Shown here one piece after another: positions 1 through 64,000 of a stretch of DNA of 64,000 nt. A model generated the notes under the pieces. It had not been told where the DNA came from. It did no database searches and saw nothing but the letters and a program-made list of their open reading frames with translations. How positions within the stretch are numbered: the first letter of the stretch is position 1; each line of letters opens with the position of its first letter. The position numbers were made by a program, and so were the translations under genes. The stretch is from an uncultured Clostridia bacterium (lineage in GTDB: Bacteria > Bacillota > Clostridia > Saccharofermentanales > DTU023): assembly GCA_946220865.1 (NCBI GenBank), contig CAMJYM010000007.1, positions 1,959 to 65,958 of the forward strand, read 5' to 3'.

Positions 1-114
1 TGGCCTGCCTCCGAAAATTTATCGCTCTGGTGTTCTGGCGCTAGCTCTCCCCTGCTCCAGCTTCGGTCGCTGCTGCCGGAAAAGTCTTTGTCTGACGTTC
101 CGCCGCGTTATCTC

Positions 115-2661
115 TCAGTCTCCGCTGAGAATTTCAAGTTTGGCCATGCTGGCCATCATATGACGAAGCTTTCCGTCAAATTCAATGCTGAGTACGACAT
201 CGCCTGAAAGTTTTTCGTTTTTTCTGACTTCGCCCACTCCATAGCGTGCATGGCGGACCCTGGCGCCTGCTTTCAGCTCCCGCAACTCTTCAAAAGTCGC
301 CTGCCCTTCTTCTTTTGGACTTGGAACGGCGGCCGGTCGGGCAAAAAGCGGTGCTTTTCGCGGGGCAAAGAAGCTGCTGTGCCCGGTTGAGTCAATTGAG
401 CCTGAGCCTGCCGATGTATTCGATGGCGTTTCGCGATATTCCGTGACCCGACCTCGGGAGAAGCCGCTGAGCGTAGATTTCTGACCGTGGTAAGGAGCTT
501 CTGTGAAAGCATAGGACTCATCGTCGTCCCAGTGCTGGACTTCACCATCTCCCCGGCGAGAACCCCCGTGTTCTTCAACAAGCTCATCTGGAATTTCGCT
601 GAGGAAACGTGAGACAGGATTGTACTGCGTCGAACCATAGAGCAGACGGCTGCGGGCCGCCGTGATGGAAAGGCGTTTTTTAGCCCGGGTAATGGCCACA
701 TAGGCAAGTCTGCGCTCTTCTTCCAGCTCCTCCGGCTGATCCAGAACGCGATAGCCCGGGAAAAGTCCTTCCTCTGCACCAATCAGAAAAACCGCCTCAA
801 ATTCGAGACCTTTGGCACTGTGAATGGTCATGAGGGAAACAGCATCTGCTCCTTCTTCATTATCCAGATCAGAGTAAAGGGTCGCCCGCTCCAGGAACGC
901 CTGGTTCTTCTCTGCAAGGCTCTCCCTTTGCACTCCTGCTTCCAGATTATCCGGGAGGAGATCCCGGCTGTAAGGATTTTCCTCTCCCCAGTCAGCCATC
1001 TGTTGCAGCTGCCGCAATTCTTCCTCCAGACGATGCTCAAATTCCAGGGCATCCGAACGCAGCTCACGAAGGTTTTCCAGACGGTTCTCCCCGTCCTGAC
1101 GGTCTTTTTGACGAAGCAGCTCCAGGTCATGTTCCAGGCCGCTTTTTTCCTGGACGATCGCGATGAAGTCGGCATAACTGATGTCCTCTCGGGCCAGATC
1201 AGCCTGGAGTTCACGAATCAGACACGTAAAACCTGTGAGGGCGGAGGCAGCTCGGGAAAGTTCCGGGTAACTGCGACTTTGTTCCATGATTTCAAATGCG
1301 GTTTTGCCCGTTTCAGCCGCCAGATCTTCGATTCGCTCAAGGCTGACCTGACCGATACCGCGCCGCGGACTGTTGATCGCTCTCAGCAGAGCCAGGCGAT
1401 CCTCCGGTGAGGCAATAACACGCAGCCAGGCCAGGGTATCGCGAATTTCTTTTCGATCATAAAAGCGCAGGCCGCCGTAAATCTGATAAGGCACGCCCAG
1501 TTCCCTCAGGGCAAATTCCATGTTGCGCGAAAGCGCATTGACCCGGTAGAGAATGGCCATATCCTTGCACTGCAAAGGATGAGGCTCACGGCGCATCAGG
1601 CGAAGGACTTCACGGGCCACCCAGCGGGCTTCATCGTACTGGTCGCGCGCTGCATAAAAGCAAATTTTTTCTCCAGCTCCCGCCGACGTCCAGAGCCTTT
1701 TCTGCTTACGTCCCTCATTGCGGCTGATAACCGCATTGGCGGCCTCTAAAATCGACGAGCTGCTGCGGTAATTCTGTTCCAGCTTGATGAGCTTGCAGCC
1801 TTTAAAATCGTCTTCAAAATCGAGAATATTCTGCAGGTTAGCGCCGCGGAAGCTGTAAATGGACTGGTCGTCATCACCAACCACGCAGAGATTTTTATGG
1901 GCCGCGGAAAGCTGGCGCACCAGAATATATTGGGCGTGATTGGTATCCTGATACTCATCGACAAGGACATGAAGAAAGCGTTCCTGATAAGCGGCAAGAA
2001 TCTGCGGCTGTGTTCTGAAGAGTTCGACAGCGTAAGTAAGGATGTCGTCAAAATCCATGCTGTTCTGCTCTTTTAAAGCCTTTTGATAAACCTCATAGAG
2101 CAGGGCGACTTTGCGGCGAATAAAATCATTGCCGACGGAGTGGGCAAAGGCCTGGGGATCGATCAGTTTGTTTTTCGCGGCAGAAATCTGAGCATGGACA
2201 TTTTTGACAGGGAGGAGTTTATCGTCGATGTTTTGCTCTTTCATGATCCTTTTCAGAAGGTTTTGCTGGTCATCCGTATCGAGAATCGTGAAATTGCTGC
2301 CAAAGCCCAGCGCCTCGGCATGGCGGCGCAAAATGCGCAGCATCATGCTGTGAAAGGTGCCCACCCACATGCGCGCGGCCACAGGACCGAGCAGCCCGCT
2401 CAGCCTTTCTTTCATCTCTGTCGCAGCTTTATTGGTAAAAGTAATGGCCAGAATCTGCGCAGGATGAACACCGTGAGCGACCAGCCAGGCCATGCGGTGA
2501 GTGATCACACGCGTTTTACCTGAACCGGCCCCGGCCAGAATCAAAAGCGGCCCATCGCCATAGCTGACCGCCTCGCGCTGCTCAGGATTTAATCCGGCAA
2601 GAATCTTGTCTTCAACTGCCGCCAGATCCGTCACATTTATCTCAGAAAATTGTTCAGGCAT
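115..2661 (-). CDS. pcrA: ATP-dependent DNA helicase, PcrA/UvrD family
   Basis: ORF 115..2769. Walker A GAGSGKT, motif II VDEYQDTN and UvrD-type motifs run throughout, with a C-terminal ARVRHARYGVGEV Tudor-like tail. Start moved to the ATG at 2661 (MPEQFSE...), which has a GGAG-type RBS; the 36 upstream codons look non-coding. Confidence 0.9.
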   Translation of the reverse strand: MPEQFSEINVTDLAAVEDKILAGLNPEQREAVSYGDGPLLILAGAGSGKTRVITHRMAWLVAHGVHPAQILAITFTNKAATEMKERLSGLLGPVAARMWVGTFHSMMLRILRRHAEALGFGSNFTILDTDDQQNLLKRIMKEQNIDDKLLPVKNVHAQISAAKNKLIDPQAFAHSVGNDFIRRKVALLYEVYQKALKEQNSMDFDDILTYAVELFRTQPQILAAYQERFLHVLVDEYQDTNHAQYILVRQLSAAHKNLCVVGDDDQSIYSFRGANLQNILDFEDDFKGCKLIKLEQNYRSSSSILEAANAVISRNEGRKQKRLWTSAGAGEKICFYAARDQYDEARWVAREVLRLMRREPHPLQCKDMAILYRVNALSRNMEFALRELGVPYQIYGGLRFYDRKEIRDTLAWLRVIASPEDRLALLRAINSPRRGIGQVSLERIEDLAAETGKTAFEIMEQSRSYPELSRAASALTGFTCLIRELQADLAREDISYADFIAIVQEKSGLEHDLELLRQKDRQDGENRLENLRELRSDALEFEHRLEEELRQLQQMADWGEENPYSRDLLPDNLEAGVQRESLAEKNQAFLERATLYSDLDNEEGADAVSLMTIHSAKGLEFEAVFLIGAEEGLFPGYRVLDQPEELEEERRLAYVAITRAKKRLSITAARSRLLYGSTQYNPVSRFLSEIPDELVEEHGGSRRGDGEVQHWDDDESYAFTEAPYHGQKSTLSGFSRGRVTEYRETPSNTSAGSGSIDSTGHSSFFAPRKAPLFARPAAVPSPKEEGQATFEELRELKAGARVRHARYGVGEVRKNEKLSGDVVLSIEFDGKLRHMMASMAKLEILSGD

Positions 2662-2979
2662 GCCCTTACTCCCATAAAAAATCGCTATTTCATTATAGCA
2701 GACTGCGCATGCTGCATCGGCTCGTGCTTCTTTCTTATCGCCGGATTTTTTCGCCCAGGTCACCAGCATCCTACACGATCTATCTCGCTCTACACTTTCG
2801 ACTTATATTGTCTCTACATTTTTATGCAAACTTATGCAAGAGTTTTTCATCTATGGATTTTAGGCTATAATAAAAACACGAAAGGAGCAGCTGGAAAGAA
2901 AAATTTTCAGTGGCTTCTTTTTCATCATCGGACGGTCGGCCACCAGGCCGACGGCGCTCGCTAGAAGGGAGCAAAAACT

Positions 2980-3519
2980 ATGAAAATTGATATCACTGGC
3001 GTTGACATGAAGGTTGCGGATTCGCTGCAGGAAAAAATCGAAAAGAAACTGGAAAAGTTTCACCGCTATTTCGGCGACGAGGCCAGCTGCCAGGTTAAAG
3101 TTCAGCCAGAGAAAAACAAACTCCGCGTCGAACTGACGCTGAAAATTCACCGCGATATCTACCGTGCTGAGGCATTGGGCGATCAGGCTCTTGACGCTCT
3201 GGACGAGGCCACGGACAATCTGGCAGGTCAGATCCGCAAGCACAAAGCGAAGCTCAAGAAGCGCAAACATCAAAGCAAAAACATGGAGGCCTTTATCTCT
3301 GCCCTGCCCGAAGAGGACAGCCTGAGCGAAGCTGACCTGCCCAAAATCAAACGCCGCAAGAGCTTCCCGATTGAAGCCATGGATGCCGAAGAAGCAGCCC
3401 TGCAGATGGAGATGATGGAACACGATTTTCATCTCTACATCAATCCGGAAAACGGGCGTGTCAACTGCGTCTATAAACGCCGCGACGGCAACTATGGCGT
3501 ACTGGAGCCTGAGTATTGA
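2980..3519 (+). CDS. hpf: ribosome hibernation promoting factor, long HPF/RaiA type
   Basis: 179 aa. N-terminus MKIDITGVDMKV...LEKF is typical of RaiA/HPF. The C-terminal dimerisation domain is present (DFHLYINPENGRVNCVYKRRDGNYGVLEP). RBS GGGAG precedes ATG 2980. Confidence 0.9.
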   Translation: MKIDITGVDMKVADSLQEKIEKKLEKFHRYFGDEASCQVKVQPEKNKLRVELTLKIHRDIYRAEALGDQALDALDEATDNLAGQIRKHKAKLKKRKHQSKNMEAFISALPEEDSLSEADLPKIKRRKSFPIEAMDAEEAALQMEMMEHDFHLYINPENGRVNCVYKRRDGNYGVLEPEY

Positions 3520-3604
3520 TCTTTTGAAGAGAGCGCTTTCAAGGTCTTTTCTTTAAAAATGCTCGTTCGTTATTACACTGGGCACACCAGCTTATATAAA
3601 ATCA

Positions 3605-3640
3605 CCGGGGCCGTCTCCAGAAGATGGCCCCGTTTCATTT
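3605..3640 (+). terminator. rho-independent terminator after hpf
   Basis: GGGGCC (3607-3612) pairs with GGCCCC (3626-3631) and is followed by a T-rich tract. Confidence 0.6.
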
Positions 3641-3772
3641 CCAGCTATCCGCCAGGAGAAAATCCCGTATATTGCGGTGTTTAATGCCCTGGCGGCTCAT
3701 GTCAGGCTCATCCATGGAAAAGACATACTTAGGGTAATGGTCGCGAATACGGTCATAAAAACCAAACTCCCG
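3635..3772 (-). pseudogene. 3-prime remnant (45 codons) of an AAA_14/DUF4143-type ATPase gene
   Basis: Minus-strand frame reads REFGFYDRIRDHYPKYVFSMDEPDMSRQGIKHRNIRDFLLADSWK-stop. This aligns with the C-terminus of the intact ATPase at 54857..56173 (RIPDSFRKIVVVKDYMKPWQDENGIQYIGIEDFLLDEKLL). It is preceded by an in-frame TAG at 3773-3775, and an AT-rich island starts just beyond. Confidence 0.6.
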
Positions 3773-3909
3773 CTAAGCGGCCTCCTTTTACCTGGTTTTG
3801 TATTGTTGCTATTTAAACTAAATCCATCTACCAAGTTAGTCAAATGTCCAAAGTTTAAATGAGTATGTTTACTAATTGACTCTATGCAAAGTAAATCTTC
3901 CAAAATTAA

Positions 3910-3921
3910 GAAAACGTTATC
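3910..3921. promoter_or_regulatory. candidate LacI-family operator, distal copy
   Basis: GAAAACGTTATC is a CG-centred pseudo-palindrome. It is the exact reverse complement of the site at 4051-4062. Confidence 0.4.
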
Positions 3922-4002
3922 TATTTTATATTTTTGTGATATAAGATTATTTTTAAGTCCATTTCACGTCTTTTAGGCATATATTTTATTAAAAATTGGC
4001 AA

Positions 4003-4032
4003 TTGACATAAAATCGACTGAATATATATAAT
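4003..4032 (+). promoter_or_regulatory. sigma-70-type promoter for the tctCBA island
   Basis: TTGACA at 4003-4008, an 18-nt spacer, then TATAAT at 4027-4032. Confidence 0.55.
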
Positions 4033-4050
4033 CTATCCAGAACATCTTGT

Positions 4051-4062
4051 GATAACGTTTTC
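4051..4062. promoter_or_regulatory. candidate LacI-family operator, promoter-proximal copy
   Basis: GATAACGTTTTC lies about 20 nt downstream of the -10 box. It has the form of LacI/CcpA-type operators (A/T-rich arms around a central CG). Confidence 0.45.
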
Positions 4063-4129
4063 TCTTTTATAGAGCCTAATGTTGATCGCAGGAAAGGATA
4101 ATACAAAACAGAAAGGTGTAGGTAAGTTC

Positions 4130-5260
4130 ATGAGTATTAAAAGAGTTCTCATTTGCTTTCTGGTATTTTCACTGATGTTTGGCGCAGTAGCCTGTAGTGG
4201 AGATCATGCCAAGAAACAAACAGCTCAAGAAACCAAAGAAAGTAGTACTGATACAAGTGCTCAGGATAAAACAAGTGTTCCTGAGGAAGTGTCTAAGGAT
4301 GATGTGAAAACAAAGAGCTCCAATTATCCAACTAAATCAATAAAGGTGATCGTTCCTTATGGGGCTGGAGGTACAACTGACTTAGTTGGTCGGCAACTTG
4401 CCATCCAACTTGAAAAACACTTAGGTCAATCCATCACTGTGGTCAATCAGGGTGGTGCCTCAGGCTCAGTAGGTTGTAAAACCGTGCTCGATGCCCCCAG
4501 CGATGGCTACACTCTACTTTTTACAGCTGAAAGCTTAGGTACACAGCGGGTCATGCAGCTTTCTGATATGAGTTACAATGATTTCAGACCCATCATGGTC
4601 ACTGTTAATGACCCCAAAGTTATTGTTGTCAATAAAAATAGTAAATATAAGACCCTGCAAGAGCTTGTTGATGATATTAAAGCACGTCCCGGTCAAGTGA
4701 AAATGTCCTATACTGGTCCTGGTGGCAGCGGTCACGTCCAATCCCTTATTTACGAAGCAGCAGGCTTAAAAACTGCGCTAACTGCATATACTAGCGGCAG
4801 TGATTGTATTGTTGCAGTCTTGGGCGATCAGGTGGATTTTACAAATTCTAATTATTCTTCCGTAGCTAACTATATCGATAGTGGTGAATTACGGCTTCTC
4901 GCCGTTTCATCCACGAAGCCCATCGCTAAATATCCCGATGTACCCACATTTGCCTCTATCGTCCCAGAAACAGCTGATGCCTTTGAAACACCCTTTACAC
5001 CGCTCTCTTTGCTCGTAAAAAAGGATGTTCCACAAGAAATCATTGATATTCTTCGTGACGCAGCTCAAAAAGCTATCCAAGAAGAAGATTGGAAAAAGTT
5101 TGTAAAAGATAATAGCCTTGAAGAGCTTTATCTCAAATTTAAAACTGAAGATGAAATGATGTCTTTCTATAAGAATTGGGAATCCAAAGTCAGCTGGATG
5201 TTGTTTGATGCTGGAGCGGCGCCCTTAAGTCCAGAAAAATTTGATATTCCTAAACCCTGA
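4130..5260 (+). CDS. tctC: tripartite tricarboxylate transporter substrate-binding lipoprotein (TctC/Bug family)
   Basis: ORF 4079..5260. Start placed at ATG 4130 (MSIKRVL) after a GGTG/AGG RBS. Lipobox GAVAC is present, and the IKVIVPYGAGGTTDLVGRQLA motif is typical of the Bug/TctC family. Confidence 0.8.
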   Translation: MSIKRVLICFLVFSLMFGAVACSGDHAKKQTAQETKESSTDTSAQDKTSVPEEVSKDDVKTKSSNYPTKSIKVIVPYGAGGTTDLVGRQLAIQLEKHLGQSITVVNQGGASGSVGCKTVLDAPSDGYTLLFTAESLGTQRVMQLSDMSYNDFRPIMVTVNDPKVIVVNKNSKYKTLQELVDDIKARPGQVKMSYTGPGGSGHVQSLIYEAAGLKTALTAYTSGSDCIVAVLGDQVDFTNSNYSSVANYIDSGELRLLAVSSTKPIAKYPDVPTFASIVPETADAFETPFTPLSLLVKKDVPQEIIDILRDAAQKAIQEEDWKKFVKDNSLEELYLKFKTEDEMMSFYKNWESKVSWMLFDAGAAPLSPEKFDIPKP

Positions 5261-5318
5261 TAATGATTTCTTTAGCCGGAGTGCCAGAAGCACTCCGGTG
5301 CCTCGAAAGGAGACGCTC

Positions 5319-5798
5319 TTGGAACATTTTAAGAAGCTGATAAAAAATAAAGCCATGCACGAAGCGATACTCTTTTTAATGATGAGCATCGGCTTGCTCA
5401 TCCATGCCTTAACAAAGCACTATGCGCAGTCTATGCCAGACTGGAAAATGTCGCCTTATCTTTTTCCTCTTCTGGTTTCATTCTTTTTATTTTTGCTCTC
5501 CATTTCGATGCTGGCAGATGCCCGTCGCACACTGAAAATTTCAGAGGAAGAAAAGCAGGATAAGGTAAGCCCCCAACCAATTTACTGGAAAAAAATACTG
5601 ATGGTTATCATTTTGAGCATCGCATATTATATGATCATGCCCCTGATAACTTTTATTCCCTCCACAATTCTTTTCCTTGTGCTTATGTTCTTATATTTGG
5701 GGGAAAGACGTCCCTTTATCATTAGTCTTATATCTGTTCTCACGGCTGGCACTTTATATGCTTTATTTGCCATGGGACTTAATGTGATGTTGCCCTAG
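5319..5798 (+). CDS. tctB: tripartite tricarboxylate transporter small membrane subunit (TctB-like)
   Basis: Small, 4-TM-like hydrophobic protein between tctC and tctA. The probable TTG start at 5319 lies 6 nt after AAGGAG. Start is uncertain (alternative ATG at 5355). Confidence 0.6.
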   Translation: MEHFKKLIKNKAMHEAILFLMMSIGLLIHALTKHYAQSMPDWKMSPYLFPLLVSFFLFLLSISMLADARRTLKISEEEKQDKVSPQPIYWKKILMVIILSIAYYMIMPLITFIPSTILFLVLMFLYLGERRPFIISLISVLTAGTLYALFAMGLNVMLP

Positions 5799-5807
5799 GA
5801 GGAAAGC

Positions 5808-7304
5808 ATGGACCAAATAATTGGCGTACTAAAATGGATGGTGACCCCAGAATTCATCCTTTTCACTTTTTTGGGTTCGTTAGCTGGGCTCTTTGTTGGT
5901 TCGATACCCGGTCTTTCAGTGACTATGGCCACTGCCTTGCTGGTATCTGTCACCTATAGTTGGCAAACTTCAAATGCTTTAGCCACAATTATGGGAGTTT
6001 ATGTTGTAGGCGTATATTCTGGCGCATTGTCTGCCATTTTAATCAATATTCCCGGAGCACCCTCTTCCGTAGTAACTACTTTGGATGGTTATCCTCTGGC
6101 AAAGAAAGGGGAGTCCTACAAAGCGCTTAAATACGCTACAATTTATTCTTTTGTCGGCTCATTCTTTGGCCTCTTAGTCTTATGGATTGCTGCAAAACCC
6201 GTAACTAATCTAGCCCTAAAATTCACCCCAATGGATTACTTTCTCTTGGCTCTGTTTGGTCTTGCAACCGTTGGTTCTCTGACAACCAAGAGTTTTTCTA
6301 AGGGTTTAATTAGTGCCGTACTCGGATTGATGCTAAGTATGGTCGGTATTGATAGTGTCGTAGGGACTCCTCGTCTAACTTTTGGACTCCAGGAATTAAA
6401 CAGCGGTATCAGTATCGTACCTGCTCTAGTCGGCCTTTTTGGTTTCTCTGAAGTGCTTTATGTCATCTCCAACGGTACCGCTGACGGTGAAGTTGCAAAA
6501 ATTGTGAGGAGTGTCGTCAAGACCAAAGATATCCTAAAACACTTCTTTGTCTCATTATATTACTGTGTTATTGGGACCTTTGTTGGCGCTCTGCCTGGCG
6601 CTGGTGGACCCGTAGCTGCCTTCCTCGCTTATTCTGAAGCCAGAAGAATCAACAAGAAACCTTCAGTCCCCTTTGGTGAAGGTGCCGTAGAGGGAATTGT
6701 GGCGAGTGAATCTGCCAATAACGCCTGTATCGGCGGCGCCCTTATTCCGATGTTAACATTAGCCATCCCTGGCGATGCCGTGACGGCCATTATCCTTTCT
6801 GTCTTTTATGTTCACGGCTTACGTCCTGGACCCATGTTTTTGATGGAAAGTCCAGATATGTTTCAGATGATCCTTGCAGGCGGATTTTTAGGATGTTTAT
6901 TTTTGCTGCTCCTGGGCACTCTGGTAGCTCCTCGTGTCAGTAAGATCATCAATATTCCGAAAAACCTATTGCTACCTGTTGTCACTGTACTCTGTGTTAT
7001 TGGCGCATTCGCTGGTAATAATCGTATGTTTGATGTAGCTCTTATGTTTATGCTCGGGATTATCGGCTACTTCATGCGCCGTCGTGGTTACTCCGTTGCT
7101 CCTATGACTTTAGCCTTAGTTCTTGGTAATATGATGGATTCAAATTTCCGCAGAGCAATTTCTCTTGCGTCCTCAGAATCCAATAAAATGGCTGCTCTGT
7201 TTGGTCGCCCCATTACCCTGATTCTTCTATTTCTCACCGTCATCACTGTGACATTAAACATCCCTGCCGTAAAACGCAGTTTAGCAAAAATAAAAAATCA
7301 CTGA
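5808..7304 (+). CDS. tctA: tripartite tricarboxylate transporter large permease (TctA family)
   Basis: 498-aa polytopic membrane protein with TctA-like organisation (GSIPGLS..., PGAGGPVAAFLAYSEA). RBS AGGAGG precedes ATG 5808. Confidence 0.85.
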   Translation: MDQIIGVLKWMVTPEFILFTFLGSLAGLFVGSIPGLSVTMATALLVSVTYSWQTSNALATIMGVYVVGVYSGALSAILINIPGAPSSVVTTLDGYPLAKKGESYKALKYATIYSFVGSFFGLLVLWIAAKPVTNLALKFTPMDYFLLALFGLATVGSLTTKSFSKGLISAVLGLMLSMVGIDSVVGTPRLTFGLQELNSGISIVPALVGLFGFSEVLYVISNGTADGEVAKIVRSVVKTKDILKHFFVSLYYCVIGTFVGALPGAGGPVAAFLAYSEARRINKKPSVPFGEGAVEGIVASESANNACIGGALIPMLTLAIPGDAVTAIILSVFYVHGLRPGPMFLMESPDMFQMILAGGFLGCLFLLLLGTLVAPRVSKIINIPKNLLLPVVTVLCVIGAFAGNNRMFDVALMFMLGIIGYFMRRRGYSVAPMTLALVLGNMMDSNFRRAISLASSESNKMAALFGRPITLILLFLTVITVTLNIPAVKRSLAKIKNH

Positions 7305-7424
7305 TATTTCGGCAGGTAAATCAAAAAGTGAAAAGGTGAAATCTTTTTAGCCAGTAAACTTATCAACAGCGCACTGCGCATAAGGATCCACATAATAACT
7401 ATTAAATAAGAATGGGAGTTCATC

Positions 7425-8717
7425 ATGAAAATAAGCTCAAGCAAAAGTGAATTAAAAGGCCGTATTATTGTTCCTGGATCGAAAAGCCATACTATCAGAG
7501 CCATTTTGCTCTCAGCCATGGCTGAAGGCAAGTCGATCATCCACAATCCCCTGACCAGCAATGATTGCAAAAGCGCTGCACATGCCGCAAGGCTGTTTGG
7601 GGCTAAAGTTGACGAAGATGATGGCGTTTGGTATGTCCAAGGGGTCGGAAAAAATTTAAAAATTCCAGATGATATTGTCGATTGTGGTAATTCAGGCACA
7701 GCGACCATTTTCGTCATGGGTATGGCGGCTTTACTCAACGGCTACGCCGTCATCACAGGTGATGAGCAAATTCGCAGGAGACCTGTTCATTGGTTGTGTC
7801 AAGCGCTCAATGACCTGGGAGCCAAAGCCTTGATTACCCGTCCTGGGCATCAAGCTCCCCCAGTCGTCGTAGGAGGACCGATGCAAGGAGGAACTGCTGT
7901 TTTTGATGGCTTTAACTCACAGGTCGTTTCCGCTACGATGTTATCGAGTGCCATTTGTGGCAAACAGGTAGAGATTAAAGTTGAGCATCCCCTTGAAAAG
8001 CCCTATCTTCAGATGACGATTGATTGGATGAAAAAATTCGGAGTTGACCTTGTAGAAAAAAGTGATGATTATACTCACTTTATTCTCGATGGCCAAGGTG
8101 AGTATCATCCAATAGAGGCAACCGTACCGAGTGATTGGTCCGGCGTTGCCTTTCCTCTTGTTGCCTCGGTCATCACTTCTTCTGATGTCATCATTGAAGG
8201 ACTGGACTTTAACGATGCTCAAGGTGACAAAGTTGTCGTTGACCACCTGCTACGCATGGGAGCAAAAATCGAAAAAAATGAAGATAAGGGACAAATTCAC
8301 ATTATCGGTGGCACTCCTTTAAAAGCTGGTTTGGAAATTAATCTGAACGATACTCCGGACGCGCTACCAGCCCTCGCTGTAGCTGCAGCTTTTGCTGAAG
8401 GGGAAACTACCTTTACAGGCTTAGCCCACGTGAGAGTGAAGGAAACGGATAGGGTTGCTGTAATGGAAGAACAACTCGGGCTCCTTGGTGTAAAAACTCA
8501 CAGCACAAAAGACTCCATGATTGTTTACGGAGGGCAAGGCTTAAAATCTCAGGTTGTATCTAGTAAAAAAGACCATCGTATTGCTATGGCACTTGCCGTT
8601 GCTGGCCTTGCGTCTGAGGGAGTTGTAACCGTAGAGGATGCAGAGTGTGCAGATGTCTCATTCCCTGGTTTTTATCAACAAATGCAAAAACTGGGAGCAA
8701 AGTTTAAAGAATTCTAA
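7425..8717 (+). CDS. aroA: 3-phosphoshikimate 1-carboxyvinyltransferase-like enolpyruvyl transferase (EPSP synthase family)
   Basis: 430 aa with motifs PGSKSHTIRA, GNSGTA, NSQVVSA, NDTPDALPALAVAAAFAEG, RVKETDR and KDHRIAMA. The genomic context is atypical (see findings). Confidence 0.75.
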   Translation: MKISSSKSELKGRIIVPGSKSHTIRAILLSAMAEGKSIIHNPLTSNDCKSAAHAARLFGAKVDEDDGVWYVQGVGKNLKIPDDIVDCGNSGTATIFVMGMAALLNGYAVITGDEQIRRRPVHWLCQALNDLGAKALITRPGHQAPPVVVGGPMQGGTAVFDGFNSQVVSATMLSSAICGKQVEIKVEHPLEKPYLQMTIDWMKKFGVDLVEKSDDYTHFILDGQGEYHPIEATVPSDWSGVAFPLVASVITSSDVIIEGLDFNDAQGDKVVVDHLLRMGAKIEKNEDKGQIHIIGGTPLKAGLEINLNDTPDALPALAVAAAFAEGETTFTGLAHVRVKETDRVAVMEEQLGLLGVKTHSTKDSMIVYGGQGLKSQVVSSKKDHRIAMALAVAGLASEGVVTVEDAECADVSFPGFYQQMQKLGAKFKEF

Positions 8718-8761
8718 TCTGTTGTAATTATTTAAGGCCAAGTCAGGAGAGGACGTGAGAA

Positions 8762-9874
8762 ATGAAAAATAGCAAAGTTCCAACCATTGTCGATGTAGCG
8801 GAATTAGCTGGAGTATCTGTATCCACAGTCTCTCGCGTTATAAATCATAAAGAAAGCGTAAATCTTGAGGCCAAGGCCAAAGTAGAAGCAGCGATACGCG
8901 ATTTAAAATACGTTCCAAGTCTGGCGGCGCGCCGCATACGCGGCGCGTCCAGCCGGATGCTGGGGATTATCCTGCCTGATGCCAAGGATGCTTTCTTTTC
9001 AAAAGTTTTAGAATCCATTCTAAGTGCCGCTGACCAAGTTGATCTTAAAGTTATTGTGTTCAGCTGTCATGGGGATAGCCGCAATGAAGAGCTGCAGTTA
9101 AAAAAGGCTGCTTCAGCAGATCTCGTGGGATTATTATACTGTCCTTCCTCTGGAGTGGATGTCGACTTAGTTAAGTCCCTATTTAATGTGAATCTCCCTT
9201 TAATCATCCTCTATCGTAGAGGAACGATGCCCGGTGTACCTCACATTTATCTAGATAATTTTAAGGGAGGATATCTGGCCACCAAATACCTTTTACATCT
9301 TGGCCGTGAAAATATTGCATTTTTTGCTGGCTTTTGGCCTTCCGTGGAGATCGAGAGAATCAATTCTTTTCTCCCTCTGCTTGATATGCCAAACCGAGGT
9401 ATTTATACCGCTTTAGACCGTATTGCGGGATATAAACAAGCCCTGGATGAGGCCAGAATACCATTTGATGAAAAACTTATCATTGCCGCACCAGGTTTCG
9501 ACTATGAAAGTGGACTTCAAGGTATGCAGAAATTTTTATCCCGTATGCGCTCCTTTGATGCACTCATTTGCGGCAATGATGCAGTTGCCACCGGAGCCAT
9601 GCAGATTCTTTCCGAGCAACATTACCAAGTTCCTGGTCAGATTTCGATCATCGGGTACGATGATTCTCTTTTTTCACTCGTGACCAGACCTAGACTTACC
9701 ACTATTCATCAAGATGCTGCTCTAATCGGGACCGAAGCTATTGAAATGCTTATGGCCTGTATGGCAGGAGAGCATGTTGAAGATCGCGTCATTGACGTAG
9801 AACTCATTGTTAGAGAGTCTACAGCCAAAGTAAACGAAAGTGAAAATCATTCAACAAATAAAGGAACAAAATAG
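8762..9874 (+). CDS. LacI family transcriptional regulator
   Basis: N-terminal HTH TIVDVAELAGVSVSTVSRVINH followed by a periplasmic-binding-protein-like sugar-binding core. Confidence 0.9.
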   Translation: MKNSKVPTIVDVAELAGVSVSTVSRVINHKESVNLEAKAKVEAAIRDLKYVPSLAARRIRGASSRMLGIILPDAKDAFFSKVLESILSAADQVDLKVIVFSCHGDSRNEELQLKKAASADLVGLLYCPSSGVDVDLVKSLFNVNLPLIILYRRGTMPGVPHIYLDNFKGGYLATKYLLHLGRENIAFFAGFWPSVEIERINSFLPLLDMPNRGIYTALDRIAGYKQALDEARIPFDEKLIIAAPGFDYESGLQGMQKFLSRMRSFDALICGNDAVATGAMQILSEQHYQVPGQISIIGYDDSLFSLVTRPRLTTIHQDAALIGTEAIEMLMACMAGEHVEDRVIDVELIVRESTAKVNESENHSTNKGTK

Positions 9875-11266
9875 ATGCACATGCTAGCTTTGCCTCAGGG
9901 GGAAGCGAGAAGAAAGTGGGTAAAATCTCTTCTCTTGTCTTTCATTGGCCCTATCATTCTACTTATCTGGCAGCCTTTAGGCCTGAACCTGCGTCAGACA
10001 GCCGTAGTTGCTTCGGTCGTTCTGACTATCATCTGGTGGACCACCAATATCATCTCAAAGATCCCAGCTTCCTTGTTTCTGCTGCTAGTCTTTTGGCTAG
10101 GGAGTGGAGCCGGGCCAGAGGTTGTTTTCTCTTTCCCCCTGTCGGAGACTTTCCCTTTACTTATATTTACCTACCTTTTCTCTTACGCTGTCTCATCCTC
10201 TGGTTTAGTAGAAAAGCTCATTGCTCCCTGGTTACGTCGTATTGCAACCACTCCCTTAAAACTTTTATCCTGCATGTTTGCAGTGTATTTGCTGACCATT
10301 TTCCTCGTTCCTCAGCCCTTAGCTCGACTCATACTCGTAAGCTCCATCTTTGATAGTTATCTTAAAGAGACGAAGGCCTCTGTTGAAGCTATTCAGGTAT
10401 TTAACTTTACGTCTGTCCTCTATTACATTTTAGTCAACATGCTGCTCACCAGAGCTGACCTCATCATGAACAACGCTGCATTATCTTTCGCGGGTTTGAC
10501 TCGCCTGGATGACCTGACTTGGTTTCGCTACATGGGGCTCCCCTCACTCGCTGTTCTTTTAATTCTTACAACAGGCGTGTTCATAATATTCAAAAAAGAA
10601 CTTCGTGGGGTTTCGTTCGAAACTAAAGTTGGCAATAACCTCCACCTACAAAAGTTAACCGCTAAAGAAAAGAAAATTTTGGTCATCGTCATTGTTACAG
10701 TCATCTTATGGATGACCGAATCACTTCACGGTATCTCCGGGACTTGGATAACTCTGGCTTCAACAGTTGTTTTTTTTATATTAGGCGCCCTAAAATGGCA
10801 GGATCGCAGAGCTATAGACATCAAAACACTGGTCTTCTTGTCCGCTGCCTTTGCAATTGGTGGAGTTCTGAAGAATATTGGAGCAGCTGATTTAATTTTT
10901 ATCCAGCTTAAAGCCCTCTATCCCTCACCATCTTCTCCACTCTATTTTATCGTCATCATCCTCATGGCAATGGCCATGCATATGCTATTAGGCAGCAACA
11001 CAACAACATTATCTGTCGTCATACCCGGCCTGCTGGTGGCTGCAGGAGAGAATCTTGAAGCACCTGTCATTATGTTTACTGCTTATGCCAGTGTGGCTTA
11101 TCATGCCATCTTGCCCGTACACTCCGTAGCTTTTATGATTGGAGCTGAGAAAAACCTCTATCCTGCCCGCTATGTAATGCGCTTTGGCTTTTTCTCCACT
11201 CTGGTAGTGTACCTCGCTATATTGTTACTTTATTCACCTTGGTGGAGAATAATTGGAGCTTTGTAA
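9875..11266 (+). CDS. anion or organic-acid permease (ArsB/NhaD-DASS ion transporter superfamily)
   Basis: 463-aa polytopic membrane protein. Its ATG abuts the lacI-family stop (TAGATG). Family assignment is from overall topology and recollection only. Confidence 0.5.
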   Translation: MHMLALPQGEARRKWVKSLLLSFIGPIILLIWQPLGLNLRQTAVVASVVLTIIWWTTNIISKIPASLFLLLVFWLGSGAGPEVVFSFPLSETFPLLIFTYLFSYAVSSSGLVEKLIAPWLRRIATTPLKLLSCMFAVYLLTIFLVPQPLARLILVSSIFDSYLKETKASVEAIQVFNFTSVLYYILVNMLLTRADLIMNNAALSFAGLTRLDDLTWFRYMGLPSLAVLLILTTGVFIIFKKELRGVSFETKVGNNLHLQKLTAKEKKILVIVIVTVILWMTESLHGISGTWITLASTVVFFILGALKWQDRRAIDIKTLVFLSAAFAIGGVLKNIGAADLIFIQLKALYPSPSSPLYFIVIILMAMAMHMLLGSNTTTLSVVIPGLLVAAGENLEAPVIMFTAYASVAYHAILPVHSVAFMIGAEKNLYPARYVMRFGFFSTLVVYLAILLLYSPWWRIIGAL

Positions 11267-11384
11267 AGATCTAGAAAAAATGAGTTTAATGTAGCACCTG
11301 GGCTATCTTCTCACCCATCAGCGGTTATTTGTCCGACACAACCAGTTTATCAAATCATCACGCTGCCGCCGCACAAGAGAAATA

Positions 11385-11436
11385 AACAAGGAGCTTGTCT
11401 CAGAACACGAAAGTGTGGTGAGACAAGCTCCTTGTT
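11385..11436. terminator. bidirectional rho-independent terminator (gap on minus, permease on plus)
   Basis: Perfect 18-bp stem: AACAAGGAGCTTGTCTCA (11385-11402) with TGAGACAAGCTCCTTGTT (11419-11436). The loop contains a nested ACAC-GAAA-GTGT mini-hairpin. A/T runs lie on both sides. Confidence 0.75.
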
Positions 11437-11469
11437 ATTTAAAGCCTTAGTCAGAGACTTACTCAGAGA

Positions 11470-12576
<1,107 letters not shown>

Positions 12577-12910
12577 TTATCGCTGGTGAATGTACAGGTG
12601 AAAGGGGCCCTTGATGCTGACTTTCACCTCCACCTTTCATAGTGATTTCATTTATTATAACAACCACTTTCGAGATTTCCCACTGTCAATGGCGACTAAA
12701 AATGAAGGTGGGAAGGCTCAAGTTTTGCCGCTTTGACAGCCCAGGGGCCGTAGAAAGCTCATAGTTAATAGCCTCTTTCAGACCTGGCGGGCTTAACTTC
12801 GAGGTCTTTACGACTAAAACAAAATGCGACCCGACGCAAAGTTGAACCGAGGCAAAATTCAGCGGGCTAAAGATTCATAGAACAGAAACCAGGCTAAAAA
12901 AAGTCCCCAT

Positions 12911-12947
12911 CAAAAAACGGGAGCAGATCTTTTGATCCGCCCCCGTT
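12911..12947 (-). terminator. rho-independent terminator after gcvPB
   Basis: Minus strand reads AACGGGGGCGGATC-AAAA-GATCTGCTCCCGTT followed by TTTTTTG. Confidence 0.6.
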
Positions 12948-12994
12948 CATGCAGGTCACTTAAACTCGAATTCTCAAGCTGAAATTCTGAGGCT

Positions 12995-14443
12995 TTACGC
13001 CTTGAGATCGAGTTCCTTCGCGGCTTTAACCTCGTCGGGGCGACGCACCGGTGTATTGTGCGGGGCTTCAAGCAGCTTTTCAGGATTTTCCTTCGCTTCT
13101 TTGGCCACATTGATAAAGGCTTCGACCAGCTGATCCAGACCTTCACGGGTTTCCGTATCGGTCGGCTCGACCATCATGGCCTCATGCACAATGAGCGGGA
13201 AATACACGGTCGGGGGATGAACCCCGTTCTCGATGAGTCCCTTGGCCATATCCAGCGTGCTCACGCCGTATTCATCTTTCTGGCGTGTGCCCGAGATGAT
13301 GAACTCATGCATGGGCTTGCCTTCCGGATGATCGAAGTAGTCCTTCACTTTGGTGAAAATGTAGTTGGCATTGGCCACGGCTGCTTCGGAGGCATCATAC
13401 AGACCCTCAGCTCCCATGGCCAGGATGTAAGCGCAGCTGCGGAGCAGCACGGCCGTTGAGCCGTTGTAACTTCTCATGCGGCCGATCGATTTGGGTCGAT
13501 CGTTATCCCAGCTGTAGACGCCGTCTTTTTCTTGGAGCACAGGCTTGGGCAGATAGCAGGCCAGAAAATCTTTGCAGCCCACCGGACCGGCACCCGGTCC
13601 GCCGCCACCGTGCGGGGTGGAGAAGGTTTTGTGCACGTTGAGGTGGACACAGTCAAAGCCCATGTCCCCGGGACGAACGTGCAGGAGAATTGCATTCAAG
13701 TTGGCTCCGTCGTAGTACATCAGGCCACCGGCTTCGTGCACCAGATCGCAGATTTCCTTGATGTCTGTCTCAAAACGCCCCATGGTATTGGGGTTTGTCA
13801 ACATCATACCGGCGACATCATCACCGAGTTTCGACTTGAGATCCTCCATGTCGACCGTGCCCGCCTCCGTAGATTTCACCTCACGGACGACGAAGCCAGC
13901 CATCGCTGCAGAAGCAGGGTTAGTCCCATGAGCTGAGTCAGGCACGAGCATGACCTGGCGCTTATCGTCGTGACGATCACGGTGGTAGGCAGCAATCAGC
14001 ATGACGCCAGTCAGTTCGCCATGAGCGCCCGCCGCGGGCTGGAAGGTAAAGGCATCCATGCCGGTAATGTCGCAGAGCAGCTGTTCATGCAGATGGAGCA
14101 TTTTCAGCGTTCCCTGAACGGTCTCGTCAGGCTGCAGAGGGTGCAGGCGGGAAAAAGCCGGGTTCGCCACAATATCCTCATTAACTTTGGGATTGTACTT
14201 CATCGTGCAGGACCCCAGAGGATAGGGCCCGTTTTCGACGCCAAAGTTTTTCGTGGAGAGATTCGTGTAATGGCGCACCACCTGGATTTCCGAGAGGTTG
14301 GGGAAATTCAGATCTTCTTCCCTGAGCAGAGCTTTGTCATACCAGCCTTCGATATTGGAGCTCAGTCGCTCGTGATCGAAATACGTGCGGTTTCCTCCGG
14401 TCTGGGGAAGGTCAAAGATCAAATTGGTTTTATAGCTGATCAT
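12995..14443 (-). CDS. gcvPB: glycine dehydrogenase (aminomethyl-transferring) subunit 2
   Basis: 482 aa with the PLP-lysine region HLNVHKTFSTPHGGGGPG. Overlaps the gcvPA stop by 1 nt. Confidence 0.95.
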   Translation of the reverse strand: MISYKTNLIFDLPQTGGNRTYFDHERLSSNIEGWYDKALLREEDLNFPNLSEIQVVRHYTNLSTKNFGVENGPYPLGSCTMKYNPKVNEDIVANPAFSRLHPLQPDETVQGTLKMLHLHEQLLCDITGMDAFTFQPAAGAHGELTGVMLIAAYHRDRHDDKRQVMLVPDSAHGTNPASAAMAGFVVREVKSTEAGTVDMEDLKSKLGDDVAGMMLTNPNTMGRFETDIKEICDLVHEAGGLMYYDGANLNAILLHVRPGDMGFDCVHLNVHKTFSTPHGGGGPGAGPVGCKDFLACYLPKPVLQEKDGVYSWDNDRPKSIGRMRSYNGSTAVLLRSCAYILAMGAEGLYDASEAAVANANYIFTKVKDYFDHPEGKPMHEFIISGTRQKDEYGVSTLDMAKGLIENGVHPPTVYFPLIVHEAMMVEPTDTETREGLDQLVEAFINVAKEAKENPEKLLEAPHNTPVRRPDEVKAAKELDLKA

Positions 14444-15792
14444 TATTTTTCCTCCTTCCCGGCCAGTTCTTTCACCGAGGCCACGAAGCGGTCGAGATGA
14501 GCCTTGTCTTTCTTTTCCGTGGCCGCGAGGAGCCAGACATTGTTTTCCAGGACCACCCCGCCAAGGATCTTTTTGTCGAGGAGTTTCTTGTTGAGCGCTC
14601 TGAGATCCAGGCCATTTTTCGCTTTCAACGCAAATTCACGGAAATAAGGCGCATCATAGACCTCTTCAAAGAGGCCGGTCTTCAGCAATTCATCGTGCAG
14701 ATAACGGGCCTTGTCCGCCGACTGCCAGGCCGCTTCAGTCAAACCCTGACGGCCGAGCAGCGCCATGTGGATGGCGGCAGCTGTCGCCAGCAAAGCCTGC
14801 GCGGTGCAGATGTTGGAAGTCGCCTTCTCGCGGCGGATATGCTGTTCACGCGCCTGCAGGGTAAGGACGTAGGAGGTCTCGCCATCACGGTCAACAGTAC
14901 GGCCGCAGATGCGTCCGGGCATTTTGCGCACCAGTTTATCCGTGCAGCACATGTAGCCGAGGGCCGGTCCGCCGTAATTCAGAGAGGCTCCGAGCGGCTG
15001 GGCTTCACCAAAGACCACATCAAGTCCGGCTTTTCCGGGCGTCTTGAAAATGGCCATGACCACAGGATCCATCGCTGCGCAGGCCAGGGCGTCTACATCA
15101 TGAGCCGCCTTGCTGAGCTCGTCCAGATTCTCGACGACGCCATAAAAGTTGGGGCTCTGGATAATAAAAGCCGCGTAGCCACTTTCCTTCGGATAGCAGC
15201 CTGCAGAACTGCCATGCTCATTCAGCTCGCCGATTTCATATTCGAAACCATGCGAAATGAAATACGTTTTCACACACTCAATATATTCGGGATTCAGGCC
15301 AGCTGAGAGCCACACCTTGTTGGTCTTGCGCTTATCACGAATGGCCATGAGAGCCGTTTCCGCACAGGCGGAAGCGCCATCGTACATGGAAGCGTTGGCA
15401 ACATCCATACCACTCAGACGGCAGATGAAGCTCTGCCACTCGAAGGTAGCCTGCAGGGTACCCTGCGAAATTTCCTGCTGGTACGGGGTGTAGGAAGTCA
15501 GGAACTCTTCGCGGTTAATGAGGTGGTGCACCGCTGCGGGCACGACATGATCGTAAAAGCCTGCACCGAGGTAGGAATCATAGTCGTCCAGATTTTTATT
15601 CTGGCGCGCTGCTTCATCAAAAAGTTTCAGCAGGGCCTGCTCGGATAAACCTTTTTCCGCAAGATGATCCAGCTTCCGACGTTTCAGACGGAGTTCCTCC
15701 GGGATATGGCTGAAGAGTGAGGCAGGATCGATGCCCACTTCCCGGAGCATCGCGTGTCGCTCTTCAGCGGCAATGGGGACGTAATTGCTCAT
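14443..15792 (-). CDS. gcvPA: glycine dehydrogenase (aminomethyl-transferring) subunit 1
   Basis: 449 aa with typical GcvPA sequence (TSYTPYQQEISQGTLQ). Confidence 0.95.
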   Translation of the reverse strand: MSNYVPIAAEERHAMLREVGIDPASLFSHIPEELRLKRRKLDHLAEKGLSEQALLKLFDEAARQNKNLDDYDSYLGAGFYDHVVPAAVHHLINREEFLTSYTPYQQEISQGTLQATFEWQSFICRLSGMDVANASMYDGASACAETALMAIRDKRKTNKVWLSAGLNPEYIECVKTYFISHGFEYEIGELNEHGSSAGCYPKESGYAAFIIQSPNFYGVVENLDELSKAAHDVDALACAAMDPVVMAIFKTPGKAGLDVVFGEAQPLGASLNYGGPALGYMCCTDKLVRKMPGRICGRTVDRDGETSYVLTLQAREQHIRREKATSNICTAQALLATAAAIHMALLGRQGLTEAAWQSADKARYLHDELLKTGLFEEVYDAPYFREFALKAKNGLDLRALNKKLLDKKILGGVVLENNVWLLAATEKKDKAHLDRFVASVKELAGKEEK

Positions 15793-16187
15793 TATTGGGC
15801 CTCTTCACAAAGTTTCCGATAATCATCGGGTTTCAGCAGCTCATCAAGTTCAGACGGATCCGAAAGTTTCACTTTGGCAATCCAGGTATCGTAGGGTGCG
15901 CTGTTCAGCTGATCCGGTGCATCTTCAATGCTCTCGTTGGCTTCCACGATTTCGCCGGAAACAGGGGTGTAGACATCCTCAGCCATTTTCACAGATTCTA
16001 CGCTGGCGATGACGTCACCCTTGCTGAGTTCACTGCCGACAGGTTCGGCTTCAGCATAAACAAGATCGCCCAGTTCTTTCTGAGCATAATCAGAGATGCC
16101 GACGGAAGCGATATCACCCTCAACCAGAACCCACTCATGGGTTTTGGTGTAAACACGATCATTTCTCACATCAATTTCAACAGACAT
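15792..16187 (-). CDS. gcvH: glycine cleavage system protein H
   Basis: 131 aa with the lipoyl-lysine motif VESVKMAEDV. Confidence 0.95.
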   Translation of the reverse strand: MSVEIDVRNDRVYTKTHEWVLVEGDIASVGISDYAQKELGDLVYAEAEPVGSELSKGDVIASVESVKMAEDVYTPVSGEIVEANESIEDAPDQLNSAPYDTWIAKVKLSDPSELDELLKPDDYRKLCEEAQ

Positions 16188-16276
16188 TTTCTTTTCCTTT
16201 CCTGGCCCCCCGGGCCTTCCGGTCTCCCGGTACTGCGGCTTTCTGCCACTTTCCCTCTGCCCTTGGCTTCGGGGAC

Positions 16277-17395
16277 TTAACGATCTCTTTTAACAAAGGG
16301 CGCCGTGGTTTTTCTGAAGGGCTGCTCTTTGCGATGAACTTCTACCATAAATTCTTCCACCTCATCGGGGAAAGCCGGATCTACAAGAGCGTAGGCAATG
16401 CCTTTGCCGAGGGTTGGCGAGAAAGTGCCGGAGCTGATATGCCCGACTTCTTTGCCATCTGCAAACACAGGGTAGCCTTCGCGGGGAATGGCCCTTCCCT
16501 CACTGATCAGAGGGATAAGCTTATGGTGCTGGACGAGCTTACCTGCTGCAATAAAGGGACGATCCGTCTTGACGGCGAAACCGACGCCGGCATCAAGCGG
16601 ATTCAGCTCCTGACTCATTTCATGTCCATAGAGGGGCATGCCAGCTTCCAGACGCAGCGTATCTCTCGCGCCGAGACCCGCAGGTTCTGCGCCGAGCTTT
16701 ATCAGGGCATCCCAGAAACGACCCGCTTCCGCCGCAGGGAGATAGATTTCAAAGCCATCTTCACCCGTGTAACCGGTGCGGGAAATGACCATGGAAAGGT
16801 CACCTTTAAACTTGGGCTTGCGCTGCATGCGATAGCTTTTCATGCCGAGAACTATCTCGATAAATTCCGGTGCTTCCCCGAATTGCTCCAAAAGAGCTTT
16901 CATGATTTCCGGGCTCTTCGGGCCCTGAACGGCAATCTGAGCATAAAACTCAGACTCATCGGTAATCTTCACGTCCTGCACGGCCTCGGGATGCTTTTCA
17001 TAGAAGACGGGCAGAATATCATTCAAATAAGCAAAATCTTTATCTTTATTCGCCGCATTCACGACCAGCCAGTAGTCTCCGGATTCCTGGAAACGATAGG
17101 CCAGCAAATCGTCCACGGCGCCGCCGGCTTCATAGAGCAAAATAGCATAGCTGACCAATTCAGTTTTTTTACCGCTGATGTCACGGCTGAGGACCCAGTT
17201 GAGGAAGGCATCTGCGGAAGTCCCCGTTACACGGATTTCGCCCATGTGGGAAACATCAAAAATACCAACCTTTTCCCTCACGGCCAGAACTTCTTCTTTA
17301 ATGCCGGCGTATTGAATAGGCATATCAAAGCCTGCATATTCGCCCATTTTTGCATTGAGCGCAAGATGCTTATCATGCAAGGGTGTTTTTTTCAT
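16277..17395 (-). CDS. gcvT: glycine cleavage system aminomethyltransferase T
   Basis: 372 aa. MKKTPLHDKHLALNAKMGEYAGFDMP and the rest are typical GcvT. Confidence 0.95.
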   Translation of the reverse strand: MKKTPLHDKHLALNAKMGEYAGFDMPIQYAGIKEEVLAVREKVGIFDVSHMGEIRVTGTSADAFLNWVLSRDISGKKTELVSYAILLYEAGGAVDDLLAYRFQESGDYWLVVNAANKDKDFAYLNDILPVFYEKHPEAVQDVKITDESEFYAQIAVQGPKSPEIMKALLEQFGEAPEFIEIVLGMKSYRMQRKPKFKGDLSMVISRTGYTGEDGFEIYLPAAEAGRFWDALIKLGAEPAGLGARDTLRLEAGMPLYGHEMSQELNPLDAGVGFAVKTDRPFIAAGKLVQHHKLIPLISEGRAIPREGYPVFADGKEVGHISSGTFSPTLGKGIAYALVDPAFPDEVEEFMVEVHRKEQPFRKTTAPFVKRDR

Positions 17396-17400
17396 GCTAA

Positions 17401-17480
17401 CCTCCTATTGACCATTGCCCTGCAGGGCTTTCGAACCGCTTATGAGGCTGCTTCAGCACCTCTGCGGAATGATTCCCTTT
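17401..17480 (-). promoter_or_regulatory. candidate single-aptamer glycine riboswitch in the gcvT leader
   Basis: Minus strand reads CCGCAGAGGTGCTGAAGCAGCC...CCTGCAGGGCAATGGTC. This resembles the remembered glycine aptamer core (GGAGAG...CGCCGAAGGAGCAA...CTCAGGCAAAAGGAC). It lies directly upstream of the gcvT RBS. Only one aptamer-sized unit is visible. Confidence 0.35.
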
Positions 17481-17595
17481 ATTTTAACATTAAAAGCGAA
17501 TAAAAAAAGCCAATAAAAAAGCGACCGTCTAAAAGAGATGGCATTTTTATCTGCAGAAATAAAAATATCATCGCTGAGGGGCCCGTTTTTACACT

Positions 17596-17640
17596 AAAAA
17601 AGAGCTGCCTCATGACACTTTCGTGTGTTGAGACAGCTCC
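17596..17640 (-). terminator. rho-independent terminator after dnaJ
   Basis: Minus strand reads GAGCTGTCTCA-ACACACGAAAGTGTCA-TGAGGCAGCTC followed by TTTTTTAG. The stem-loop is closely related in sequence to the one at 11385-11436. Confidence 0.7.
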
Positions 17641-17660
17641 CTGGATTTCCGATATGAGGC

Positions 17661-18830
17661 TCAGCTGCGCTCTCCTGAAAAGACGGAGCGCAAGCGTTCA
17701 AAGAAGCCCTGTCGTTTTTGATAGTGACTGACATTCACGCTGGACTCAAATTTTTCCAGGAGGGCTTTCTGATCTGCACTGAGGTTTCTGGGAACTTCAA
17801 TACTGACACGAAACTGATGATCCCCACGGCCGCGGCCATTGATTCTGGGAATACCCTTACCGTGGATCGTAAAGAGATCTCCGGCTTGAGTGCCTTCTTT
17901 GAGTTTGTATTTTTCCGGTCCGTCGATGCAGGGAACTTCGATTTCCATGCCCAGCGCCGCCTGCGTAAAGGTGATCGGCACTTCACAGTAGGTGGTTGTG
18001 CCTTCACGGCTGAACACCGGATGGGGCCGTATGTGAATCTCGATGTAGAGATCGCCATTGCGGCCTCCCCTTCGGCCGGGTTCACCTTCACCCCGCAGCG
18101 TGAGCATCTCGTGCTCGTCTATACCCGCAGGAACCTGAACAATCAGGCGCTTGGTCTTTTCTTTGAGTCCGCTTCCCCCGCATTGCTTGCAGGGGTTTTT
18201 GATGACCTGTCCGGTTCCCTGGCAGTTGCTGCAGGGCACCGTGGTCATCATCTGACCAAAGAGCGTCTGCTGCTGGCGGGTCACCTGACCCGAACCATGG
18301 CAGACCGGGCAGGTGTCCGGTTCTGAACCATCTTCAGAACCGCTGCCTTTGCAGTGCTCGCAAAGATCCTCTTTGCGAATGCTGATCTCACGTTCACAGC
18401 CGAAAGCCGCTTCATTAAAATCAAGATTCATGCGGTAGCGAAGATTGGCTCCAGGCATGGGGGTGTTGCGGTTAATGCTTCCGCCTGCCCTCGTCCCGGC
18501 AAAACCGAAATCACCAAATATACTGTTGAAGAGGTCGTTCAGGTTGATATTAGCGCCAAAACCGCCAAAGCCGCCTGCCGCACCTCCTCCAAAAGCGTTA
18601 GGATCCATGCCGGCCATACCGAATTGGTCATAGCGCGCACGTTTCTCTTTATCGCTCAGCACCGAATAAGCTTCATTGGCTTCCTTGAACTTTTCTTCAG
18701 CTTCTTTATTGCCAGGATTGACATCCGGATGATATTTTTTCGCCAGCTTCCAATAGGCTTTTTTAATCTGCCCTTCGTCTGCTCCCTTATCGACGCCCAG
18801 GACCTCATAATAATCACGTTTTTTTGCCAT
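17661..18830 (-). CDS. dnaJ: molecular chaperone DnaJ
   Basis: J domain with HPD (KYHPDVNPG), a G/F-rich linker and four CxxCxGxG zinc-finger repeats. Confidence 0.95.
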
Positions 18831-18966
18831 TGAGCGTCCTCCTTCCGAGATGGCCGGTCAAATTTAAACTTAAGAAAAGCAATGCCGAACCGAAACAGAG
18901 CGGCACTGCTTTTCCTGTAGTTTATCTCAGGCTGCACTTGCAGCGCAAACTTTTATTCATTCAGGC

Positions 18967-20859
<1,893 letters not shown>

Positions 20860-20942
20860 TTAAATTAACGGCTTTCGCCGGCTAAAATATTTTCTCCTGC
20901 CCTGCTCCCAGGGGTTTAGGGCAATAAACGCTTTTCTCTTAG

Positions 20943-21554
20943 CTAGTTGGCCACTACCACGACACTGTGACGAATCACCTGGTCCCCGCAGCGATAACCT
21001 TTTTGCAGAACCTGGGCTACCATATTTTCACCCAGCTCTTTGTCTTCTATATGTTGAACGGCATTGTGCAGCTCCGGATCGAAGCTCTCTCCTGCCGCAG
21101 GGATTTCACTGACGCCGATTTTTTCCATGGACTCGATCGCCACTTTGCGAACCAGAGCCATACCTTCGGCCATTTTTTTGCTTTCTTCAGTGCTGGCCTT
21201 TTCTCCGCTCTCCACAGCCCGATCCAAATTATCCAGAACCGGCAGTAAGGCCTTGACGGCATCTGCTCTGGCATCTTCGTAGCAGCGGGACTTTTCCTGA
21301 CGTGTGCGTCGGCGGAAATTTTCGTATTCTGCAGCCAGCCGCAGATAGCGATCCTGAGCCTCTGCCAGCTCTTTTTCTTTATCTTCAAGTTCGGCCACTG
21401 CCTTTTCGTAGCGACCGGCCTTTTCATGTTCCTCATCCTGCTTAAAATCTTTCTGCTCGTCCGTTCTCAGATCTTTATCTTCGACCGGAGCAGCACCATT
21501 CGACTTGGACTGTCCGTTGCTGCGCCTGAGCGTTTTTTTGTGTTCATGACTCAT
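20943..21554 (-). CDS. grpE: nucleotide exchange factor GrpE
   Basis: 203 aa with a coiled-coil N-terminal half and a GrpE C-terminal beta domain. Overlaps the hrcA stop. Confidence 0.9.
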   Translation of the reverse strand: MSHEHKKTLRRSNGQSKSNGAAPVEDKDLRTDEQKDFKQDEEHEKAGRYEKAVAELEDKEKELAEAQDRYLRLAAEYENFRRRTRQEKSRCYEDARADAVKALLPVLDNLDRAVESGEKASTEESKKMAEGMALVRKVAIESMEKIGVSEIPAAGESFDPELHNAVQHIEDKELGENMVAQVLQKGYRCGDQVIRHSVVVVAN

Positions 21555-22671
21555 GCTTTTCTTCCTCCACTGCTTTGCCTCGTGCTTCCCAGCGCCTGAT
21601 CATCTTATTCAGGGTGTAATTCACAAAGCTCACATCCGATATAATCTTTGAGTACATCATGCGCCGGGGACCCACAACGGCAATCTTGCCGCAGATGTTA
21701 TCCCCAATACGGTATGAACTCGAAATAAAACTACAGTCCTCCATGCCTTTAAGGGCAATCTCCTGGCCGATACGGACCACATAGGCCGGCATCTTATCTT
21801 CTTCTGACGCCTCAGTATCCGGCATCTCCGAAAGATACCCTGCCACTACACCTTCTTTACTCATCGTATCGAGATAGCGATGGGCTTTATCCACATCGGC
21901 AAACTCGGGCTGTTTCAGAAGGCGATGCTGACCCTCAATGTAGAGGTCGATATTTTCAGCCTGCTTAATCGCAATGTAGGTTTCAAAAAGCACCTGATTC
22001 AGGAGTGAATCCGGAATAGGTTCTCGTTTTCCCGCATCGGTTACAGCAAGCAGGGTGATATCATGAAGTTTTTTGCCAACCAGAGCCTTCTCAAGGGTCT
22101 CCGCGAGGCTGCCCAACTGCTCGTTGTCCAGCAGATCCGGAATATGGATCAGCCGATCACGCACCACCCCTGCCGAAAGAACCACAATAACCAGGGCTTT
22201 GCCCGGTTCGATCATGAGAATCTTTACCTGACGCAGGCGGCTCTCGCCATAGGTCGGCGTGAGCACGAGGGAGGTGAAATTCGTTTGTTCACTGAGGCTC
22301 TTAGCCGCTCTGCCAATCAATTCGCGGATTTCAGAGAGGTCCTCCCCAATTTCCTCACGAATCTTCCTGGTTTCGGTGGGAGAAAGCTTCACAGGCTCTT
22401 CTATCTCGTCAACGTAAGCCCTGTAACCCTTATCTGAAGGCACACGGCCAGCTGACGTATGCGGCTGCTCAAGGTAGCCCATTTCTTCCAGCTCCGCCAT
22501 CTCATTGCGCACCGTCGCCGAACTCACGCCCAGAGAATGTCGCGCCAGCAAAGCCTTGGAGCCGACAGGCTCGGCCGTCTCAACATAATCATTGACGACA
22601 GCCCGGAGGATGGACTGTTTCCGCGGATCCAGATGTTTTTCAGACTTTTTCACTTCAGAACTCAAAGCCAT
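21544..22671 (-). CDS. hrcA: heat-inducible transcription repressor HrcA
   Basis: LDPRKQSILRAVVNDYVETAEPVGSKAL winged-helix N-terminus. Start placed at ATG 22671 (MALSSEV) after AAAGGAG, so that the CIRCE site lies upstream. Confidence 0.9.
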   Translation of the reverse strand: MALSSEVKKSEKHLDPRKQSILRAVVNDYVETAEPVGSKALLARHSLGVSSATVRNEMAELEEMGYLEQPHTSAGRVPSDKGYRAYVDEIEEPVKLSPTETRKIREEIGEDLSEIRELIGRAAKSLSEQTNFTSLVLTPTYGESRLRQVKILMIEPGKALVIVVLSAGVVRDRLIHIPDLLDNEQLGSLAETLEKALVGKKLHDITLLAVTDAGKREPIPDSLLNQVLFETYIAIKQAENIDLYIEGQHRLLKQPEFADVDKAHRYLDTMSKEGVVAGYLSEMPDTEASEEDKMPAYVVRIGQEIALKGMEDCSFISSSYRIGDNICGKIAVVGPRRMMYSKIISDVSFVNYTLNKMIRRWEARGKAVEEEKHES

Positions 22672-22728
22672 CGCTCCTTTCTCACTTTGCCGGTTTATGA
22701 AACAGCCCTGGCTGGGCTTCGGCATAAT

Positions 22729-22755
22729 TTAGCACTCGATGTTCTCGAGTGCCAA
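22729..22755. promoter_or_regulatory. CIRCE operator (HrcA binding site)
   Basis: TTAGCACTC-GATGTTCTC-GAGTGCCAA compared with the consensus TTAGCACTC-N9-GAGTGCTAA (one mismatch). Confidence 0.9.
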
Positions 22756-22759
22756 GTTC

Positions 22760-22788
22760 ACTTTATCATTCACTCTGTTGACTGTCAA
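22760..22788 (-). promoter_or_regulatory. sigma-70-type promoter of the hrcA-grpE-dnaK-dnaJ operon
   Basis: Minus strand has TTGACA (22788-22783), a 17-nt spacer, then TAAAGT (22765-22760). CIRCE starts a few nt downstream. Confidence 0.6.
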
Positions 22789-22964
22789 GGAAAGTCAAGG
22801 TGAAGGATTTTGAACGATTGTGAAGAAAAAGTTCATAGCTGCGCGACAAGTTGAGGCACGGCACTAAGCTAGACCGGATCCGCCGACCCGAGCGGACACC
22901 GTCGTGATCGCGAACTCGCTCGAAGGGGCTCTGCTTCGCGTCTCGCTGAAGCCGCTGAGACGGG

Positions 22965-24128
22965 TTAGACAAACTCCAGCATCACCTGGTTGGCCAAATC
23001 GAGGCCCAACTCCGAAAGGGCCAGCCCTTCAGGCGTTTTTTGCAGGAGGCCGCGCTCCTGAAGCCGGGAAAACGCACCTGCAAAGCGCAGCTGCGGCTCC
23101 TCGCCGAAGCGTTCATGATAGGCCTTAAAAGAGAGGCCTTCCGTCAGGCGAAAACGCAGCATGACATATTCTGCCTGCTCGGAGGCTCTGTCGATTTTTT
23201 CGTCTTCGATGGCAGCGGCATGTGCCTGAGTTTCCCCGGCGGCCAGCACTTTTTGCTCCCAGAGTTCAAAATCTTCTGGGTTATGTCGGCGAACGCTCGC
23301 TGTATAAGAGGCCGCGGCAGGTCCGAAGGCATAGTAAGGCAGGGCATTCCAATAGACGAGATTGTGTCGTGAGGCAAAACCCGGACGGGCGGCATTGGAG
23401 ATTTCGTAGGGAAAAAGCCCGCTTTGGCTCAGGCGGCGGCGCAGGCTGTGATACATGGCGCGTTCTTCGTCTTCGCCAGGCAGTTCAGAGGAATCGCGGG
23501 CCATTTCTGCGGCCAGGGGGGTACCTTCTTCAAGCTGCAGGGAATAGAAACTCAGGTGCTCGAGCTGAAACTGCAGCAGCCATTCGACTTCTTCGGCGAA
23601 GGATTCCAGGCTCTGACCGGGCAGAGCGAAGATCAGGTCCGAAGAAATGTTGTCGAAGCCGGCTTCACGCGCCGCACGAAGGGACTCAGCGAAGTCTTCA
23701 CGGGTATGAATGCGGCCCAATCGCTGTAAAAGGCGATTGTCTGCGGATTGCAGGCCGAGGCTGAGACGGTTAAAACCCATCTGTCGCAGGGCGGGGAGTC
23801 TGACGGGAAGGTTTTTGGCGGGATTGGCTTCCAGAGTGATTTCCGCTTCCGCGTCAAAAGAGAAACTGCGGCGCAGCGTGTCCATGATTTCTTCGAGGGC
23901 AGAGAGCGGCAGAAAACTTGGCGTACCCCCGCCAAAATAGCAGCTCTTCAGGGGAGCTGTCGTGCCATTTTGTTGCACAGTAGCTGCTGCTTCGGCGCGA
24001 ATTTCCAGGCAGACGGCCTGGGTGTAACGCTGGAAGGCCTCTGCCCTGGGCCGCAGGCTGTAAAAATCGCAGTAACTGCAGCGGGAAGCGCAGAAAGGCA
24101 CATGGATATAAGCGGCCGTCGGAATCAT
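22965..24128 (-). CDS. hemW: radical SAM heme chaperone HemW (HemN-like)
   Basis: CASRCSYCDF radical-SAM cluster motif and a HemN C-terminal domain. It occupies the usual position upstream of hrcA. Confidence 0.9.
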   Translation of the reverse strand: MIPTAAYIHVPFCASRCSYCDFYSLRPRAEAFQRYTQAVCLEIRAEAAATVQQNGTTAPLKSCYFGGGTPSFLPLSALEEIMDTLRRSFSFDAEAEITLEANPAKNLPVRLPALRQMGFNRLSLGLQSADNRLLQRLGRIHTREDFAESLRAAREAGFDNISSDLIFALPGQSLESFAEEVEWLLQFQLEHLSFYSLQLEEGTPLAAEMARDSSELPGEDEERAMYHSLRRRLSQSGLFPYEISNAARPGFASRHNLVYWNALPYYAFGPAAASYTASVRRHNPEDFELWEQKVLAAGETQAHAAAIEDEKIDRASEQAEYVMLRFRLTEGLSFKAYHERFGEEPQLRFAGAFSRLQERGLLQKTPEGLALSELGLDLANQVMLEFV

Positions 24129-24952
24129 ACTTCGTCCTGCTTCGAAGTCTGTTTTGCAGCGCGTCCTGACCTGTCGTTCTCGGCGGCAAGGCGAACGATA
24201 CTGCGAAAACGATCCAGAAAGTTCTTAAGACTGGGCGATTGATTGCGCTCAGGATCAAGCCAGGGAGCGATGGATTCTGCCCATTTGGCTTTGAATATGC
24301 CCACGGCAGGATAGCCGAGATGGGCAAGTTCCCGCCCTTTCTCCCGACCTTCAATAATTTGTGCTAAAAGCTCCCAGGTCCCGCAGACGCTGTCCTGAGA
24401 GTAGGTTTTCAAGAGGCTTGTATCCGCTTCTGGAAAGGCCTGACGAATGGCAAGAGGATCGCCCAGCAGCCAGGCCTCCATCTCTTCGACGGATATGCCG
24501 ATCACAAAGAAATTCTCCGGTGCACAGTGACGAATAAGCGCCTCGATCTTCTGGTAGAGACGATCTTTATCATCATCGTCTGAATCCAGAACCACGCAGA
24601 CGATCAGCGCTTCGTCCCGATCGAGATGCGAATAAGCTCTGAGCTTTGCCGGGAGAAGATTGAGCAGGCCGCTGCGGCTATACTCCGGTTTTTCAAAAAG
24701 GTTCGCAGGAATATAACCCTTGCCGCGATGGGGATGAATGTCGAGAACAATCCCATTGCAGGAAAGCTGATGCTCGCTCTTTTCCGGGACACCCGGCCAT
24801 AAAGCGAAGCCCTTCGCTCCGGCAGTTGATTCTGCTCCAGCTCGGACGGCTGCGGGAAAAAGAGCTTCGTGGCCGAAGAAAAGAATATCCCCCAGTATTT
24901 TTTTCAGAACCCTGACTGAAGACTTATCTTCACAAAGAACTTCTATGCGCAT
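24125..24952 (-). CDS. DUF4276-family (Toprim-like) protein, partner of the upstream ATPase
   Basis: Start set at ATG 24952 (MRIEVLCEDKSS). The track ORF extends to a TTG at 25081 inside the ATPase gene. The protein has an acidic first strand IEVLCED, VVLDSDDDD, and EEMEAWLLGD containing the EAW motif I recall as the DUF4276 hallmark. The junction to the ATPase gene is TGAGATG, and the stop overlaps the hemW start as ATGA. Confidence 0.6.
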   Translation of the reverse strand: MRIEVLCEDKSSVRVLKKILGDILFFGHEALFPAAVRAGAESTAGAKGFALWPGVPEKSEHQLSCNGIVLDIHPHRGKGYIPANLFEKPEYSRSGLLNLLPAKLRAYSHLDRDEALIVCVVLDSDDDDKDRLYQKIEALIRHCAPENFFVIGISVEEMEAWLLGDPLAIRQAFPEADTSLLKTYSQDSVCGTWELLAQIIEGREKGRELAHLGYPAVGIFKAKWAESIAPWLDPERNQSPSLKNFLDRFRSIVRLAAENDRSGRAAKQTSKQDEV

Positions 24953-24953
24953 C

Positions 24954-26192
24954 TCAGTTGACACCCAGATGGCCGCCGTACCAAAGCATCCCCATGTTGA
25001 TGCCTTCTTTATACATCTGACGGACAATCTCATCCTGCGCCAGGGAGCGCACTTGAATCTGTCCATCGCTCTTGCGCTCAAAGGCCCAGACCTCTTCCGG
25101 ACTCAAAGCCTCGAGCACCGAACTGTTGTGAGTGGTGAGAAAAATCTGCGCCCCCTTTTGCTCCAGAACATAGTGGCGCATGGCCTGCATCAGAGCTTCA
25201 ACCATATCGTGATAAAGGCCGTTATCAGGCTCGTCGATACAGATCAGAGCACGCGGATCTTCGAGCAAAAGCAACATGGCAAAAAGTCTCAGATTCCCTG
25301 AGGAAATACCCTGATCCAGAAACGCATCACCGACTTTCTTGTAGTCAGGAACCTGGTCCAGAATACGCGAGAGCAACTTTTCGTAGGCTTTAGGATCTTC
25401 CTTCTCCCGATAATTCAAGACATTACGCAAATTATCCATGCGCTCGTTGAGATGTTTATGCCCGCCCTTTTCTTTCGCTAAAAGGCCATTATCTGGCATC
25501 TCCGCCGGGTGGCAGACAAAGCTGCTCGTAAGCTGCAGATAAAGCCAGCAGAGATCCTTGTACTGGAGCATGCGTCCATAGAGCGAGAGGGCTGGAACCT
25601 TTTCGTCCAAAAGCTGTACTTCGTCATCGCCAAAGCGTTCTGAACTCACATGGCCTTTTCCCTCACAGACAGAAAGGAGTTCTTTTTCTCCCTCAGAGCT
25701 GAGCTGGCGCACCGTTTCTTCATAAATAAAGGGGCGGCTGTGTTTATCTCTGTTCATGCTGATATGGTAGTGAAGATACTGCTCCGGACGTCGTTCATAA
25801 ATGAAGTCAAAGACCATATCTTTTTTCTCAGAAGGCCCTTCGACTGCAGTTCTGCTATCTTCCGGAAATGCGCGCGGGATTCGGCTTTCCAAACTCCAGC
25901 TTTCCCCCTCCTGAAATGGCAGCTGGCGCGTGTGAAGGCGGGCAAAACCTCCGCGCTGGCCGCTGCTGGAGGCATGGGGGAGACCAAAGAGCAAGGCATC
26001 GCGGATAAAACTGATGCTGCCAAGGAAAGCGCTTTTACCCGTCCCATTTCGGCCGATAAAACAACTGAGGGCGCTTAGACCTCCTGTCATTTTTTCTTTT
26101 CTCTGTAAAGCCGCCTGAATTTCTTCGGACGTTGGTCCGATCGTCACATCTTTGAGAATACCGAACTGCTCAATATGAATCGAACGAAGCAT
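24954..26192 (-). CDS. ABC/SMC-like AAA ATPase (AAA_15/AAA_21 type)
   Basis: Walker A GRNGTGKS, signature-like SSGNLRLF, Walker B LICIDEPDNGLY and H-loop TTHN. About 270 aa are inserted between Walker A and the signature, as in OLD/AriA/PtuA-type ATPases. Confidence 0.75.
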   Translation of the reverse strand: MLRSIHIEQFGILKDVTIGPTSEEIQAALQRKEKMTGGLSALSCFIGRNGTGKSAFLGSISFIRDALLFGLPHASSSGQRGGFARLHTRQLPFQEGESWSLESRIPRAFPEDSRTAVEGPSEKKDMVFDFIYERRPEQYLHYHISMNRDKHSRPFIYEETVRQLSSEGEKELLSVCEGKGHVSSERFGDDEVQLLDEKVPALSLYGRMLQYKDLCWLYLQLTSSFVCHPAEMPDNGLLAKEKGGHKHLNERMDNLRNVLNYREKEDPKAYEKLLSRILDQVPDYKKVGDAFLDQGISSGNLRLFAMLLLLEDPRALICIDEPDNGLYHDMVEALMQAMRHYVLEQKGAQIFLTTHNSSVLEALSPEEVWAFERKSDGQIQVRSLAQDEIVRQMYKEGINMGMLWYGGHLGVN

Positions 26193-26203
26193 AGTTTTCC
26201 TCT

Positions 26204-26233
26204 CAGCAAAAGGGCTGCGACATGGCGCAGCCC
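26204..26233 (-). terminator. rho-independent terminator after the SPFH gene
   Basis: Perfect 8-bp stem GGGCTGCG / CGCAGCCC (26212-26219 and 26226-26233) followed on the minus strand by TTTTGCTG. It sits 12-40 nt upstream of the ATPase start. Confidence 0.6.
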
Positions 26234-26239
26234 TGGAAT

Positions 26240-27325
26240 TTAAATCTTGGAGAAAGCAGAAGGCTCAAAGTGATGCCCTGACAGGGGGTCGTCAGCCGAC
26301 TGCGTGAGTTTGCGCTCTTCTTCTTCGGGTCTCCATTTTTCTTCTATGGGGGACACCGCCTCCGTTTTTTCTGCGACCTGATCGGGAGAAAAATGAGGAT
26401 CTGTAATCATTTCCTTAATAGAGACGGCAGCTGAAGCAATGCCTTGCATGTTTGAAGGAATAATAATCTTGGTCGCACGGCCGTCAGCAACCTTGGTCAG
26501 GGCTTCAAGCCCTTTCAGGGCGATAAGGCTCTTATCCGCACGTACGTCCTTAACCATGGCGAGACCCTTGGCCGTAGCTTCCTGCACCTTGAGGATGGCC
26601 TGAGCCTGACCTTCGGCCACTCGAATGGCCTGTTCCTTTTTGGCTTCGGCGCGCAGAATAGCCGCCTCTTTTTCACCTTCAGCCACACGGATGGCTGCTT
26701 CCTTCTGCCCCTCAGCGCGCAGAATATTTTCGCGTTTTTCACGCTCCGCTTTCATCTGCCGCTCCATGGCGGTCTGAATTTCTTTCGGCGGAATGATGTT
26801 TTTCAGTTCGACTCGATTGACTTTAATGCCCCAGGGATCTGTGGCAATATCCAGGGTTTCCCGCATTCTCGTGTTGATGACATCGCGGGAAGTCAGCGTT
26901 TCGTCGAGTTCAAGGTCGCCGATGATGTTACGCAGGGTTGTTGCCGAAAGATTTTCGATAGCCGAAATAGGATTCTCAATGCCGTAGGTGTAGAGCTTAG
27001 GATCGACAATCTGGTAAAACACTACGGTGTCGATCTGCATGGTGACATTATCCTTGGTGATCACAGCCTGCGGCTCAAAATCCGCCACTTTTTCTTTCAG
27101 CGAGATGTTTTTGATCACTTTATCAATAAACGGCACCTTCATATGGAGGCCGGTGTCCCAGGTGGCTTTGTAGGTTCCCAGCCGCTCAATGATGAAATTG
27201 TGGGCCTGAGGCACAACACGAATATTGCGGATGAGGATAATCAGAAGCACGAGGGCGAGAAAAATAAGGGCGATAAGAGAACCGATGCGATTCTCAGGAA
27301 AACCGTTTTGAATGCTAAGAAACAT
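26240..27325 (-). CDS. SPFH/Band 7 (stomatin/flotillin-like) membrane protein
   Basis: N-terminal TM followed by a PHB/SPFH core (VPQAHNFIIERLGTYKATWDTGLH) and an Ala/Glu-rich repeat region AEREKRENILRAEGQKEAAIRVAEG. Confidence 0.9.
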   Translation of the reverse strand: MFLSIQNGFPENRIGSLIALIFLALVLLIILIRNIRVVPQAHNFIIERLGTYKATWDTGLHMKVPFIDKVIKNISLKEKVADFEPQAVITKDNVTMQIDTVVFYQIVDPKLYTYGIENPISAIENLSATTLRNIIGDLELDETLTSRDVINTRMRETLDIATDPWGIKVNRVELKNIIPPKEIQTAMERQMKAEREKRENILRAEGQKEAAIRVAEGEKEAAILRAEAKKEQAIRVAEGQAQAILKVQEATAKGLAMVKDVRADKSLIALKGLEALTKVADGRATKIIIPSNMQGIASAAVSIKEMITDPHFSPDQVAEKTEAVSPIEEKWRPEEEERKLTQSADDPLSGHHFEPSAFSKI

Positions 27326-27476
27326 AATGATTCCTTTCTATAAAGCAGCGGCGGCCTGGCGCTTTTGCTTTCGTGTAAGGACACGTCTTAAATATTGTGC
27401 CAGAACAGAACAATTTTTGCTTAAAAATTTCGTCAGTTCGATGTTAATTCTTTGTCAAAAACCAAGGCTCACGGAT

Positions 27477-27929
27477 TTAAGAAGCTGGCGCAGGGTCTGT
27501 GGGTCGAACCACTGCTTTAACACCATGGATGGCCAACACTCTGACCGTTGCGCCTTCCGGAATGCTGCTCTGCCCATCCTCCGCAATGGCCGACCATATC
27601 TGTCCCAGAACTTCGATCTGCCCGGCCTTTTTGAGTGGCAGTATTTCTTTGATGACGCGGCCCTCTTCTCCGATAATGCGATCGGCATTAGTGGATACCG
27701 GGCGTTTGCTCAAGGGGGCCATTCGCGGTTTGAAAACGAGGATAAACAGCAGCAGACAGACGACCGAGACAAGGAAAAAGATCAGCAACTGCAACCAGAG
27801 TTCCACGTCCAGGAAATTGGCTATCAGAGAGGCCAGCGCGCCAGCCGCAAACCAGATGGTTGTCATGTTGACGGTCGCTGCTTCAGCAATCAGAAAAAGT
27901 ATGATAAGGACCAACCAGATTATCCACAT
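27477..27929 (-). CDS. NfeD-family membrane protein (short form)
   Basis: Start at ATG 27929 (MWIIWLVLIILF), sharing one base with the upstream stop (TAATG). Two to three TM helices precede an OB-fold-like C-terminus (GEEGRVIKEILPLKKAGQIEVLGQIWSA). Confidence 0.8.
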   Translation of the reverse strand: MWIIWLVLIILFLIAEAATVNMTTIWFAAGALASLIANFLDVELWLQLLIFFLVSVVCLLLFILVFKPRMAPLSKRPVSTNADRIIGEEGRVIKEILPLKKAGQIEVLGQIWSAIAEDGQSSIPEGATVRVLAIHGVKAVVRPTDPAPAS

Positions 27930-29326
27930 TATGAAAGCTCCTTTGCTCCTTTGGCCACGGTTCCCGGCGGAACATTGCGGCAAAGCTGATCGAGAATAAA
28001 AGTGAGATTATTGATGCGAATTTCCAGGCGATCCGCCTCGCTCAGATAATCGTCCTGGCTGCTCTCCGCTGCCAAACTCTGACGCTCTTCGCTGAGCGGA
28101 CTTGTTTCTTCTGAACGACCGAAGCGGTCGCGATTCTTCTGCTGCTTTTCAGAGACGAAATAGTTGAGAAGGCGGTCGCTGCTGTCAAAACCGCTGCCGG
28201 CAATCATACCATTCACAGAGGCAAAAAAGGGATCATTGCTCTCTTTAACCGGGCTGTCACATTGCTCAATATCATAGTCGCCAGAGTCAAAAAAGACGAT
28301 GGGTATCCCCAGCTGATCGAAGGGACTGTAATCACTTTTCTTTTCTGTCCACTCGCGGTAAATGCACTTTCCCACGCCTGCCAATTCCTTTTCGCAGCCC
28401 GCCTGATTGGTATAGAGGGCAAAGCCGTTGCGGGTCAGCAGCAGGTTATCGTAGTAGACATCGGTACACTCGTAGAGTTTGCGGCGCAAAGCGTATTTTT
28501 TCTTTTCTCCGCTCTCTACAGAATTTTGACCTGCATGAGCATACACCTTGTCCCCTGCATAAATGGAATCTAAAACGACAAGCGCATCAATTTTTTCACG
28601 CTCAGCAGGACTCAGCTGATCGGCTGCAAACTTTGCCCCAGCAAAATCAGCATGTCCCGCGCCAAAAAAGACGATGGTCACATCGTAGGCGGCCGGCTTC
28701 ACCGCCAGAAGCCGGGCGGTCTGCAAAAGGACGCCGAGGGCTGCAGCGTTATCGTCGATGCCATCACTTTGAGCCAATTTAGGCAGGTTAGGATCACTGG
28801 CCACAGGATTTCCCTCTTCATCGACCTCCGCCGTCTGAGCTTCCTGATCTTTTTCTTCCGCCTGCGCACGGCTGTAAAGGGTGTCATAGTGTGCGCCGAG
28901 AATAAGTCGCCGCCCTTCCAGATCAGCAGGATGCTGCATTTCGGCGCTTTGAGCCATAAGCTCGTCATTCTGCGACTCTACAGGCTTAAAACCTTTTCCT
29001 TTAATCGTAGCCAGAACATTCTGTGAGCTTTTCCCGCCCACTTGAAAGCTCTGCATCTCGACCTGCAGACCCAGGTGTTCAAGTTCCGCTTTAAGCCACT
29101 CGGCCAGAGCCTTTTCTTCAGGGGACCCAGGGGCGCGGAAAGGAAAGTTCTGTACGATGTCCAGACTGCTCTTGCGTCCTCCGCCACCATAACGGGCCAC
29201 CGTAAGTGGAGCTCTTTCGCCCCTCTGAAGGACAGAGCAGGAAGATAGAGCAAAACTCTGGGTAAGCAGGCAAAAGCCAAGCAGCAGAAGGCTGAAAAAT
29301 CTTTTCGGGCACGACGTGGTTTTCAT
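27929..29326 (-). CDS. M28-family peptidase-like lipoprotein
   Basis: Signal peptide and lipobox (ALSSC), then LILGAHYDT and GIDDNAAALGVLLQTARLL as in M28 aminopeptidases. The usual EE catalytic/ligand pair appears replaced (FFGAGHADFAGA). Confidence 0.65.
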   Translation of the reverse strand: MKTTSCPKRFFSLLLLGFCLLTQSFALSSCSVLQRGERAPLTVARYGGGGRKSSLDIVQNFPFRAPGSPEEKALAEWLKAELEHLGLQVEMQSFQVGGKSSQNVLATIKGKGFKPVESQNDELMAQSAEMQHPADLEGRRLILGAHYDTLYSRAQAEEKDQEAQTAEVDEEGNPVASDPNLPKLAQSDGIDDNAAALGVLLQTARLLAVKPAAYDVTIVFFGAGHADFAGAKFAADQLSPAEREKIDALVVLDSIYAGDKVYAHAGQNSVESGEKKKYALRRKLYECTDVYYDNLLLTRNGFALYTNQAGCEKELAGVGKCIYREWTEKKSDYSPFDQLGIPIVFFDSGDYDIEQCDSPVKESNDPFFASVNGMIAGSGFDSSDRLLNYFVSEKQQKNRDRFGRSEETSPLSEERQSLAAESSQDDYLSEADRLEIRINNLTFILDQLCRNVPPGTVAKGAKELS

Positions 29327-29329
29327 GTC

Positions 29330-29875
29330 TTAAATTTTATCCTTTCCCCCTCCGAAAGAAAAGTGCGCCGACAAGGGCTCACTGAGCTGGAGAGGCTCGC
29401 CCTTCTCTTTAAGAATTTCCGCCTTCAGGCGCAGAAGATCCATTGGAAAAGCCAGAGCCGCCGCAAGTTGCTCCAGGCTGTAACCCTGCTGTGCATAATC
29501 CAGAAAACTTTCATCTGAAATCAGCAGCTCAGCAGCAAAGAGATTCGCCTCAAGCTCCGGGCGACTGCTCATATCTAAAAACATGTGGTCGCGGATGAGA
29601 ATCTGTTTTTCGGCGAGTTCACGGTGCAGCTGATCATGACCCAGCTCATGGGCCAGGATCAGTTTTTTTTCCTCTTCGCTGAGGCTGTCCTTGTAGAAAA
29701 TACAAGGACGTCCTTCCACCACGGCATACATCCCCTTCAGCTGTTGGAAATTTGAGCGTGGATAGAGCGCGATGCCCAAATTTTTGCAAAGTTGCTCCAC
29801 ATCGCGTGTTCCCCAGAAAGCAAGAAGCTTCCGGACAGCTGCTTCCGCCCTTTGAATTGCTCTCCGCTGAGCCAT
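29330..29875 (-). CDS. ImmA/IrrE-family metallopeptidase
   Basis: 181 aa with the HEXXH motif HELGHDQLH. It lies immediately downstream of an XRE repressor gene. Confidence 0.8.
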   Translation of the reverse strand: MAQRRAIQRAEAAVRKLLAFWGTRDVEQLCKNLGIALYPRSNFQQLKGMYAVVEGRPCIFYKDSLSEEEKKLILAHELGHDQLHRELAEKQILIRDHMFLDMSSRPELEANLFAAELLISDESFLDYAQQGYSLEQLAAALAFPMDLLRLKAEILKEKGEPLQLSEPLSAHFSFGGGKDKI

Positions 29876-29896
29876 AAAAAGAACTTCCCGCCCAGA

Positions 29897-30271
29897 CTAA
29901 TACTTTTTTTCGCGCGAATTGCGCCGTCCGTCCCAGTAAGCCTGCTGTATCGCTTCCATGGCCGCATCGCGGTCTTCTTCGCTCAGGCGTCCGCCTGCAA
30001 ACATGGCTGAAAGCTCTTTGACCAGACGATCAGCGTCACGCGCATCCTGCGTCTCATGGCCTGCAGCAGATTCCTCTCCGTTCGAGAGCAGATAATCTGC
30101 AGAGACATGGAGAAGTTCTGCCAGCCGCGCCACAACCGAAGCCTGGCGGGGATAGCAGCGCCCTGTTTCATAATTGATCAGACTGCGCGTTGATACACCA
30201 AGTTGCGCGGCCAGCTCTTTCTGCGTGAGATTATTACGAATACGAAGATCTCTGACTTTTGAACCGAACAC
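29897..30271 (-). CDS. XRE-family HTH transcriptional regulator
   Basis: LRIRNNLTQKELAAQLGVSTRSLINYETG is a Cro/C1-type HTH. GTG start follows GGGAGA. Confidence 0.85.
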   Translation of the reverse strand: MFGSKVRDLRIRNNLTQKELAAQLGVSTRSLINYETGRCYPRQASVVARLAELLHVSADYLLSNGEESAAGHETQDARDADRLVKELSAMFAGGRLSEEDRDAAMEAIQQAYWDGRRNSREKKY

Positions 30272-30318
30272 CTTTTTTCTCCCGTCATCAAAGCCTTAAG
30301 CAAGGCATTAAGCAATAA

Positions 30319-30380
30319 GTTTCAGTTGACAATGAAACTATTTGCACCTATGCTGTGCAACAGAGGTGAAAGTACTTTCA
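30319..30380 (+). promoter_or_regulatory. dinB promoter with two palindromic operator candidates
   Basis: GTTTCA-GTTGACAA-TGAAAC (30319-30338) embeds a TTGACA -35 box (30326-30331). TATGCT follows 17 nt downstream (30349-30354). The perfect 14-bp palindrome TGAAAGTACTTTCA sits at 30367-30380. Confidence 0.5.
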
Positions 30381-30486
30381 TTTGTGAGCACAGTATATCC
30401 CGCCCAACACAGTGGGGTCAAGGGAAAAAGATTTTATCTGAAATGATTTTAAAGACTTGATTTGAGCTGATTTTGAGGAGGCCTCT

Positions 30487-31923
30487 ATGGGTGAATTTAT
30501 TCCTGCCAAGACGAGCGTCAGGTGGTCTTCAGCAGCTGCGCTCACAGACATCGCAGGCGCAGGCAGAGCAGGTATAGGCCCATGTATCACAGGCACAGGC
30601 GCAGTGAGCAGCAGTTCAGACACCGCCGGCGCAGATGCAGCGAATAGAGGCTCAGACAAGCTCCGTTGCAAGGCCCCTCGCCTGGGCATCCTGCACTGTG
30701 ATATGAATGCCTACTATGCTTCTGTCGAGCAAGTCCTGAACCCAGCCCTTAAAGGTCTGCCCATGGCCGTTTGCGGCTCGGTAGAGGACCGTCACGGAAT
30801 TGTGCTGGCCAAGTCACAGGAAGCTAAAATCCAGGGGGTCAAAACCGGCGAGACTATCTGGCAGGCGCAGAGCAAATGTCCCCAGCTCCACATCGTGCCT
30901 CCTCACTATGAAGCTTATGTGCATTATTCCAAACGGGCACGGGCCATTTACGCTGAGGTCAGCAATCAGGTCGAGCCCTTTGGCCTCGATGAATGCTGGC
31001 TGGATGTACGGGGAAGCCGCCAGCTCTTTGGCTCTCCCGAAGAGATCGCCGAGCTGCTGCGGCAGCGTATCAAGCGGGAACTGGGTCTGACTATTTCCGT
31101 GGGCGTCAGTATCAACAAGGTCTTTGCCAAACTCGGCAGCGACATGAAAAAACCTGATGCGGTCACCGTCCTGCTCAGCGAAGACATTCCCGACAAAGTC
31201 TGGAACTTGCCGGTCGAAGATCTTCTGGGCGTCGGCCCCGCAACCAAACGAAAGCTCAATCTCTGGGGCATCAGTACCATCGGTCAGCTCGCCCACGCCC
31301 CGGCAGAACTTCTGCAGCGCCGCCTCGGCATCAACGGCTATCGGCTCTGGCGCTGGGCTAACGGCTGGGATGACGGGCGCGTGCGTGTGCTGGGCGAGAG
31401 CGGACCCGTCAGGAGTATCGGGCACAGTCTTACCCTGCGTCACGATCTCGTCAGTAAAGAAAGCCTCTGGCCGGTTTTCCTGGCCCTTGCCCAGAATGTT
31501 GGTCTGCGTCTACGGAGCGGCGGTTTTCGTGCAGGTGGTGTGCAAATCAGCCTGCGCGACCAGAACTTCTTTCAGGAAGAATTTCAGACGCCGCTGCCCT
31601 ACCCCAGCCACAGCAGCGTGTATCTTGCACGCTGCGCCTATAAACTCTTCACCTGCATGAGTGAGATGCCGGTCCCCCTCAGAGCCGTGGGCATCCGTGC
31701 CATCCAGCTCATTCCCCTGGAACAGCCGCTGCAGCTGAACTTTTTTTCGGATGCCCGGGAGCTGGAGCGCCTGGAGAAAATTGAGGACTGTATTTACAAC
31801 CTGCGCGGGCGCTTTGGCGAAAAGAGCGTAAGCTGGGCTGTGCTTCAGCGCGACCTTGACTTTGCCGAACAAACCCCCGACGAAATCCATCCTCCGGGTC
31901 TGCCGGTCTTCGGGCCGAACTAA
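30487..31923 (+). CDS. dinB: DNA polymerase IV (Y-family) with an N-terminal low-complexity extension
   Basis: ILHCDMNAYYASVEQ and SVGVSINKVFAKLGSDMKKPD are Y-family motifs. The only RBS-backed start (GAGGAGG, ATG 30487) adds about 70 Gly/Ala/Ser-rich residues upstream of the catalytic core. Confidence 0.85.
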   Translation: MGEFIPAKTSVRWSSAAALTDIAGAGRAGIGPCITGTGAVSSSSDTAGADAANRGSDKLRCKAPRLGILHCDMNAYYASVEQVLNPALKGLPMAVCGSVEDRHGIVLAKSQEAKIQGVKTGETIWQAQSKCPQLHIVPPHYEAYVHYSKRARAIYAEVSNQVEPFGLDECWLDVRGSRQLFGSPEEIAELLRQRIKRELGLTISVGVSINKVFAKLGSDMKKPDAVTVLLSEDIPDKVWNLPVEDLLGVGPATKRKLNLWGISTIGQLAHAPAELLQRRLGINGYRLWRWANGWDDGRVRVLGESGPVRSIGHSLTLRHDLVSKESLWPVFLALAQNVGLRLRSGGFRAGGVQISLRDQNFFQEEFQTPLPYPSHSSVYLARCAYKLFTCMSEMPVPLRAVGIRAIQLIPLEQPLQLNFFSDARELERLEKIEDCIYNLRGRFGEKSVSWAVLQRDLDFAEQTPDEIHPPGLPVFGPN

Positions 31924-32078
31924 ATAACAAGGGCAAGAACGAAAGTAACGGCATCAGAGAATTTAACCGCAGCAGCGGTCTCAGAAAATTTGAGCTGAGC
32001 CGGAAGACTATGGCTTTTACAGACAGTGGTTTCACCCCTCGCCAAATCAGCGAACATGAGCCGAAACAGAGGCATCAA

Positions 32079-33125
32079 CTATTTTAGCCCCGTGCCGGAG
32101 CCTTTCGTCTCGCTGCTATTCACTTCAGCAGACTTGGTCTCAGCCGATTTCACTGCAGGAACAGGGGCTCCAGCCTTTTCTTCTTTCTTTTTCCGACGAC
32201 TGTCGGCACGCCGCTTAAAGCCAACAATCAGCAAAACGATGAAGATAAGGACAAGCAGAATCGGCCAGAATTCCACGATAAAGAGGAGCAGATCTTCCAG
32301 CCCGGATTTCAGGCCCGTCAACGAAGCCGCAAAAGCCTCGCTGAGGCGGCTGGAAAAAGAGGGATCCTGAGAGGCTACAGGACTCAGCAAAAAAACCTCT
32401 TCCAGCGAGATGGAAAAATCTGAGAAATTCACCCTCCCCTCGATCTCCCTCTGACTGGCCTCCATCTGGTCGATACGGCTCTGGCAGTCAATAATCTGCG
32501 ACTGAATGGCCATGATATCTTCCATACTCTCGGCTTTTTTATAGAGTTCATTGAAGGCGTCCAGTTTTTTCTTCTCTGAGACCAGGCGAAGCGCTGTATC
32601 GCTGTAGCTCTCTGTGAAATCCTGGCTATTAGAGGATGAGGAACGAAGCGTACCCACCTCAGCGGTCACAGCTTTTCGGAAAAACTCAGCCTTGTCCCTG
32701 GGGATTTTAATTTGGAAGAAAGCCGAGTGGAGATCCTTTTCTTTACTTGGCCGAACGCTGAGATTTGAAGAAGAAATATAGCCCTCATTTTCAGCGATCA
32801 GGCGATCAAGAGTCGCCACGTCCTTTTCGTAGTCGGTGCTCTCCAGTTGAAAGCTGTAAGTAAGCGCAATCATGCGGCCGGAATCGTGCCTGACAGAGTC
32901 CTTCTCCTCTGCTTCAAACGCTTCCAATGCGGGCGCAGGAGCTTCTGCGCGCTTGGCCTCGAATTCTGCGGGGAAAGCCACGGTCGGAACATTCCGCCTG
33001 ACACTTCCATTCATTTCGTCCGGCTGAAGCTCGCCGCTGGAGGGTTCAGAATTGGCCGCGCAGGCTGCAAAACAGGCACAGCAAAGCAGAAGGCTGAGCA
33101 AAATCCAGAGTACTTTCTTTTTCAT
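32079..33125 (-). CDS. DUF4349-like lipoprotein with a C-terminal membrane anchor
   Basis: Signal/lipobox LLLCCACFAAC, a coiled-coil middle, C-terminal TM helices and a basic tail. Family assignment is from memory of the architecture. Confidence 0.45.
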   Translation of the reverse strand: MKKKVLWILLSLLLCCACFAACAANSEPSSGELQPDEMNGSVRRNVPTVAFPAEFEAKRAEAPAPALEAFEAEEKDSVRHDSGRMIALTYSFQLESTDYEKDVATLDRLIAENEGYISSSNLSVRPSKEKDLHSAFFQIKIPRDKAEFFRKAVTAEVGTLRSSSSNSQDFTESYSDTALRLVSEKKKLDAFNELYKKAESMEDIMAIQSQIIDCQSRIDQMEASQREIEGRVNFSDFSISLEEVFLLSPVASQDPSFSSRLSEAFAASLTGLKSGLEDLLLFIVEFWPILLVLIFIVLLIVGFKRRADSRRKKKEEKAGAPVPAVKSAETKSAEVNSSETKGSGTGLK

Positions 33126-33233
33126 CGCGTGCTCCTTTCTCCGGTTTGCGCCGGACCCTTACAAAGATCATACGTGACAAAAAGCTTTTTTGTCACTGGC
33201 TAAGGCCATTCCAGCACGATAAAAGTTGCTTCT

Positions 33234-33370
33234 ATGATAAATTAAGTTCGGAAAGTAAAAACCGCTTGATGAATCCCCCGCAGGAGTGCCAGGAGAAAGT
33301 ATGATAAATTAAGTTTGGAAAGTAAAACCGCTTCTTTGAAAAATCCCAAGCAGGAGAACCAGGAGAAAGT
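33234..33370 (+). repeat. tandem duplication (2 units of about 67-70 bp) of the GH1 leader
   Basis: Unit 1 at 33234-33300 and unit 2 at 33301-33370 both begin ATGATAAATTAAGTT(C/T)GGAAAGTAAAA and end CCAGGAGAAAGT. The real GH1 ATG (33371) follows the second AGGAGAAAGT. Confidence 0.85.
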
Positions 33371-34660
33371 ATGCAGTCTGAAAAAGCAGCCCTGAAATTC
33401 GGTGTGGCCACCGCTTCCGCTCAGATCGAAGGCGGAGCAGTCGGTTCCAACTGGAACCATTATTCCGACGCCGGTAAAATCCGCGATCACAGCAATATCC
33501 GGAGAGCCACCGACCACTGGAATCGTTACGAAGAAGACATTGAGCTTTTAGATGAGCTGGGCATCCGCACTTACCGCATGAGCGTGGAGTGGGCCCGCAT
33601 AGAGCCTCAGGAGGGACAATGGAACCCCGAGGCCATCGCCCATTACCGCCGGGAAATTCAGCTCATGCGGGACAGGGGCATCGAAGTTCTGCTGACCCTC
33701 TATCACTTCAGCCATCCCCAGTGGTTCGAAGATCGCGGAGCTTTTGCATGAAAAGAAAACATCCCCATTTTCCTGCGTTTTGTCGAATATACGGTAGAAG
33801 CGCTCGGCGACCTGATTCCCGCCTACTGTACGCTCAACGAACCGAATGTCTACGCCGTCAACTGTTTTCTCTTTGGCGAGTGGCTGAACGAGGAGAAAAA
33901 ACTTTTTAAGACACTGCGAGTCATGAGTATCTTCGCCTCCATCCACCTGCTCAGCTATACAAAAATCCACGAAATTTATCGGCGTCACCAGTGGGGCGAG
34001 GTCAAGATCAGCCTGGCCCTGCACCTGCGCTGTTTCACCCCGGAAAAGGATAATTTTATCGACCGTGCAGGCGCCAAACTTTACGACCGACTCTTTCAAA
34101 GCGACTTTTTCCGCGCCATCACCAGCGGCCGCTTTCCCTTTCCTCTGCGAAATTTCAGCGGACTTAAAAGCGGCTGCTACCTGGACGCTATTGCCATCAA
34201 TTATTATTCAAGGGGCATGGTCCATGCTTTTCGCCACTACGATCAAAAGGGCGTGCCGCACAATGATCTGGGCTGGGAAATCTACCCTGAAGGCCTCATC
34301 CGCTCTGCCGAAAGCCTCTACAACATTTGTCCCCTGCCCATCATGATTACCGAAAACGGCTGCTGCGATCAGGACGACCGCTTCCGGCCCCGCTTCATCT
34401 ACGAGCACGTACGACTGCTCGAAGAGTCCGCCCTCCCCATCACCCACTATTATCACTGGTGTTTCGTCGATAATTTTGAATGGAAAGAAGGCGAGCGTCC
34501 CCGCTTCGGCCTCGTCGCCTGCGATTATGAAACGCAGAAGCGCAGCCTCAAGAAAAGTGCGCTGATGTATCGCGAGCTCATCCTCCAGGGCGGCACAAGC
34601 CAGGACATCTATGAAACCTACGTCCAGAGCTTAGAATATCCCATGGACGAGCCGGACTAA
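33371..34660 (+). pseudogene. GH1 beta-glucosidase/6-phospho-beta-glucosidase interrupted by one in-frame TGA
   Basis: ORFs 33371..33751 and 33923..34660 are in the same frame. Reading through the TGA at 33749-33751 gives a continuous 429-codon GH1 with TLNEP (acid/base) and ITENG (nucleophile) intact. Confidence 0.8.
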
Positions 34661-34665
34661 TTTTT

Positions 34666-34960
34666 GTGCAACGTAGCAACTAATGGATGGTTTTCCTTTG
34701 GTTTTTCTGATTTTTATGCAACTTAGCAACTAGTGGATGGGTCCGCGTGCAAGATTCAAAGTAGTGGATGGTTCGGCGTGCAAGTTCTCAAGTAATGGAT
34801 GGTTTTAGCCTTAGTTGGCTGAGGCTAACCATCCACTACTTGAATTTTTGTCCAAAATTCAGGAAATCCGAAATGAGAGCGGGGGCCAGCCGAGCTAAAC
34901 CGCGCCACGTCTCGTTGGCTCCCACGCTGCGTTCTCGCCCTCACCATGTCACGCGGCGCT
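34666..34960 (+). repeat. left inverted arm of the sugar cassette, built from reiterated 31-bp words
   Basis: Terminal 25-mer GTGCAACGTAGCAACTAATGGATGG (34666-34690), then 3 further degenerate units ending in TGGATGG, a long hairpin at 34788-34843 and a shared inner segment. Confidence 0.8.
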
Positions 34961-34968
34961 GCCCCGCG

Positions 34969-36330
34969 CTAATGGACGTTCAGTTCGCCTTTTTGCTCCA
35001 GCTCACGGACAATTTTGCTGTAATAGTCTTCACTGATAATGTACTTCCGGCGATAGATCCAGTAACCCAGCAAAATGAAGACCAGCGGCAGGACGAGCAT
35101 AAAAATCTTGATGGTCAGCTTTCCGCTCGCATCGAGGACTTCAGCAGCAGTGTCCCCTGCCTTAACTCCCGAAAGCAGCAGGCAGAAACTGGTCAGGCCC
35201 ATGGCTACAGCGCCGCCGATTTTATTGATGAGGGGCTGGACGGAGAAAGTGATGCTCTCGTTGCGTTTGCCCAGCTTGAGCTGGCCATATTCCACGGTAT
35301 CCGCCAAAAACATTAACATCAGAAGCTGAATGAAAGCCTGGCCGACAAAGAGGAAAAGGGCGGCTAGGCTGATTAAGCCGAGGCTGCTGTCTGCGAAGAA
35401 AAAAATGGCGTAGCCCACGAGCACAAGGCCCGTTGCCAGCGCGTAAAAGCTGCGACGATTGAGGCGTTTTGATATGAGGGGAAAAATCGTGAGCGAGCTG
35501 AGCTGTGCGACGCCCACAACCGCACCGAGCACCGGATACATGTCCGCGTTCCCGAAAACATATTGCATAAAATAGATGGAAAGGGTTGTCGTGCTCATAT
35601 AACCAATCGTAAAGAGAGACATCGAAAGGGTCGTCCAGAGCAGCTGATCGTTGGCGGTCAGCACGTGCCAGAGTCCAGCCAGACTGGTCTTTTCCTGCTC
35701 GTGGGTCTGGACTTTTTCGCGCACGCCGAAGATCGTAAAAAGCTGGAAAAACAACATCGCAAGGGTGCAGCCAAGTGCAATCTGGAACCAGGCCCGGCTG
35801 TCGCCCCCCAGGGCTTTGCTCAGCGGCTGCCAGCCGACCATGATGGCAAACATCCCGAGATTCGCACAGATACGGGCAAAAGCCCCCATCTTCTCGCGCA
35901 CTTTCTGATCGACACTGAGCGAAGGCAGCATGGACCAGTAGGCAATATCATTGAGGCCGTAAAAGATATCCCAGATCAGGTAAGCCAGCACAAAGACAAA
36001 CACAAAGCGGGAATCACGGAAACCAAAATCCGTAAAGAAAAACATATAGCTCACGCCCCCGACCAGAGCGCCGATCAGCATGGGCGGCTTGAATTTTCCT
36101 CTCTTCCAGCGGCCATTGTCGACGATGAGACCCATCAGCGGGTCATTGAGGGCATCGAAAACACGCAGAATCGTATAAATGAGACTGGTCGTGACAAAAA
36201 GGGCTTTGGGCAGATCCAGGACATTCGACAGATAATAGATCAGCGCATTTGCTTCGAGAGCGTAGAACATATCACGCCCGATGGTCCCGAGTCCGAAATA
36301 AATCATGTTTTTCCGGTCTTCGTGCTTCAT
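34969..36330 (-). CDS. glycoside-pentoside-hexuronide (GPH) family cation symporter, MelB-like
   Basis: 453-aa, 12-TM MFS/GPH-type protein (YFGLGTIGRDMFYA, DALNDPLMGLIVD). Confidence 0.85.
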   Translation of the reverse strand: MKHEDRKNMIYFGLGTIGRDMFYALEANALIYYLSNVLDLPKALFVTTSLIYTILRVFDALNDPLMGLIVDNGRWKRGKFKPPMLIGALVGGVSYMFFFTDFGFRDSRFVFVFVLAYLIWDIFYGLNDIAYWSMLPSLSVDQKVREKMGAFARICANLGMFAIMVGWQPLSKALGGDSRAWFQIALGCTLAMLFFQLFTIFGVREKVQTHEQEKTSLAGLWHVLTANDQLLWTTLSMSLFTIGYMSTTTLSIYFMQYVFGNADMYPVLGAVVGVAQLSSLTIFPLISKRLNRRSFYALATGLVLVGYAIFFFADSSLGLISLAALFLFVGQAFIQLLMLMFLADTVEYGQLKLGKRNESITFSVQPLINKIGGAVAMGLTSFCLLLSGVKAGDTAAEVLDASGKLTIKIFMLVLPLVFILLGYWIYRRKYIISEDYYSKIVRELEQKGELNVH

Positions 36331-38684
36331 TTTTCTTCACCACTTTCCTCTTGATAGTCTTCGGCCTGGAGCAGATAGAGCTGTGAGCCAAAATCACCCC
36401 AGAGCCGCAGATCTTTATGATAACCTGTGCCGATAAACTGATTGTTCAGGCAAATGCCCGCCGCCAGTGCCGCGCCGCTGGCCTGAACAGAAAAAGCTCC
36501 ATCATCCAGACTGTATCTGGCGTCGATCAGGGCAAAAAGCGGACTGCGCGCTTTGATTTTGATGGGCAGGGCATGTTTGATCAGATGCCCGAAGCGGCGA
36601 AGCGCCAGCTTCTGCGGCACGGTTTTCAGCTGATAGCGTACTTCAGGCAGAAGGCCCTTCAGACAAAGCATATCATTGCTCTCAGCCGCCCGGGCAAGGG
36701 CCTGAGCCAGCAGCGCCACAGCTTTTTGACCAGACTCATCCACACAGAGCCACTGATACTTGTTGGCTTTAAAGCTCTCGCCCCGATAAAATTTGCCAAA
36801 TTGGAAAAGCCGCCGGTACTGTTTGTAAAAAGCCAGCTGCTGTTCGACTTCCTTCGCTTCTTCTTTGCTCAGTTCGCCGGGATCCAGCTCGTAGCCAAGC
36901 AGACCAAAAGCGGCCACATTGAAACGGGTGCTGAGGGGCGTGTCACGCAGGGTCTGCTGATGCGGGGCCAGCGAGACATGCGCCCCCATGCTGGAGAGTG
37001 GATAAAAAAGCGAAAGTCCACTTTGAATACGCAGCCGTTCAATCGGGTCAGTGTTGTCGGAAGCCCAGATCTGCGGCGAAAAAGCCAGCATGCCGAGGTC
37101 AAAGCGATTGCCCCCGGAAGAACAGCTCTCCAGCAAGATCTGCGGCCGCGGCCCGAAAATGCGATCCAGAATCTCGTAGAGGCCTAGGATATAGCGATGA
37201 CAGAACTCCCCGGCCAAGCAGCCAGGCGAATAAAATTCGCTCATGTGCCGGTTCATATCCCATTTGACATAGTCAATTTCGGCGCTGTCCAGAAGCTCTG
37301 AGACTTCCTTCACAATGTAGTCGCGAACCTCCGGGCGAGTCAGATCCAGCAAAAACTGGTGCCGCGAGGTCAGCGGCTTAAGCCCGGGCGCGGAAATAGC
37401 GTAATCCGGATGGGCCCGATAGAGCTCGCTGTCCGGGTTGACCGACTCCGGCTCCAGCCAGAGTCCGAAGCTGAGGCCCATCTCATGAATGCGGCGGGCC
37501 AGAGCCGGGAGACCGGAAGGAAGTTTTCCGGAATTAACCGTGTAATCTCCCAGACCGGCGCGGTCGTTGTCTCTCGCAGCAAACCAGCCATCGTCCAGCA
37601 CAAAGAGCTCCACACCAAGTTTGCGCCCCTGTTCGGCCAGCTTCAGCAGTGTATTCTCGGTAAAGTCAAAATTCAGAGCCTCCCAGCTGTTCAGGAGAAG
37701 CGGGCGCTCTTTCATCCTCCAGGGACCGCGGACGATGTGCTCGTTGACAAAGCGATGAAAATTCTGGCTCAAGCCGTTCAGGCCCTGATCTGAAAAACTG
37801 AGGATCGCTTCGGGTGTCTCAAAAGTCGCTCCCTGGTCCAGATACCAATGAAAGGACTGGGGATTGATCCCGCCCGCCACCCGAACAAGCTCGTGTGAAC
37901 TTAATTCAAGCAGCGTGAAATGGTTGCCACTGTATATAAGGTTGAAGCCATAGACAAAGCCCTGATCCTCGTTTGCCCCTGCTTCGGCCAGAATCACCCC
38001 AGGATTCTGACGATTCGAAGAGTCCCCGGTAGTGCTCTGATTGATCAGAAGGCCCTGAACAAGCGGCTGTTCGGTTCTTTCCGCTTCCCGGATCCAATCG
38101 CCCGTCAGGCTGAGCATACGAAAGTTGCGATTGGGCAGATCCAGGAGAAAGCTCAGAAAACGGTGCAGAGTTACCGCTTCTTTTCCCTGATTCAATAAGA
38201 CAGCCCGCCGGCTGATCACATTGGTCTCCGGATAAACGGTGTAGATCAACTGCAGACGCAGCGGATGTGCCTGCTCCTGCAGGGTCAGGGTCAGCGTCTG
38301 TACCCGGGAAGAATCCCCTGCTGTTGCGGTGGGCAGGCCCTGCATCGGCTTGACGCCATCACACAAGTCGTAGTCAACAAAGAGAAAATCATGGCTCAAA
38401 CTGCCATCGGCAAAACACAGTTCCAGGGGCGGCTGACGATAATCTCCCCGCCCGACGCCCGACCAGTTCAGGGGCAGATTGTCGAGGGAAAATTCGCTTT
38501 CCTCATCCCACATGACCTGAGAGCCATAGGGCATCGTCCGACGATAACGCAGAGCCGCAGCATCTTCGGTCTGCACTCTGGGGCCATAGTAAATCTGTTC
38601 CAGATGGCCAAAATCCCCCACGCAGAAAAGATAGGAGCTGGCGTCTGTCTGCAGATGGAAAAGCTTGTCCCTGACTTCAATCAT
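36327..38684 (-). CDS. alpha-galactosidase, GH36
   Basis: 785 aa with DYVKWDMNR and CSSGGNRFD motifs and an AgaA/RafA-type N-terminus. Overlaps neighbouring genes at both ends. Confidence 0.9.
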   Translation of the reverse strand: MIEVRDKLFHLQTDASSYLFCVGDFGHLEQIYYGPRVQTEDAAALRYRRTMPYGSQVMWDEESEFSLDNLPLNWSGVGRGDYRQPPLELCFADGSLSHDFLFVDYDLCDGVKPMQGLPTATAGDSSRVQTLTLTLQEQAHPLRLQLIYTVYPETNVISRRAVLLNQGKEAVTLHRFLSFLLDLPNRNFRMLSLTGDWIREAERTEQPLVQGLLINQSTTGDSSNRQNPGVILAEAGANEDQGFVYGFNLIYSGNHFTLLELSSHELVRVAGGINPQSFHWYLDQGATFETPEAILSFSDQGLNGLSQNFHRFVNEHIVRGPWRMKERPLLLNSWEALNFDFTENTLLKLAEQGRKLGVELFVLDDGWFAARDNDRAGLGDYTVNSGKLPSGLPALARRIHEMGLSFGLWLEPESVNPDSELYRAHPDYAISAPGLKPLTSRHQFLLDLTRPEVRDYIVKEVSELLDSAEIDYVKWDMNRHMSEFYSPGCLAGEFCHRYILGLYEILDRIFGPRPQILLESCSSGGNRFDLGMLAFSPQIWASDNTDPIERLRIQSGLSLFYPLSSMGAHVSLAPHQQTLRDTPLSTRFNVAAFGLLGYELDPGELSKEEAKEVEQQLAFYKQYRRLFQFGKFYRGESFKANKYQWLCVDESGQKAVALLAQALARAAESNDMLCLKGLLPEVRYQLKTVPQKLALRRFGHLIKHALPIKIKARSPLFALIDARYSLDDGAFSVQASGAALAAGICLNNQFIGTGYHKDLRLWGDFGSQLYLLQAEDYQEESGEEK

Positions 38685-40455
38685 GGCATTCTTCCTCCTG
38701 CCTGGCCGTTCTGACCAAAGGAGCTCTTGTTTCCGCCTTCACCTCTGCGAAGTGGCTTGCTCGATCGCTGTCTTTTCCAGTCAACGGAGCTATTGCGTCC
38801 ACCTCCGGCTCGGCAGATGAAAAGCTTTTCTCTTCGCTCGTCGCCCGCATCAAAGCCGCCTCATAAGGCCGAAGCTTGCCCTGCTGGAGCGGTCCCGGGT
38901 AGTTGTGAAAGAGCAGTTCTCCGGAAAAACGGGGGCAGCAGACTTCTCTGGCACTCAGGTTGAGGACGGCCAGCAGCTTCTCCCCACCCTTTTCGCGGGC
39001 AAAGGCAAGGACCGGTCCTTTCTGGAAAAGCTCCCGGTAACTGCCGGTCTGCAGCGTATCACTCGTCTGGCGAAAACGCAGAAAAGCCTTGTAAAAATGC
39101 AGAATCGAATCCTGCTCCTCTTCTTCTGCAGCTACATTAACGCTGGGATATTGGCCGTTCACTTTCAGCCAGGGCGTACCTGTCGTAAATCCCGCTTCCG
39201 CTGAAGCATCCCACTGCATGGGCGTGCGTGCGTTATCGCGGCTCTTCAGACGTATCATCTTCCAACGCCAGGCTTTGGGGAAATGGAGTTTCTTCGTGAG
39301 TTTCCAGATATTGAGCGACTCGACATCCCTGACTTCCTCGATCGTGCGAAAATCAAAGTTGCTCATGCCAATTTCCTGCCCCTGGTAAATAAAAGGAGTC
39401 CCTCTCAGAGAGAGAAGCAGGAGAGCCAGCGCTTTGCCACTTTCTTTGCGGTAACGCTTCTCATCTCCAAAACGGGGGATGGAGCGGGGCTGATCGTGAT
39501 TTTCGAAATAATTGGCATTCCAGTCCAACTCTTTTTGCCAGCGGCTCAGTGTCCTGAGAAAACGCTGCGGCGAAAAACGCCGCAAAAACCATTTCACACC
39601 AAAACAATCCGTCTCCATATGGTCGAAGGCAAAGACCGCATTCAGCTCACCCCTCTCAGGAAGGGTCAGATCGGCCGCCTTTTTCGGCGTCACAAAGACC
39701 GTCTCCCCCACGGTAAAGCAGTCGTAACGGCTGAAAACCTCTGTGTGAAAGCGCTGCAGGAGACGATGCAGACCGGGTGTCGACAAATAGTGCTCGCAAC
39801 CCGTCAGCGCGGGACGCCAGCGCCCATTCTCCAATGATTCCTTATAAAGAATGTTGATAACATCGCAGCGAAAGCCATCCACCCCACGCTCCAGCCAGAA
39901 GCGCATGACATCCTGAACGGCCTCGATAACTGCTTCATTGTGGTAATTGAGATCGGGCTGTTCCCGGGCAAAAAGATGGAGATAATACTCCCCGCGCAGC
40001 TCGTCAAAAGTCCAGACATCCCCGCCGAAAAAGCTGCCCCAGTTATTGGGTTTGCGTCCCTTTTCGCCCTTACGCCAGATATAGAAATCCGTATAGGGTT
40101 CAATCCTCTGCCGGCTCTTCTGAAACCATTCATGCTGATCTGAAGTGTGATTGATCACCAGATCCATGATGATTTTAATATCACGACGATGAGCTTCCGA
40201 AATGAGTTCGTCCATCTGCTCCAGCGTCCCAAAGTGCGGATGAATATCGCAATAATCGCTGATATCGTAACCGTTATCCACATCCGGCGAAGGATAAAGA
40301 GGCGAAAGCCAGAGCACGCCTACACCCAGGTCTTTTAAATAATCAAGGCGCGAGAGGATGCCGCCGATATCTCCTAAGCCATCGCCATTGCTGTCACAAA
40401 AACTTCGCGGATAAATTTGATAGACAACCCTTTGTCTCCACCACTCCGACTCCAT
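38677..40455 (-). CDS. GH13 alpha-glucosidase / oligo-1,6-glucosidase-like
   Basis: QIYPRSFCDSNGDGLGD, GVDGFRCDVI and ENHDQPR motifs, plus a C-terminal extension of roughly 50-60 aa. Confidence 0.9.
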   Translation of the reverse strand: MESEWWRQRVVYQIYPRSFCDSNGDGLGDIGGILSRLDYLKDLGVGVLWLSPLYPSPDVDNGYDISDYCDIHPHFGTLEQMDELISEAHRRDIKIIMDLVINHTSDQHEWFQKSRQRIEPYTDFYIWRKGEKGRKPNNWGSFFGGDVWTFDELRGEYYLHLFAREQPDLNYHNEAVIEAVQDVMRFWLERGVDGFRCDVINILYKESLENGRWRPALTGCEHYLSTPGLHRLLQRFHTEVFSRYDCFTVGETVFVTPKKAADLTLPERGELNAVFAFDHMETDCFGVKWFLRRFSPQRFLRTLSRWQKELDWNANYFENHDQPRSIPRFGDEKRYRKESGKALALLLLSLRGTPFIYQGQEIGMSNFDFRTIEEVRDVESLNIWKLTKKLHFPKAWRWKMIRLKSRDNARTPMQWDASAEAGFTTGTPWLKVNGQYPSVNVAAEEEEQDSILHFYKAFLRFRQTSDTLQTGSYRELFQKGPVLAFAREKGGEKLLAVLNLSAREVCCPRFSGELLFHNYPGPLQQGKLRPYEAALMRATSEEKSFSSAEPEVDAIAPLTGKDSDRASHFAEVKAETRAPLVRTARQEEECHD

Positions 40456-40548
40456 CGACCTTCACCCCCCGGAAAACATCTTGCTAGAGCACAGGGCCAT
40501 TATTTCAGGCTCAAGGCTTTTTTTCAAACGTGAAGTGAGCCAGAATTA

Positions 40549-40954
40549 CCTTCGGTTTTCCTGAATTTCGGACAAAATTTCAAGTTGTGGATGGTTTCGC
40601 TCGGCTGGCGACGGCCTCAGCGTGGCTCCTCTCGGCTAGCGATGGTCCTTAGTGCAGTTTCGCTCAGCTGGATGTCTGCTTTCATTTCGGTTTTTCTGAA
40701 TTTCACACAAATTTTCAAGGTGTGGACGGTTAGCCTAGGAAAACTCAGGCCCAAACCATCCACACCTTGAGAACTTGCACGTCCAACCCATCCACAACTT
40801 GGAATCTTGAATGCGGGCCCATCCATTAATTGCTAAGTTGCATGAAAATCAGAAAAACCAAAGAAAAATCGTCCATTAGTTGAAACGTTGCATAAAAAAA
40901 GGGGCCCACCCAGCGCGAAAAAAGGATGACCATCCATTAGTTGCGACGTTGCAC
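40549..40954 (-). repeat. right inverted arm of the sugar cassette
   Basis: The reverse complement is collinear with 34666-34960. The terminal 25-mer is at 40930-40954. There are five CCATCCA...TTG...TTGCA units, and the inner TTGAAATTTTGTCCGAAATTCAGGAAAACCGAA segment occurs twice (about 40549-40600 and 40681-40730). Confidence 0.8.
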
Positions 40955-41037
40955 GATAATCAGAAAAGGCGAAGACAGAGAAGGCTTGTACCATACACTA
41001 CTCCCACCGCACCCCTTTTCACCGACAGGGCATATCT

Positions 41038-41149
41038 AAAATTTTTGCGGTAATCCGCATTTTTTTCACGAAGTCATTGTATCCCAGGACTGATGAAGAT
41101 ATCTAGTCTTAAATCTAAAATTTTTGCGGATTCCGCAATTTTTTCACGC
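41038..41149 (-). repeat. orphan copy (A) of the 110-bp promoter/operator cassette
   Basis: About nine-tenths identical by eye to 56175-56283 and in the same orientation. It contains the boxes TGCGGTAATCCGCA (41046-41059) and TGCGGATTCCGCA (41125-41137), each flanked by A/T runs and CACG. Confidence 0.8.
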
Positions 41150-41412
41150 TATATGCGGTCCATATCAGTCTGCGTCGCCTGCTCCAATTCGGCCATTCTC
41201 TCGTCTTTCGACGAATCCGTCTTGCCGAACAACGCCGGCAGATTTTCCTGAAACTGTTTATGCCACTTAGACAGAGTTGCCGGCGCTATCTGGTACGTTC
41301 CGGCCAGCTCATTTAGGCTCTTTTCCCCGCGTAATAGCTCACTGATGACTTTCGCTTTGAATTCTGCGCTGTAATTGGTTCTTTTCTTACTTATGTTTAC
41401 TATTGTATTCAC
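41149..41412 (-). mobile_element. IS3-family transposase OrfA, N-terminal part only
   Basis: KKRTNYSAEFKAKVISELLRGEKSLNELAGTYQIAPATLSKWHKQF is an HTH_Tnp_1-type OrfA. The reading frame ends at the edge of repeat A, and no OrfB follows. Confidence 0.7.
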
Positions 41413-41512
41413 TTACTGCCGACTATGCTTGTCTCATTTCTGGGGTCCACTACATATTGTTTTCGCTTGCTTCAGGTTTTTCCTGTCTCATTTTGGGGAC
41501 CACTATATTTGG

Positions 41513-43426
41513 TCACGATTTTAGTTGCTCCTGATATTCATTCCAATTCTTTTTCAGACTTGGAAGTTCAGAAAGAGCCAATCCGGCCGCGCTTAATACC
41601 ACACCCAACCACGTGGGAAAATCAATCTTTGATAACTTGCAAACACCCCATATAACAAATATCAAAGCCGCAACAATCAGCAATTTCCATACGATCGACC
41701 AGACAATTTTCAGAAGGGCTTTTCTGTCTTGCTTTTTCTTGGCTTTAGCCTTTTCCTGTGCTTCTATAGCATTTACTCTATCCGTCAGCTTATCAATCTG
41801 TTGTTGCTTTTCTTTCCTCTGAGCGAGTGCCTGAGAAAGCTGACCCTGCAATTCCTGAACATTGCCTGAAAGCTCTTGGATAGTTTTATCACGCTCCAAA
41901 AGTAATCTTCTGTTCTGAGCAAGAGTTTCTTGAGCTTGAGCAAAATGCTCCTCTGAGAAATCCAGCGAATCTTCAATATTGTCTTCGGTTAAATTCTCCG
42001 GAAGTGTAGTCTTTTCTTTCAGCGCTACAATTCTTGCCGCAGCATCCTCCTGGGAGAGTTCACCAGAAACTGCCTTGTTACGAATGTCCTTATATATAGT
42101 TGCAATTCCTTGTGTAATATAGCTGGCAAGTATCGTTCTTGCTTTAATGACCACATCCAGATTCTTAGGAAATTCTGTAGAGCCGAATCCACGATTTAAC
42201 TTATACCAGAGAAGATTTGTAATATAACTCAAGCTAATAGCATAATCACAGTATTTCTCCCCCGTTTCATTTCTTTGTGCTTCGGCAATTGCCTTGGAAA
42301 TTTCCCTTACCCGTCTTGTGTCGGTTACGCATAAATACTTGGATGCCAAGTAATCTGCAGTCTGGTATCCTTTCCGCAATTTATTGATGTGGCTGCAGAA
42401 CACGAAACCTTCTGTGTTAAGCTCATCTGTAACAGGATAAGCACCAATCTCTATGCCTTCGAGGCTATATTCAACATCTGCCGTGGTGTAGTAATTTTCC
42501 TTCTCATCTTTTCTGATGGAGTGCTCCGTATGAAGTTTCCTAAAAAACTCTACCTTCTTATCTGATATATCCGATATTGACTGACAACCATCAACAATGT
42601 CCTTCATCGCCTGCGTGAAGTTAATCTCTCCCCGCCCAGACAAAATGCGTTCAGCCCTGCCGTAAAACTGATCAACATCGTCCGCAACCTTTGAGAAATA
42701 TTTAAGTGTGATTACTTTCCCGCCGCGATTCGCATCATCGACCAGCTTTAAAAAGTCATCTGCCAGAGTTTTGAACAAAATCCCGTTCAATCCGGCAATA
42801 TCAAAGAGAATTTCTGTGTCCAAGAAAAGTGTAATCGGATGGCCAAGACTACCAAATTCCGAAATGTTAAAGGCAAGTCCTGAATACAGAATACTGCCTT
42901 CGCGGATAGCGGAGATTGTGTCCGTAATCGAATTGTTATTTTCATTCGTCAGTAAAAATTCACCGATAATCTGCTGGTATTGAGGCTCGCCATCCTCATC
43001 TAGAACAAAAGCTATAAATTCCTGAGCAAGCTTTTCTTTCCTTAGGTTCTGAACACCTTTTTCATCAGCATACCGTAGCAGCGCGTCAGTAATACCTTTG
43101 CTCTTCTCCTCTGATTGCTGTCGATAGGATTGGAATTTGGCATTGCCTTGAATAGTGCTTGCTTGATATGACTGATATGTTCTCTTAACGTCTGGAATAC
43201 TGCGTATTGCTGTCCTGATAACAGCAATCGGCGGGTTAAAGCCAAATTCCTCATTAAGATAACCTTGGATCTCTGTCGATGTAAAATTGTACAAAGATTT
43301 TAAAACAACAATATACTTTATGAACTCAGAGAGTATCTGATAAGGACTATGGTATTCTTTCGAATTATACAGCTCTTTAAATGTTGCATAAGACGCCATG
43401 ATGGATTTTGAATACGTTTGCCTCAA
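41513..43426 (-). CDS. hypothetical 637-aa protein with a C-terminal coiled coil and two TM helices
   Basis: Long AT-rich ORF with a TTG start 6 nt after GAGGTG. The C-terminus has heptad-rich QELSGNVQELQGQLSQALAQRKEKQQQIDKL, then ALLKIVWSIVWKLLIVAALIFVIWGV and WLGVVLSAAGLALSEL. No family was recognised. Confidence 0.7.
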   Translation of the reverse strand: MRQTYSKSIMASYATFKELYNSKEYHSPYQILSEFIKYIVVLKSLYNFTSTEIQGYLNEEFGFNPPIAVIRTAIRSIPDVKRTYQSYQASTIQGNAKFQSYRQQSEEKSKGITDALLRYADEKGVQNLRKEKLAQEFIAFVLDEDGEPQYQQIIGEFLLTNENNNSITDTISAIREGSILYSGLAFNISEFGSLGHPITLFLDTEILFDIAGLNGILFKTLADDFLKLVDDANRGGKVITLKYFSKVADDVDQFYGRAERILSGRGEINFTQAMKDIVDGCQSISDISDKKVEFFRKLHTEHSIRKDEKENYYTTADVEYSLEGIEIGAYPVTDELNTEGFVFCSHINKLRKGYQTADYLASKYLCVTDTRRVREISKAIAEAQRNETGEKYCDYAISLSYITNLLWYKLNRGFGSTEFPKNLDVVIKARTILASYITQGIATIYKDIRNKAVSGELSQEDAAARIVALKEKTTLPENLTEDNIEDSLDFSEEHFAQAQETLAQNRRLLLERDKTIQELSGNVQELQGQLSQALAQRKEKQQQIDKLTDRVNAIEAQEKAKAKKKQDRKALLKIVWSIVWKLLIVAALIFVIWGVCKLSKIDFPTWLGVVLSAAGLALSELPSLKKNWNEYQEQLKS

Positions 43427-43665
43427 GCCAGATCACCTCTCTTACTTTTGTGCTTCTCGATTCTTAATATACCCTTGGTGTCAATGACATCAATCACAGC
43501 TCCTAGGTTTACTGCTCCATTCGATTCATGGGATTAAACCTTGGTTACTTGCAAAGCCTGTGCGCCGGCCTATATTGACTATACGCTTTACAAACTCCGT
43601 ATCCAATCAAATCACCTAGCCCATTATTGATTATATCGTCAAGCTCGGCAAGACCGATGCCACAG

Positions 43666-43983
43666 TTATACTGTATAACTTCTAGGAAAGCCGAGATAGC
43701 TACAGCTATCAGAACTACCCACACCCTCGGCCATATGACGCAATATCGTCAGTGGAACGAACAGCCAGATGTTATTAAGGATCTCCAAGCGAAGGGATGG
43801 CGAAGAAAAGAACTGCTTATAAAACAAGAACAGCTCCATTTCCCCCATAGCATCTCCTTCCGCTTTATACATAAGCGTCATGCAGATGATGAAAATGAGG
43901 TAATAAACCAAGAGTACCGCATTCCATTTTTTACCCAGCATCAGAGAAAGCAAGGCAACAAGAATTCCAATAACCACAACCAC
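43666..43983 (-). CDS. small membrane protein, possibly a truncated VanZ-like protein
   Basis: Two to three hydrophobic segments, and NNIWLFVPLT resembles the VanZ N-x3-F-x-P motif. A competing plus-strand ORF (43627..44046) looks less protein-like. Confidence 0.3.
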   Translation of the reverse strand: MVVVIGILVALLSLMLGKKWNAVLLVYYLIFIICMTLMYKAEGDAMGEMELFLFYKQFFSSPSLRLEILNNIWLFVPLTILRHMAEGVGSSDSCSYLGFPRSYTV

Positions 43984-44125
43984 AATTGGATTATTGTGCA
44001 GCCATTATTTAGATCGAAGAATTCCTTTTCATCTTTATCCAGGTAGATCTTTTATCCTTTCACATGCTTGACCCATACTGCCCATGGGAAAGTGAGATCT
44101 GCTGATTGTTAATGTCGTAATACGT

Positions 44126-44359
44126 CTACGTATCCACAGTATCATTCGAGTAGAAAGTTCGTATGACTGTGGTGTATCCAAGGCTTTTGGGTGTCGATAA
44201 GCCGGACGCGTTGAGATAAGTCACTACGGCTTTTCTTCCCAACTCATCATACTCGTAGAGGACTCCGTATTGCCCCATGGTAAGCGGTATCGGCCTATCC
44301 TCTTCATCATAATACATCTCGGTCTCAATTCTTCCATTCCCATAGAACGTTCTCTTCAT
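44126..44359 (-). pseudogene. RHS/YD-repeat protein fragment
   Basis: 77 aa with YD-type repeats (YEYDELGRKAVVTY, FYGNGRIETEMYYDEEDRP). It is isolated, with no flanking RHS core. Confidence 0.4.
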
Positions 44360-44499
44360 TATTGCGTATCCAGACTTTTTCTGGTAGGCTTACCTTCTAG
44401 GGTCAGCTGAATCAATCAGCAAGACAGTTTAAATATTATTGGCTGCCAAGTGTCATCAACAGAAAACTGGGAGCCATTTTCTTTCCTGTTTAAGCCGAA

Positions 44500-45010
44500 A
44501 GAGCCATAGCAAAATGGGTGCAAAAAGATCTCTCAGGATCTTTTGCAGGTTCATTACCAAGAAGGTCAGATGGATTGAGGTTTCGCTCGTATCCTAGCGA
44601 CGCATCATCACGCGACCCAGGGAATAGCCGCTTTTGCCTTCTCCAAACTTGCCTTCAAGCGAGTTTCATTCCCTAGGCTCTTTTACCACTCCAGACGTTT
44701 CAACTCAGCATACTGTACCTTGTCTTAGGGCGGCCTGCCCAGTAGTCGTTCGTTCAAATGGATACCGTGTTCCTTGCAGTAACTCATTCTCGTTCGGAAG
44801 ATCTAGTGTGCTTGGACACGTTCTGGGTAGTGGCCGCATCTGGCGTGGTAGGCCTCGTTGGCCCGGTTCGCCCCTGTGAAGACTTTCAAATTCCAAAGTT
44901 TTCAGATGCGTCAGGATATCTCTTTGCGTCTTTTGCTGTGGCTTGCAGGTTTCGTCTATATTACGCTGCCTCCTTTATCAAAAGAGGATAAGGTATCATA
45001 AATTGCGCAC
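44500..45010 (-). mobile_element. candidate 5-prime fragment of a group II intron (domains I-III), ORF-less
   Basis: The minus strand starts GTGCGC at 45010. The stretch is GC-rich and stem-rich with no ORF. CCTAAG...TATGC resembles the tetraloop-receptor motif. A long-range pairing CTAGGGAAT / ATTCCCTGG is present. The 3-prime limit is uncertain. Confidence 0.4.
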
Positions 45011-45090
45011 ATTGAAAAAATAAGGAACACGGTGGGTTCCCTCACTTGGTAAGATAGGTTTGAGCAAAAACACCGAGGAGGAAACGAACC

Positions 45091-45246
45091 GTGTCTGAGA
45101 AAATTATACAGTTGAACGAAGAAGCAATAAAAGGCGAACTGGGGAATCTGGTACGACAAAGTGTGGAGGATACGCTGAATGCGCTGCTGGATGCAGAAAC
45201 AGATCGTCTGACGAACGCGAGCCGCTATGAGCGAACGGAAGGATGA
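45091..45246 (+). mobile_element. IS256-family transposase, N-terminal 51 codons only
   Basis: VSEKIIQLNEEAIKGELGNLVRQSVEDTLNALLDAETDRLTNASRYERTEG-stop matches the conserved IS256/Mutator N-terminus (NALLDAE...YER). Confidence 0.7.
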
Positions 45247-45329
45247 GTCGTTTAGGCGGAGCACAGCGTGAGCTGATTCCCCCCCCTCATGGGGGATTCT
45301 AAAAAACACCAGGTGATTCAAGAAAGTGC

Positions 45330-45431
45330 ACAAGACTATTGACGGTACCGTATGTTAAATCGCGGATCAAAATGTCTTTAGGCGGTATGAGTCCTTTAGA
45401 ATACAGGAACAGCTTGGGGCTCTGCGGTTAA
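45330..45431 (+). mobile_element. IS3-family OrfB (integrase) C-terminal remnant
   Basis: PYVKSRIKMSLGGMSPLEYRNSLGLCG-stop matches the conserved IS3 OrfB tail (RIK..L...SP.EYR). Confidence 0.6.
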
Positions 45432-45475
45432 ACAGATCAGGTCCAGGATTTTGTCCGCACCCCCGGGTTTGAAAT

Positions 45476-46252
45476 TTATTTTGCCCGTTTACATTCAAAC
45501 CGATAGATTGCTTCTAATATAACCTGTATTTCATCCTTCCAACCGTGGTACAAACGCTCATTGGTAGTCTCATAAACAACATCATCATTAATCAAGTTCC
45601 CAGATACAGCAGAAATCATGGCTCCACGGCATTTTCGCCGGTGGCAGATCGTATAAATAGCACTGCTTTCCATATCAACATTCAAGCATCCAAGCTTTGA
45701 TAACTTTTCAATCCATTCAGGTGTTTCTCCATAAAAAGCATCATCAACTGCATTTATGCCATAGTGTAGACCGTAGCCAAGTTGCGGCTGAAGTTCCCGC
45801 GCTACTTCAAGGATGGTCGAAGTAAGATCAAAATCAGGCACAGCCGGGAAACAGTCGGGAACATAGAATTTAGAGGTTCCCTCATTCTTCATTGATCCAG
45901 TAGAAATGATAAGATCGCCAATCTTGATATCAGACTGCAGAGCACCCGTGCTTCCGATTCTAATGAGACATTTGGCTCCGATATTAATGAGTTCTTCACA
46001 GGCAATAGCTGCAGATGGACAACCCATGCCTGTAGAAGTAGTCGAAATGGTGATCCCCTTATACGTCCCAGTAAAAGTACGGTGTTCTCGATGATCAGCC
46101 ATTAACTTAGGCTGATCGAGATATTCCGCGACAATATCACTTCTTTTTGGATCACCTGGAAGTAAAACATATTCACCTACATCTCCTGGTGCAAGATGAA
46201 TGTGGTATTGGCGTTTTCCGAGTGTTCTTTCTTCTTTGTTAAGTATCTGCAT
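45476..46252 (-). CDS. nucleoside phosphorylase, PNP/UDP family (uridine phosphorylase-like)
   Basis: HIHLAPGDVGEYVLLPGDPKRSD, STGMGCPSAAIACEEL and DMESSAIY motifs. Confidence 0.85.
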   Translation of the reverse strand: MQILNKEERTLGKRQYHIHLAPGDVGEYVLLPGDPKRSDIVAEYLDQPKLMADHREHRTFTGTYKGITISTTSTGMGCPSAAIACEELINIGAKCLIRIGSTGALQSDIKIGDLIISTGSMKNEGTSKFYVPDCFPAVPDFDLTSTILEVARELQPQLGYGLHYGINAVDDAFYGETPEWIEKLSKLGCLNVDMESSAIYTICHRRKCRGAMISAVSGNLINDDVVYETTNERLYHGWKDEIQVILEAIYRFECKRAK

Positions 46253-46313
46253 GATACGATCTCCTTTAATTTATTGTATTCAAAATTTTAAAGCGTTTAA
46301 CCGCGGTCCTAAC

Positions 46314-47264
46314 CTAATGATCTAGAGAAGTCTTCTTCGACCGATTTTTTTCTTTTTGTCGGCATTGGATCGAATAGACGGATAATCCTGCAATGGTGGC
46401 AACATAAGGCAGCATCTGTACAAATTCTGAGGGGATTCGCATAATCTGCAGGATATTTGAAAGTCCGTCAAACAACGAAAAAACCATGGCCGACCACAAG
46501 ACCCCAATTGGACTAGCCTGACCCATAGCACTGGCAGCAAGTGCAATAAAGCCACGTCCAGCAACCATATCTCTCGTAAAGAGATTCAAATAGCCCATAG
46601 AAAGATACATACCGCCCATGCCGGATAGAAGCCCACAAATTATAATAGCAATATAACGGATTTTGGTAACATTCACGCCAACTGAAGTAGCCGCGTCAGG
46701 GTTTGCCCCCACACTTTGGATGCGCAAACCCAGCGGCGTTTTTTTCAGTATAAAGGAAATGACAGCGACCATAAGCAGCGACACATAAACGAGCAGGTTG
46801 TGACCTGAAATAATCTCTCCAAGAACAGGTATATCTTTGATGAAAGGAATATCAATATCCGGGAAGGAAAAACTCTTAAGAGAAGCACTCGTACCCTTTT
46901 CTCCGGTAAAAAGTTCCAGCATAAAAACTGTAAATCCTGTCGCGAATGTGTTGATGGCAGTCCCGCATAAGACATTGTTGGCGCGTAAATTTAAGTGGAA
47001 ATAAGCAAATACTAAACTAAGAATGATCGCACTGCCCAAGCCTCCAACGATACCCCATAGTAAACTTCCGCCAACAGCACTCGCCAAAACACCAGAAAGT
47101 GCTGAACAGAGCATTATCCCTTCGAGTCCTAAGTTAACCACTCCTGCTTGTGAGCAAACTGCTGCGCCAAGTGCAGCAAAAATAATGGGTGTAGCAACCC
47201 GAATCCACATACAAACAAAGTCTGTACTGAAAATAACCTTGAGCAGATCAGACATTGATGTCAT
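46314..47264 (-). CDS. ABC transporter permease, BMP/nucleoside type
   Basis: 316-aa polytopic protein in the order typical of nucleoside (Bmp/Nup/Rns) uptake operons. Confidence 0.85.
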   Translation of the reverse strand: MTSMSDLLKVIFSTDFVCMWIRVATPIIFAALGAAVCSQAGVVNLGLEGIMLCSALSGVLASAVGGSLLWGIVGGLGSAIILSLVFAYFHLNLRANNVLCGTAINTFATGFTVFMLELFTGEKGTSASLKSFSFPDIDIPFIKDIPVLGEIISGHNLLVYVSLLMVAVISFILKKTPLGLRIQSVGANPDAATSVGVNVTKIRYIAIIICGLLSGMGGMYLSMGYLNLFTRDMVAGRGFIALAASAMGQASPIGVLWSAMVFSLFDGLSNILQIMRIPSEFVQMLPYVATIAGLSVYSIQCRQKEKNRSKKTSLDH

Positions 47265-48366
47265 TTCCTTTCAATGAGGAATCATTTGCAGCATTTTGTT
47301 TTTCCCGCTCAGCCGATTGAACGATGAGTTTTTGTCTGAATCTGTGCAATAAAGCATCAGAAGCAATCAGTAACATCATAACTGCTTGAATAACCAAAAC
47401 CATTTCGTAGGATACATCGGAGGAACGACTCATGATCTCTGCGCCAACGTTTAAATAAGCAATAAAAAGCGCTGAAACAGGCACGAGTAAGGGATTTAAT
47501 CTTGCCAACAGGCAAACTACAATACCGGTCCAACCATAACCCGGTAAAGCTGTCCACTTGAAACGTGCATACATACCCATCAATTCCACAGCACCACCTG
47601 CTCCGGCTACAGCTCCTGCAATAATTTGAACAAGAAACATGACCGCAGCTGCATTAATTCCTGCATAGTTGGCAAAATGAGCATTATCTCCTGTTACACG
47701 GAGTTTATAACCAATACGCAAACGAAATAGAAGGAACCAAACGAAAAGGCAGAAAATAAGGGCGATCGGGATACCTGCGTGAATTCGAGTACCTGAAATA
47801 ATAAGCGGCAGCCTTGCGGATTCCTGAATCTTATGCGACTGGAAGGCTGTTGTTGCAGTATCCCTGTAATGATAATTCAATAGATAAACTGAGACATAGA
47901 GGCATACATAATTGAGCATGATAGAAGTAACAAGCTCGCTGACGCCCCAAAGGAGTTTTAAGATTGCAGGGATTCCAGCAGCAATAGCGCCGAGTAAAGC
48001 ACCAAAAAGAATGGTCACCGGCAAATGAATGGCCAGCGGTAATTGCAAATTTATCCCCGCGATCATTGCTCCACAGGCTCCAATAAAGAAAGCTCCTTCC
48101 GAAATCATAGAGAATTGACCGGATCGAAAAATAAGAGTCACCGCAAGTGCGGTGAAAATTAAAGGTGTTGCACCCTCAATAATATTGCCCATTCGTCTTA
48201 TAGACGAAAACGGTCCAAGAAAAAAGCTCTGAATGGCTACCACGGGCATTTTACTTACCATAAAAATAATGGCAGACACCAACAAGCAAGCAATTGCTAC
48301 GATGATGGCCATCTTTGTCAAATCCACAAAAAGATTGATCCGTTTATTATTCATTCGCAGCCTCAT
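47248..48366 (-). CDS. ABC transporter permease, BMP/nucleoside type
   Basis: 372-aa polytopic protein that overlaps both neighbouring genes. Confidence 0.85.
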   Translation of the reverse strand: MRLRMNNKRINLFVDLTKMAIIVAIACLLVSAIIFMVSKMPVVAIQSFFLGPFSSIRRMGNIIEGATPLIFTALAVTLIFRSGQFSMISEGAFFIGACGAMIAGINLQLPLAIHLPVTILFGALLGAIAAGIPAILKLLWGVSELVTSIMLNYVCLYVSVYLLNYHYRDTATTAFQSHKIQESARLPLIISGTRIHAGIPIALIFCLFVWFLLFRLRIGYKLRVTGDNAHFANYAGINAAAVMFLVQIIAGAVAGAGGAVELMGMYARFKWTALPGYGWTGIVVCLLARLNPLLVPVSALFIAYLNVGAEIMSRSSDVSYEMVLVIQAVMMLLIASDALLHRFRQKLIVQSAEREKQNAANDSSLKGNDINV

Positions 48367-49927
48367 CTACTTGTTCTTTAGTCTGTTTGTCTATGCCCAG
48401 CATATAGCGTCCCAGATTGTCCTCTGTTAATTCGGAAAGCTGCGGGAAATACGCAGCAATTTCGCCCTCAAACATCACCAGTAAACGATCAGAAAGACAA
48501 AACAATTCATTTAAGTCACTGGAAATAAGGAAAACCGTTTTACCCGCATCCCTCATGGCTACCAATCTGCGCCGAATAAATTCACTCGCACCTACATCAA
48601 CTCCACGCGTTGGCTGATCAGCAATAATGATCTCAGGATCACTGGATAATTCCCGTGCCAAAACTACTTTTTGAATATTTCCCCCAGATAAACTGGTAAT
48701 TTCCACGTCAGAACTCTGAGCCAAAACACCATAAGATTTGATCATCTGACGACCATACTCCCTGATCGCTTTTAGTCTCAGCAACCCTCCTTTGCTAAAG
48801 TCAGGTAAATTCACTTTATCCGCTAACATATTGTCAGTGATAGAAAGCGTCGGAGCCAGACCAATAGTCATCCGATCTTCAGGAATGTAGCTAAGTTTTC
48901 GTAATCTCAGCTGACGGATCGATGAGTTTTTGATTGATTGATTGAATATTTCAATTTCTCCTCCCTCGTATTGACACATACCAGTAAGTGCCTCAACGAG
49001 CTCAGCCTGACCATTTCCCTCTACTCCCGCTAAACCGAGAATCTCTCCACGTTTCGCCACAAAAGAGATACCTTTTAAAACTTTTCGGCCTTCGTCATTC
49101 ATCATGGAAAGATTTTTTACTCTTAACACGGTTTCGCCAGGTTGAGGGGCTTTTTTTTCAAAGTTGAGCACCACATCTCTGCCAACCATCATATGAGAAA
49201 TCTGCTCTTCAGAAAGCTTAGATAATGGGTACACTCCAACCGTTCGGCCCTGGCGCATGATGGTAATACGATCACAGAGTTCACGAACCTCCCCTAATTT
49301 GTGACTGATAAAGATAATGGTGTATCCATCATTTTTCAGACTCCTGAGCTGAACAAAGAGTTCCCGTGTTTCCTGAGGAGTGAGAACAGCGGTCGGCTCA
49401 TCGAGAATCAAAATTTTTGCACCTCGGATCAAGGCTTTGAGAATTTCCAGCTTTTGTTTTTGGCCTACAGTTAAATCACGCACTTTTTGCTTAGGTTCAA
49501 TCGGCAGATTGTATTTTTGGGAGATATTCAAAACCTGCTGTTCCGCTTTTTTTCTATCAATAACAAGGCCGCAGACCGTTGGTTCTATCCCCAGAATCAT
49601 ATTATCCATAGAAGATAGCGATTCAACCAGCATAAAATGCTGATGTACCATGCCAATACCTATTTGGATAGCGGTATGAGGGGACGCGATCTCGACAGCT
49701 TTTCCATTAATATATATCGTTCCACGAGTCGCACGCTCTTCCCCAAAAAGAATTTTCATCAGGGTAGACTTGCCTGCCCCGTTTTCACCGCTTAAAGCAT
49801 GTATTTCGCCTGTATTCACGCTAAAAGTGACATCTTTATTGGCCACTACACCATTGGGGTACACCTTTGTGATACCCTCCATGCGTAAGGCTTCTTTATT
49901 TACCATTATCCCACCCGTTTTTCTCAT
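48347..49927 (-). CDS. ABC transporter ATP-binding protein with duplicated ABC cassettes
   Basis: GENGAGKST Walker A, LSVGQKQ-type signature (LTVGQKQKLEI), ILILDEPTA, and a second cassette with LSGGNIQK. The true start may be the ATG at 49906. Confidence 0.9.
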   Translation of the reverse strand: MRKTGGIMVNKEALRMEGITKVYPNGVVANKDVTFSVNTGEIHALSGENGAGKSTLMKILFGEERATRGTIYINGKAVEIASPHTAIQIGIGMVHQHFMLVESLSSMDNMILGIEPTVCGLVIDRKKAEQQVLNISQKYNLPIEPKQKVRDLTVGQKQKLEILKALIRGAKILILDEPTAVLTPQETRELFVQLRSLKNDGYTIIFISHKLGEVRELCDRITIMRQGRTVGVYPLSKLSEEQISHMMVGRDVVLNFEKKAPQPGETVLRVKNLSMMNDEGRKVLKGISFVAKRGEILGLAGVEGNGQAELVEALTGMCQYEGGEIEIFNQSIKNSSIRQLRLRKLSYIPEDRMTIGLAPTLSITDNMLADKVNLPDFSKGGLLRLKAIREYGRQMIKSYGVLAQSSDVEITSLSGGNIQKVVLARELSSDPEIIIADQPTRGVDVGASEFIRRRLVAMRDAGKTVFLISSDLNELFCLSDRLLVMFEGEIAAYFPQLSELTEDNLGRYMLGIDKQTKEQVDEAANE

Positions 49928-50042
49928 TCATAAGTCTTTTCGGTACCGATCTTGCGAATACCTAATGAAAAAGATAATAAACGACAAATCCGCGGGCAGT
50001 TATATTCTGCCAACGGATCTGTCGCCTTGCAAAGGATGAAGA

Positions 50043-51302
50043 TTAAGGCTTCATGCCGTCGCGAAGTTCAGCAACCTTTTCTGTTTCCATTCCAAAGGCA
50101 CTGCCAACTTTAATGCTGCCATCGCTAATTTTGGCAGCAATGTCATTCAACTTTGACCGGATATCCTGGGGAACCAGTTTCTCGTAGTTCGCGTTTTCAG
50201 CCAAACCTACCGCTCCATCTTTAATGCCAAGAATATAATTCTCACCAAGAACATAATCACCTTTTATGTAACCTTGGACAGCATTAAAAATTGAATCTCC
50301 GATATTCTTCATTGTTGATGAAACAACATTTCTCACACCCTTCTGGTCGCTTTCGTGCAGCATACCCCAAATATCATTGTCACATGCAATAAAAAGTTTA
50401 TTACGATCAGCAGAAGCTTGCACCGAACCGAGTATGCTCTGAGACGCAGGAGCATAGATAATTTGGGCACCTTGGTTATACATCTGTGTCGTCATTTCCA
50501 GACATTTAGGAACATCTTCAAAGGAACCTACATAGCTTGTCAGGAGTTTAATCTCAGGATCGATATATTTAATTCCTTCAATGTAGCCAATCAGAAAGTC
50601 ATTGATGTTAGGAGTATCCATGGACCCGACAAAACCAAGAATGCGTTTATTTTTTTCCACTTTTTCATCACCAGAATCCAGCATGAGCGCTGCAAGTGCA
50701 CCACCCATAAAAGCTGTTTCATTAGACTGGTATGTCACGCCCATCATATTCTTGGCATTGGCAACATCGAAATCGACAATCCCGTCAAAAAATAAATAAT
50801 GCTTTTGGGGATACTTGGCCGCAATTTCTTCTGCGAGCTCTTTAACTGACCAAGTGCCGGAGATAATCAAATCCCAATCCTTTTCACTCTCATCCAGAAA
50901 ATAACCTTCATAAGTCGTTTCGTCGCGGCCCATTTCTATAATTTTCACTTCACAACCCAGCTCATCACGCAAGCGATAAATACCCGAAGCTGCGTTGTCA
51001 TAGAACCCTTTATCTCCTAAATTTCCGTTAACCAGATAAACCAGCTTGAAAGGATGATCTTGCTTTGTCGTATTAACCTTTTCAGCTGCATCGGTTGTAA
51101 CTTCATTTGGCTCACTCTTCTGAGCTGCGGCCTCAGTGTTTGCAGAATTTTCCTGAGTTTCATCCATTTTTCCTGCTTTAGTTTCCTCAGCAGTTTTAGC
51201 CGTTGCAGAACTTTTGGGTGCCGCATTCTGAGTGCAGGCAGCCCCAAGCGTGACAAGCATGACCAGAGCCAGCACACATGCCATAAATTTCGCTGTTTTC
51301 AT
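50043..51302 (-). CDS. BMP-family ABC transporter substrate-binding lipoprotein (nucleoside-binding)
   Basis: Start at ATG 51302 (MKTAKFMACV) after GAGGAGG. Lipobox LGAAC, a Thr/Ala/Glu-rich linker, then a Bmp/PnrA-like domain. Confidence 0.85.
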   Translation of the reverse strand: MKTAKFMACVLALVMLVTLGAACTQNAAPKSSATAKTAEETKAGKMDETQENSANTEAAAQKSEPNEVTTDAAEKVNTTKQDHPFKLVYLVNGNLGDKGFYDNAASGIYRLRDELGCEVKIIEMGRDETTYEGYFLDESEKDWDLIISGTWSVKELAEEIAAKYPQKHYLFFDGIVDFDVANAKNMMGVTYQSNETAFMGGALAALMLDSGDEKVEKNKRILGFVGSMDTPNINDFLIGYIEGIKYIDPEIKLLTSYVGSFEDVPKCLEMTTQMYNQGAQIIYAPASQSILGSVQASADRNKLFIACDNDIWGMLHESDQKGVRNVVSSTMKNIGDSIFNAVQGYIKGDYVLGENYILGIKDGAVGLAENANYEKLVPQDIRSKLNDIAAKISDGSIKVGSAFGMETEKVAELRDGMKP

Positions 51303-51373
51303 GTTGTTCCTCCTCGTTATAAATAACCAAACTGAAATCTCAGATTGATCTTGACCAAACATTATTTAATACG

Positions 51374-52141
51374 CTACATCCGATCTTCAAGAATGATGGT
51401 CCGCATGGCCTCAACGGCAACTTCAATGGCGCGATATTCCAGATTTTTGGGGTTATTTTTTCTGCTTTCATTGGAATAGGCTTTGTAATTTGTTGCTGAA
51501 ATGAGGACTGTCGCAGTTCTTATCCGCAAAATATCGCCAATAATAAACAGCACAGCAGACTCCATCTCGGTAGAACATGCACCGCCTTTTTCATAGCTCA
51601 ACCAACGAGGTTCCAAGTCAAAGCCCACAGGCTTTTCAGCTGCAGCGATTTGAGTATAAAAAGAAGCTTTAGTGATTGTAGGTGCAATATTGTACCGATA
51701 GCCTATTTTGCACGCGGCTTCTTCCAATTTTTCAAGCAGATACATATTAGGAACGGAGGGAAACTCAATCGGTGCATAGTGATTAGCTACTCCTTCCATC
51801 CTTACTGCAGCATTGGGAATCACAATATCCCCAACCTCCACTTTTGGTGATGTGGAGGCACAGGAACCGACACGGAGCATGGTGTGTGCACCTAATTCAT
51901 ATAATTCCTCTACAGCAATTGCGGTTGAAGGACAGCCAATACCTGTTGAACAGACCGTAACGGGCACACCCTCCAGAGTACCCGTAAATGAACGAAATTC
52001 ACGATTATACCCTACCTCTCTGGGTTCATCCAAATAGGTGGAAATTTTTTCAGAGCGTTCAGGGCTGCCAGGTAGAAACACATACTTACCAATATCCCCT
52101 TTGCTTAGTCCGATATGCATCATTTTTTTTAATTTGCCCAT
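51374..52141 (-). CDS. nucleoside phosphorylase, PNP/UDP family, paralog 2
   Basis: MMHIGLSKGDIGKYVFLPGSPERS, STGIGCPSTAIAVEEL and EMESAVLF motifs. Confidence 0.8.
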   Translation of the reverse strand: MGKLKKMMHIGLSKGDIGKYVFLPGSPERSEKISTYLDEPREVGYNREFRSFTGTLEGVPVTVCSTGIGCPSTAIAVEELYELGAHTMLRVGSCASTSPKVEVGDIVIPNAAVRMEGVANHYAPIEFPSVPNMYLLEKLEEAACKIGYRYNIAPTITKASFYTQIAAAEKPVGFDLEPRWLSYEKGGACSTEMESAVLFIIGDILRIRTATVLISATNYKAYSNESRKNNPKNLEYRAIEVAVEAMRTIILEDRM

Positions 52142-52159
52142 AGCATTGACTCCTATAGT

Positions 52160-52939
52160 CTATTCAGCTTTTTGCTGATCAGCACGGATCAATTTACACA
52201 TTGCTGAAATTCCAACCTCAATTGCCCGCTGTTCATAATCTCTTGGATAGTCATCGTCATCATTTGAATAATGTCGATAATTCGTTGCTGAGATCATCAC
52301 CGAAGACATACGGATGCCTAAGCTGGCTCCTACTAAAAACAATACCGAGCATTCCATACTGGTACTTGTAGCTCCAGCTTTTTCATACGCTTCCCACTTC
52401 CATTTGAGTTCGGGATAAACCGGCTTAGTCTCAGGTGAAACTTCCGTATAAAATGAATCCTTTGTAATGGTGATACCCGTATCAAAAGGATATCCACTTT
52501 CTATAGCCGCCTGTTTTAAGGCCTTAAAAGAGGTATAATCAGGTACCGCTGGAAATTCAACAGGCAAATAATGACTGCCTGTACCTTCCATGCGGACAGC
52601 TCCCTTAGGAATAACAACCGTTCCGATTTTAACCTGTTCTGCTGTTGATGCACACGACCCTATGCGCATCATGGTATCCGCGCCGCACTGATATAGTTCT
52701 TCAACAGCGATGGCTGCGGATGGACCGCCGATTCCAGTGGACGTAACAGCAACCTTCTCTCCGCAAAGCTCACCCACATAAGTCAGATATTCACGGTGGT
52801 GGACAAGTTCCTTTGGATGATTAAAATATTGAGCAATGAGTTTTACTCTCTCTACACTGCCCGGAATAAAAACATAGCGACCGATTTCACCTTCACTTAT
52901 CCCAATATGCATCATTTTTTTAGGTTCATTCATTCTCAT
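52160..52939 (-). CDS. nucleoside phosphorylase, PNP/UDP family, paralog 3
   Basis: MMHIGISEGEIGRYVFIPGSVERV and STGIGGPSAAIAVEEL. It is clearly a paralog of 51374..52141. Confidence 0.8.
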   Translation of the reverse strand: MRMNEPKKMMHIGISEGEIGRYVFIPGSVERVKLIAQYFNHPKELVHHREYLTYVGELCGEKVAVTSTGIGGPSAAIAVEELYQCGADTMMRIGSCASTAEQVKIGTVVIPKGAVRMEGTGSHYLPVEFPAVPDYTSFKALKQAAIESGYPFDTGITITKDSFYTEVSPETKPVYPELKWKWEAYEKAGATSTSMECSVLFLVGASLGIRMSSVMISATNYRHYSNDDDDYPRDYEQRAIEVGISAMCKLIRADQQKAE

Positions 52940-53410
52940 TTCTCCTGGATTAAAACATTCAACCTTTGAGCCAATTATAGTGAGGAATTATTGGCTGAAA
53001 CTCTTCATAACAGGCCTAAAACCATTGAAGTGGTCTATGAAATGGTGTTCTGGAATACACCCTTTTAATAGACAGTCATTCTGACGGCAATGTGATCTTC
53101 ACATAGTTGTAAAACCTTTATAAAAGCCGAGGGTTTTCCTGAAAAGCTCACTATTTTCACCCATTAACCTTCACTTCCTCAACAAAGAAAACACAAAAGT
53201 CTTTCTTGTGAATAACATTTTTTTGTTAAAATAAATTAACATAATGTGCATATTATGTCAACATTCATCGTTAAAATTCAGAAAACTCTCGTAAATGAGC
53301 TAAATAGATTATTTCTTTTATTTACAGAAAATGGAGAAGATGATAACTTTAGTGGAAAAATTGCTGGTATTCACATTAAGACGTATTTATTGTGAGGATT
53401 GTATTTCAAA

Positions 53411-54166
53411 ATGAGAAACAAAAAAGCACAACGACAGACGGAGTTGATCAGGATACTAAAAACCCAAGGCTCATTACCCGTCAGCACACTTGCGCAAATT
53501 CTGGGGGTCTCCGGTATGACAATTAGGCGGGACTTAGCAGAATTAAGCGAGTATCAGCCAGAAATAGGTCATGATGAAAGAACTGAGTTAAATTACGGCT
53601 ACAATTTATTTGATGCACTAAAAAAATCAAATGACAAAAAAAACGCAATAGGGCTTTTTGCAGCTTCTTTAATCTCACCCGATGATATAATTATGATTGA
53701 TACTGGCAGTACAACCGCCAAGATGATACCACATTTACCTTTAAATAGGAATATTACAGTGCTTTGTTTTAATGCAAATGTGCTGTTTGAGCTGCGCTAC
53801 AAGAGTGGCATAAAACTATTATTTTGTGGTGGTGTCTTCCACAAGGACACTGAAATGTTTGAGAGTCCTGAATCAATTCAATTCATTAACCGCATACGCG
53901 CAAATAAAGTGTTTCTTTCTGCTGCTGGCATTCATAAACAAATGGGCATTACATGCGTGAACCCCTACGAAGTTCCCACTAAAAAAGCGATCATTCATTC
54001 ATCCTTGCAACGCATATTACTGGTTGATTCAGGGAAATTTAATCAAATTCACCCTGCTTTCTTCTGCGATCTTGACGATATTCAAGTCATCGTAACAGAC
54101 AAAAACCTGTCAGAGGATTGGCGGAATTATATTCTAGAAAAAGAAATTACCTTACACTTGGTTTGA
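53411..54166 (+). CDS. DeoR-family transcriptional regulator
   Basis: RQTELIRILKTQGSLPVSTLAQILGVSGMTIRRDL HTH plus a DeoR C-terminal sensor domain. The ATG at 53411 is preferred over the track TTG at 53399. It is divergent from the nucleoside operon. Confidence 0.85.
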   Translation: MRNKKAQRQTELIRILKTQGSLPVSTLAQILGVSGMTIRRDLAELSEYQPEIGHDERTELNYGYNLFDALKKSNDKKNAIGLFAASLISPDDIIMIDTGSTTAKMIPHLPLNRNITVLCFNANVLFELRYKSGIKLLFCGGVFHKDTEMFESPESIQFINRIRANKVFLSAAGIHKQMGITCVNPYEVPTKKAIIHSSLQRILLVDSGKFNQIHPAFFCDLDDIQVIVTDKNLSEDWRNYILEKEITLHLV

Positions 54167-54289
54167 TCATTAAAATTCTTTCCGCAATTGTAACTGAAAT
54201 GCCATTTTAAATAAAAACGCCAAATCCAGGATGGCCAGTGCCGGCAAGGAATAATTAAAATTTGTGAGTGTGGGTTCTCTACAATATCA

Positions 54290-54410
54290 CTTATAAGTGC
54301 CGAGTTGGTGCTGGAACTCCAAGCATCACAGCAAAGAATCAGCCAGTTAACGATTGAACGTGACTGGTTGGAAAAAAGCTGACAAAATCTTTGGATAACC
54401 GTCAAACCTG
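54290..54410 (+). mobile_element. IS3-family OrfA C-terminal remnant with frameshift heptamer
   Basis: SAELVLELQASQQRISQLTIERDWLEK, then the canonical slippery A-AAA-AAG at 54372-54378. The -1 frame continues KLTKSLDNRQ for 14 codons only. Confidence 0.5.
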
Positions 54411-54787
54411 TGGGCGGTGAGATGGCATCTACATTTGTTGTTTGAAATGAGCGGGTGTGAGCTCGGAGATTTTCTCTTTTTCGCCAGCCTCGGACTTGCC
54501 TGCCTCGGTGAGACTGAAACCATGTTGTTTCGGCTAATACCTGCAGAAACCTTCATATCTATATACCCGCCGCAGCCGGATCGCTTTATTCTCTTCCTCT
54601 CCTGGCTTTTCTCCTGGCGGCAGTAAGACCACAAAATGCTCCCTCCACTCTTGCTAAATGAGATTCTCTTTACTGGCTCTGCTTGTCCGGTTCGGTGGCT
54701 CTCACCGCGCCGGACAGGCGGCTTCGCCGCACCGTAATAAACAAGTCTCGCTTCCAGCGCTTCTCTCACTTTCTTTTTTTCATGGAT

Positions 54788-54883
54788 GCTGTTTATCTTA
54801 TGATCAGCTTCTCGTTCAAGCTGATTATTTTTTGATCAGCTTCTCGTTCAAACCGTTTATCTTGTGAGCAGCTTCTCGTCCAA
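54788..54883. repeat. three tandem 32-bp copies of the 3-prime end of the ATPase gene
   Basis: The three units are 54788-54819, 54820-54851 and 54852-54883. The third unit holds the real last 8 codons plus the stop (LDEKLLTR-stop). The other two read LNEKLIIR-stop and LNEKLIKK-stop on the minus strand. Confidence 0.85.
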
Positions 54884-56173
54884 TAGGAAATCCTCGATCC
54901 CGATATACTGAATTCCATTCTCATCCTGCCAGGGTTTCATGTAGTCCTTGACAACCACGATCTTCCGGAAGGAATCCGGAATTCTGATCAGGGATGCGAT
55001 CTCCTGCTCTTTCTTTTCTGAGTCTGCAATTGTAAGCGCTGACTGAATATAGTAGCGCTCATCTCCACGATTTACCACAAAGTCAAGCTCCAGCTGCTTC
55101 CGGATATTCTTCCCTGAATCGTCCCTTACATTCTGCTCGACCATACCAACATCAACATCGAAGCCTCTGCGGATAAGGTCGTTGTAAAGGACATTCTCCA
55201 TCATGTGGGTTTCCTCCAGCTGTCTGAAGCCGAGTCTGACATTACGCAATCCTGGATCAGAAAAGTAATACTTGAGTGGGGTTTTGATGTATTTACGTCC
55301 TTTTACATCATACCGCTCTGCCTTCTGAATAAGAAATGCGTCCATGAAGAATCCAATGTATTTGTCAATTGTATCAGGCGCAATGCGAATCTGCCGCTCA
55401 CTGGCAAACGTGTTTGACAGCCTGCTTGGATTCGTTAAAGAGCCGATGCCGGAAGCAAGCACGTTCAGAAGAATCTCCAAAACCTCTGCATCATTGTTGA
55501 TCTGATGGCGCTCCAGGACATCTTTGATATAGGATCTGTTGAACAAATCCCGCAGATAACGACTCTTCTCTTCATACGATTCCATCATCCATACAAGTGG
55601 CATTCCGCCATAGGTATAGTAATCGCGCCACGCTCCGCGCTTATCTCCCTCATAAAGCTCGTAGACTTCCGCGAAAGACAGCGGATTGACACGAATCTCA
55701 TCCCCACGATCTCTGAACTGGGTAAGGATATCCGATGAGAGCATTTTAGAGTTACTGCCCGTTACATAGATGTCCGCATTCGGGAGCTTCATGAGTCCGA
55801 GCAGCACATCGATAAAGGTGAGTTTTTCATTCGGGTCATCTACATACGGATTAGGGATTTCGCTCACAAATTGGATTTCATCAATAAACACATAGTAGCG
55901 TTTATCCTTATCCGGCATCCGCTCCTTCACGACTTTGTTCAGTTCAAAAGGATTTCTGTACTTCGCATTGTCGATCTCGTCCAGAGCGAGCCCTACGATC
56001 TGATCCTCTCCTACACCATTGTCCAGAAGGTACTGGCGGTAAAGGGTAAACAGAAGGTAGGACTTCCCGCTCCGGCGAAGACCGGTGATGACTTTGATAC
56101 GTCCATTGTCCTTTTTCCGGATCAGCTGATCCATATATTGTTTTCTTGCATATTGCATCGCTATAATCTCCAT
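54857..56173 (-). CDS. AAA ATPase of the AAA_14/DUF4143 type
   Basis: Walker A GLRRSGKS, Walker B YYVFIDEIQ, and a DUF4143-like C-terminal region. The true start is possibly the ATG at 56158 (MQYARKQYMDQL), which has a GGAG upstream. Confidence 0.8.
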   Translation of the reverse strand: MEIIAMQYARKQYMDQLIRKKDNGRIKVITGLRRSGKSYLLFTLYRQYLLDNGVGEDQIVGLALDEIDNAKYRNPFELNKVVKERMPDKDKRYYVFIDEIQFVSEIPNPYVDDPNEKLTFIDVLLGLMKLPNADIYVTGSNSKMLSSDILTQFRDRGDEIRVNPLSFAEVYELYEGDKRGAWRDYYTYGGMPLVWMMESYEEKSRYLRDLFNRSYIKDVLERHQINNDAEVLEILLNVLASGIGSLTNPSRLSNTFASERQIRIAPDTIDKYIGFFMDAFLIQKAERYDVKGRKYIKTPLKYYFSDPGLRNVRLGFRQLEETHMMENVLYNDLIRRGFDVDVGMVEQNVRDDSGKNIRKQLELDFVVNRGDERYYIQSALTIADSEKKEQEIASLIRIPDSFRKIVVVKDYMKPWQDENGIQYIGIEDFLLDEKLLTR

Positions 56174-56174
56174 G

Positions 56175-56283
56175 AAATTTTTGCGGCATCCGCATTTTTT
56201 TCACGAAGTCATTGTATCCCGGGACAGATGAACATATCAAGTCTTAAGTCTAAAAATTTTGCGGATTCCGCATTTTTTCACGC
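56175..56283 (-). promoter_or_regulatory. promoter/operator cassette (copy B) upstream of the ATPase gene
   Basis: Minus strand has TTGATA (56240-56235), an 18-nt spacer, then TACAAT (56216-56211). It is flanked by the palindromic boxes TGCGGATTCCGCA (56260-56272) and TGCGGCATCCGCA (56182-56194). The last 11 codons of the MFS gene are encoded inside the cassette. Confidence 0.6.
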
Positions 56284-57629
56284 CCGGAGGCCCAGAAAAA
56301 GGGGATGGCCGCGAGCTGAGCCAGGACGGAAAGGGCGACCATGGCAGTGAGGTTCAGATCGTAAAGAATACCCAGGAGCCAGCTGCCCAGAAAGAAAAAG
56401 ACCCCGAAGAAAAATTCAAAGAAGCCATAGCCTGTAGCCCGGCTTGCCTTGGGAATCATGGTGGATACGGCCGCTTTCAGGATGGATTCCTGAGCGCCCA
56501 TGCCCACGCCCCACAAGGCGATGCCGAGCAAGAGGGCCGGAACAGTATGCAGGGAAAATACCAGAAAGGCAAAGGGCGCGGAAATGAGCGTTGATAACAC
56601 CAGGGCGAGGCTTCCTTTTTTATCGAAAAGGAGGCCGAAAACCAGCGAACTTACCGCGTCGATCAACATGGCTCCAGCATAGAGTAGCGGCAGAGTTCCC
56701 GTGCTCACCAGTGAGGTCGTTTTCGTAAGACTCCCGCTGAGAGCCGTATACGTTCTGGAAACGTGCATGATAATCAGGGAATAGTCCATGAAGCCAAAGG
56801 CAAAAAAGCTGATCCCGATGATGTAAAAAATAAAGGGCTTTTTTAACTTAAATGGAGCAGGCGTTTCTACTTCCGGTTCGAAGTGTTCTGGATGAGGGAA
56901 TTTCCGTTTCGTGAACAAAAGGAGAATCAGAGTAACCGCTCCCGGTATCGCCAGAAGAGCAAAGGCAAAGGAATAGATCTCAAAACTTGTGCCCTCCGTG
57001 CGGAAAAGCATGACGAGGTAGAGAAGCACCGGCCCGAGAAATGCGCCGATCTGATCCAGCACTTCCTGGATGCCGAAACTTTTGCCGACTCCTTCCTGCG
57101 TGGCGGCAAAGGACATGAGCGTATCTTTGGCCGGTTTTTTGATGGCCTTGCCCATACGCTGGATGATCAAAAGAGCCGCCGCGGCGATCCAGCCATGCTC
57201 GCCAACCAGTGCGAGAGCCGGAACCGCCAGCACATCCAGCACATAACCGCCAATGACCAGCGGCCAGTATTTTTTCGTCTTATCCGTAATTCTGCCGAAA
57301 AGCAGGCGCAGCGAGTAGCCGACCAGCTCGCCAAGACCGGAAACAAAACCGATCGTGCCCGCCGAAGCGCCCAGAAGCGCAAAGTAGGCTCCTCGGATAC
57401 TCGCCGCTCCCTCGTGTGTCATATCCGAAAAAAGACTCACCAGACCGAAGAGCACAATAAAGCTCATGGCCGATGAAAGGCTCTTTTTTGAAAGGCTCTT
57501 TGTCGTCTTTTGCTGCCGATCGGCAGCAGGGTCCTTTTCGCAGAGTTTTTTAGCCATAAACTTGGCACGATCCTCCTCGGCTTTTGAGTTAAGCGATGAT
57601 CTTTCTCCGGTCAGGTGTTCAGATATCAC
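56250..57629 (-). CDS. MFS transporter
   Basis: About 12 TM segments. The start is uncertain (GTG 57629 or ATG 57557). The C-terminal SGREKMRNPQNF is read from the repeat cassette. Confidence 0.75.
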   Translation of the reverse strand: MISEHLTGERSSLNSKAEEDRAKFMAKKLCEKDPAADRQQKTTKSLSKKSLSSAMSFIVLFGLVSLFSDMTHEGAASIRGAYFALLGASAGTIGFVSGLGELVGYSLRLLFGRITDKTKKYWPLVIGGYVLDVLAVPALALVGEHGWIAAAALLIIQRMGKAIKKPAKDTLMSFAATQEGVGKSFGIQEVLDQIGAFLGPVLLYLVMLFRTEGTSFEIYSFAFALLAIPGAVTLILLLFTKRKFPHPEHFEPEVETPAPFKLKKPFIFYIIGISFFAFGFMDYSLIIMHVSRTYTALSGSLTKTTSLVSTGTLPLLYAGAMLIDAVSSLVFGLLFDKKGSLALVLSTLISAPFAFLVFSLHTVPALLLGIALWGVGMGAQESILKAAVSTMIPKASRATGYGFFEFFFGVFFFLGSWLLGILYDLNLTAMVALSVLAQLAAIPFFWASGREKMRNPQNF

Positions 57630-57654
57630 AGTTGTTTTTATTTAGCAGCTTTAT

Positions 57655-59517
57655 TCAGCCTCTGAGTCTGGCGATGATTTTTTCGGCGACGCGAAGACCA
57701 TCGACGGCTGACGAAGTAATGCCGCCGGCATAACCTGCGCCCTCCCCGCAGGGATAGAAGCCGGGAAGCTCGACGGACTCCAGGCTCTCGATATCACGCA
57801 AGATGCGAAGAGCCGAGCTGGAGCGTGTTTCAGCTGCTGTCAGGACGGCCTGACCAGCAGCAAAGCCCTGGAGTTTTGTGCCCATGTGGAGCAGGGCTTC
57901 ACAAAGAGCGAGGGTGATTTCTCTGGGGTAGAGGCCGGAAAGATCGGCTTGGCGAACCAACGGTTTATAGCTGGGCTGGGCACGCCGAAGTTCTGCAGGA
58001 AGAGCCGCGTTGATGTGCTGGACGCGGACGAGGATGTCATCGAGTTCGGCTTTTGCTTCGGGATAGCGTGAGAGGACGGCGCTGATAAAATCGCCGACTT
58101 CCTGCACGGGTGCAGCATAATCTAAGGCAATTTCTTTGGCACAATTTTCGGCTGCTTCTTTGGCATAGTCTGAGACGGCACCCTCCTGGCTCAAAAAGTA
58201 GGCCTTCCCTTCGAGTTCTTCCTGAAAGCTGAGGCCAGCCAGGTCTTCTTCACCAAAATCTTCCTGGGAAACCTGACAGATCAGCGCCGAGTTAGCATTT
58301 TCCTCTGCCCGGGCATAGGCGCTCATGCCGTTGGTCACGATGCTCTCCGGCCGGGCATTGGAGGCCACGACTTCACCGCCCGGACACATACAGAAGGTAA
58401 AAACCCCGCGCCCGCTTTTACTTTGCCAGCTGAGACGATAATCCGCAGCTCCCAGACGCGGGTGTTCGGCAAATTTTCCGTATTGCGCGAGGTTAATCAG
58501 TTTCTGTGGATGCTCAATGCGAAAACCGACAGCAAAGGCTTTGTTTTCAAGTCTCAGACCCGATTCAAGCAGCATGCGGGCGCTGTCGTCCGCACTGTGG
58601 CCACAGGCAAAAATGACCGTGGATGCGGCAATTTTTTCCGCTCCGACACAGACACCGAGCAGCTTTCGAGGGGACGCGGCGTCACCGCCTGGCTCTATCC
58701 AAAGTCCATCAACACGGCAGTTGAAGCGAAATCCCACCCCCATTTGAATGAGTTTCTGCCGCATTTTATAGAGCACGGCTCTCAGCCGATCTGTACCGAT
58801 GTGGGGCTTTTGCTCCCAGAGAATTTCTTCGGGCGCGCCACAAAGGGCAAAAATTCTGGGCACCAAAGCTGCCCTCGGGTCTTTAATACGGCTGAGCAAC
58901 TTGCCATCAGAGAACGTGCCCGCACCCCCTTCGCCAAAAGGAATATTCGCTTCCGGGTCAAAAGGGCCGCCTCGGCGAAAATCTTCGACTTTGCGAATGC
59001 GCTCAGAGAGTTCAGGTCCGCGTTCAAGTAGGATGGGTGGAAAGCCTTCACAGGCGAGAGCCCAGGCCGCAAAGAGGCCGGCCGGGCCAGCACCGACAAC
59101 AAGAGGGCGCATTTTTTTGTGCTGCTCGCTCACCTGGCCGGATGAGGCGGCAGCCTCATTATTCGGACTGCCCGAGACAACAATTTGACTCTCCTGGCCT
59201 GCTGAAGTGGCAGCCTGACACTCCTGTCCTTTTAAAACGGCGCTTAAGTTCTCTTTACTACAGGACTTTTCAGCCTTTTTCTCCTCAAGCCATGAAAGGT
59301 TTGCGTTGGCCGCATAGCTCCGGCGCCAGGGCAAGTCAACTTCCACATCAGCGAGAAAATGCAGATCATTTTTACGACGGGCATCCAGAGAACGACGACG
59401 AAAACGCCAGTCCGGCTTGCAGTCAGGAGCGAACTTAAGCTCACGGCGCAGCCGTTTCAGGATATCTTCATCCCTATAATCTAAAGATAATCTTAGGTTT
59501 TTGACCAGGATGCTCAT
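57655..59517 (-). CDS. FAD-dependent oxidoreductase of the COG2509 type
   Basis: Start at ATG 59517 (MSILVKNLRLSLDY) after GGGAGA. VVGAGPAGLFAAWALA dinucleotide-binding motif and a C-terminal GFYPCGEGAGYAGGI motif. Confidence 0.75.
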   Translation of the reverse strand: MSILVKNLRLSLDYRDEDILKRLRRELKFAPDCKPDWRFRRRSLDARRKNDLHFLADVEVDLPWRRSYAANANLSWLEEKKAEKSCSKENLSAVLKGQECQAATSAGQESQIVVSGSPNNEAAASSGQVSEQHKKMRPLVVGAGPAGLFAAWALACEGFPPILLERGPELSERIRKVEDFRRGGPFDPEANIPFGEGGAGTFSDGKLLSRIKDPRAALVPRIFALCGAPEEILWEQKPHIGTDRLRAVLYKMRQKLIQMGVGFRFNCRVDGLWIEPGGDAASPRKLLGVCVGAEKIAASTVIFACGHSADDSARMLLESGLRLENKAFAVGFRIEHPQKLINLAQYGKFAEHPRLGAADYRLSWQSKSGRGVFTFCMCPGGEVVASNARPESIVTNGMSAYARAEENANSALICQVSQEDFGEEDLAGLSFQEELEGKAYFLSQEGAVSDYAKEAAENCAKEIALDYAAPVQEVGDFISAVLSRYPEAKAELDDILVRVQHINAALPAELRRAQPSYKPLVRQADLSGLYPREITLALCEALLHMGTKLQGFAAGQAVLTAAETRSSSALRILRDIESLESVELPGFYPCGEGAGYAGGITSSAVDGLRVAEKIIARLRG

Positions 59518-59566
59518 AATTTCTCCCGATGACTTATTTCTGGACTTGCCGCTCGGCAACAGGCGC

Positions 59567-60568
59567 TCAAAGACTTTTTTTATCCCTGTTAAAAACCAGC
59601 GCATCCCTGAGACTCTCTTCGACTGGACGTACCGTATAGCCTAACTCCGTCGTCGCTTTTTCGTGGCTGAATAGTGAATTGGTTTTTAACGTACTCACTG
59701 AATAACGCGTGAGCAGAGCCTGCCGTTTCAGAAGCCTGGCCAGGCCTTCATTGGCGGCGGCCACCAGCCCGACAAGAGCGAGCGGCAGGCGGACACAGAA
59801 AGGTTTCCGGCCGGTAAGCCTGGCAAGGATGCGAAAATAATCATCCATCTTTAAGGGGTGACCTGTGAGCAGATAAGACTCACCGCTTCTCCCCTTTTCC
59901 ATCGCCTGAAGCATACCGTTCACGACATCACGTACATCGACAAAGTCGTAAGCTCCACTTATTGAGGCAGGAATTTGTCGCCGCAAATAAGCGTTCATCA
60001 GCTGCGTCATGTGTCCGCAACCGTAGTCCATGGGACCGATAATACCCGAGGGCAGAACGACGACCACATCAAGGCCCTCACGTCCCGCTTGCAAAACTGC
60101 AGCTGTGGCTTCTGCTTTAGATTTTGCATAGGGGCCGACCACAAGGGCGGGGTCAAAATGTGGATTTTCTCTTTGTAAGATCCCTGCAGGGGCTTCAGGC
60201 ATGGCGTGAACCGAACTGACATAAAGTAAACGACGAACATGATGCTTTTGAGATTCCGCCAGAATATGTTTCGTGCCTTCGACATTGACTTCCCGCAGGC
60301 TGTTCCCCTCGCGGCTAAAAATCGTCACAACACTGGCCAGGTGCCAAAGCAAAATTTCTTTTCCTTCCAAGCCGGAAAAGAAACGTTCAAGATCACTCAG
60401 AGAACGAAGGTCCCCTCTGCAAATTTCAAGATCAAGCTGATCCAGGCCTGGCGCTTTATCGCCAGGCAGTATCAGAGCACGTACCGCCTCACCTTTCTCA
60501 ATCAGACGCCTGCATAGCACATTGCCCAGATGTCCGGATGCTCCTGTGACGAGATGGATTCTTTGCAT
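59567..60568 (-). CDS. NAD-dependent epimerase/dehydratase (extended SDR)
   Basis: VTGASGHLGNVL Rossmann motif and YAKSK (YxxxK) catalytic motif. Confidence 0.8.
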   Translation of the reverse strand: MQRIHLVTGASGHLGNVLCRRLIEKGEAVRALILPGDKAPGLDQLDLEICRGDLRSLSDLERFFSGLEGKEILLWHLASVVTIFSREGNSLREVNVEGTKHILAESQKHHVRRLLYVSSVHAMPEAPAGILQRENPHFDPALVVGPYAKSKAEATAAVLQAGREGLDVVVVLPSGIIGPMDYGCGHMTQLMNAYLRRQIPASISGAYDFVDVRDVVNGMLQAMEKGRSGESYLLTGHPLKMDDYFRILARLTGRKPFCVRLPLALVGLVAAANEGLARLLKRQALLTRYSVSTLKTNSLFSHEKATTELGYTVRPVEESLRDALVFNRDKKSL

Positions 60569-60737
60569 GACTTCTCCCTGCTTCCTTATCTTAAAAGAGC
60601 TGAATTCTCTTCATTATAAGACAAAGAGCGAAGCTGGAAAGGTCGTTCACATTGATTTTGCTCTGTGATCAAAATTGTTCTAAGAGCCAAGCAGAAGTCG
60701 CGCAAAAGCGGAATTTCAAAAGCCGGCCTTCTCTATA

Positions 60738-61037
60738 TCAGAGGCTACGCACACACTGGCGCAGATACTGCTGATGAGCCATTTCCTGAAGGGCCCGGAG
60801 GCGGCGCTTGCGTTCACGTTCTTCGGTCAGGCGAAGGAGCTTCTGCTCTCTCAGGCCCAGATAAAAGATGTGTAAGGAAATCAGCAGCAGGGGCAAAATG
60901 AGCAAGCGCAGGTCGAAGGTCGCAGTAATTAAACTGAGCGGACAAAAGACCACTCCATAAAGACTATTCCATTCTGTGAGCAAGATTTCCAGAAAACAAA
61001 GGGCTAAAAGAAAAAATAAACTCTGGCTAAGGGTCAT
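60738..61037 (-). CDS. small predicted membrane protein
   Basis: 99 aa with three hydrophobic segments followed by a basic tail. It competes with a plus-strand ORF (60665..60901). No family was recognised. Confidence 0.3.
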   Translation of the reverse strand: MTLSQSLFFLLALCFLEILLTEWNSLYGVVFCPLSLITATFDLRLLILPLLLISLHIFYLGLREQKLLRLTEERERKRRLRALQEMAHQQYLRQCVRSL

Positions 61038-61160
61038 GTCTCTTCATCGCTGTCCGTCTGGCCTCAGGAGTCCGGCCTCGTACAGCACTCCTCTCTTTGT
61101 CTCTCTTCGCGGCTGAGGGTGAAAACTTTGAAACATGAGGACAGGCCAATGCAGCTGGTC

Positions 61161-61460
61161 TTAACGTTCTCGTTTTTCCTTCTCATACGCCCGAAGGAGT
61201 CTGCGTGCGGCTGAAGGCTTAATTTCCTCAGCCAGGGTCAGATCCTTCAGCAGACCTTCAAAGCGCGTCTCTTCGCTTGCTTCGGCCTGCTTCACTTTGT
61301 CGATCAGACGATCCAGACGCAGCCTGATGGTGGGATAAGTCACCTGATAAAGACCTGCCATGGCTTTCAATGAGCCTGAGCTGAGGACAAATTCCTTCAT
61401 CAAACGGATATCTTCATCTCCCAGGGTGTAAAGCCATTGCGGTAATTCCGCACTGCGCAT
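61161..61460 (-). CDS. DUF2089-like small HTH protein
   Basis: DIRLMKEFVLSSGSLKAMAGLYQVTYPTIRLRLDRLIDKV matches my recollection of the DUF2089 HTH region (SYPT-R..LD). Confidence 0.5.
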   Translation of the reverse strand: MRSAELPQWLYTLGDEDIRLMKEFVLSSGSLKAMAGLYQVTYPTIRLRLDRLIDKVKQAEASEETRFEGLLKDLTLAEEIKPSAARRLLRAYEKEKRER

Positions 61461-61839
61461 ATCGTTCTAACCGCCTTTACTTTTTCTATAGTATATCTAA
61501 ATAAAATTAAAATCAATATTCAAATTTATTTCAATATTATTAAAATCATTAAAGTTTTACCCCATAGAAGCCTTGCAGGTTTTACCTGATAAAAGCTTTG
61601 CGAGCTCCTTTGTTTATCTCAAGGCAAGCAGCACAAAAAAGAAGGCTGCAATCGAATGATGGCAGGGCACGATTGCCCGAGCGACAGATCTGAACCCGCG
61701 GGGGCTGGAATAATTTAACGACAGGGGCTAAGCTGATGAGGATATGGTTTATAAGTTCAAAGTGCTTTCGTCTGCGCAGCTCTGAAAGACAAAAGCAAAG
61801 CAGATCAAAAGCAGATCATAAGAAAAAAGGAGACTCATC

Positions 61840-62130
61840 ATGCAAATTCGCCGAGAAGCCATCGCGGGAACCCTGGAGTCCAGTGATGTTCTCATCAAAA
61901 TGGAACCCAGCGGCCATCCCCTGGAAATCCTCCTCTCCTCTCCCGTCAAGGCACAGTACGGTGCGTCGATTGAAGCCCAGGTACGCCAGTGGCTTAACGA
62001 GGCCGGTGTAAGTGTCGGGCGCGTTGAGCTGGAAGATAAAGGGGCTTTGGACTGCACCATTATGGCCAGGCTGAAAACCTGCCTGGCACGAGCCAGTGAG
62101 CCCGAAAAAGCGGAAGGAGGGCAAGCCTGA
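61840..62130 (+). CDS. citD: citrate lyase acyl carrier protein (gamma subunit)
   Basis: AGTLESSDVLI prosthetic-group serine motif. 96 aa. AAGGAG RBS. Confidence 0.9.
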   Translation: MQIRREAIAGTLESSDVLIKMEPSGHPLEILLSSPVKAQYGASIEAQVRQWLNEAGVSVGRVELEDKGALDCTIMARLKTCLARASEPEKAEGGQA

Positions 62131-62999
62131 TGAGACGCAGCATGATGTTTTTGCCCGGCAACAGTCCGAGTATGCTGATTAACGGCTGTGTGCTCCCGGC
62201 AGACAGCCTCATTCTCGACCTTGAAGACGCCGTCGCCCCCGATCAGAAAGATGCGGCACGCGAGCTTGTCCGTGGCGCTCTCGAGCATTTTGATTTTGGC
62301 CGCAGAGAAATCGTCGTTCGCATCAATGACCTGGAAAGCCCCTATTGGGAAGCGGATCTTGCGGCCATTCTGCCCGGAAGGCCGTCCGTGCTGATGCCTC
62401 CAAAAGTGGCCTCCGGCGCCACCATTCAGAAACTGGCAGCAGCCCTCGAAGCCAAAGAGAAAGAACTCGGGCTGGCTTATGGCTGCTTTAAAATTCTGCC
62501 ATTGATCGAGACCGCTATGGGCGTAGAAAAAGCTCTGGAAATCGCCCAGGCTTCCCCGCGGGTGGTTGCTTTATTCCTCGGCGGCGAAGATTTGAGCGCC
62601 GATCTGCGCTGTCCCCGCACAAAAGAGGGCAAAGAGATTTTTTATGCACGCACCCGCCTGATCGTCGCCGCACGGGCAAGCGGCATTGACGTCATCGACA
62701 CGCCTTTCACGGATACTGATGATCTGGAAGGTTTAAAGAAGGACGCCAGCTTTGCCCGCAGCCTGGGCTTCTCCGGAAAAGCGGTGATCTCCCCGCGGCA
62801 TCTTGAAACCGTGAATCAGGTCTTCTCGCCGGGCGAAAAAGAAATTCTCTGGGCCAAGGATGTGATGGCCGTGATCGCCGAGGGTAAACGTCTGGGCAAA
62901 GGCGCTGTGTCCTTGCACGGCAAAATGGTCGATAAGCCCATCGTCATGAGGGCGGAGCAAATTCTCGCCACCGCCAGAGCGATTGAGGAGGTGCGCTGA
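62130..62999 (+). CDS. citE: citrate lyase beta subunit (citryl-CoA lyase)
   Basis: MRRSMMFLPGNSPSML and LDLEDAV motifs of the HpcH/CitE family. Its start overlaps the citD stop. Confidence 0.9.
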   Translation: MRRSMMFLPGNSPSMLINGCVLPADSLILDLEDAVAPDQKDAARELVRGALEHFDFGRREIVVRINDLESPYWEADLAAILPGRPSVLMPPKVASGATIQKLAAALEAKEKELGLAYGCFKILPLIETAMGVEKALEIAQASPRVVALFLGGEDLSADLRCPRTKEGKEIFYARTRLIVAARASGIDVIDTPFTDTDDLEGLKKDASFARSLGFSGKAVISPRHLETVNQVFSPGEKEILWAKDVMAVIAEGKRLGKGAVSLHGKMVDKPIVMRAEQILATARAIEEVR

Positions 63000-63000
63000 T

Positions 63001-64000
63001 ATGGATAAGGTACTGAAGGACATCAAGCAGGCTCTGCAGCTGGCCGGCCTCAGGGACGGAATGACCCTGTCTTTCCACCATCACCTGCGTAACGGGGATT
63101 TCGTGCTGAATCAGGTGCTTGCGGCCGCAGATCAGCTGGGCTTTCGTGATCTTCACGTCAACGCCAGCTCGCTTTTCGACATTCACGCCCCGCTGATCGA
63201 ATTGATTCGCCGCGGCGTGGTCACCCATCTGGAATGTAATTACATGAGTGCCCGCATCGGTCGGGAGATTTCCCACGGCCTCTTAGAGGATCCGGTCATT
63301 TTCCGCACGCATGGCGGACGTCCCGCCGACATTGCCCAGGGGCGCTCACCCATCGACATCGCCTTTATTGCTGCGCCAACCGCCGATAAAATGGGCAATA
63401 TCTCCGGCAAATACGGGCCCTCAGCCTGCGGCTCTCTGGGCTACGCCATGGCGGATGCCGCCTACGCCAGAAAAGTCGTCGCCGTGACTGACCATCTCGT
63501 CCCCTATCCCCTCGCCGATGTCAGTATTTCCGAAACAGACGTGGATTATGTCGTCGAGATCGACCGCATCGGCAATCCTGAAGGGATCGTCTCCGGCACA
63601 ACGAAGATTACCCGCGACCCCATTGGCCTGCTCATGGCTCAGTATGCCTGCCGGGCCATCGACGCCTCGGGTCTGCTCAAAGACGGTTTTTCCTTCCAGA
63701 CCGGTGCTGGTGGGGCTTCTCTGGCCACAGCGGCTTTTTTGAAGGATCTCATGCTCGAGAAAAAAATTCACGGCAGCTTCGGTATGGGCGGCATCACGGC
63801 CTACCTGGTTCAGATGCTGGAGGAAGGCTGCTTTGAAAGTCTCATGGACGTGCAGTGCTTTGACCTCGAAGCGGTGCGCAGTATCCGCGAGGATCGCCGC
63901 CATTGCGAAGTCTCTGCCCTCAAATATGCCGGTCCCCGCCCCGATGTAAAGAGCTCGCTGGTGGATAATCTGGACGTCGTCATCCTCGGCGCAACCGAGA
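63001..64000 (+). CDS. citF: citrate lyase alpha subunit (citrate CoA-transferase), 5-prime partial
   Basis: ATG at 63001, directly after the citE stop. MDKVLKDIKQALQLAGLRDGMTLSFHHHLRNGD is typical CitF. The frame is open to the window end and is not in the ORF track because no stop is present. Confidence 0.85.
   Translation, partial: MDKVLKDIKQALQLAGLRDGMTLSFHHHLRNGDFVLNQVLAAADQLGFRDLHVNASSLFDIHAPLIELIRRGVVTHLECNYMSARIGREISHGLLEDPVIFRTHGGRPADIAQGRSPIDIAFIAAPTADKMGNISGKYGPSACGSLGYAMADAAYARKVVAVTDHLVPYPLADVSISETDVDYVVEIDRIGNPEGIVSGTTKITRDPIGLLMAQYACRAIDASGLLKDGFSFQTGAGGASLATAAFLKDLMLEKKIHGSFGMGGITAYLVQMLEEGCFESLMDVQCFDLEAVRSIREDRRHCEVSALKYAGPRPDVKSSLVDNLDVVILGATE

Follow-up and report, generated by a model that had tools for sequence, protein, structure and literature searches.

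The window, by which we mean the whole 64-kb stretch of DNA from an uncultured, gut-type Clostridia bacterium analyzed here, carries an inserted island whose gene content consists solely of six genes. All six are co-oriented on the plus strand downstream of a promoter, in the order TctC, TctB, TctA, EPSP synthase (EPSPS), LacI, and DASS, and Pfam matches to TctC, TctB, TctA, EPSP_synthase, LacI with Peripla_BP, and Na_sulph_symp bear out the gene identities first proposed from the sequence alone. The TctC substrate-binding protein (4130-5260, with an ORF that can also open at 4079; PF03401, 133 bits) is probably a lipoprotein with a low-complexity linker, to judge from a signal peptide and Cys in its sequence. 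Its orthologs in two relatives (L001 and L002) are 375-376 amino acids long, and it shares 64-72% identity with Sphaerochaeta and Clostridia orthologs. The small membrane subunit TctB (5319-5798; PF07331, 69.5 bits) is read as 159 amino acids from a TTG at 5319, a start favored by ortholog alignment and an upstream GGAG ribosome-binding site over the mechanical ORF start at 5241. The large permease subunit TctA (5808-7304; PF01970, 466 bits) is 72% identical to that of S. globosa, and together the adjoining TctC, TctB, and TctA genes constitute a TTT transporter.

Downstream of the EPSP synthase gene (7425-8717) lies a LacI-family repressor (8762-9874), matched by the LacI HTH model (PF00356, 63.7 bits), by PF13377 and PF00532, and by Peripla_BP_1/3/4. 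An N-terminal HTH, an effector domain like that of periplasmic binding proteins, and palindromic operators with CG at their center place it in the LacI/GalR family; among the NCBIfam equivalogs it reaches no cut-off, the best being RbsR (190 bits vs 382). Its stop codon is abutted by the start codon of the anion permease (9875-11266), which passes the Na_sulph_symp model (PF00939, 72.3 bits, cut-off 27) and stays below the cut-off of TIGR00785 (64.6 bits vs 198.6), scoring as a distant member of the DASS family.

The control region is compact. A sigma-70-type promoter on the plus strand (4003-4032) combines TTGACA (4003-4008), an 18-nt spacer, and TATAAT (4027-4032), and it is the only 12/12 consensus match within 3400-11600, in line with the single strong promoter that had been proposed. 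It is bracketed by two predicted LacI-type operators, GAAAACGTTATC and GATAACGTTTTC, which lie 141 bp apart: a distal O1 at 3909-3921 (AGAAAACGTTATC) and a proximal O2 at 4051-4063 (GATAACGTTTTCT), about 20 nt downstream of the -10 box. Both are arms of a 13-nt perfect inverted repeat, and the motif GAWAACGTTWTC, with one mismatch allowed, finds these two sites and no others in the whole 64 kb, so the pairing of operators claimed earlier holds as well. Operator pairs 139-152 bp apart also occur in five relatives (L001, L002, L012, L017, and L034) and are kept upstream of both transporter variants. The AACGTT operator core is common among LacI-family sites, so the similarity of the operators is no proof of a shared effector. 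Taken as a whole, the region supports the proposal that uptake and an enolpyruvyl transferase are joined in a single operon under LacI control.

The sequence-only reading had placed an AT-richer, horizontally acquired island at 3773-11290. The presence of the island stands, whereas its limits shift to 3775-11379 (7,605 bp) upon alignment with an empty allele, in which 1,392 bp take its place. In two contigs (L095 and L096) this empty site reads gap, an intact AAA_14/DUF4143 ATPase gene, hpf, and pcrA without the cassette. By blastn to L095, the window aligns at 92-98% identity over positions 1-3774 and 11380-20000, with no alignment for the stretch in between. Both contigs apparently come from the same species as the window, their flanks having 98% DNA identity. 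In an 87% relative gap directly adjoins hpf, and in an independent sample (L101) the site is occupied by the island. Just outside the island, on the left flank, a 45-codon ATPase remnant on the minus strand (3638-3772; translation REFGFYDRIRDHYPKYVFSMDEPDMSRQGIKHRNIRDFLLADSWK up to the stop) matches the C-terminus of the intact 407-amino-acid gene of the empty allele, confirming that it is a truncated piece. The bidirectional terminator hairpin at 11385-11436, an inverted repeat, falls in sequence shared with the empty allele and hence belongs to the conserved gap flank and not to the island. Strains without the island evidently live without the cassette.

Composition sets the island apart too, as had been noticed by eye. 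The island has a GC content of 0.430 and the window's core parts one of 0.528; in 1-kb windows the values are 0.405-0.452 across 4-11 kb and about 0.49-0.58 in the flanks. The six cassette genes have a mean GC3 of 0.412 (sd 0.052) and 18 core genes one of 0.597 (sd 0.047), without overlap between the two sets (Mann-Whitney p=1.5e-5). The junctions with the empty allele are clean and lack a target-site duplication, no repeats flank the island, and neither an integrase or transposase nor terminal repeats nor a tRNA site marks it as mobile. Since close relatives lack it at this site, its composition is distinct, and its flanks elsewhere are unrelated, it qualifies as a genomic island and is a strain-variable, horizontally acquired insertion.

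The block is not confined to this species. The sequence-only reading had suggested looking for it in other taxa, and the same six-gene order, in different flanks, is found in L001 and L002 (both with 84% EPSPS identity) as well as in L006, L008, and L013. Relatives in different phyla, and with identity as low as about 50%, keep the order of transporter, repressor, and EPSPS genes, a point in favor of functional coupling. In Sphaerochaeta the arrangement CM_1-TctCBA-EPSPS-LacI-DnaG-RpoD occupies the locus that reads CM_1-EPSPS-DnaG in sister genomes, so that the TctCBA-LacI set is an insertion at a conserved chorismate mutase-aroA-dnaG locus, that of the housekeeping aroA; the cassette EPSPS groups in the tree with the EPSPS of those sister genomes, and the tctA and aroA genes of S. 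globosa share a 4-nt overlap. Elsewhere other shikimate-pathway genes adjoin orthologous TctCBA: a CM_2-shikimate kinase fusion and AroD stand directly beside it in Fusibacter (L020), a stand-alone shikimate kinase does so in L151, L153, and L156, and the arrangements AroD-AroE-EamA-EPSPS-AroC-TctCBA (L107, L108, and L180) and LacI<TctCBA-EPSPS-AroD-AroE (L128, L141, and L142) also occur. Sister cassettes hold MmgE/PrpD pairs in place of AroD and AroE. In a sample centered on TctC, counting independent loci with adequate flanks, at least one shikimate-pathway gene lies nearby in 16 of the 30 distinct loci, and the other 14 have no aro neighbor. The 64-kb window itself has no aro gene besides the cassette EPSPS, the linked ones in relatives being AroC, AroD, AroE, CM_1, and shikimate kinase.

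The EPSPS belongs to a clade of archaeal, spirochaete, and clostridial enzymes. It scores 392.4 bits on the NCBI aroA equivalog model TIGR01356 (cut-off 287.25) and 340.9 bits on PF00275 (EPSP_synthase) over 414 of the 417 positions, and it is 30% identical to E. coli AroA. Aligned with the latter by MAFFT and BLASTP, and in its numbering, it keeps K22, S23, R27, G96, R124, S170, Q171, D313, K340, E341, R344, H385, and R386, which we take, from the E. coli structures, to be the catalytic and S3P/PEP-binding residues. It differs from class I enzymes at S197 (E), K411 (V), and P101 (F). Glutamate at S197 and valine or isoleucine at K411 recur in essentially all 85 clade members, those in aro operons included, and are thus a trait of the clade and not a sign of new function. 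The earlier reading had named clustering with orthodox class II (glyphosate-tolerant) enzymes as something that would count against it, yet what we presume to be class I structures (5xwb 185 bits, 3nvs 183, and E. coli 1g6s 170) outscore those we presume to be class II (CP4 2gg4 155 bits and S. pneumoniae 1rf4 146), and since all of them are only about 30-35% identical to the EPSPS, it represents a separate clade. Judged by family membership and core catalytic residues, the cassette enzyme looks like a genuine EPSP synthase.

The claim that the module is not the housekeeping shikimate pathway is thus not supported: the aroA score, the conserved residues, the Sphaerochaeta locus, and the aro neighbors of the transporters tie it to that pathway and not to a separate one. 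We consider it reasonably probable that the island is a cassette for shikimate salvage, spread horizontally and repressed by its LacI protein; it most likely lets the cell import environmental shikimate for aromatic amino acids. Without effector, the repressor would sit on both operators around the promoter, and DNA looping would probably shut off the whole tctC-tctB-tctA-aroA-lacI-dass operon. Supply of a hydroaromatic shikimate-pathway intermediate from outside would lift the repression; the ligand would most likely be shikimate, with quinate or 3-dehydroshikimate as possible alternatives, and gene context suggests a hydroaromatic monocarboxylate rather than a tricarboxylate (citrate) as the TctCBA substrate. 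The lipoprotein TctC would capture the compound and TctBA import it, with the DASS permease as a putative second uptake route. The cassette has neither shikimate kinase nor chorismate synthase, and salvage would need the host's copies: a presumed host aroK product would yield shikimate 3-phosphate, the cassette EPSP synthase would join it with PEP to EPSP, assuming flux in the biosynthetic direction, and a presumed host aroC product would convert EPSP to chorismate. Characterized TTT, DASS, and MmgE/PrpD members mostly act on di- or tricarboxylates. Shikimate is a monocarboxylate, and this counts against the salvage reading, as do the TctC loci that lack an aro neighbor.

The relatives also bring up the idea of a quinate/shikimate utilization module that serves mainly carbon and energy, with EPSPS as a side branch draining part of the hydroaromatic into chorismate. 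L006 and L020 do join the block with an AroE-like dehydrogenase, a type I dehydroquinase, an IclR regulator, and an AP_endonuc_2 protein, a xylose-isomerase-like TIM barrel whose fold presumably includes 3-dehydroshikimate dehydratases, and the upstream genes in L006 include those for an aldehyde dehydrogenase and a TPP enzyme. We nevertheless deem this unlikely: none of those catabolic genes is in the window's cassette, the gene most often kept beside TctCBA is the biosynthetic EPSPS, and AroC, chorismate mutase, and shikimate kinase as neighbors lead to chorismate, not to protocatechuate.

Closer to the original suggestion, the enolpyruvyl transferase might have been recruited to use some imported organic acid, or a product of it, in place of shikimate 3-phosphate, within a new pathway of conversion or catabolism that has nothing to do with aromatic amino acid synthesis. 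Uptake genes under a LacI repressor are indeed reminiscent of catabolic operons, the absence of aroK and aroC from the cassette and the usual substrates of TTT and DASS transporters would suit such a role, relatives pair EPSPS with MmgE/PrpD proteins and an Opp-type ABC system, and S197 and K411 are replaced. These replacements, however, persist across the clade even beside DAHP synthase, chorismate synthase, and chorismate mutase, and the active-site comparison found no residue that separates the cassette EPSPS from clade members in such aro operons. As the enzyme also scores well above the aroA equivalog cut-off, has a Sphaerochaeta counterpart at a housekeeping locus, and elsewhere keeps company with shikimate-pathway genes, we regard this proposal as decidedly improbable.

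It is very unlikely that the cassette spreads as an extra, possibly glyphosate-tolerant EPSPS copy (through dosage or target replacement) with the transporters as passengers. Changes at P101 raise glyphosate tolerance in class I enzymes, and this strain-variable gene has phenylalanine there, but the same or a similar change runs through the clade, housekeeping members included, the deeply conserved order with transporters and repressor speaks against passengers, and a plasmid search neither found the cassette on plasmids nor revealed a link to resistance elements. Least credible of all is the import of an enolpyruvyl-ether dicarboxylate (dephosphorylated EPSP or a chorismate-derived compound) with the enzyme working backward to free PEP with phosphate: the EPSPS reaction is reversible and a dicarboxylate would suit TTT and DASS transporters, but we are aware of no supply of such compounds in the environment, and the shikimate kinase, AroD, and AroE neighbors point to entry upstream of EPSPS instead of at its product.

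Shikimate salvage by this cassette would have both parallels and contrasts among known systems. E. coli ShiA is an MFS shikimate permease, and qsuABCD/QsuR is the quinate-shikimate system of Corynebacterium glutamicum. As with both of these, the cassette is proposed to import a hydroaromatic from outside the cell that can enter the common aromatic pathway, and expression of the qsu system is regulated. The carriers differ, being TTT tripartite and DASS here and MFS there, as do the regulators (LacI-type against LysR), and unlike ShiA or qsu, the cassette as a whole is a strain-variable island and has an EPSP synthase gene within its operon. With the TctCBA citrate transporter and the TTT systems whose binding proteins have solved structures (BugD, Bug27, AdpC, and the terephthalate TphC) the cassette shares the TctC, TctB, TctA architecture and clear Pfam membership, yet its best solved binding-protein relative in the PDB reaches 132 bits only. 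In contrast to those characterized systems, its TctC would be a lipoprotein of a Gram-positive-type cell and its neighborhood points to shikimate-pathway compounds, for which we know of no report in the TTT family; our literature searches found no paper tying a TTT system to shikimate.

The orthodox aro operons with the same EPSPS clade (L052, L060, and L084), which hold DAHP synthase and chorismate synthase, show the same active-site pattern but are not islands and have neither transporter nor LacI repressor. A published prediction (PMC9026213) assigns shikimate salvage to gut Anaerotruncus and Lactobacillus that have only AroK, AroA, and AroC (variant 'As'), and the cassette resembles these predicted chorismate auxotrophs among human gut isolates in that gut Clostridia relatives keep the lower shikimate pathway and external shikimate is proposed. 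In the supplementary files examined 'shikimate' occurs in the functional-role table alone, as enzyme names, and that work does not note aroA as a potential accessory gene linked to uptake genes.

What the salvage cassette may mean for its hosts can be put forward tentatively. It is possible, if doubtful, that the cassette supplies the species' only EPSP synthase together with its own precursor importers. Aromatic synthesis from environmental shikimate would then be a strain-variable, transferable trait in gut Clostridia and Sphaerochaeta, TctCBA (and perhaps DASS) would be the first shikimate-specific members of their families, and the MmgE/PrpD pairs might represent a new hydroaromatic dehydratase step, for example, from quinate to shikimate.

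The cassette at 3775-11379 consists of six co-oriented genes on the plus strand, tctC-tctB-tctA-aroA-lacI-dass, and its flanks are formed by pcrA (-), hpf (+), and gap (-). The first three genes encode a tripartite tricarboxylate transporter (TTT), namely TctC (Pfam 133 bits, starting at 4130 with MSIKR and carrying a lipoprotein-type signal that ends in Cys, with the mature domain from about residue 70), TctB (69.5 bits, with a TTG start at 5319 and GGAG upstream), and TctA (466 bits). The start codons of tctC and tctB were revised by reading the sequence and by orthologue alignment. The EPSP synthase (EPSPS) gene follows at 7425-8717, and its product scores 341 bits against PF00275 and 392 bits against TIGR01356 (curated cut-off 287). 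The LacI-family regulator combines an HTH with a periplasmic-binding-protein-like domain and falls below every NCBIfam equivalog cut-off. The last gene, whose start codon abuts the lacI stop codon, encodes a distant anion permease of the DASS family (PF00939 72 bits; TIGR00785 64.6, cut-off 198.6). No other aro genes were found in the 64-kb window by tblastn with representatives of AroC, AroD, AroE, chorismate mutase (CM), and DAHP synthase (DAHPS).

The sequence-only reading had described this block as an AT-rich, horizontally acquired module beside a truncated ATPase gene, and computation agrees on each count. In 1-kb windows, the GC content drops to 0.405-0.452 over ~3.8-11.4 kb versus ~0.49-0.58 on either side, and GC is 0.430 over the whole island, against 0.528 in the window's core. 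GC3 is 0.41 for the six island genes and 0.60 for 18 core genes, without overlap (p=1.5e-5). The empty site is preserved in two contigs from separate sequencing runs (L095 and L096), whose GAPDH homologs are 99% identical to that of the window. Their gene order is gcvT-H-PA-PB, gap, an intact 407-amino acid AAA_14/DUF4143 ATPase, hpf, and pcrA, with the cassette absent. Samples SRR25035363 and SRR11236193 contain such island-free strains of what is apparently the same species. By blastn, positions 1-3774 and 11380-20000 match L095 at 92-98% identity, whereas 3775-11379 has no counterpart there and stands in place of 1,392 bp containing the bulk of the ATPase gene, of which 45 C-terminal codons are left at 3638-3772 (-). 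A relative with an 87% identical GAPDH has gap-hpf-pcrA directly adjoining. In an independent sample (contig L101), the cassette is present at exactly the same hpf/gap site, and both alleles, occupied and empty, therefore circulate. Together with similar cassettes in other flanks, the empty site and the GC/GC3 shift uphold horizontal acquisition. Neither target duplication nor terminal repeats were found at the island junctions, and the island holds no integrase or transposase. A plasmid search did not recover the cassette, the best results being a 145-bp DNA match to tctA and aroA matches of ~34% identity or less.

A second, larger AT-rich island was observed at 40000-56500 (GC ~0.36-0.46, GC3 0.38). 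Its genes specify an ABC importer of the nucleoside type (a Bmp/PnrA binding protein, an ABC ATPase, and two BPD_transp_2 permeases) as well as three PNP_UDP_1 phosphorylases, so that it has the look of another salvage module gained by transfer. AAA_14/DUF4143 ATPase genes edge both islands, one intact at 54857-56173 (-) and the other being the 45-codon remnant at 3638-3772 (-); the two ATPases are only 31% identical.

The promoter and paired operators that the sequence-only reading placed before the six genes were all found. TTGACA at 4003-4008 and TATAAT at 4027-4032, separated by an 18-nt spacer, form the sole perfect sigma-70-type consensus in 3400-11600, a region without a convincing internal promoter or terminator. 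Around it lies a 13-nt perfect inverted repeat, each arm of which (3909-3921 and 4051-4063) supplies a LacI-type half-palindromic site centered on CG, namely GAAAACGTTATC and GATAACGTTTTC. The distal operator is located ~90 bp upstream of the -35 element and the proximal one ~20 bp downstream of the -10 element; their centers are 141 bp apart, a spacing that would fit repression by looping. Their motif has just these two matches in 64 kb at ≤1 mismatch, and no additional operators indicating a wider regulon in the window were found at up to one mismatch. An operator-like site with two mismatches is located at 15260. No riboswitch, T-box, or any other Rfam family matched the 64-kb window.

The same six-gene order recurs with an 84% identical EPSPS beside an Opp/PfkB/LacI cluster in a Eubacteriales MAG (L001) and beside feoAB in other contigs (L002 and L003), and at 55-61% identity in other Clostridia (L006, L008, and L013). 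At the DNA level, L002 resembles the window only over 4323-11265 (73.5%), a stretch that begins within tctC and stops where the DASS gene ends; the operator pair is nevertheless retained upstream of it (142 bp apart). In a sister architecture (L010, L012 from Angelakisella, L014, and L017), an Opp-type ABC transporter and two MmgE/PrpD proteins take the place of TctCBA, with EPSPS, DASS, and a divergently oriented LacI retained. Here too, sites resembling GAAAACGTTTTC come in pairs, set 139-144 bp apart, as found in L012 and L017. As a purely speculative thought, their PrpD-like enzymes could dehydrate a hydroaromatic acid. Across these and three more loci (L022, L046, and L063), EPSPS is accompanied by one MmgE/PrpD-family protein or by two. 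Separately, sequencing run SRR11236267 contains, besides the 84% variant adjoining feoAB (L003), a window-type cassette whose TctC is 100% identical (L102), and two cassette versions therefore co-occur in one community.

To see the transporter from its own side, metagenomes were scanned with an alignment of TctC orthologues. Flanking sequence was adequate at 30 distinct loci, and at 16 of these TctCBA has one or more shikimate-pathway genes no further than a few genes away. The arrangements include AroD-AroE-EamA-EPSPS-AroC-TctCBA-IclR (L107, L108, and L180), LacI<TctCBA-EPSPS-AroD-AroE (L128, L141, and L142), the Sphaerochaeta arrangement, and cassettes with DASS (L123, L136, L137, L155, and L162). 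At three loci (L151, L153, and L156), where TctC is 72-74% identical to the closest query (tblastn), a shikimate kinase that is not part of a fusion (PF01202, 111-132 bits) is encoded divergently beside TctC. In Fusibacter ferrireducens (L020), the genes directly after TctCBA encode a fused chorismate mutase-shikimate kinase and a dehydroquinase of type I, and genes for EPSPS and a LysR regulator adjoin the cluster. The shikimate kinase neighbors suggest that shikimate itself is what the transporter carries, and the AroD and AroE neighbors also allow quinate or dehydroshikimate. The other 14 loci have unrelated neighbors, which is compatible with a stand-alone nutrient importer and adds no support. 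At L107, L108, and L180, the EamA-family permease gene separates AroE from EPSPS, immediately ahead of AroC-TctCBA, and its product may be a further hydroaromatic carrier.

In Sphaerochaeta, five loci (L031, L032, L036, L037, and L083) share the conserved order CM_1 (AroH-type chorismate mutase), EPSPS, a CxxCxxCC protein, dnaG, and rpoD. In other Sphaerochaeta, including S. globosa Buddy, TctC-TctB-TctA is found between the mutase and EPSPS, and LacI after EPSPS. In the complete Buddy genome (L097, CP002541.1, 10001-15331), this chorismate mutase-dnaG locus has tctA and aroA overlapping by 4 nt, followed by LacI. In a neighbor-joining tree, the transporter-linked Sphaerochaeta EPSPS cluster with their sisters that have no transporter rather than with those of the Clostridia cassettes, and identity between the window and S. 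globosa is higher for TctC (66%) and TctA (72%) than for EPSPS (52%) and LacI (42%). In Sphaerochaeta the transporter set therefore came to adjoin a resident housekeeping aroA, a placement with no easy explanation unless EPSPS is supplied by what is imported. One Sphaerochaeta-type locus (L110) reads CM_1-TctC-TctB-TctA-LacI, with EPSPS not detected between TctA and LacI; the gene may have been lost here or may have escaped detection.

We propose an operon under LacI repression, for which the inducer would be the imported hydroaromatic or a product such as shikimate 3-phosphate (S3P). Shikimate would enter through the high-affinity, binding-protein-dependent TTT system and the secondary DASS permease. 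Because the operon would also raise EPSP synthase, the imported carbon would pass to chorismate, with shikimate kinase and chorismate synthase to be supplied by the host. A caveat is that the substrates of characterized TTT, DASS, and PrpD proteins are mostly di- or tricarboxylates. A module serving chiefly to catabolize quinate/shikimate is an unlikely alternative overall, albeit a possible one for L006 and L020, which add a dehydrogenase, a dehydroquinase, IclR, and an AP_endonuc_2 protein; the cassette of the window has none of these four.

The sequence-only reading had the enolpyruvyl transferase act outside the shikimate pathway, an idea that is weakened by the partner genes and by the enzyme itself and that we now regard as quite improbable. 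Judged by its sequence, the EPSPS belongs to a separate clade common to Clostridia, Spirochaetota, and some archaea. It is 57% identical to its closest counterpart among GTDB representative genomes and 30% identical overall to E. coli AroA. Among PDB entries, solved class I enzymes give it a higher score (185 bits) than CP4 (155) or the S. pneumoniae enzyme (146), and all of them are distant. When 85 clade members were aligned with E. coli AroA (whose numbering is used), the window's enzyme proved to conserve K22, S23, R27, G96, T97, R124, S170, Q171, Y200, D313, R338, K340, E341, R344, H385, and R386 and to replace R100 (by I), P101 (F), S197 (E), N336 (H), and K411 (V). Essentially all 85 members share S197E, K411V/I, and an aromatic or aliphatic residue (usually F) at 101. 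The replacements at 101, S197, and K411 also occur in orthodox aro-operon members, which are encoded with DAHP synthase and chorismate synthase (L052, L060, and L084), chorismate synthase (L064, L073, L078, and L086), or chorismate mutase (L067, L068, L076, and L080). Active-site deviations, suspected from the PDB alignments to signal a new function, were rejected as such a sign because the same residues occur in these members, and no residue in the alignment separates cassette from aro-operon EPSPS. Gene dosage for glyphosate tolerance is very improbable since it leaves the conserved linkage unaccounted for, and reverse phosphorolysis of an imported enolpyruvyl ether, chemically possible and without support, is hardly credible.

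Every part of the cassette comes from a known family, and the idea of shikimate salvage is itself known: such salvage was predicted from genome reconstructions in gut Anaerotruncus and Lactobacillus having AroK, AroA, and AroC only, and 37 gut genomes appear to be without AroA (PMC9026213). In the part of that study's supplementary files that was available, the term 'shikimate' occurs in the functional-role table alone, as enzyme names. Literature searches for a connection between TTT systems (or TctC or TctA) and shikimate, quinate, or EPSPS, and for a shikimate regulon governed by LacI, returned nothing relevant. What appears to be new is the type of transporter for shikimate salvage, its close and recurrent association with aroA under LacI repression, and an aroA that travels with a transporter as a strain-variable island.

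The presence and class of aroA form the basis on which aromatic amino acid auxotrophy, cross-feeding, and glyphosate sensitivity are predicted for gut and rumen bacteria. If confirmed, our proposal would change such predictions, as aroA would then be a gene that can be accessory, transporter-linked, and variable between strains of one species, and as this aroA clade departs from E. coli AroA at P101, S197, and K411. S. globosa Buddy, being cultured and having a complete genome, is a ready experimental system. The proposal provides the TTT family with a testable new substrate and microbiome modelers with a marker of hydroaromatic cross-feeding, and, if it is confirmed, a widespread TTT subfamily may be the missing shikimate importer of the predicted salvagers.

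Follow-up and report, generated by a model that had tools for sequence, protein, structure and literature searches.

Genes and features of the locus

The stretch of DNA that was analyzed (the window, 64,000 nucleotides) carries on its minus strand two genes directly upstream of hemW, which the original prediction had described as an ABC-type ATPase and a DUF4276/Toprim-like protein. Both open reading frames, their motifs, the two gene junctions and the position of an upstream hairpin are borne out by the sequence. The features are given in the direction of transcription.

26212..26233, minus strand: hairpin GGGCTGCG-CCATGT-CGCAGCCC, then TTTT (8-bp GC-rich stem, 6-nt loop)
26198..26204, minus strand: Shine-Dalgarno-like GAGAGGA, 5 nt 5' of the gene 1 ATG and invariant in three close relatives
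24954..26192, minus strand: gene 1, open reading frame of 412 aa, HEC-01A-like ABC-type ATPase
25824..25928, minus strand: residues 89-123 of gene 1, a genus-specific insertion that is disordered in the model (pLDDT 34-38)
24950..24956, minus strand: junction TGAGATG in the sequence, with the gene 1 stop, one spacer base and the gene 2 start
24125..24952, minus strand: gene 2, HEC-01B-like DUF4276 protein, putative Toprim-type metal-dependent nuclease (275 aa from the ATG at 24952)
24755..24874, minus strand: genus-specific insertion in gene 2 (residues 27-66), modelled with low confidence (pLDDT 43-60)
24125..24128, minus strand: ATGA overlap in the sequence between the gene 2 stop and the hemW start, translational coupling
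22965..24128, minus strand: hemW, of the heme chaperone type of the radical-SAM family; its translation has the motifs CxxxCxxC and HNxxYW
22729..22788, minus strand: boundary of the next transcription unit, with a promoter and CIRCE before hrcA-grpE-dnaK-dnaJ

At the first junction, the gene 1 TGA (24956-24954) is followed by G 24953 and the gene 2 ATG (24952-24950); at the second, the gene 2 TGA (24127-24125) overlaps the hemW ATG (24128-24126). A longer, TTG-started reading frame for gene 2 (25081) was rejected, since the homologues all begin at the MxIEVL position. Orthologues of the hemW gene carry Radical_SAM and HemN_C domains, and homologues are called HemW in the sources. The neighbors of the pair in the window are SPFH/NfeD/M28 and hemW-hrcA-grpE-dnaK. 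The GC content of the pair (0.48-0.54) is like that of its surroundings, and no integrase, tRNA or repeat boundaries were found around it. No promoter-like site was found inside gene 2. A sigma-70-like promoter (TTGACA-17-TAAAGT at 22788-22760) and a CIRCE operator (22729-22755) mark the start of the hrcA unit. The operator has 1 mismatch and is the window's sole CIRCE match (chance expectation 0.01).

The hairpin is flanked by the SPFH/Band_7 stop (26240) and the start of gene 1. Folding yields a free energy of -17 to -19 kcal/mol, with a z-score of only -1.75 in a 61-nt context, and a terminator scan of the window did not report it. In three close relatives (L001, L002 and L007) the stem is kept and the loop is variable. 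That this structure insulates the pair as a terminator, as first proposed, is doubtful: the hairpin and the gene 1 ATG are only 19 nt apart, too close for a promoter to fit, and transcription of gene 1 must therefore pass through the hairpin, and in a relative with 50% identity the gap between the Band_7 and ATPase genes is only 5 nt. The hairpin is probably a partial terminator or an RNA-stabilizing 3' hairpin rather than a full insulator.

Protein families and related systems

Gene 1 of the window has the ABC fold and each of the motifs of an ABC ATPase. GRNGTGKS, SSGNLRLF, LICIDEPDNGLY and TTHN are found in its translation, corresponding to Walker A (residues 47-54), the signature SSGN (297-300), Walker B IDEP with the catalytic Glu (319-322) and the H-loop TTHN (353-356). 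Pfam matches were to AAA_21 (5.5e-24) and AAA_15 (2.3e-12). With the AlphaFold model (pLDDT 85), the top PDB matches in Foldseek were OLD (6p74, 3e-9), the retron Eco8 OLD, GajA, PtuA and SMC heads, the E-values for OLD, GajA, PtuA and SMC heads ranging from 3e-9 to 1e-6. Gene 1 is thus an ABC ATPase of the OLD/Gabija/Septu type. The long insert noticed earlier between Walker A and the signature is real (approximately residues 60-295) and comprises one beta-rich and one helical part in the model. The genus-specific insertion at residues 89-123 is confined to the window and P0241 in alignment A2.

For gene 2, the motifs IEVLCED, DSDDDD and EEMEAWLLGD in the translation contain the putative catalytic residues E8/D9, D123/D125 and E156/E157/E159. 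Across 79 orthologues, the key residues that were sampled vary little or not at all; E8, D9, D123, D125, E156, E157 and E159 are invariant in 79/79, and the nuclease residues are intact. Further invariant motifs (QDSVCGTWE, GYPAVG and RNxSPS) lie in the C-terminal helical domain. The Pfam match to DUF4276 (PF14103) is significant and exceeds the gathering score (E = 1.6e-7, 32.2 bits versus 30.2), and all 52 aligned homologues match the family (best E = 2.1e-12). These profile matches, together with those of gene 1 to AAA_21 and Foldseek for gene 1, support the family assignment of both proteins. The matches to AAA_21 and DUF4276 also make it plain that the motifs did not arise by chance.

The gene 2 model (pLDDT 86) has the element order b1-a1-b2-a2-b3-a3-b4 and the layout of a Toprim core, with E8 after b1 (2-7), D123-x-D125 at the end of b3 (116-123) and E156/E157/E159 following b4 (148-154). 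The insertion at residues 27-66 is confined to the window, P0001 and P0002 in the homologue alignment. Foldseek searches of the PDB and BFVD returned no significant match for gene 2, hhalign against the P2 Old Toprim gave a probability below 1%, no match was found to an OLD-type Toprim model, and DUF4435 (AriB type) was not matched in Pfam or PADLOC. RloB was the sole other Toprim-like family with even weak matches to gene 2 and its homologues (E = 0.04-0.22, not significant).

The named system closest to the pair is HEC-01 (Hma-embedded candidate 01), a candidate defence system in PADLOC-DB v2 (Payne et al., bioRxiv 10.1101/2024.01.29.577857). Both proteins scored strongly on its PADLOC models, gene 1 on HEC-01A (PDLC04182, E = 3.4e-67, 225 bits) and gene 2 on HEC-01B (PDLC04205, E = 4.3e-58, 194 bits). 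As in HEC-01, an ABC ATPase gene is followed by a separate DUF4276/TOPRIM-like gene with conserved acidic metal-site residues, and the window genes are adjacent and co-oriented with a 1-nt gap. HEC-01 is patchy and is defined by embedding in or beside other defence systems, whereas the window pair is not so embedded and belongs to a sister clade fixed in the hemW operon; most members of the window subfamily have also lost the catalytic Glu of the ATPase. The class had been thought to lack experimental characterization, but a HEC-01 representative was tested in E. coli and gave no phage protection (bioRxiv 10.1101/2024.01.29.577857). What is new here is the genomic context, the HEC-01 class itself being already published.

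Other systems share parts of this arrangement. DUF4276 is Mad4 of MADS, described as a member of the Toprim superfamily, with Mad3 as a related ATPase (PMC12065111). The window ATPase partly matches mad3 models (PADLOC 1.9e-12; NCBIfam 4.9e-19), but reaches 68.8 bits on NCBIfam MAD3, where the cut-off is 420, and no methyltransferase or other MADS genes were found near the window pair. PARIS also splits an ABC ATPase (AriA, whose model gene 1 partly matches at 3.7e-23) from a Toprim nuclease (AriB), and its ATPase scaffold sequesters the nuclease until triggered (PMC11464382). AriB is a DUF4435 protein and not DUF4276, and PARIS is typically phage- or satellite-borne and patchy, whereas the window pair is chromosomal and fixed. 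In AbiL, an ATPase (AbiLi, whose models match gene 1 at 8.1e-22) is paired with a Toprim-like RloB protein (AbiLii); this system differs in being a plasmid-borne abortive infection system of lactococci, and the RloB matches to gene 2 fall short of significance. The fold of gene 1 is nearest to Thermus OLD and GajA, but OLD (classes 1-2) and GajA combine ATPase and Toprim in a single fused polypeptide. The window has two ORFs, and, unlike Gabija, the window locus has no GajB-like helicase. GajA is reportedly regulated by nucleotide binding without robust hydrolysis, and regulation of this kind would fit the degenerate catalytic site described below for the clade of the window.

Inheritance of the pair across the clade

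The ABC-DUF4276-hemW order is kept in 80/80 of the best species-level genomes holding a relative, and also in two relatives picked through hemW alone. These genomes represent a deep clade of Clostridia from the gut and rumen, with Saccharofermentans, Mageeibacillus, Fastidiosipila and numerous rumen, gut and digester MAGs among its members; relative to the window, DnaK is 72-86% identical inside the clade and 70% identical in the Anaerotignum outgroup. Both flanks of the triad vary. The gene immediately upstream of the pair is Band_7 in 17 loci, M28 in 4 and another gene in 49, and a Saccharofermentans-type locus (L044) has recG-rsmD-coaD on this side. Downstream, hrcA is directly adjacent to hemW in 39/68 loci and unrelated genes are inserted in 7, so that the tie of the pair to hemW is steadier than the hemW-hrcA adjacency. 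Among 78 related loci, no more than 20 nt separate the two genes of the pair in 87%, and the stop of gene 2 shares 1, 4 or 8 nt with the hemW start in 77%. The coupling to hemW is therefore real, as first noticed, but is a clade-wide property and not a quirk of one genome.

In comparisons of distance matrices, both genes of the pair correlate with hrcA and dnaK (Mantel rho 0.68-0.86, with 0/300 permutations reaching the observed value). Pairwise divergence averages 0.60 for gene 1, 0.48 for gene 2, 0.58 for hemW and 0.43 for hrcA, and dN/dS relative to L007 is 0.078, 0.18, 0.096 and 0.135 for gene 1, gene 2, hemW and grpE, respectively. No locus of sufficient length has a broken reading frame in either gene. 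Against 7 outgroup loci, neighbor-joining bootstraps recover the hemW-linked set as monophyletic in 25/25 replicates for gene 1 and 24/25 for gene 2. The pair has a single origin and has been inherited vertically under purifying selection within an operon; it shows none of the behavior of accessory or mobile genes (patchiness, variable location, phylogeny incongruent with core genes). The original prediction had read it as a conflict module and had itself named conservation at this position under housekeeping-like purifying selection as grounds for refuting that reading; the constant position, the co-divergence with hrcA and dnaK and the neighbor-like dN/dS show that it is not a defence-island insertion. 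An immune role may still apply, but neither mobility nor context now gives reason to infer one.

Two relatives have hemW without the pair. One (L093) is nested inside the clade in 100/100 bootstraps, and the other (L092) is unplaced. At least one nested lineage has thus lost the pair from the hemW position, and one such loss was seen. In both relatives Peptidase_M28 overlaps or abuts hemW, and in L093 the loss was a clean excision that re-created the M28-hemW overlap.

The ATPase site is degenerate in most hemW-linked orthologues. The catalytic Glu is kept in 11/79 orthologues and is absent in 68/79, although the window copy has it; the S-G of the signature is retained in approximately 13/79. 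Walker A, Q349 and the H-loop have been preserved. All seven outgroup copies are canonical, and the degeneration is confined to the hemW-linked clade.

Possible roles of the pair

Probably, the two-gene module acts as an ATP-gated nuclease and has become fixed as part of the core gene set. The reading that we tentatively place first is that of a HEC-01-type ATPase and nuclease machine, captured once in front of hemW, inherited vertically and serving a constitutive surveillance role. A single capture would have put the pair in front of hemW in the ancestor of the deep clostridial clade, after which it would have passed down vertically as the first two genes of the tightly packed operon. Complex formation, gating, substrate and biological role are inferred. 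By analogy with PARIS, Gabija and Septu, an ATP-bound ATPase dimer may hold or gate the nuclease, and a trigger would then release or activate it, leading to the cutting of nucleic acid. Candidate triggers are a foreign protein, a foreign nucleic acid or a drop in nucleotide levels. Because most orthologues lack the catalytic Glu, the key step would be ATP binding rather than hydrolysis. The role may be a constitutive core surveillance of nucleic acids, immune-like and broad, with co-transcription with hemW a result of capture into the operon and not of any need for HemW. A module of a kind listed as a candidate anti-phage system is here no mobile island but a long-standing member, passed on vertically, of an operon of three genes with hemW. 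Retention at one locus over a clade whose depth comes close to the distance to Anaerotignum is unusual for immunity, and fits a housekeeping function at least equally well.

Such a function is the basis of the next reading, which we consider unlikely though still a serious contender, namely that the pair is a domesticated housekeeping module that works with HemW and lost its conflict role after capture. Its pathway could be nucleic-acid processing or repair, or it could act as a nucleotide- or stress-sensing nuclease. This would explain why the three genes remain together in 80/80 genomes while both flanks vary, and the greater stability of the triad relative to the hemW-hrcA link could reflect a real functional tie to HemW. 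The frequent stop/start overlap with hemW and the substitution rates and dN/dS resembling those of the housekeeping neighbors point the same way, and the catalytic Glu and signature have degenerated in the hemW-linked clade alone, which hints at an altered function. Elsewhere, hemW neighborhoods include rph, rdgB and an RNA helicase, from which a link to a nucleic-acid pathway has been suggested (PMC13495026). Against this, most bacteria, as well as L093 and L092, have hemW without the pair, so HemW does not need it, and in the latter two hemW is equally tightly coupled to M28, so coupling alone is no proof of a functional tie. The invariant gene 2 motifs are family-wide and also present in the mobile relatives, and the biochemistry is therefore probably unchanged. 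We also know of no pathway linking HemW to a nuclease.

It is improbable, more so than a partnership with HemW, that the pair is a trapped or addictive passenger, kept by its position without benefit to the host. With hemW transcribed and translated through the pair, precise deletion alone would be tolerated, and an ATPase-restrained nuclease might also penalize loss in the manner of a toxin-antitoxin system; ATPase-restrained Toprim toxins are known from PARIS (PMC11464382). The widespread stop/start overlaps, the lack of a promoter-like site in gene 2 or of promoter room between the hairpin and gene 1, and the fact that the sole nested loss was a clean excision with an M28-hemW overlap are consistent with such a trap. 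A useless spacer should decay, yet 28/275 positions of the window gene 2 are invariant across 52 homologues, dN/dS is 0.08-0.18 and the frames are intact in all loci of sufficient length.

The view of a recently acquired mobile anti-phage cassette, inserted by chance beside hemW in the style of a defence island, draws on homology to HEC-01, OLD, PARIS and Septu-type ATPases and on distant relatives in mobile settings, but is very improbable and is refuted by synteny and co-phylogeny, that is, by the same position in 80/80 of the best species-level genomes, co-divergence with hrcA and dnaK and a single origin, as well as by the GC content, the absence of mobile-element boundaries and the conserved housekeeping neighbors.

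Relatives also occur in mobile or defence settings. One (L089) lies inside a BREX-like system, with BrxC/PglY, a methyltransferase, an SNF2 helicase and PglZ on its flanks, four are on IMG/VR viral contigs, each with a paired ATPase, a few are on plasmids and one is in a phage record. On the best PADLOC models the embedded mobile relative scores 646 and 320 bits, compared with 225 and 194 for the window, and the hemW-linked clade is separate from the BREX-like, plasmid and viral-contig relatives.

The gene pair and its relation to known systems

The sequence features that the original prediction described for the two genes upstream of hemW, their junctions, the overlap and the hairpin are all correct in the window sequence and are given below. 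The alignment of homologues places the true start of gene 2 at ATG 24952 and not at the upstream TTG.

Features of the locus (coordinates; strand; description)
26192..24954; minus; gene 1, ABC-type ATPase, 412 aa
ATG 24952 to 24125; minus; gene 2, DUF4276 protein, 275 aa
gene 1/gene 2 junction; TGA-G-ATG
24128-24125; ATGA overlap of the gene 2 stop with the hemW start
26233-26212; GC-rich hairpin followed by TTTT, in the gap that separates the SPFH gene from gene 1
22788-22729; hrcA promoter (TTGACA-17-TAAAGT) with a CIRCE operator immediately downstream

Gene 1 matches Pfam AAA_21 (5.5e-24) and AAA_15. The prediction of an OLD-like ATPase held, since in Foldseek its structural model (pLDDT 85) most resembles the ATPase portions of Thermus OLD (6p74), the retron Eco8 OLD, GajA and PtuA; the model is also close to SMC and RecN heads. 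Gene 2 matches DUF4276, as predicted, above the Pfam gathering score, and so do all 52 of its aligned homologues match the family. Its model (pLDDT 86) runs b1-a1-b2-a2-b3-a3-b4 and then into a helical C-terminal domain; E8/D9 come directly after b1, D123-x-D125 close b3, and E156/E157/E159 come after b4. As modeled, this layout of acidic residues is that expected of a Toprim metal site. Foldseek searches of the model against the PDB and BFVD gave no significant match, and PHROGs contained no family for gene 2. The hhalign comparison with P2 Old was not significant, but nevertheless aligned VLCEDKS with LLVEGKTE of Old. In view of the missing fold match, the Toprim assignment rests on residues, topology and the literature (PMC12065111; Payne et al.). 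Taken as an OLD-like ATP-gated nuclease pair, the two genes are well supported in the ATPase part and reasonably supported in the putative nuclease part.

The protein class is already known. PADLOC models call the genes HEC-01A (3.4e-67) and HEC-01B (4.3e-58), the two parts of a 'Hma-embedded candidate' made up of an ABC ATPase together with a TOPRIM protein, which gave no protection in E. coli against the BASEL and classic phages (bioRxiv 10.1101/2024.01.29.577857). The class, which the original prediction did not connect with any experimental characterization, was already catalogued and phage-tested as HEC-01 by Payne et al. The best PADLOC models for HEC-01 score 646 and 320 bits for an embedded relative, versus 225 and 194 bits for the window pair. 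Mad4 of MADS has the DUF4276 fold too (PMC12065111), and the family also figures in the PARIS paper's phylogeny of AAA_15/21 defence ATPases (PMC11464382). Membership in these systems was rejected: the MAD3 score of 68.8 bits is far from the MADS cut-off of 420, the pair is without the DUF4435 of PARIS, and it does not qualify as a fused OLD or Gabija system.

Conservation and descent of the triad

One genome per GTDB species was scanned using the gene 2 alignment, which gave at least 584 matched stretches, and the best 80 were kept. The order ABC ATPase-DUF4276-hemW on one strand, here called the triad, was found in 80 of these best 80 loci, which carry names such as Saccharofermentans, Mageeibacillus, Fastidiosipila and 'Oscillospiraceae/Clostridiales' and include metagenome-assembled genomes from rumen, gut and digesters. 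A homologue search with gene 1 returned only 14 proteins, so its orthologues were drawn from the fetched loci. Two relatives picked via the hemW protein alone (46% and 51% identity) showed the full arrangement of the window, XRE-M78-M28-NfeD-Band_7-ABC-DUF4276-hemW-hrcA-grpE-dnaK-dnaJ. The gap from gene 1 to gene 2 is at most 20 nt in 87% of the loci, and in 77% the end of gene 2 shares 1, 4 or 8 nt with the beginning of hemW.

Both flanks of the triad vary. The upstream neighbor is Band_7 at 17 loci, M28 at 4 and some other gene at 49; in one Saccharofermentans-type locus (L044) it is recG-rsmD-coaD with a DivIVA-like gene. On the downstream side, hrcA is the next gene in 39 of the 68 informative loci, comes after unrelated inserted genes in 7 and is not found within at least 2.5 kb in 22. 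What is conserved is thus the triad and not 'the dnaK locus', and linkage of hemW to hrcA is much weaker in the clade than linkage of the pair to hemW. The M28-NfeD-SPFH (Band_7) block of the window (26240-29326) immediately precedes the pair in only roughly one in four related loci. Seven loci (L013, L027, L028, L041, L048, L052 and L066) carry 1.3-5 kb extra between hemW and hrcA; in the five checked, the genes were an acyltransferase with an Ltp-like lipoprotein, mannitol dehydrogenase/PfkB, MatE, MBL-rhodanese and an ECF sigma factor. The inserts speak against a hotspot for defence genes, which was rejected: they are unrelated genes for metabolism, transport or sigma factors.

The pair shows the signs of vertical inheritance. 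For both gene 1 and gene 2, the pairwise distance matrix correlates with the hrcA and dnaK matrices (Spearman 0.68-0.86, with none of 300 permutations reaching the observed value) at least as well as the hemW matrix does. Mean pairwise divergence is 0.60 for gene 1, 0.48 for gene 2, 0.58 for hemW, 0.43 for hrcA and 0.21 for dnaK, while dN/dS against the congeneric locus L007 is 0.078 for gene 1, 0.18 for gene 2, 0.096 for hemW and 0.135 for grpE. Both genes contain genus-specific insertions that are predicted to be disordered (gene 2 residues 27-66, at 24755-24874; gene 1 residues 89-123, at 25824-25928), and these probably account for much of the higher gene 2 value.

The hemW-linked proteins form one clade against seven outgroup loci in 24 of 25 (gene 2) and 25 of 25 (gene 1) neighbor-joining bootstraps. 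The outgroup relatives are 37-43% identical, or 30% for one viral contig. One of them, L089, lies within a BREX-like system, with BrxC/PglY, a methyltransferase, an SNF2 helicase and PglZ around it; two are in unrelated Gram-negative contexts, and four are on IMG/VR viral contigs, each with a paired ATPase. A separate tblastn search added a few relatives carried by plasmids and one in a phage record. The simplest history is that a mobile HEC-01-type pair was captured once ahead of hemW and has since been passed on vertically for a long time. Loss from this position is possible: in L093, which 100 of 100 bootstraps place inside the clade that bears the pair, a Peptidase_M28 gene overlaps hemW and the pair is absent from this position. 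L092, which has no placement in the tree, likewise has M28 coupled to hemW without the pair.

The position of the pair, fixed in 80 of 80 loci (the best 80 of at least 584), and its vertical descent do not support reading it as a piece of a defence island. Clade-wide fixation together with housekeeping-like purifying selection is an outcome which the original prediction had itself set against its reading, and the interpretation as an anti-phage defence module can thus no longer lean on context.

Catalytic residues and candidate functions

The ATPases of all seven outgroup loci are canonical, with an MSDGTLK signature, an EEPENGLYH Walker B and a TTHQ or TTHS H-loop, and the ATPase of the window is canonical as well (SSGN, IDEP). 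Among hemW-linked orthologues, the catalytic glutamate that follows the Walker B acid (window equivalent 25227-25232) is Glu in only 11 of 79. The other 68 (86%), found among loci L009-L086, have Thr (41), Asn (10) or Ser (8), and also Ala or Gln. Signature Ser-Gly is retained in approximately 13 of the 79; Walker A is retained, as are Q349 and the H-loop His. In gene 2, none of the putative nuclease residues varies (79 of 79). From the loss of most catalytic glutamates beside an invariant nuclease site, we infer that the fixed lineage needs ATP binding and not turnover. GajA of Gabija is a nucleotide-gated nuclease, and binding without turnover would resemble such gating. The ancient, clade-wide fixation of an immune-type module in a three-gene hemW operon, together with catalytic decay of its ATPase, is the unexpected result of this analysis.

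The explanation we tentatively favor, at somewhat under even chances, is a core, fixed surveillance or immune-like function that is co-transcribed with hemW through operon capture. A domesticated function tied to HemW, rather unlikely in our judgment, would fit the stability of the triad and the presence of rph, rdgB and RNA helicase in hemW neighborhoods elsewhere (PMC13495026); however, M28 is equally coupled to hemW in the pair-less relatives, so the ATGA overlap alone should not be taken as evidence of a functional tie. In a quite improbable version, the ABC ATPase, DUF4276 nuclease and HemW would be one functional unit in the clade, an OLD-like immune module domesticated to serve a nucleic-acid or stress pathway linked to HemW. 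Its ATPase would have been reduced to an ATP-binding switch, given that 86% of lineages have lost the catalytic Glu. If true, this would be the first housekeeping role for a HEC-01/OLD-type two-gene system and a functional clue to the radical-SAM protein HemW in heme-poor anaerobes. That the pair is a trapped or addictive passenger has little probability, and a recent mobile insertion is extremely unlikely. A mobile-element origin within the window was rejected: there are no tRNA genes and no shift in GC, and the neighboring XRE/M78 pair is conserved synteny.

Defence-system censuses are affected. PADLOC-type tools will name the pair 'HEC-01' throughout a large rumen and gut clostridial clade by homology alone, and a core operon inherited vertically would then be tallied among accessory immune systems. 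The family also offers a natural experiment, with a mobile subfamily (BREX-like system, viral contigs, plasmids) set against a sister subfamily locked in a housekeeping operon. The contrast, in which hydrolysis residues have decayed and the nuclease site is invariant, is suited to studying the fixation or domestication of immune modules. Saccharofermentans, Mageeibacillus and Fastidiosipila, as cultivable hosts of the fixed clade, provide a route to native HEC-01 function, and the invariant linkage of pair and hemW provides a testable idea about HemW.

Transcription and neighboring genes

A strong terminator insulating the pair had been proposed. The hairpin (-17 to -19 kcal/mol, with a z-score of only -1.75) and its TTTT are present, but only 19 nt separate it from the gene 1 ATG, including a GAGAGGA ribosome-binding site, and a promoter would not fit. 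A relative at 50% identity has just 5 nt between Band_7 and the ATPase gene. Full insulation was therefore rejected, and the hairpin, in which the stem is conserved and the loop variable among close relatives, may act as a partial terminator or stabilizer.

XRE, M78, M28, NfeD, Band_7, ABC, DUF4276 and hemW share one orientation with short gaps, and XRE is preceded by a good sigma-70-like site (30421-30392). A scan of gene 2 found no promoter-like sites. After hemW there is no convincing intrinsic terminator structure (z-score +1.14). The CIRCE operator before hrcA is near-perfect (TTAGCACTC-N9-GAGTGCCAA); as it is the sole CIRCE match in the 64-kb window, heat-shock control of the pair was rejected. 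It seems that hemW is always expressed via coupling to the preceding gene; in L092 and L093 M28 is joined to it by a 4-nt overlap or a 1-nt gap.

The XRE-family HTH gene (30271-29897) and the ImmA/IrrE-type M78 metallopeptidase gene (29875-29330) are divergent from a Y-family (IMS/DinB-like) DNA polymerase gene (30487-31923). This arrangement, conserved in L001 and L002 (L099 and L100 have the XRE-M78 pair only), has the look of a damage-response switch of protease/repressor type, not of a prophage remnant. Glycine-cleavage genes (gcvT, gcvH and two GDC-P subunits; 12995-17395) follow dnaJ on the same strand, also in L001, L002 and L004, as further conserved synteny. The grpE products of L002 and L007 are approximately 60 residues longer than that of the window (265 versus 203 aa; 20943-21554) and 66-72% identical to it, versus 95-99% for hrcA and dnaK, so that grpE contains a fast-changing region.

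Follow-up and report, generated by a model that had tools for sequence, protein, structure and literature searches.

A conserved XRE-ImmA gene pair divergent from a Y-family polymerase gene is a candidate local DNA-damage switch in gut Clostridia

The locus described here lies in a window of 64,000 nucleotides (contig CAMJYM010000007.1, assembly GCA_946220865.1) from an uncultured Clostridia bacterium, and all positions refer to that window. Two of its three genes lie on the minus strand: a gene with a GTG start for a 124 aa XRE-family repressor (29897-30271; HTH_3/19/31 in Pfam) and, co-directional with it after a gap of 21 nt, a gene for a 181 aa ImmA/IrrE-type M78 zinc metallopeptidase (29330-29875; PF06114, Peptidase_M78, 2.4e-16). 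The third gene, on the plus strand (30487-31923), encodes a Y-family translesion polymerase of 478 aa (Pol IV-like, PRK03103-type; domains IMS, IMS_HHH and IMS_C) and diverges from the pair across 215 bp (30272-30486). A preceding reading of the letters alone, referred to below as the sequence-only reading, had described these three open reading frames, the 21-nt gap and the divergence, and its ORF coordinates all match.

The HEXXH motif of the metallopeptidase is intact, and residues H76, E77, H80, H84, E107 and E109 do not vary among 30 homologues. The best fold matches of its predicted structure (AF2, pLDDT 89.5) were PprI (8sln) and IrrE (3dte), with about 156 columns aligned of chains of 240-248 residues. 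PDB profile searches matched CapP and IrrE, with CapP (7t5t) the best, and the PADLOC capP profile aligned with ImmA at positions 6-131 of 242 only. The protein has a short architecture that lacks a GAF domain, and its 181 aa leave no residues for one.

The repressor was modelled as a helix-turn-helix domain (residues 1-62), a disordered linker (63-75) and two C-terminal helices (76-92 and 98-123) joined by the loop F91-A92-G93-G94, in which F91 is invariant and the other three residues are at least 90% conserved. SinR, the CapH and ImmR N-terminal domains and DdrO were found as fold matches of the model, and the DdrO alignment spans its whole length. By sequence, the best PDB match was the DNA-binding domain of ICEBs1 ImmR (7t8i; HTH only, E = 6e-5). 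PADLOC capH matched the XRE protein at 1.8e-10, and capH and capP were the best PADLOC matches of the pair. No S24 domain was found by Pfam scan.

The polymerase gene is preceded by a ribosome-binding site, GAGGAGG (30475-30481, plus strand), 5 nt before ATG 30487. The IMS (2.6e-43) and IMS_C (2.4e-15) domains were recognised in its product, IMS beginning only at residue 68-71. PRK03103 was the best NCBIfam model at 332.9 bits, under the cut-off of 381 and thus too low to assign the subfamily, and the UmuC model reached only 103.9 bits. The catalytic residue D72 (ILHCDMNAYYASVE) and the sequence GLDECWLD are present, together with a clamp-motif-like QLNFF, and D5 and D101-E102 of the polymerase core are invariant in 14 homologues.

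The late start of the IMS domain reflects an N-terminal extension that the sequence-only reading had presented as a feature of this DinB. The extension is real and begins at an ATG backed by a ribosome-binding site, but the comparison does not support it as a feature of the system: the polymerases of the nearest relatives measure 412-421 aa. Comparison with these relatives identified a species-specific in-frame insertion of 63 residues (codons 5-67; 30499-30687, plus strand) directly after MGEF, where related locus L091 reads SGEFGILHCDMN and the window reads MGEF, 63 aa and then GILHCDMN. Among the loci with all three genes (trio loci), 27 have a match that begins at core residue 67-68; in these, L012 excepted, 135-234 nt separate that residue from the XRE start, compared with 416 nt in the window. 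The extension is rich in Gly, Ala and Ser, which account for 31 of 67 residues, and its polymorphisms comprise 8 non-synonymous and 2 synonymous changes, with 5.0% of sites variable compared with 1.6% in the core. Judged by these changes, the extension is evolving like non-coding DNA, free of constraint, and the insertion is probably a species-specific tail, disordered and functionally neutral. A start that removes it was considered and rejected, as the only further canonical in-frame candidate upstream of Asp72 is a GTG at codon 40, and the ATG at codon 73 would lose the catalytic Asp. Tandem Repeats Finder gave no indication of a tandem expansion, and no second copy, as expected of a repeat or a mobile insertion, is present anywhere in the window or among the related loci compared.

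Two face-to-face promoters were predicted in the 215-bp intergenic region. PdinB (30326-30354, plus strand) consists of TTGACA (30326-30331), a 17-nt spacer and TATGCT (30349-30354), and Pxre, the predicted promoter of the XRE-ImmA operon (30392-30421, minus strand), of TTGACC (30421-30416), an 18-nt spacer and TATACT (30397-30392). Three 14-bp dyads of the type TGAAA-N4-TTTCA accompany them. The operator-like dyad O1 (AGCAA-TAAG-TTTCA, 30311-30324) ends one base upstream of the PdinB -35 element, O2 (TGAAA-CTAT-TTGCA, 30333-30346) lies within the 17-nt spacer, and O3 (30367-30380), a perfect palindrome TGAAA-GTAC-TTTCA, lies between both -10 boxes and downstream of both predicted transcription starts. 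The promoter and palindromes that the sequence-only reading had placed in this region were thus located as two promoters and a set of dyads. A degenerate form of the dyad, TGMAW-N4-WTKCA, occurs twice in the 215 bp and once in the remaining 63.8 kb, where chance alone would give 2.5 per 64 kb. The leader of the polymerase gene contains two 24-nt tandem direct repeats that are 79% identical (30427-30474, plus strand); they belong to lineage-specific extra sequence and are polymorphic at 30430-30433 and at 30462. Neither the 126-nt leader nor the N-terminal extension matched an RNA element in Rfam at E up to 1, and the leader folded no better than shuffled sequences (z = -0.53).

The layout of this region is conserved across lineages. 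A TTGACA-17-TATAAT-like pair occupies the PdinB position in 25 of 25 aligned trio loci, and Pxre is homologous to the element TTTGTCAAGAGG, which is conserved in most trio loci. All aligned loci have face-to-face promoters and 14-bp dyads of 5-4-5 form upstream of the -35 element, in the spacer and after the -10 element. The position of O1 corresponds to TGCAATAAGTTGCA in L011 and AGAAACTATTTGCA in L093, and GTGAA.....TTTCA at O3 is invariant in the window, L091, L093 and L011. The half-site itself varies by lineage (TGAAA, TGCAA, CGCAA, CACAT, CGAAA). Dyad arms from the same locus agreed at 8.09 of 10 positions, compared with 7.12 for arms from other loci, a value reached in none of 20,000 permutations, uncorrected for base composition. 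The recognition-helix sequence RSLINYE pairs with TG.. half-sites and RT[IL]QNYE with CG.., a correspondence that comprises few independent events. Within the species, none of 11 intergenic polymorphisms falls in the 70 operator and promoter positions (P ~0.013 by our own calculation).

To determine how widely the arrangement is shared, related ImmA proteins were surveyed in 80 species. An XRE gene lies directly upstream of ImmA in about 74 of them, and a Y-family polymerase gene is divergent and adjacent in 35: 29 Pol IV-like and 6 of a second Y-family type. In 12 further species a Y-family polymerase lies within 6 kb of ImmA; about 36% of the related ImmA loci lack a polymerase in the vicinity. 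Viewed from the polymerase, XRE and ImmA are divergent upstream in 43 of 68 related loci, and one of the two genes is present in 7 more. Phyletic co-occurrence had been named by the sequence-only reading as a check on its proposal, and the adjacency of the trio proved conserved far beyond chance on either count. Four species share the syntenic block, with ImmA identities of 48-65%. Monoglobus pectinilyticus is one cultured carrier of the system. The small partner of the second polymerase type (c6, 130-144 aa) had no Pfam match at 0.01, and an 86 aa protein (c4) had only a weak match to SepQ (E = 0.008), under its cut-off.

Upstream of the homologous polymerases, the pair and LexA boxes exclude each other. 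A perfect GAAC-N4-GTTC was found upstream of the polymerase in 0 of 50 loci with the pair and in 8 of 18 without it (Fisher p = 5.9e-6), the pair-less homologues having canonical GAACAAATGTTC boxes in their promoters. No LexA box (CGAAC-N4-GTTCG) with two or fewer mismatches was found at 30272-30486, and the SOS-box check that the sequence-only reading had called for returned no perfect GAAC-N4-GTTC anywhere in the 64-kb window. From this comparison the pair appears to stand where the LexA box stands in pair-less genomes and to act in place of LexA at the polymerase gene. The LexA independence that had been proposed from the letters is supported at the level of comparison, and the damage response of the putative switch we infer. 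The two kinds of site are close in places: in several lineages the dyads take the form CGAA[AC]-N4-GTTCG, near the LexA box, and the trio locus L024 has a perfect LexA-box core, at which dual control by XRE and LexA is possible.

On the minus strand the pair is followed by genes for an M28 lipoprotein peptidase (27929-29326), NfeD (27477-27929) and SPFH (26240-27325), all identified with Pfam. Only 3 nt separate ImmA from M28, and the sequence TAATG holds both the stop of M28 and the start of NfeD, in agreement with the very tight gene string noticed beforehand, and no convincing intergenic terminator was found within it. The three genes are possibly co-transcribed with ImmA; their membership of the switch is uncertain, and their synteny is kept in the closest clade only (L011, L091, L093), not family-wide. 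A wider regulon was also considered. The third match to the dyad pattern, TGCAAACTTATGCA at 2825-2838, precedes the gene for the PcrA/UvrD helicase, a number of matches within chance; three relatives, among them the L093 species, have no such dyad in front of pcrA, although an inversion of the HPF gene in the window weakens this comparison. The dyad at 2825-2838 was treated as chance.

We propose, with a probability of roughly 0.6, that the XRE-ImmA pair is a self-contained DNA-damage switch that represses the polymerase gene and itself until cleavage after damage relieves the repression. Judging from sequence and comparison, XRE dimers would bind the three 14-bp dyads O1, O2 and O3, which flank the PdinB -35 element, fill the spacer, and sit just past the polymerase start and past the Pxre start. 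With dyads at both promoters, the polymerase gene and the xre-immA operon would both be held down in undamaged cells. Cleavage of both DdrO and ImmR falls in the loop that joins the last two helices (PMC6868357). By analogy with ImmR/ImmA, DdrO/IrrE and CapH/CapP, DNA damage would lead the ImmA-type zinc protease to cut the repressor near LFAGG, in the loop that joins its two C-terminal helices; this cut would break the dimer and release both promoters, and fresh repressor synthesis would then reset the switch. The wiring of a repressor-protease pair to the polymerase, as the sequence-only reading had suggested, is supported by the conserved adjacency and by operator-like dyads that overlap PdinB in a layout shared across lineages.

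The pair might instead be the leftover of an ImmR/ImmA-type immunity module from a decayed integrative element or prophage, with the polymerase as common cargo and the host function lost. Many related loci do lie in mobile contexts (serine recombinases, a tyrosine integrase, small sigma-like proteins), nine species of different genera share one cassette at 96-97% identity over 3.6 kb, and the trio is found in 21 of 80 IMG/VR loci. The window, however, is core chromosome (hrcA-grpE-dnaK-dnaJ, gcv, gap, pcrA) with no recombinase among the neighbours scanned, and decay is at odds with the synteny in four species at those ImmA identities, with intact ImmA catalytic residues, with 4 synonymous changes against 1 non-synonymous in XRE, and with operators devoid of polymorphism. 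Moreover, the operator-like dyads overlap the polymerase promoter itself, indicating that the polymerase would be the controlled gene even on mobile elements, and we regard a leftover module as unlikely. Slightly less probable still is a pair that regulates only itself and the co-directional M28, NfeD and SPFH genes, perhaps with the HEC-01 pair, as a CapH/CapP-like system, the polymerase being controlled otherwise. The best PADLOC matches, capH and capP, are consistent with this explanation, as are a candidate defence pair (HEC-01A/B) 3 kb downstream on the same strand, the very tight spacing with no clear terminator, and the conservation of the string in L093 and L091. Across the 80 species, however, the downstream genes, HEC-01 included, vary while the link to the polymerase holds; known CapH/CapP-type pairs diverge from the operon they control, in this case the polymerase gene; O1 and O2 lie on either side of the PdinB -35 element and fill the spacer; and no LexA box is available for the polymerase.

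A further explanation leaves the wiring in place and dispenses with proteolysis, the pair acting in the manner of a toxin-antitoxin system or ImmA serving as an anti-repressor that blocks XRE oligomerisation. Pairs of COG2856 and XRE proteins frequently share predicted operons with toxin genes, and in Rir/Crh the COG2856 partner acts as an anti-repressor without cleavage (PMC6868357); a Brucella ZnMP/HTH-Xre pair was studied as a putative toxin-antitoxin system (PMC10538038). Against this stand the HEXXH motif and downstream Glu residues, invariant in the clade, and a nearly invariant loop motif in the repressor, at the position of the cleavage sites of ImmR and DdrO. A switch also accounts better than a toxin for a gene order with the repressor first and for the conserved association with a gene for damage tolerance, and a mechanism lacking cleavage is considered improbable.

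The proposed switch resembles several known systems. With ImmR/ImmA of Bacillus subtilis ICEBs1, and with the phi105 repressor, it shares an XRE protein of about 125 aa followed by an M78 protease of about 170-180 aa that lacks GAF, and ImmR/ImmA responds to damage without LexA cleavage, as the present pair would. Those pairs, however, control excision and transfer genes of mobile elements rather than one translesion polymerase on the core chromosome; sequence identity is low, and ImmR has an acidic loop of 15 residues in place of the short LFAGGR loop found here. Deinococcus DdrO/IrrE (PprI) also combines an XRE repressor with an M78 protease and de-represses repair genes after damage independently of SOS. 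It differs in the GAF-like third domain of IrrE, which is missing here, in genes for DdrO and IrrE that are not known to be adjacent, and in an IrrE that is not autoregulated together with its substrate; the DdrO regulon is defined by a shared RDRM motif, whereas the sites here are local, with 2 of 3 pattern matches in one intergenic region. CapH/CapP-type pairs are placed upstream of the operon under their control, in divergent orientation, and are induced by DNA damage (bioRxiv 10.1101/2022.04.27.489752); the same paper describes ICEBs1 ImmA activation as RecA-dependent. The present pair is likewise an HTH repressor with an M78 peptidase, divergent from the neighbouring gene across 215 bp, but that gene encodes a Y-family polymerase and not an anti-phage system, and ImmA of the window lacks the GAF of CapP, which combines a C-terminal GAF with a cysteine-switch loop and ssDNA activation in an inter-domain groove.

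LexA-controlled Y-family polymerases of Gram-positive bacteria (B. subtilis yqjW and uvrX) share the putative output, a damage-inducible error-prone polymerase, but LexA is a self-cleaving S24 serine peptidase, in contrast to an XRE repressor with a separate metalloprotease. In streptococcal HdiR-UmuC cassettes a local, self-regulated XRE-type repressor diverges from a Y-family polymerase; there the repressor HdiR itself contains a LexA-like S24 domain for self-cleavage, in place of the separate M78 metallopeptidase found here. An Enterococcus plasmid Y-family polymerase had no XRE or ImmA gene annotated alongside. The only named precedent found in a full-text literature search was a contextual note in a 2013 comparative-genomics paper, which in its accessible text linked the peptidase to DinB from gene neighbourhoods and proposed an SOS-linked proteolytic step. 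In that text the link occupies a few sentences and does not extend to the repressor partner, the operator and promoter architecture, the relation to LexA boxes or the mobile cassettes. The idea of a switch is, on sequence grounds, plausible and not entirely new, and the system belongs with ImmR/ImmA, DdrO/IrrE and CapH/CapP.

A broader and more doubtful proposal, put forward tentatively, is that the trios form a widespread, mobile "portable SOS mutagenesis" module of gut Clostridia. Such a module would have displaced LexA on a whole Y-family subfamily and would sense damage through a GAF-less ImmA, and operators that mimic the LexA box in some lineages might allow its carriers to tune or hijack host mutagenesis.

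Stress-induced mutation, which also gives rise to antibiotic resistance, is driven by error-prone polymerases, and LexA is their textbook regulator. If confirmed, the switch would place one error-prone polymerase of a large group of gut Clostridia under a local repressor-protease pair, and the damage switches of the ImmR/ImmA, DdrO/IrrE and CapH/CapP family would gain a DNA-repair output. The pair travels on mobile elements between genera, as in the 96-97% identical cassettes of nine species, and a system of two genes and one promoter would offer a simple setting in which to study how GAF-less ImmA proteases sense damage.

The three genes described in the sequence-only reading, an XRE repressor gene, an ImmA/IrrE protease gene and a divergent Y-family polymerase gene (dinB), were confirmed by coordinates and domain matches. 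The XRE gene (29897-30271, minus strand) has a GTG start and encodes 124 aa matching HTH_31, HTH_19 and HTH_3. The protease gene (29330-29875, minus strand) starts 21 nt downstream of it and encodes 181 aa matching Peptidase_M78 at 2.4e-16; its active site is considered intact because residues H76, E77, H80, H84, E107 and E109 were invariant in an alignment of 30 homologues. The polymerase gene (30487-31923, plus strand) encodes 478 aa with IMS, IMS_HHH and IMS_C matches, the IMS match beginning only at residue 68-71. Its nearest NCBIfam model was PRK03103 (Pol IV subfamily), at 332.9 bits against a cut-off of 381; the NCBIfam UmuC model scored far lower, at 103.9 bits.

Conservation of this adjacency in relatives was seen from both the protease and the polymerase side. 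A search with the protease alignment against one genome per species gave 80 loci, all from Clostridia and 35-48% identical, and an XRE gene lay directly upstream of ImmA in about 74 of them. A Pol IV-like gene was divergent and adjacent in 29 of the 80 loci, and a second Y-family type (~450-500 aa) in 6; a Y-family polymerase lay elsewhere within 6 kb in 12, none was nearby in 29, and 4 loci were cut off. The polymerase alignment, searched against metagenomes, gave 80 loci of 43-55% identity, 68 of them with at least 1.2 kb of upstream sequence. In these 68, both XRE and ImmA were divergent upstream of the polymerase in 43, only one of the two was detectable in 7, and neither in 18. The order polymerase, XRE, ImmA, M28, NfeD was kept in the closest relatives found, L091, L093 and L011, whose ImmA proteins were 65%, 55% and 48% identical to that of the window. 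The second, distant Y-family type (N-terminus 'IAIDLKSFYASVEC') was divergent from related XRE-ImmA pairs in L030, L061, L062, L067, L070 and L085, and downstream of ImmA in L027, L040, L043, L047, L054, L063, L071, L073, L074 and L090. In several of these loci the polymerase has beside it a protein of 130-144 aa that matched nothing in Pfam and contains the motif 'RAAQFSPFAAL', which by eye resembles YolD.

The 215 bp between the XRE and polymerase genes contain two predicted promoters arranged face to face: PdinB for the polymerase gene (plus strand; TTGACA 30326-30331, 17-nt spacer, TATGCT 30349-30354) and Pxre for the XRE-ImmA operon (minus strand; TTGACC 30421-30416, 18-nt spacer, TATACT 30397-30392). 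Three operator-like 14-bp dyads of 5-4-5 form are present. O1 (30311-30324, AGCAA-TAAG-TTTCA) lies 1 base upstream of the PdinB -35, O2 (30333-30346, TGAAA-CTAT-TTGCA) within the PdinB spacer, and O3 (30367-30380), a perfect palindrome (TGAAA-GTAC-TTTCA), between the two -10 boxes and therefore downstream of both predicted starts, which are placed near 30361 (plus strand) and 30385 (minus strand). The pattern TGMAW-N4-WTKCA matched twice in the 215 bp, and the remaining 63.8 kb contained a single match, with 2.5 matches expected per 64 kb. The species showed 11 intergenic polymorphisms, all of them outside the 70 positions of operators and promoters, an outcome with a chance of ~0.013 from (145/215)^11. 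The polymerase leader also contains two 24-nt tandem direct repeats (30427-30474, 79% identical) in sequence absent from relatives; these are polymorphic within the species, with four adjacent changes at 30430-30433.

The single match elsewhere, TGCAAACTTATGCA at 2825-2838, lies between the PcrA/UvrD helicase gene (115-2769, minus strand) and the HPF gene (2980-3516, plus strand; 53% identical to the HPF of L097). It was rejected as a further operator: one match is within chance, and the dyad was not kept upstream of pcrA in three relatives, a comparison that is imperfect because the HPF gene of the window has the opposite orientation to that in those three. A 190 aa ORF at 2860-3432 (minus strand), antisense to the HPF gene and without a Pfam match, is spurious.

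When trio loci were aligned with the polymerase -35 as anchor, a repressor-side TTGACA-17 nt-TATAAT-like promoter was common to all. Every aligned locus had the reverse-complement -10 and the 'TTTGTCAAGAGG' element, which is the repressor-promoter -35 and frequently overlaps the polymerase ribosome-binding site. Dyads of 14 bp occurred at three places: before the -35, within the spacer and past the -10. The promoter/operator plan is conserved; the operator sequence is not. Half-sites were TGAA[AT] or TGCAA in the window's clade, L019 and L058, CGCAA in L055, CACAT in L021, and CGAA[AC] in L014, L024, L025, L029, L045 and L082. The spacer site agreed with the downstream region of the same locus at a mean of 8.09 of 10 arm positions and with that of other loci at 7.12; none of 20,000 permutations reached the observed value, and the upstream site behaved alike. 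The recognition-helix variant 'RSLINYE' paired with TG.. half-sites and 'RT[IL]QNYE' with CG.. half-sites, although few independent events underlie this pairing, and O3, as 'GTGAA.....TTTCA', was invariant among the four closest relatives. Together, the likeness of sites within a locus, the helix/half-site pairing, the invariant O3 and the polymorphism-free operators point to operators read by a factor that is encoded at the locus and co-evolves with its sites.

Perfect LexA cores (GAAC-N4-GTTC) were counted within 260 nt upstream of the polymerase. None was found at the 50 polymerase loci with XRE and/or ImmA upstream, compared with 8 of the 18 loci with neither (Fisher p = 5.9e-6); the boxes found were mostly GAACAAATGTTC, in or beside the promoter. 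GAAC-N4-GTTC was likewise absent from the entire 64-kb window. The proposal of LexA-independent control is therefore supported at the comparative level, a result that does not establish absence of lexA from the organism and carries no information on RecA. For ICEBs1 ImmA, the CapH/CapP paper mentions a requirement for RecA in damage induction (bioRxiv 10.1101/2022.04.27.489752). L024 alone of the 29 trio loci from genomes had a perfect core. The operator dyads of the six CGAA[AC] loci, CGAA[AC]-N4-GTTCG (such as CGAACaaaaGTTCG, 58 nt into the L024 intergenic stretch examined), are nearly the Firmicute LexA (Cheo) box; in these lineages, either the XRE proteins recognise sites that mimic the LexA box, or control is divided between LexA and XRE.

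The N-terminal extension of the polymerase, also highlighted in the sequence-only reading, is real as an ORF but does not hold up as part of the system: polymerases of the nearest relatives are 421 and 412 aa long, and its variation resembles that of non-coding DNA. The L091 polymerase begins 'MCCMMNSGEFGILHCDMN', and that of the window 'MGEF', followed by 63 extra residues and then 'GILHCDMN'; by this alignment the extension is an in-frame insertion directly after the ancestral start. The polymerase match begins at core residue 67-68 in 27 of the 29 trio loci, and the distance from there to the XRE start was 135-234 nt in these 27 except L012; in the window it is 416 nt. Among ten contigs of the window's species, forming roughly two haplotype groups, non-synonymous differences outnumbered synonymous ones in the extension by 8 to 2, and 5.0% of its sites varied, matching the intergenic DNA (5.1%); in the polymerase core the balance was reversed, at 5 to 15, with 1.6% of sites variable. 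All ten contigs preserve the reading frame. Before the catalytic Asp72, the only canonical starts in frame are ATG 30487 and a GTG at codon 40, so some of the extension must be translated if the enzyme is made. Neither a second copy, in the window or the related loci compared, nor a tandem array or Rfam match was found, and the simplest reading of the extension is a tail that is under no constraint and probably disordered.

The pair is best placed among the known repressor-metalloprotease damage switches. The best PDB sequence match of XRE was the DNA-binding domain of ICEBs1 ImmR (7t8i). Its structural model predicted a confident HTH (1-62), a disordered linker (63-75) and helices at 76-92 and 98-123, and matched the folds of SinR, the N-terminal domains of CapH and ImmR, and DdrO. 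Since DdrO and ImmR are reported to be cut in an equivalent loop, at L106/R107 and F95/M96 (PMC6868357), the scissile bond of XRE is predicted in the loop containing F91-A92-G93-G94, within F91-L96; F91 is invariant and A92, G93 and G94 nearly so. The protease model (pLDDT 89.5) matched PprI and IrrE over ~156 columns, covering the protease and the following helical domain, and this fold alignment left no residues for a GAF domain. PADLOC best matches were capP (profile positions 6-131 of 242) and capH. The pair thus resembles ImmA in architecture and CapH/CapP in placement; the regulator pairs found with CapH/CapP are described as lying upstream of the operon under their control and divergent from it (bioRxiv 10.1101/2022.04.27.489752). 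CapP is reported to sense single-stranded DNA through an inter-domain groove, and PprI has been crystallised with ssDNA (8sln).

The tight minus-strand gene string following ImmA is real: 3 nt separate the stop of ImmA from the start of M28, and the stop of M28 shares bases with the start of NfeD (TAATG). Further along that strand come SPFH, a candidate HEC-01A/B defence pair and hemN. The search for intergenic terminators in the string gave no convincing candidate, and co-transcription is possible. The HEC-01 candidate (24125-26192, minus strand) consists of a 412 aa AAA_21 ATPase and a DUF4276 protein (PADLOC 3.4e-67 and 7.7e-58) and lies ~3 kb downstream of ImmA, co-directional with it and directly before hemN; L093 also carries the pair and hemN. 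NfeD is followed by SPFH in L011 and L093, and in L091 by a further gene lacking a Pfam record. The string is conserved in the closest clade only, the genes after ImmA varying elsewhere, and M28, NfeD, SPFH, HEC-01 and hemN are outside the conserved module.

Many related loci were set among recombinases, an integrase and small sigma-like proteins, and the trio was present in 21 of 80 IMG/VR loci. One cassette, encoding a Zn-ribbon protein, a 245 aa second M78-like protein, an 86 aa protein and a Pol IV-like polymerase divergent from XRE and ImmA, was 96-97% identical at the DNA level along as much as 3.6 kb among nine species from different genera (L026 at 2900-6500, L032, L033, L034, L041, L042, L044, L049 and L064), which suggests spread by recent horizontal transfer. 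The same gene order occurs in Monoglobus pectinilyticus (L101; NZ_OY725736.1, 460216-463963) under generic annotation names only. The window is ordinary core chromosome, with hrcA-grpE-dnaK-dnaJ, glycine cleavage genes, gap and a PcrA/UvrD helicase gene; no recombinase was found among the neighbouring genes scanned, and the same gene order was found for the species in many metagenome assemblies. Its trio copy is a chromosomally settled version. A glycoside hydrolase family 1 gene in the window is split into pieces of 126 aa (33371-33751) and 245 aa (33923-34660, both plus strand), likewise in L001, L004 and L006, and is intact (429 aa) in L002, L003 and other same-species strains.

In the mechanism favoured here, XRE would repress both the polymerase gene and its own operon through the O1-O3 dyads, and the ImmA-type protease would cleave XRE after DNA damage. 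The full mechanism is given a probability of roughly 0.6, with repression through the dyads held more confidently than cleavage after damage. Reviews describe COG2856/XRE pairs as widespread, and a full-text literature search turned up no experiments on a Y-family polymerase under the control of such a pair. To this background, comparison of sequences adds the conserved face-to-face promoter/operator plan, the co-change of operator and repressor, the finding that the pair and LexA boxes exclude each other, and the mobile cassettes. The LexA-box comparison is the most informative result: from the contrast in perfect cores, the XRE-ImmA pair and the LexA box would be alternative regulators of one polymerase family.

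Follow-up and report, generated by a model that had tools for sequence, protein, structure and literature searches.

The window, i.e., the whole 64-kb stretch of DNA that was analysed, contains a low-GC interval (41071..56249) between the outermost of four short palindromic boxes. The GC content is 38-46% within this interval and 52-56% in its flanks. The interval encodes an ATPase, a DeoR regulator, three nucleoside phosphorylases, a Bmp-type ABC uptake system, a 637-aa coiled-coil protein and an OrfA fragment, and includes a pseudogene-rich stretch. The boxes belong to the two copies of the longest direct repeat of the window, copy A (41040-41143) and copy B (56175-56278), which align over 104 nt, ungapped and in direct orientation, with 88% identity. 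Taken as 41040-41149 and 56175-56283, the copies are about 88-90% identical and their flanks are unrelated; if one 1-nt indel is allowed, the block extends to 41038-41149 and 56173-56283. A sequence-only reading of this DNA had described by eye two copies with sharp edges and roughly nine-tenths identity, and the alignment gives a similarity of that order. The same reading took the repeat for a 110-bp cassette. The repeat exists, but the real unit is a mobile gene cassette of about 1.45 kb, in which the stop codon is frequently followed by a third box.

The repeat and the ATPase gene of copy B

Read in the sense of the ATPase gene, each copy consists of a box (box2), a sigma-70-type promoter and another box (box1). 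The boxes are imperfect composite palindromes of about 33 bp with the consensus GTGAAA, A-tract, TGCGG, 3 or 4 nt, CCGCA, A/T-tract, TTTCAC, and all have the same orientation relative to the gene. The pattern TTTTGCGGNNNCCGCANTTTTT has three exact matches in the 64-kb window, all of them within the two copies, against a chance expectation of 0.10; a 4-nt centre puts the fourth box (41036-41070) outside the pattern. The two boxes of about 30 bp that had been read in each copy are both present.

Copy B follows a gene encoding an MFS transporter and, like the elements of copy A, lies on the minus strand. Its box2 (56250..56283; in sense CGTGAAAAAATGCGGAATCCGCAAAATTTTTAG) is the upstream limit of the cassette: the homology of this region with at least 20 other loci ends at 56278-56283. 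As had been noticed, copy B encodes the end of the MFS gene, whose last 10 codons and stop codon are within box2. The promoter (56211..56240) is made of the -35 hexamer TTGATA (56240-56235), an 18-nt spacer and the -10 hexamer TACAAT (56216-56211), and scores 10/12. Box1 (56172..56205; in sense CGTGAAAAAAATGCGGATGCCGCAAAAATTTCATGG) begins about 5 nt past the -10 hexamer and spans the predicted transcription start and the 5'UTR, its 3' end overlapping the ribosome-binding site (RBS) GGAG (56171-56168).

The sole gene of the cassette (54857..56158, minus strand) encodes a 433-aa ATPase and PD-(D/E)xK protein that matches the PADLOC HMM PDC-S01 (E = 7.1e-105, residues 5-433 of the 438-aa ORF) and, in Pfam, AAA_14 (E = 4e-25) followed by DUF4143 (E = 4e-14). 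It has thousands of homologues at 59-94% identity. Translation likely starts at ATG 56158, because this codon is preceded by GGAG at 56171-56168 and ATGCAGTATGC is conserved in the homologues; the upstream ATG 56173 was rejected on the same grounds. At its other end, the cassette meets the remainder of the island at 54773-54785, where the short minus-strand sequence CCATGAAAAAAAG may tentatively be read as a remnant of the left arm of a third box (box3), by comparison with the intact box3 of six homologous loci (L004, L007, L010, L016, L022, L023). Between the stop codon and this remnant, the 3' end of the ATPase gene is triplicated: positions 54791-54875 hold three tandem diverged copies of its last ~27 nt (GA(C/A)GAGAAGCTG(C/A)TCA..(A/G)ATAA). 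Copy B is the intact cassette, and the repeat is here the native 5' control region of the ATPase.

PDC-S01 is a candidate defence gene, in which an ATPase is fused to a PD-(D/E)xK nuclease (PMC13356809, PMC12988326, PMC3424549). It is reported to be the commonest single defence-candidate locus in rumen genomes and to rank fourth by frequency among the defence systems of all prokaryotes (PMC13356809, PMC12988326); most PDCs still await validation (PMC12988326). In the papers that we searched for DUF4143, PDC-S01 and COG1373, we found no description of boxes or cassette limits for PDC-S01-type ATPases. PDC-S01 now has a defined transcription unit, defined cassette limits and a specific co-evolving DNA motif that is directly testable for binding.

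Conservation of the cassette and divergence of its boxes

We ran the genome-wide search that the sequence-only reading had proposed, comparing one box with 185,579 species genomes, and found 31 loci, with one or two per species genome. Nearly all are in rumen or gut MAGs (Lachnospiraceae, Oscillospiraceae, Succiniclasticum, Fretibacterium, Spirochaetales, Succinivibrionaceae, Syntrophales and Stecheria), which come from several phyla. An ATPase homologue (67-95% amino acid identity) adjoins the box in 23 of the 31 loci, mostly with the box at the 5' end of the gene. The box occurs almost exclusively beside the ATPase or in emptied cassettes and is not a common terminator-like repeat unrelated to ATPase genes. 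The copy number and the strict linkage with the ATPase also ruled out a dispersed REP- or MITE-like element. Features of IS200/IS605 or REP/RAYT elements are missing from the cassette: the ATPase is its only gene, there is no TnpA/RAYT, and the 64 kb hold only four boxes, all within the two copies.

The window shares nucleotide homology with these loci only from about 54871 to 56278-56283. When the homology breakpoints of 87 loci were compared, those on the upstream side clustered where box1 or box2 has its left edge, and those on the downstream side at the stop codon or at box3. The bounded homology and the accumulation of breakpoints indicate a discrete unit of about 1.45 kb that occurs in unrelated contexts. 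The ten contexts of one identical ATPase (P0029) were not counted as independent insertions, being strain variants of a single locus. Many contigs with close homologues of the ATPase measure merely 1.5-2.2 kb, approximately the length of the cassette, which suggests that a repeated or polymorphic unit makes assemblies end at the boxes.

To obtain an unbiased sample, we chose 80 metagenome loci by protein similarity alone (59-92% identity), corresponding to 69 distinct upstream regions. The direct repeat of two boxes is present in 61 of these 69 regions, with 21-32 of 32 positions matching (maximum of 19 for shuffled sequences); in the other eight, the second box is not clear. The boxes are mostly spaced by 73-85 nt, by 96-97 nt in the clade at 60% identity and by 104 nt in L140. 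The promoter of copy B, already suspected of reading into the ATPase gene, has a sigma-70-like counterpart (at least 8/12) between the boxes in 60 of the 61 loci. In sense, the layout is box2, a -35 element cTTGctat, 17-18 nt, a -10 element TAtAAT, about 5 nt and box1 (CGTGAAAAAAATGCGGATGCCGCAAAAATTTCAtGGAGG); some 8 nt separate the 3' end of box1, which overlaps the RBS, from ATGCAGTATGC. Box3 lies directly 3' of the stop codon in the six loci named above, and in the 60% clade it has that clade's own sequence.

Many cassettes sit in prophage-like islands. Some neighbourhoods are defence-island-like: a fragment of the C-terminus of a type I HsdR lies downstream of the cassette in L007, a Schlafen/AlbA_2-HATPase_c_4 protein is encoded at this place in L004, and in L023 (3069-4575) box3 is followed by a promoter (TTGACA-17-TACAAT) and a gene of a sister family, ATPase_2 + DUF234.

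The sequence of the box changes with the clade of the ATPase. The inner core is GCGG-N3/4-CCGC in the clade of the window and, in others, GCGTA-AA-TACGC, GCACC-TA-GGTGC, GTTCC-TT-GGAAC, TGATC-AG-GATCA or GTGCGGCATGCCGCAC, and the outer arms vary too. To the earlier question of whether every DUF4143-type ATPase gene carries the motif of the window, the answer is no: each clade has its own box sequence. A few clades (L134, L132, L121) have an asymmetric, non-palindromic core (GTTCCAATCTGC), and in L121 and L150 the asymmetric core flips its orientation from one box of the locus to the other. Boxes of the same locus are 0.83-0.84 identical in every clade, and the identity of box1 between loci falls from 0.85 to 0.61 and 0.49 for proteins that are at least 85%, 70-85% and less than 70% identical. 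This co-variation of site and protein is confounded by their physical linkage and by possible gene conversion. Contigs that share one metagenome-assembly accession prefix (JAEEGL01) carry several box types, which argues against a host factor.

We considered whether the boxes act as RNA or as single-stranded DNA. Both strands fold with essentially the same energy (-6.2 and -6.5 kcal/mol; shuffled sequences, -1.8), and we rejected this reading because the hairpin has no strand bias. A scan of positions 40000-57000 with Rfam gave no match up to E = 1. The palindrome had been called too tight for a hairpin; in fact a 5-bp stem with a loop of 3-4 nt can form, at about -6 kcal/mol. The accompanying idea of a site for a dimeric protein fares better: a role as DNA fits the change between clades, the equal energies and the asymmetric cores, and binding itself is what we infer. 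The tracking of clades by boxes and the equal folding of both strands point to a factor that varies with the cassette and recognises double-stranded DNA by its sequence. Since the cassette encodes the ATPase alone, the most economical reading is that this protein binds its own boxes. It thus seems most likely, from sequence comparison, that the boxes are bound by a cassette-specific protein, the ATPase itself acting as autorepressor.

The ATPase possibly contains a winged helix, as judged from its secondary-structure pattern and from two faint Pfam hints of winged-helix type around residues 215-310 (E = 0.05-0.14). A profile search aimed at diverse homologues yielded only close ones, and the AlphaFold2 model built on an alignment of 36 sequences (homologues with at least 80% identity) had a mean pLDDT of 52, too poor for a fold search. 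A sequence search of the PDB with the family profile gave no relative.

Copy A, the 15-kb island and its sister strains

Copy A had been read as a second promoter/operator cassette abutting the stop codon of an IS3 OrfA fragment. It does follow an IS3 OrfA-like ORF with a Pfam HTH_Tnp_1 domain (41149-41412, 87 aa), but the last 12 codons of this ORF (..EQATQTDMDRI*) are a conserved 36-nt cassette leader (41149..41185, minus strand). At the nucleotide level, the homology of the leader reaches 41184/41185 in ten loci (L003, L004, L025, L026, L039, L040, L042, L048, L053, L055), where the OrfA protein has no tblastn match. The leader being conserved without OrfA, the ORF borrows its last 12 codons from it. 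In those ten loci, the leader belongs to a gene in a phage-like island (capsid, portal, tail-tube and TerL-nuclease genes), of which it forms the 3' end.

The leader is followed on the minus strand by box2 (41115..41149) and by a promoter remnant (41076..41105; TAGATA-18-TACAAT, 9/12), whose -35 hexamer is degraded relative to the TTGATA of copy B, as previously remarked. The next box (41036..41070; CGTGAAAAAAATGCGGATTACCGCAAAAATTTTAGATA) is a hybrid of box1 and box3. On its left side it follows the -10 hexamer as box1 does, and its right flank (TTTYAGATA) matches that of box2 or box3 instead of the CATGGAGG and ATPase seen after box1. Beyond it come TTTTAGATA and gCCCTGtcGGTGAAAA, i.e., the flank and tail found after box3 or after solo boxes in L003, L004, L010, L015 and L016; the terminator-like tail is here a degenerate copy (40964..41035, minus strand; gCCCTGtcGGTGAAAA...). 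Because full cassettes have homologues of both leader and tail in their flanks, copy A is a cassette emptied of its ATPase only, apparently via recombination between box1 and box3, rather than a second promoter/operator cassette. Comparable forms occur elsewhere. Solo boxes lie between the same leader and tail in L003, L036, L042 and L056, a promoter and a hybrid box stand without a gene in L001, L015 and L024, and in L148, of the 60% clade, an empty box-promoter-box unit lies behind an intact ATPase gene whose box3 has the clade's own sequence.

The close relatives of the MFS gene reveal three allelic states of one chromosomal locus. The window-type arrangement is found in 19 contigs from several samples. 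In L158 (91-93% nucleotide identity), there is no box: the MFS gene has its native end (...SGRK*), a GH13 amylase-family gene follows about 100 nt on, and the segment from 56280 to 40515 of the window (15.8 kb) is replaced by 47 nt, the divergence starting at 56281/56280. In L159 (98.7% identity), the MFS gene runs into a single hybrid box (CGTAAAAAAATGCGGAATCCGCAAAAATTTTAGAT) and 15.2 kb are missing, which answers the earlier call for a comparison with relatives that might have lost the interval between the copies. The left flank, arm length and centre of this box are those of box2 of copy B; its right arm and flank are those of box1 of copy A, followed by the tail. The joint is an out-of-register product of box2 and box1, different from what the full 110-bp homology would give. 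L159 either arose by deletion or represents the pre-insertion state, and in both cases the crossover lay within a box. The GC content of the 15.2-kb interval and its box joints indicate that it is a foreign island with the boxes at its inner joints. A look-up of the DeoR protein recovered only the window-type arrangement, in its 19 contigs, and the island in no second context. This natural polymorphism with three states places the boxes at the joints of the gain or loss of a 15-kb island.

The near end of the 15.8-kb segment missing from L158 begins with the left arm of a box. Its far end, at 40515-40540, reads CACGTTTGAAAAAAAGCC, which loosely resembles the left arm CGTGAAAAAAATGC and may do so by chance. 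Between the tail and the amylase-family gene, a repeat-rich region (40515..40963), also absent from L158, holds one of two inverted arms (34657-34880 and 40551-40963; 79-86% complementary) with internal repeats (TGCAAC-N5-CAACTAATGGATGG; CCACAACTTGAAATTTTGTCCGAAATTCAGGAAAACCGAA). These arms flank the sugar genes MFS_2, GH36 and GH13. L158 lacks the right arm and has the MFS gene directly next to the GH13 gene, so the arms were added later and did not form the ends of a transposon by which the sugar genes arrived. At 33923-34660, the C-terminal part of a GH1 glycosidase (Pfam positions 288-449 of 453) extends up to the left arm, whose insertion may have truncated it.

Within the island, about 2 kb (43430-45470) are devoid of long ORFs and look like gene debris; two short ORFs scanned there had no Pfam match. 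The 637-aa ORF close to copy A was considered as a hidden recombinase and discarded, since it has no domain matches and consists of a coiled coil and C-terminal hydrophobic segments. A 65-nt direct repeat (52065-52129 and 52857-52921, 77% identical) at the 5' ends of two adjacent PNP_UDP_1 genes indicates a tandem gene duplication. At 26609-26740, there is a 66-nt tandem pair (71% identical).

Autoregulation, mobility and other readings of the boxes

In the explanation that we favour and consider somewhat probable, the repeat serves as the 5' control module of a single-gene ATPase-nuclease cassette that is self-contained and spreads horizontally, would be repressed by its own ATPase and has boxes that are also recombination joints. 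The order of the elements is box2, the sigma-70-type promoter, box1, the RBS, the AAA_14/DUF4143 ATPase-nuclease gene (PDC-S01) and, often, box3. A cassette-specific protein would bind, as a dimer, to the boxes that flank the RNA-polymerase site. The best candidate would be the ATPase, via the first half of its DUF4143 region, which is predicted to be helix-rich and is possibly a winged helix. With box1 over the predicted start site and 5'UTR, and box2 ending just upstream of the -35 hexamer, binding would hold a potentially toxic nuclease at a low level of expression. The boxes double as recombination joints because they are direct repeats. Copy A is then a second cassette, from which recombination between box1 and box3 apparently removed the ATPase and left the leader, box2, the promoter and the tail, and recombination between a box of copy B and one of copy A accounts for the 15.2-kb foreign island being there or missing.

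Some observations fit autorepression poorly. Even boxes of the same locus can have palindromes with different centres, of 3 or of 4 nt, which is awkward for a rigid dimer, the asymmetric conservation of the A/T tracts is not explained by a simple palindromic operator, and a third box 3' of the gene is superfluous for simple autorepression. The concerted evolution of the boxes could result from gene conversion between them instead of selection for a shared binder.

We take the regulatory reading as the most likely. A serious minority possibility, unlikely in our view and compatible with it, is that the boxes are att-like sites of a new mobile single-gene cassette, which would be excised as a circle and inserted at a box, through site-specific recombination or nuclease-triggered homing. 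Recognition of the clade-specific box would fall to the ATPase/PD-(D/E)xK protein or to an unlinked enzyme, and the control of the promoter would be secondary. The coincidence of boxes with cassette limits, the co-variation of box3 with the clade and the out-of-register joint of L159, which links box2 of copy B to box1 of copy A and is not the in-register 110-bp product, are all in line with this. So are the states of one and the same site, with a solo box or emptied in L003, L036, L042 and L056 and occupied in L004, L039 and L053, and the further solo or emptied forms of L015, L001, L148 and copy A of the window. The many gene-bearing metagenome contigs of 1.5-2.2 kb are as for a repeated mobile unit, and COG1373 is among the genes common to several gut genera (PMC10782964). 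Yet the cassette encodes no recombinase and strand transfer is not known for PD-(D/E)xK nucleases; the empty site of L158 lacks a box, the outer junctions of the island, with short microhomology and 47 nt replaced, resemble illegitimate joins, and a circular form was not observed. Mobility does not require two boxes around a promoter, and slippage or RecA can delete between 33-bp direct repeats with no need for a dedicated enzyme.

A related and rather improbable proposal is that PDC-S01 genes are autonomous mobile cassettes, with the encoded protein or a partner driving excision, integration or homing at the clade-specific boxes. If it were true, recombination from box to box could take along long stretches of adjacent DNA, the 15-kb nucleoside-uptake island being an example, and the very high copy number of PDC-S01 would partly reflect selfish spread. 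Two questions are now approachable by experiment: the recognition of its own boxes by the ATPase and the rearrangement of genomes by the cassettes.

We give little credence to the boxes being short intrinsic terminators or insulators, i.e., RNA hairpins that stop read-through, mainly antisense. Intrinsic terminators have a stable G+C-rich stem, typically of at least 7 bp, directly before a U-run. On the plus strand the box does read TGCGGCATCCGCA and then TTTTTTT, a terminator scan flags every box on that strand, the gene is bracketed by boxes, and some boxes (L085, L099) are perfect palindromes with a T-run. But the stem has only 4-5 bp (about -6 kcal/mol), the T-run directly follows it only on the strand antisense to the ATPase, and some clades have boxes without a stem (non-palindromic cores in L134, L132 and L121). 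A terminator needs neither a clade-specific sequence nor conserved outer arms (GTGAAA/TTTCAC) nor a fixed position around a promoter, and sense transcription must pass through box1.

It is very improbable that the boxes are ORB- or iteron-like sites for loading the AAA+ ATPase, or origins, serving an effector function or the replication of an excised element. Repeated boxes of ~33 bp do flank an AT-rich stretch directly upstream of an AAA+ gene, and PDC-S01 is abundant in archaea (PMC12988326), but the boxes are direct rather than inverted, the AT-rich spacer is a well-conserved promoter, and the cassettes occur in bacterial chromosomes and prophage-like islands, at times two per region, with no sign of an episome. 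Just as hard to credit are operators of a global regulator of the host or prophage unrelated to the ATPase, which would suit palindromic sites around a promoter and the many cassettes in prophage-like islands but not a box that is nearly confined to ATPase neighbourhoods or emptied cassettes and that, across several phyla, follows the clade of the ATPase and not the host.

The regulatory reading and the movement of the cassette both have parallels in known systems: the anatomy of the boxes resembles that of autoregulated toxin-antitoxin (TA) and defence loci, and their presence/absence behaviour recalls integron cassettes and phage morons. In the former (type II TA, BrxR/CapW), as in the cassette, palindromic sites with a locus-specific sequence bracket the promoter of a mobile, potentially toxic gene. 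The cassette differs in having no separate regulator gene, the presumed binder being the effector ATPase, in its two or three direct composite palindromes of ~33 bp, one of them past the stop codon, and in boxes that are also joints of rearrangements. Integron cassettes are promoterless and are accompanied by the tyrosine recombinase IntI and an attI site nearby. They share with the present unit a single gene between imperfect palindromes, occupied and empty sites, and arrays; unlike attC, the box has no core sites and co-evolves with the cargo gene, and the cassette has its own promoter. We saw no IntI integrase or attI, and a Pfam scan, which covered the larger ORFs at ~34-60 kb in the window and the ORFs checked in L003, L004, L007, L022 and L023, found no integrase beside a cassette. 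Phage morons are autonomous inserts of promoter, gene and terminator between conserved phage genes. Similarly, the cassette brings its own promoter and, in L003, L004, L039 and L053, lies between the end of a phage-island gene and a terminator with a Zn-ribbon gene, but it is bounded by repeated boxes and also occurs outside prophages, as in the window.

Two other likenesses are more partial. Archaeal Orc1/Cdc6 with ORB and rep with iterons also place an AAA+ gene beside repeated boxes of ~30 bp around an AT-rich stretch, in contrast to the direct boxes, the promoter spacer and the lack of signs of replication in the cassette. The pdif modules of Acinetobacter plasmids (XerC/XerD) are small gene modules with short palindromic sites in many contexts, but dif has 11-bp arms and a 6-bp spacer (28 bp) in inverted pairs, whereas the boxes are direct and have arms of ~15 bp around a 3-4-nt centre; inspection of the box sequence revealed no dif-like XerC/XerD site.

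Some loci carry further genes near the cassette. Past the stop codon of one ATPase allele, at a constant distance of about 110 nt, a group II intron reverse transcriptase gene lies on the opposite strand in L059, L060 and L065, and probably in L063 and L066; RVT_1 and GIIM matches in Pfam are on record for the first three. The same region holds three tyrosine recombinases in L058 and an IS66 fragment in L057. Finally, the end of an IMG/VR contig (L034, 97-341), where no ATPase is visible, contains three tandem units of a box and a promoter-like spacer, spaced by 74 and 148 nt, which have a common inner core (GCGGAAATCCGC) and differing outer arms (CTATTAGCC/GGCTAATAG).
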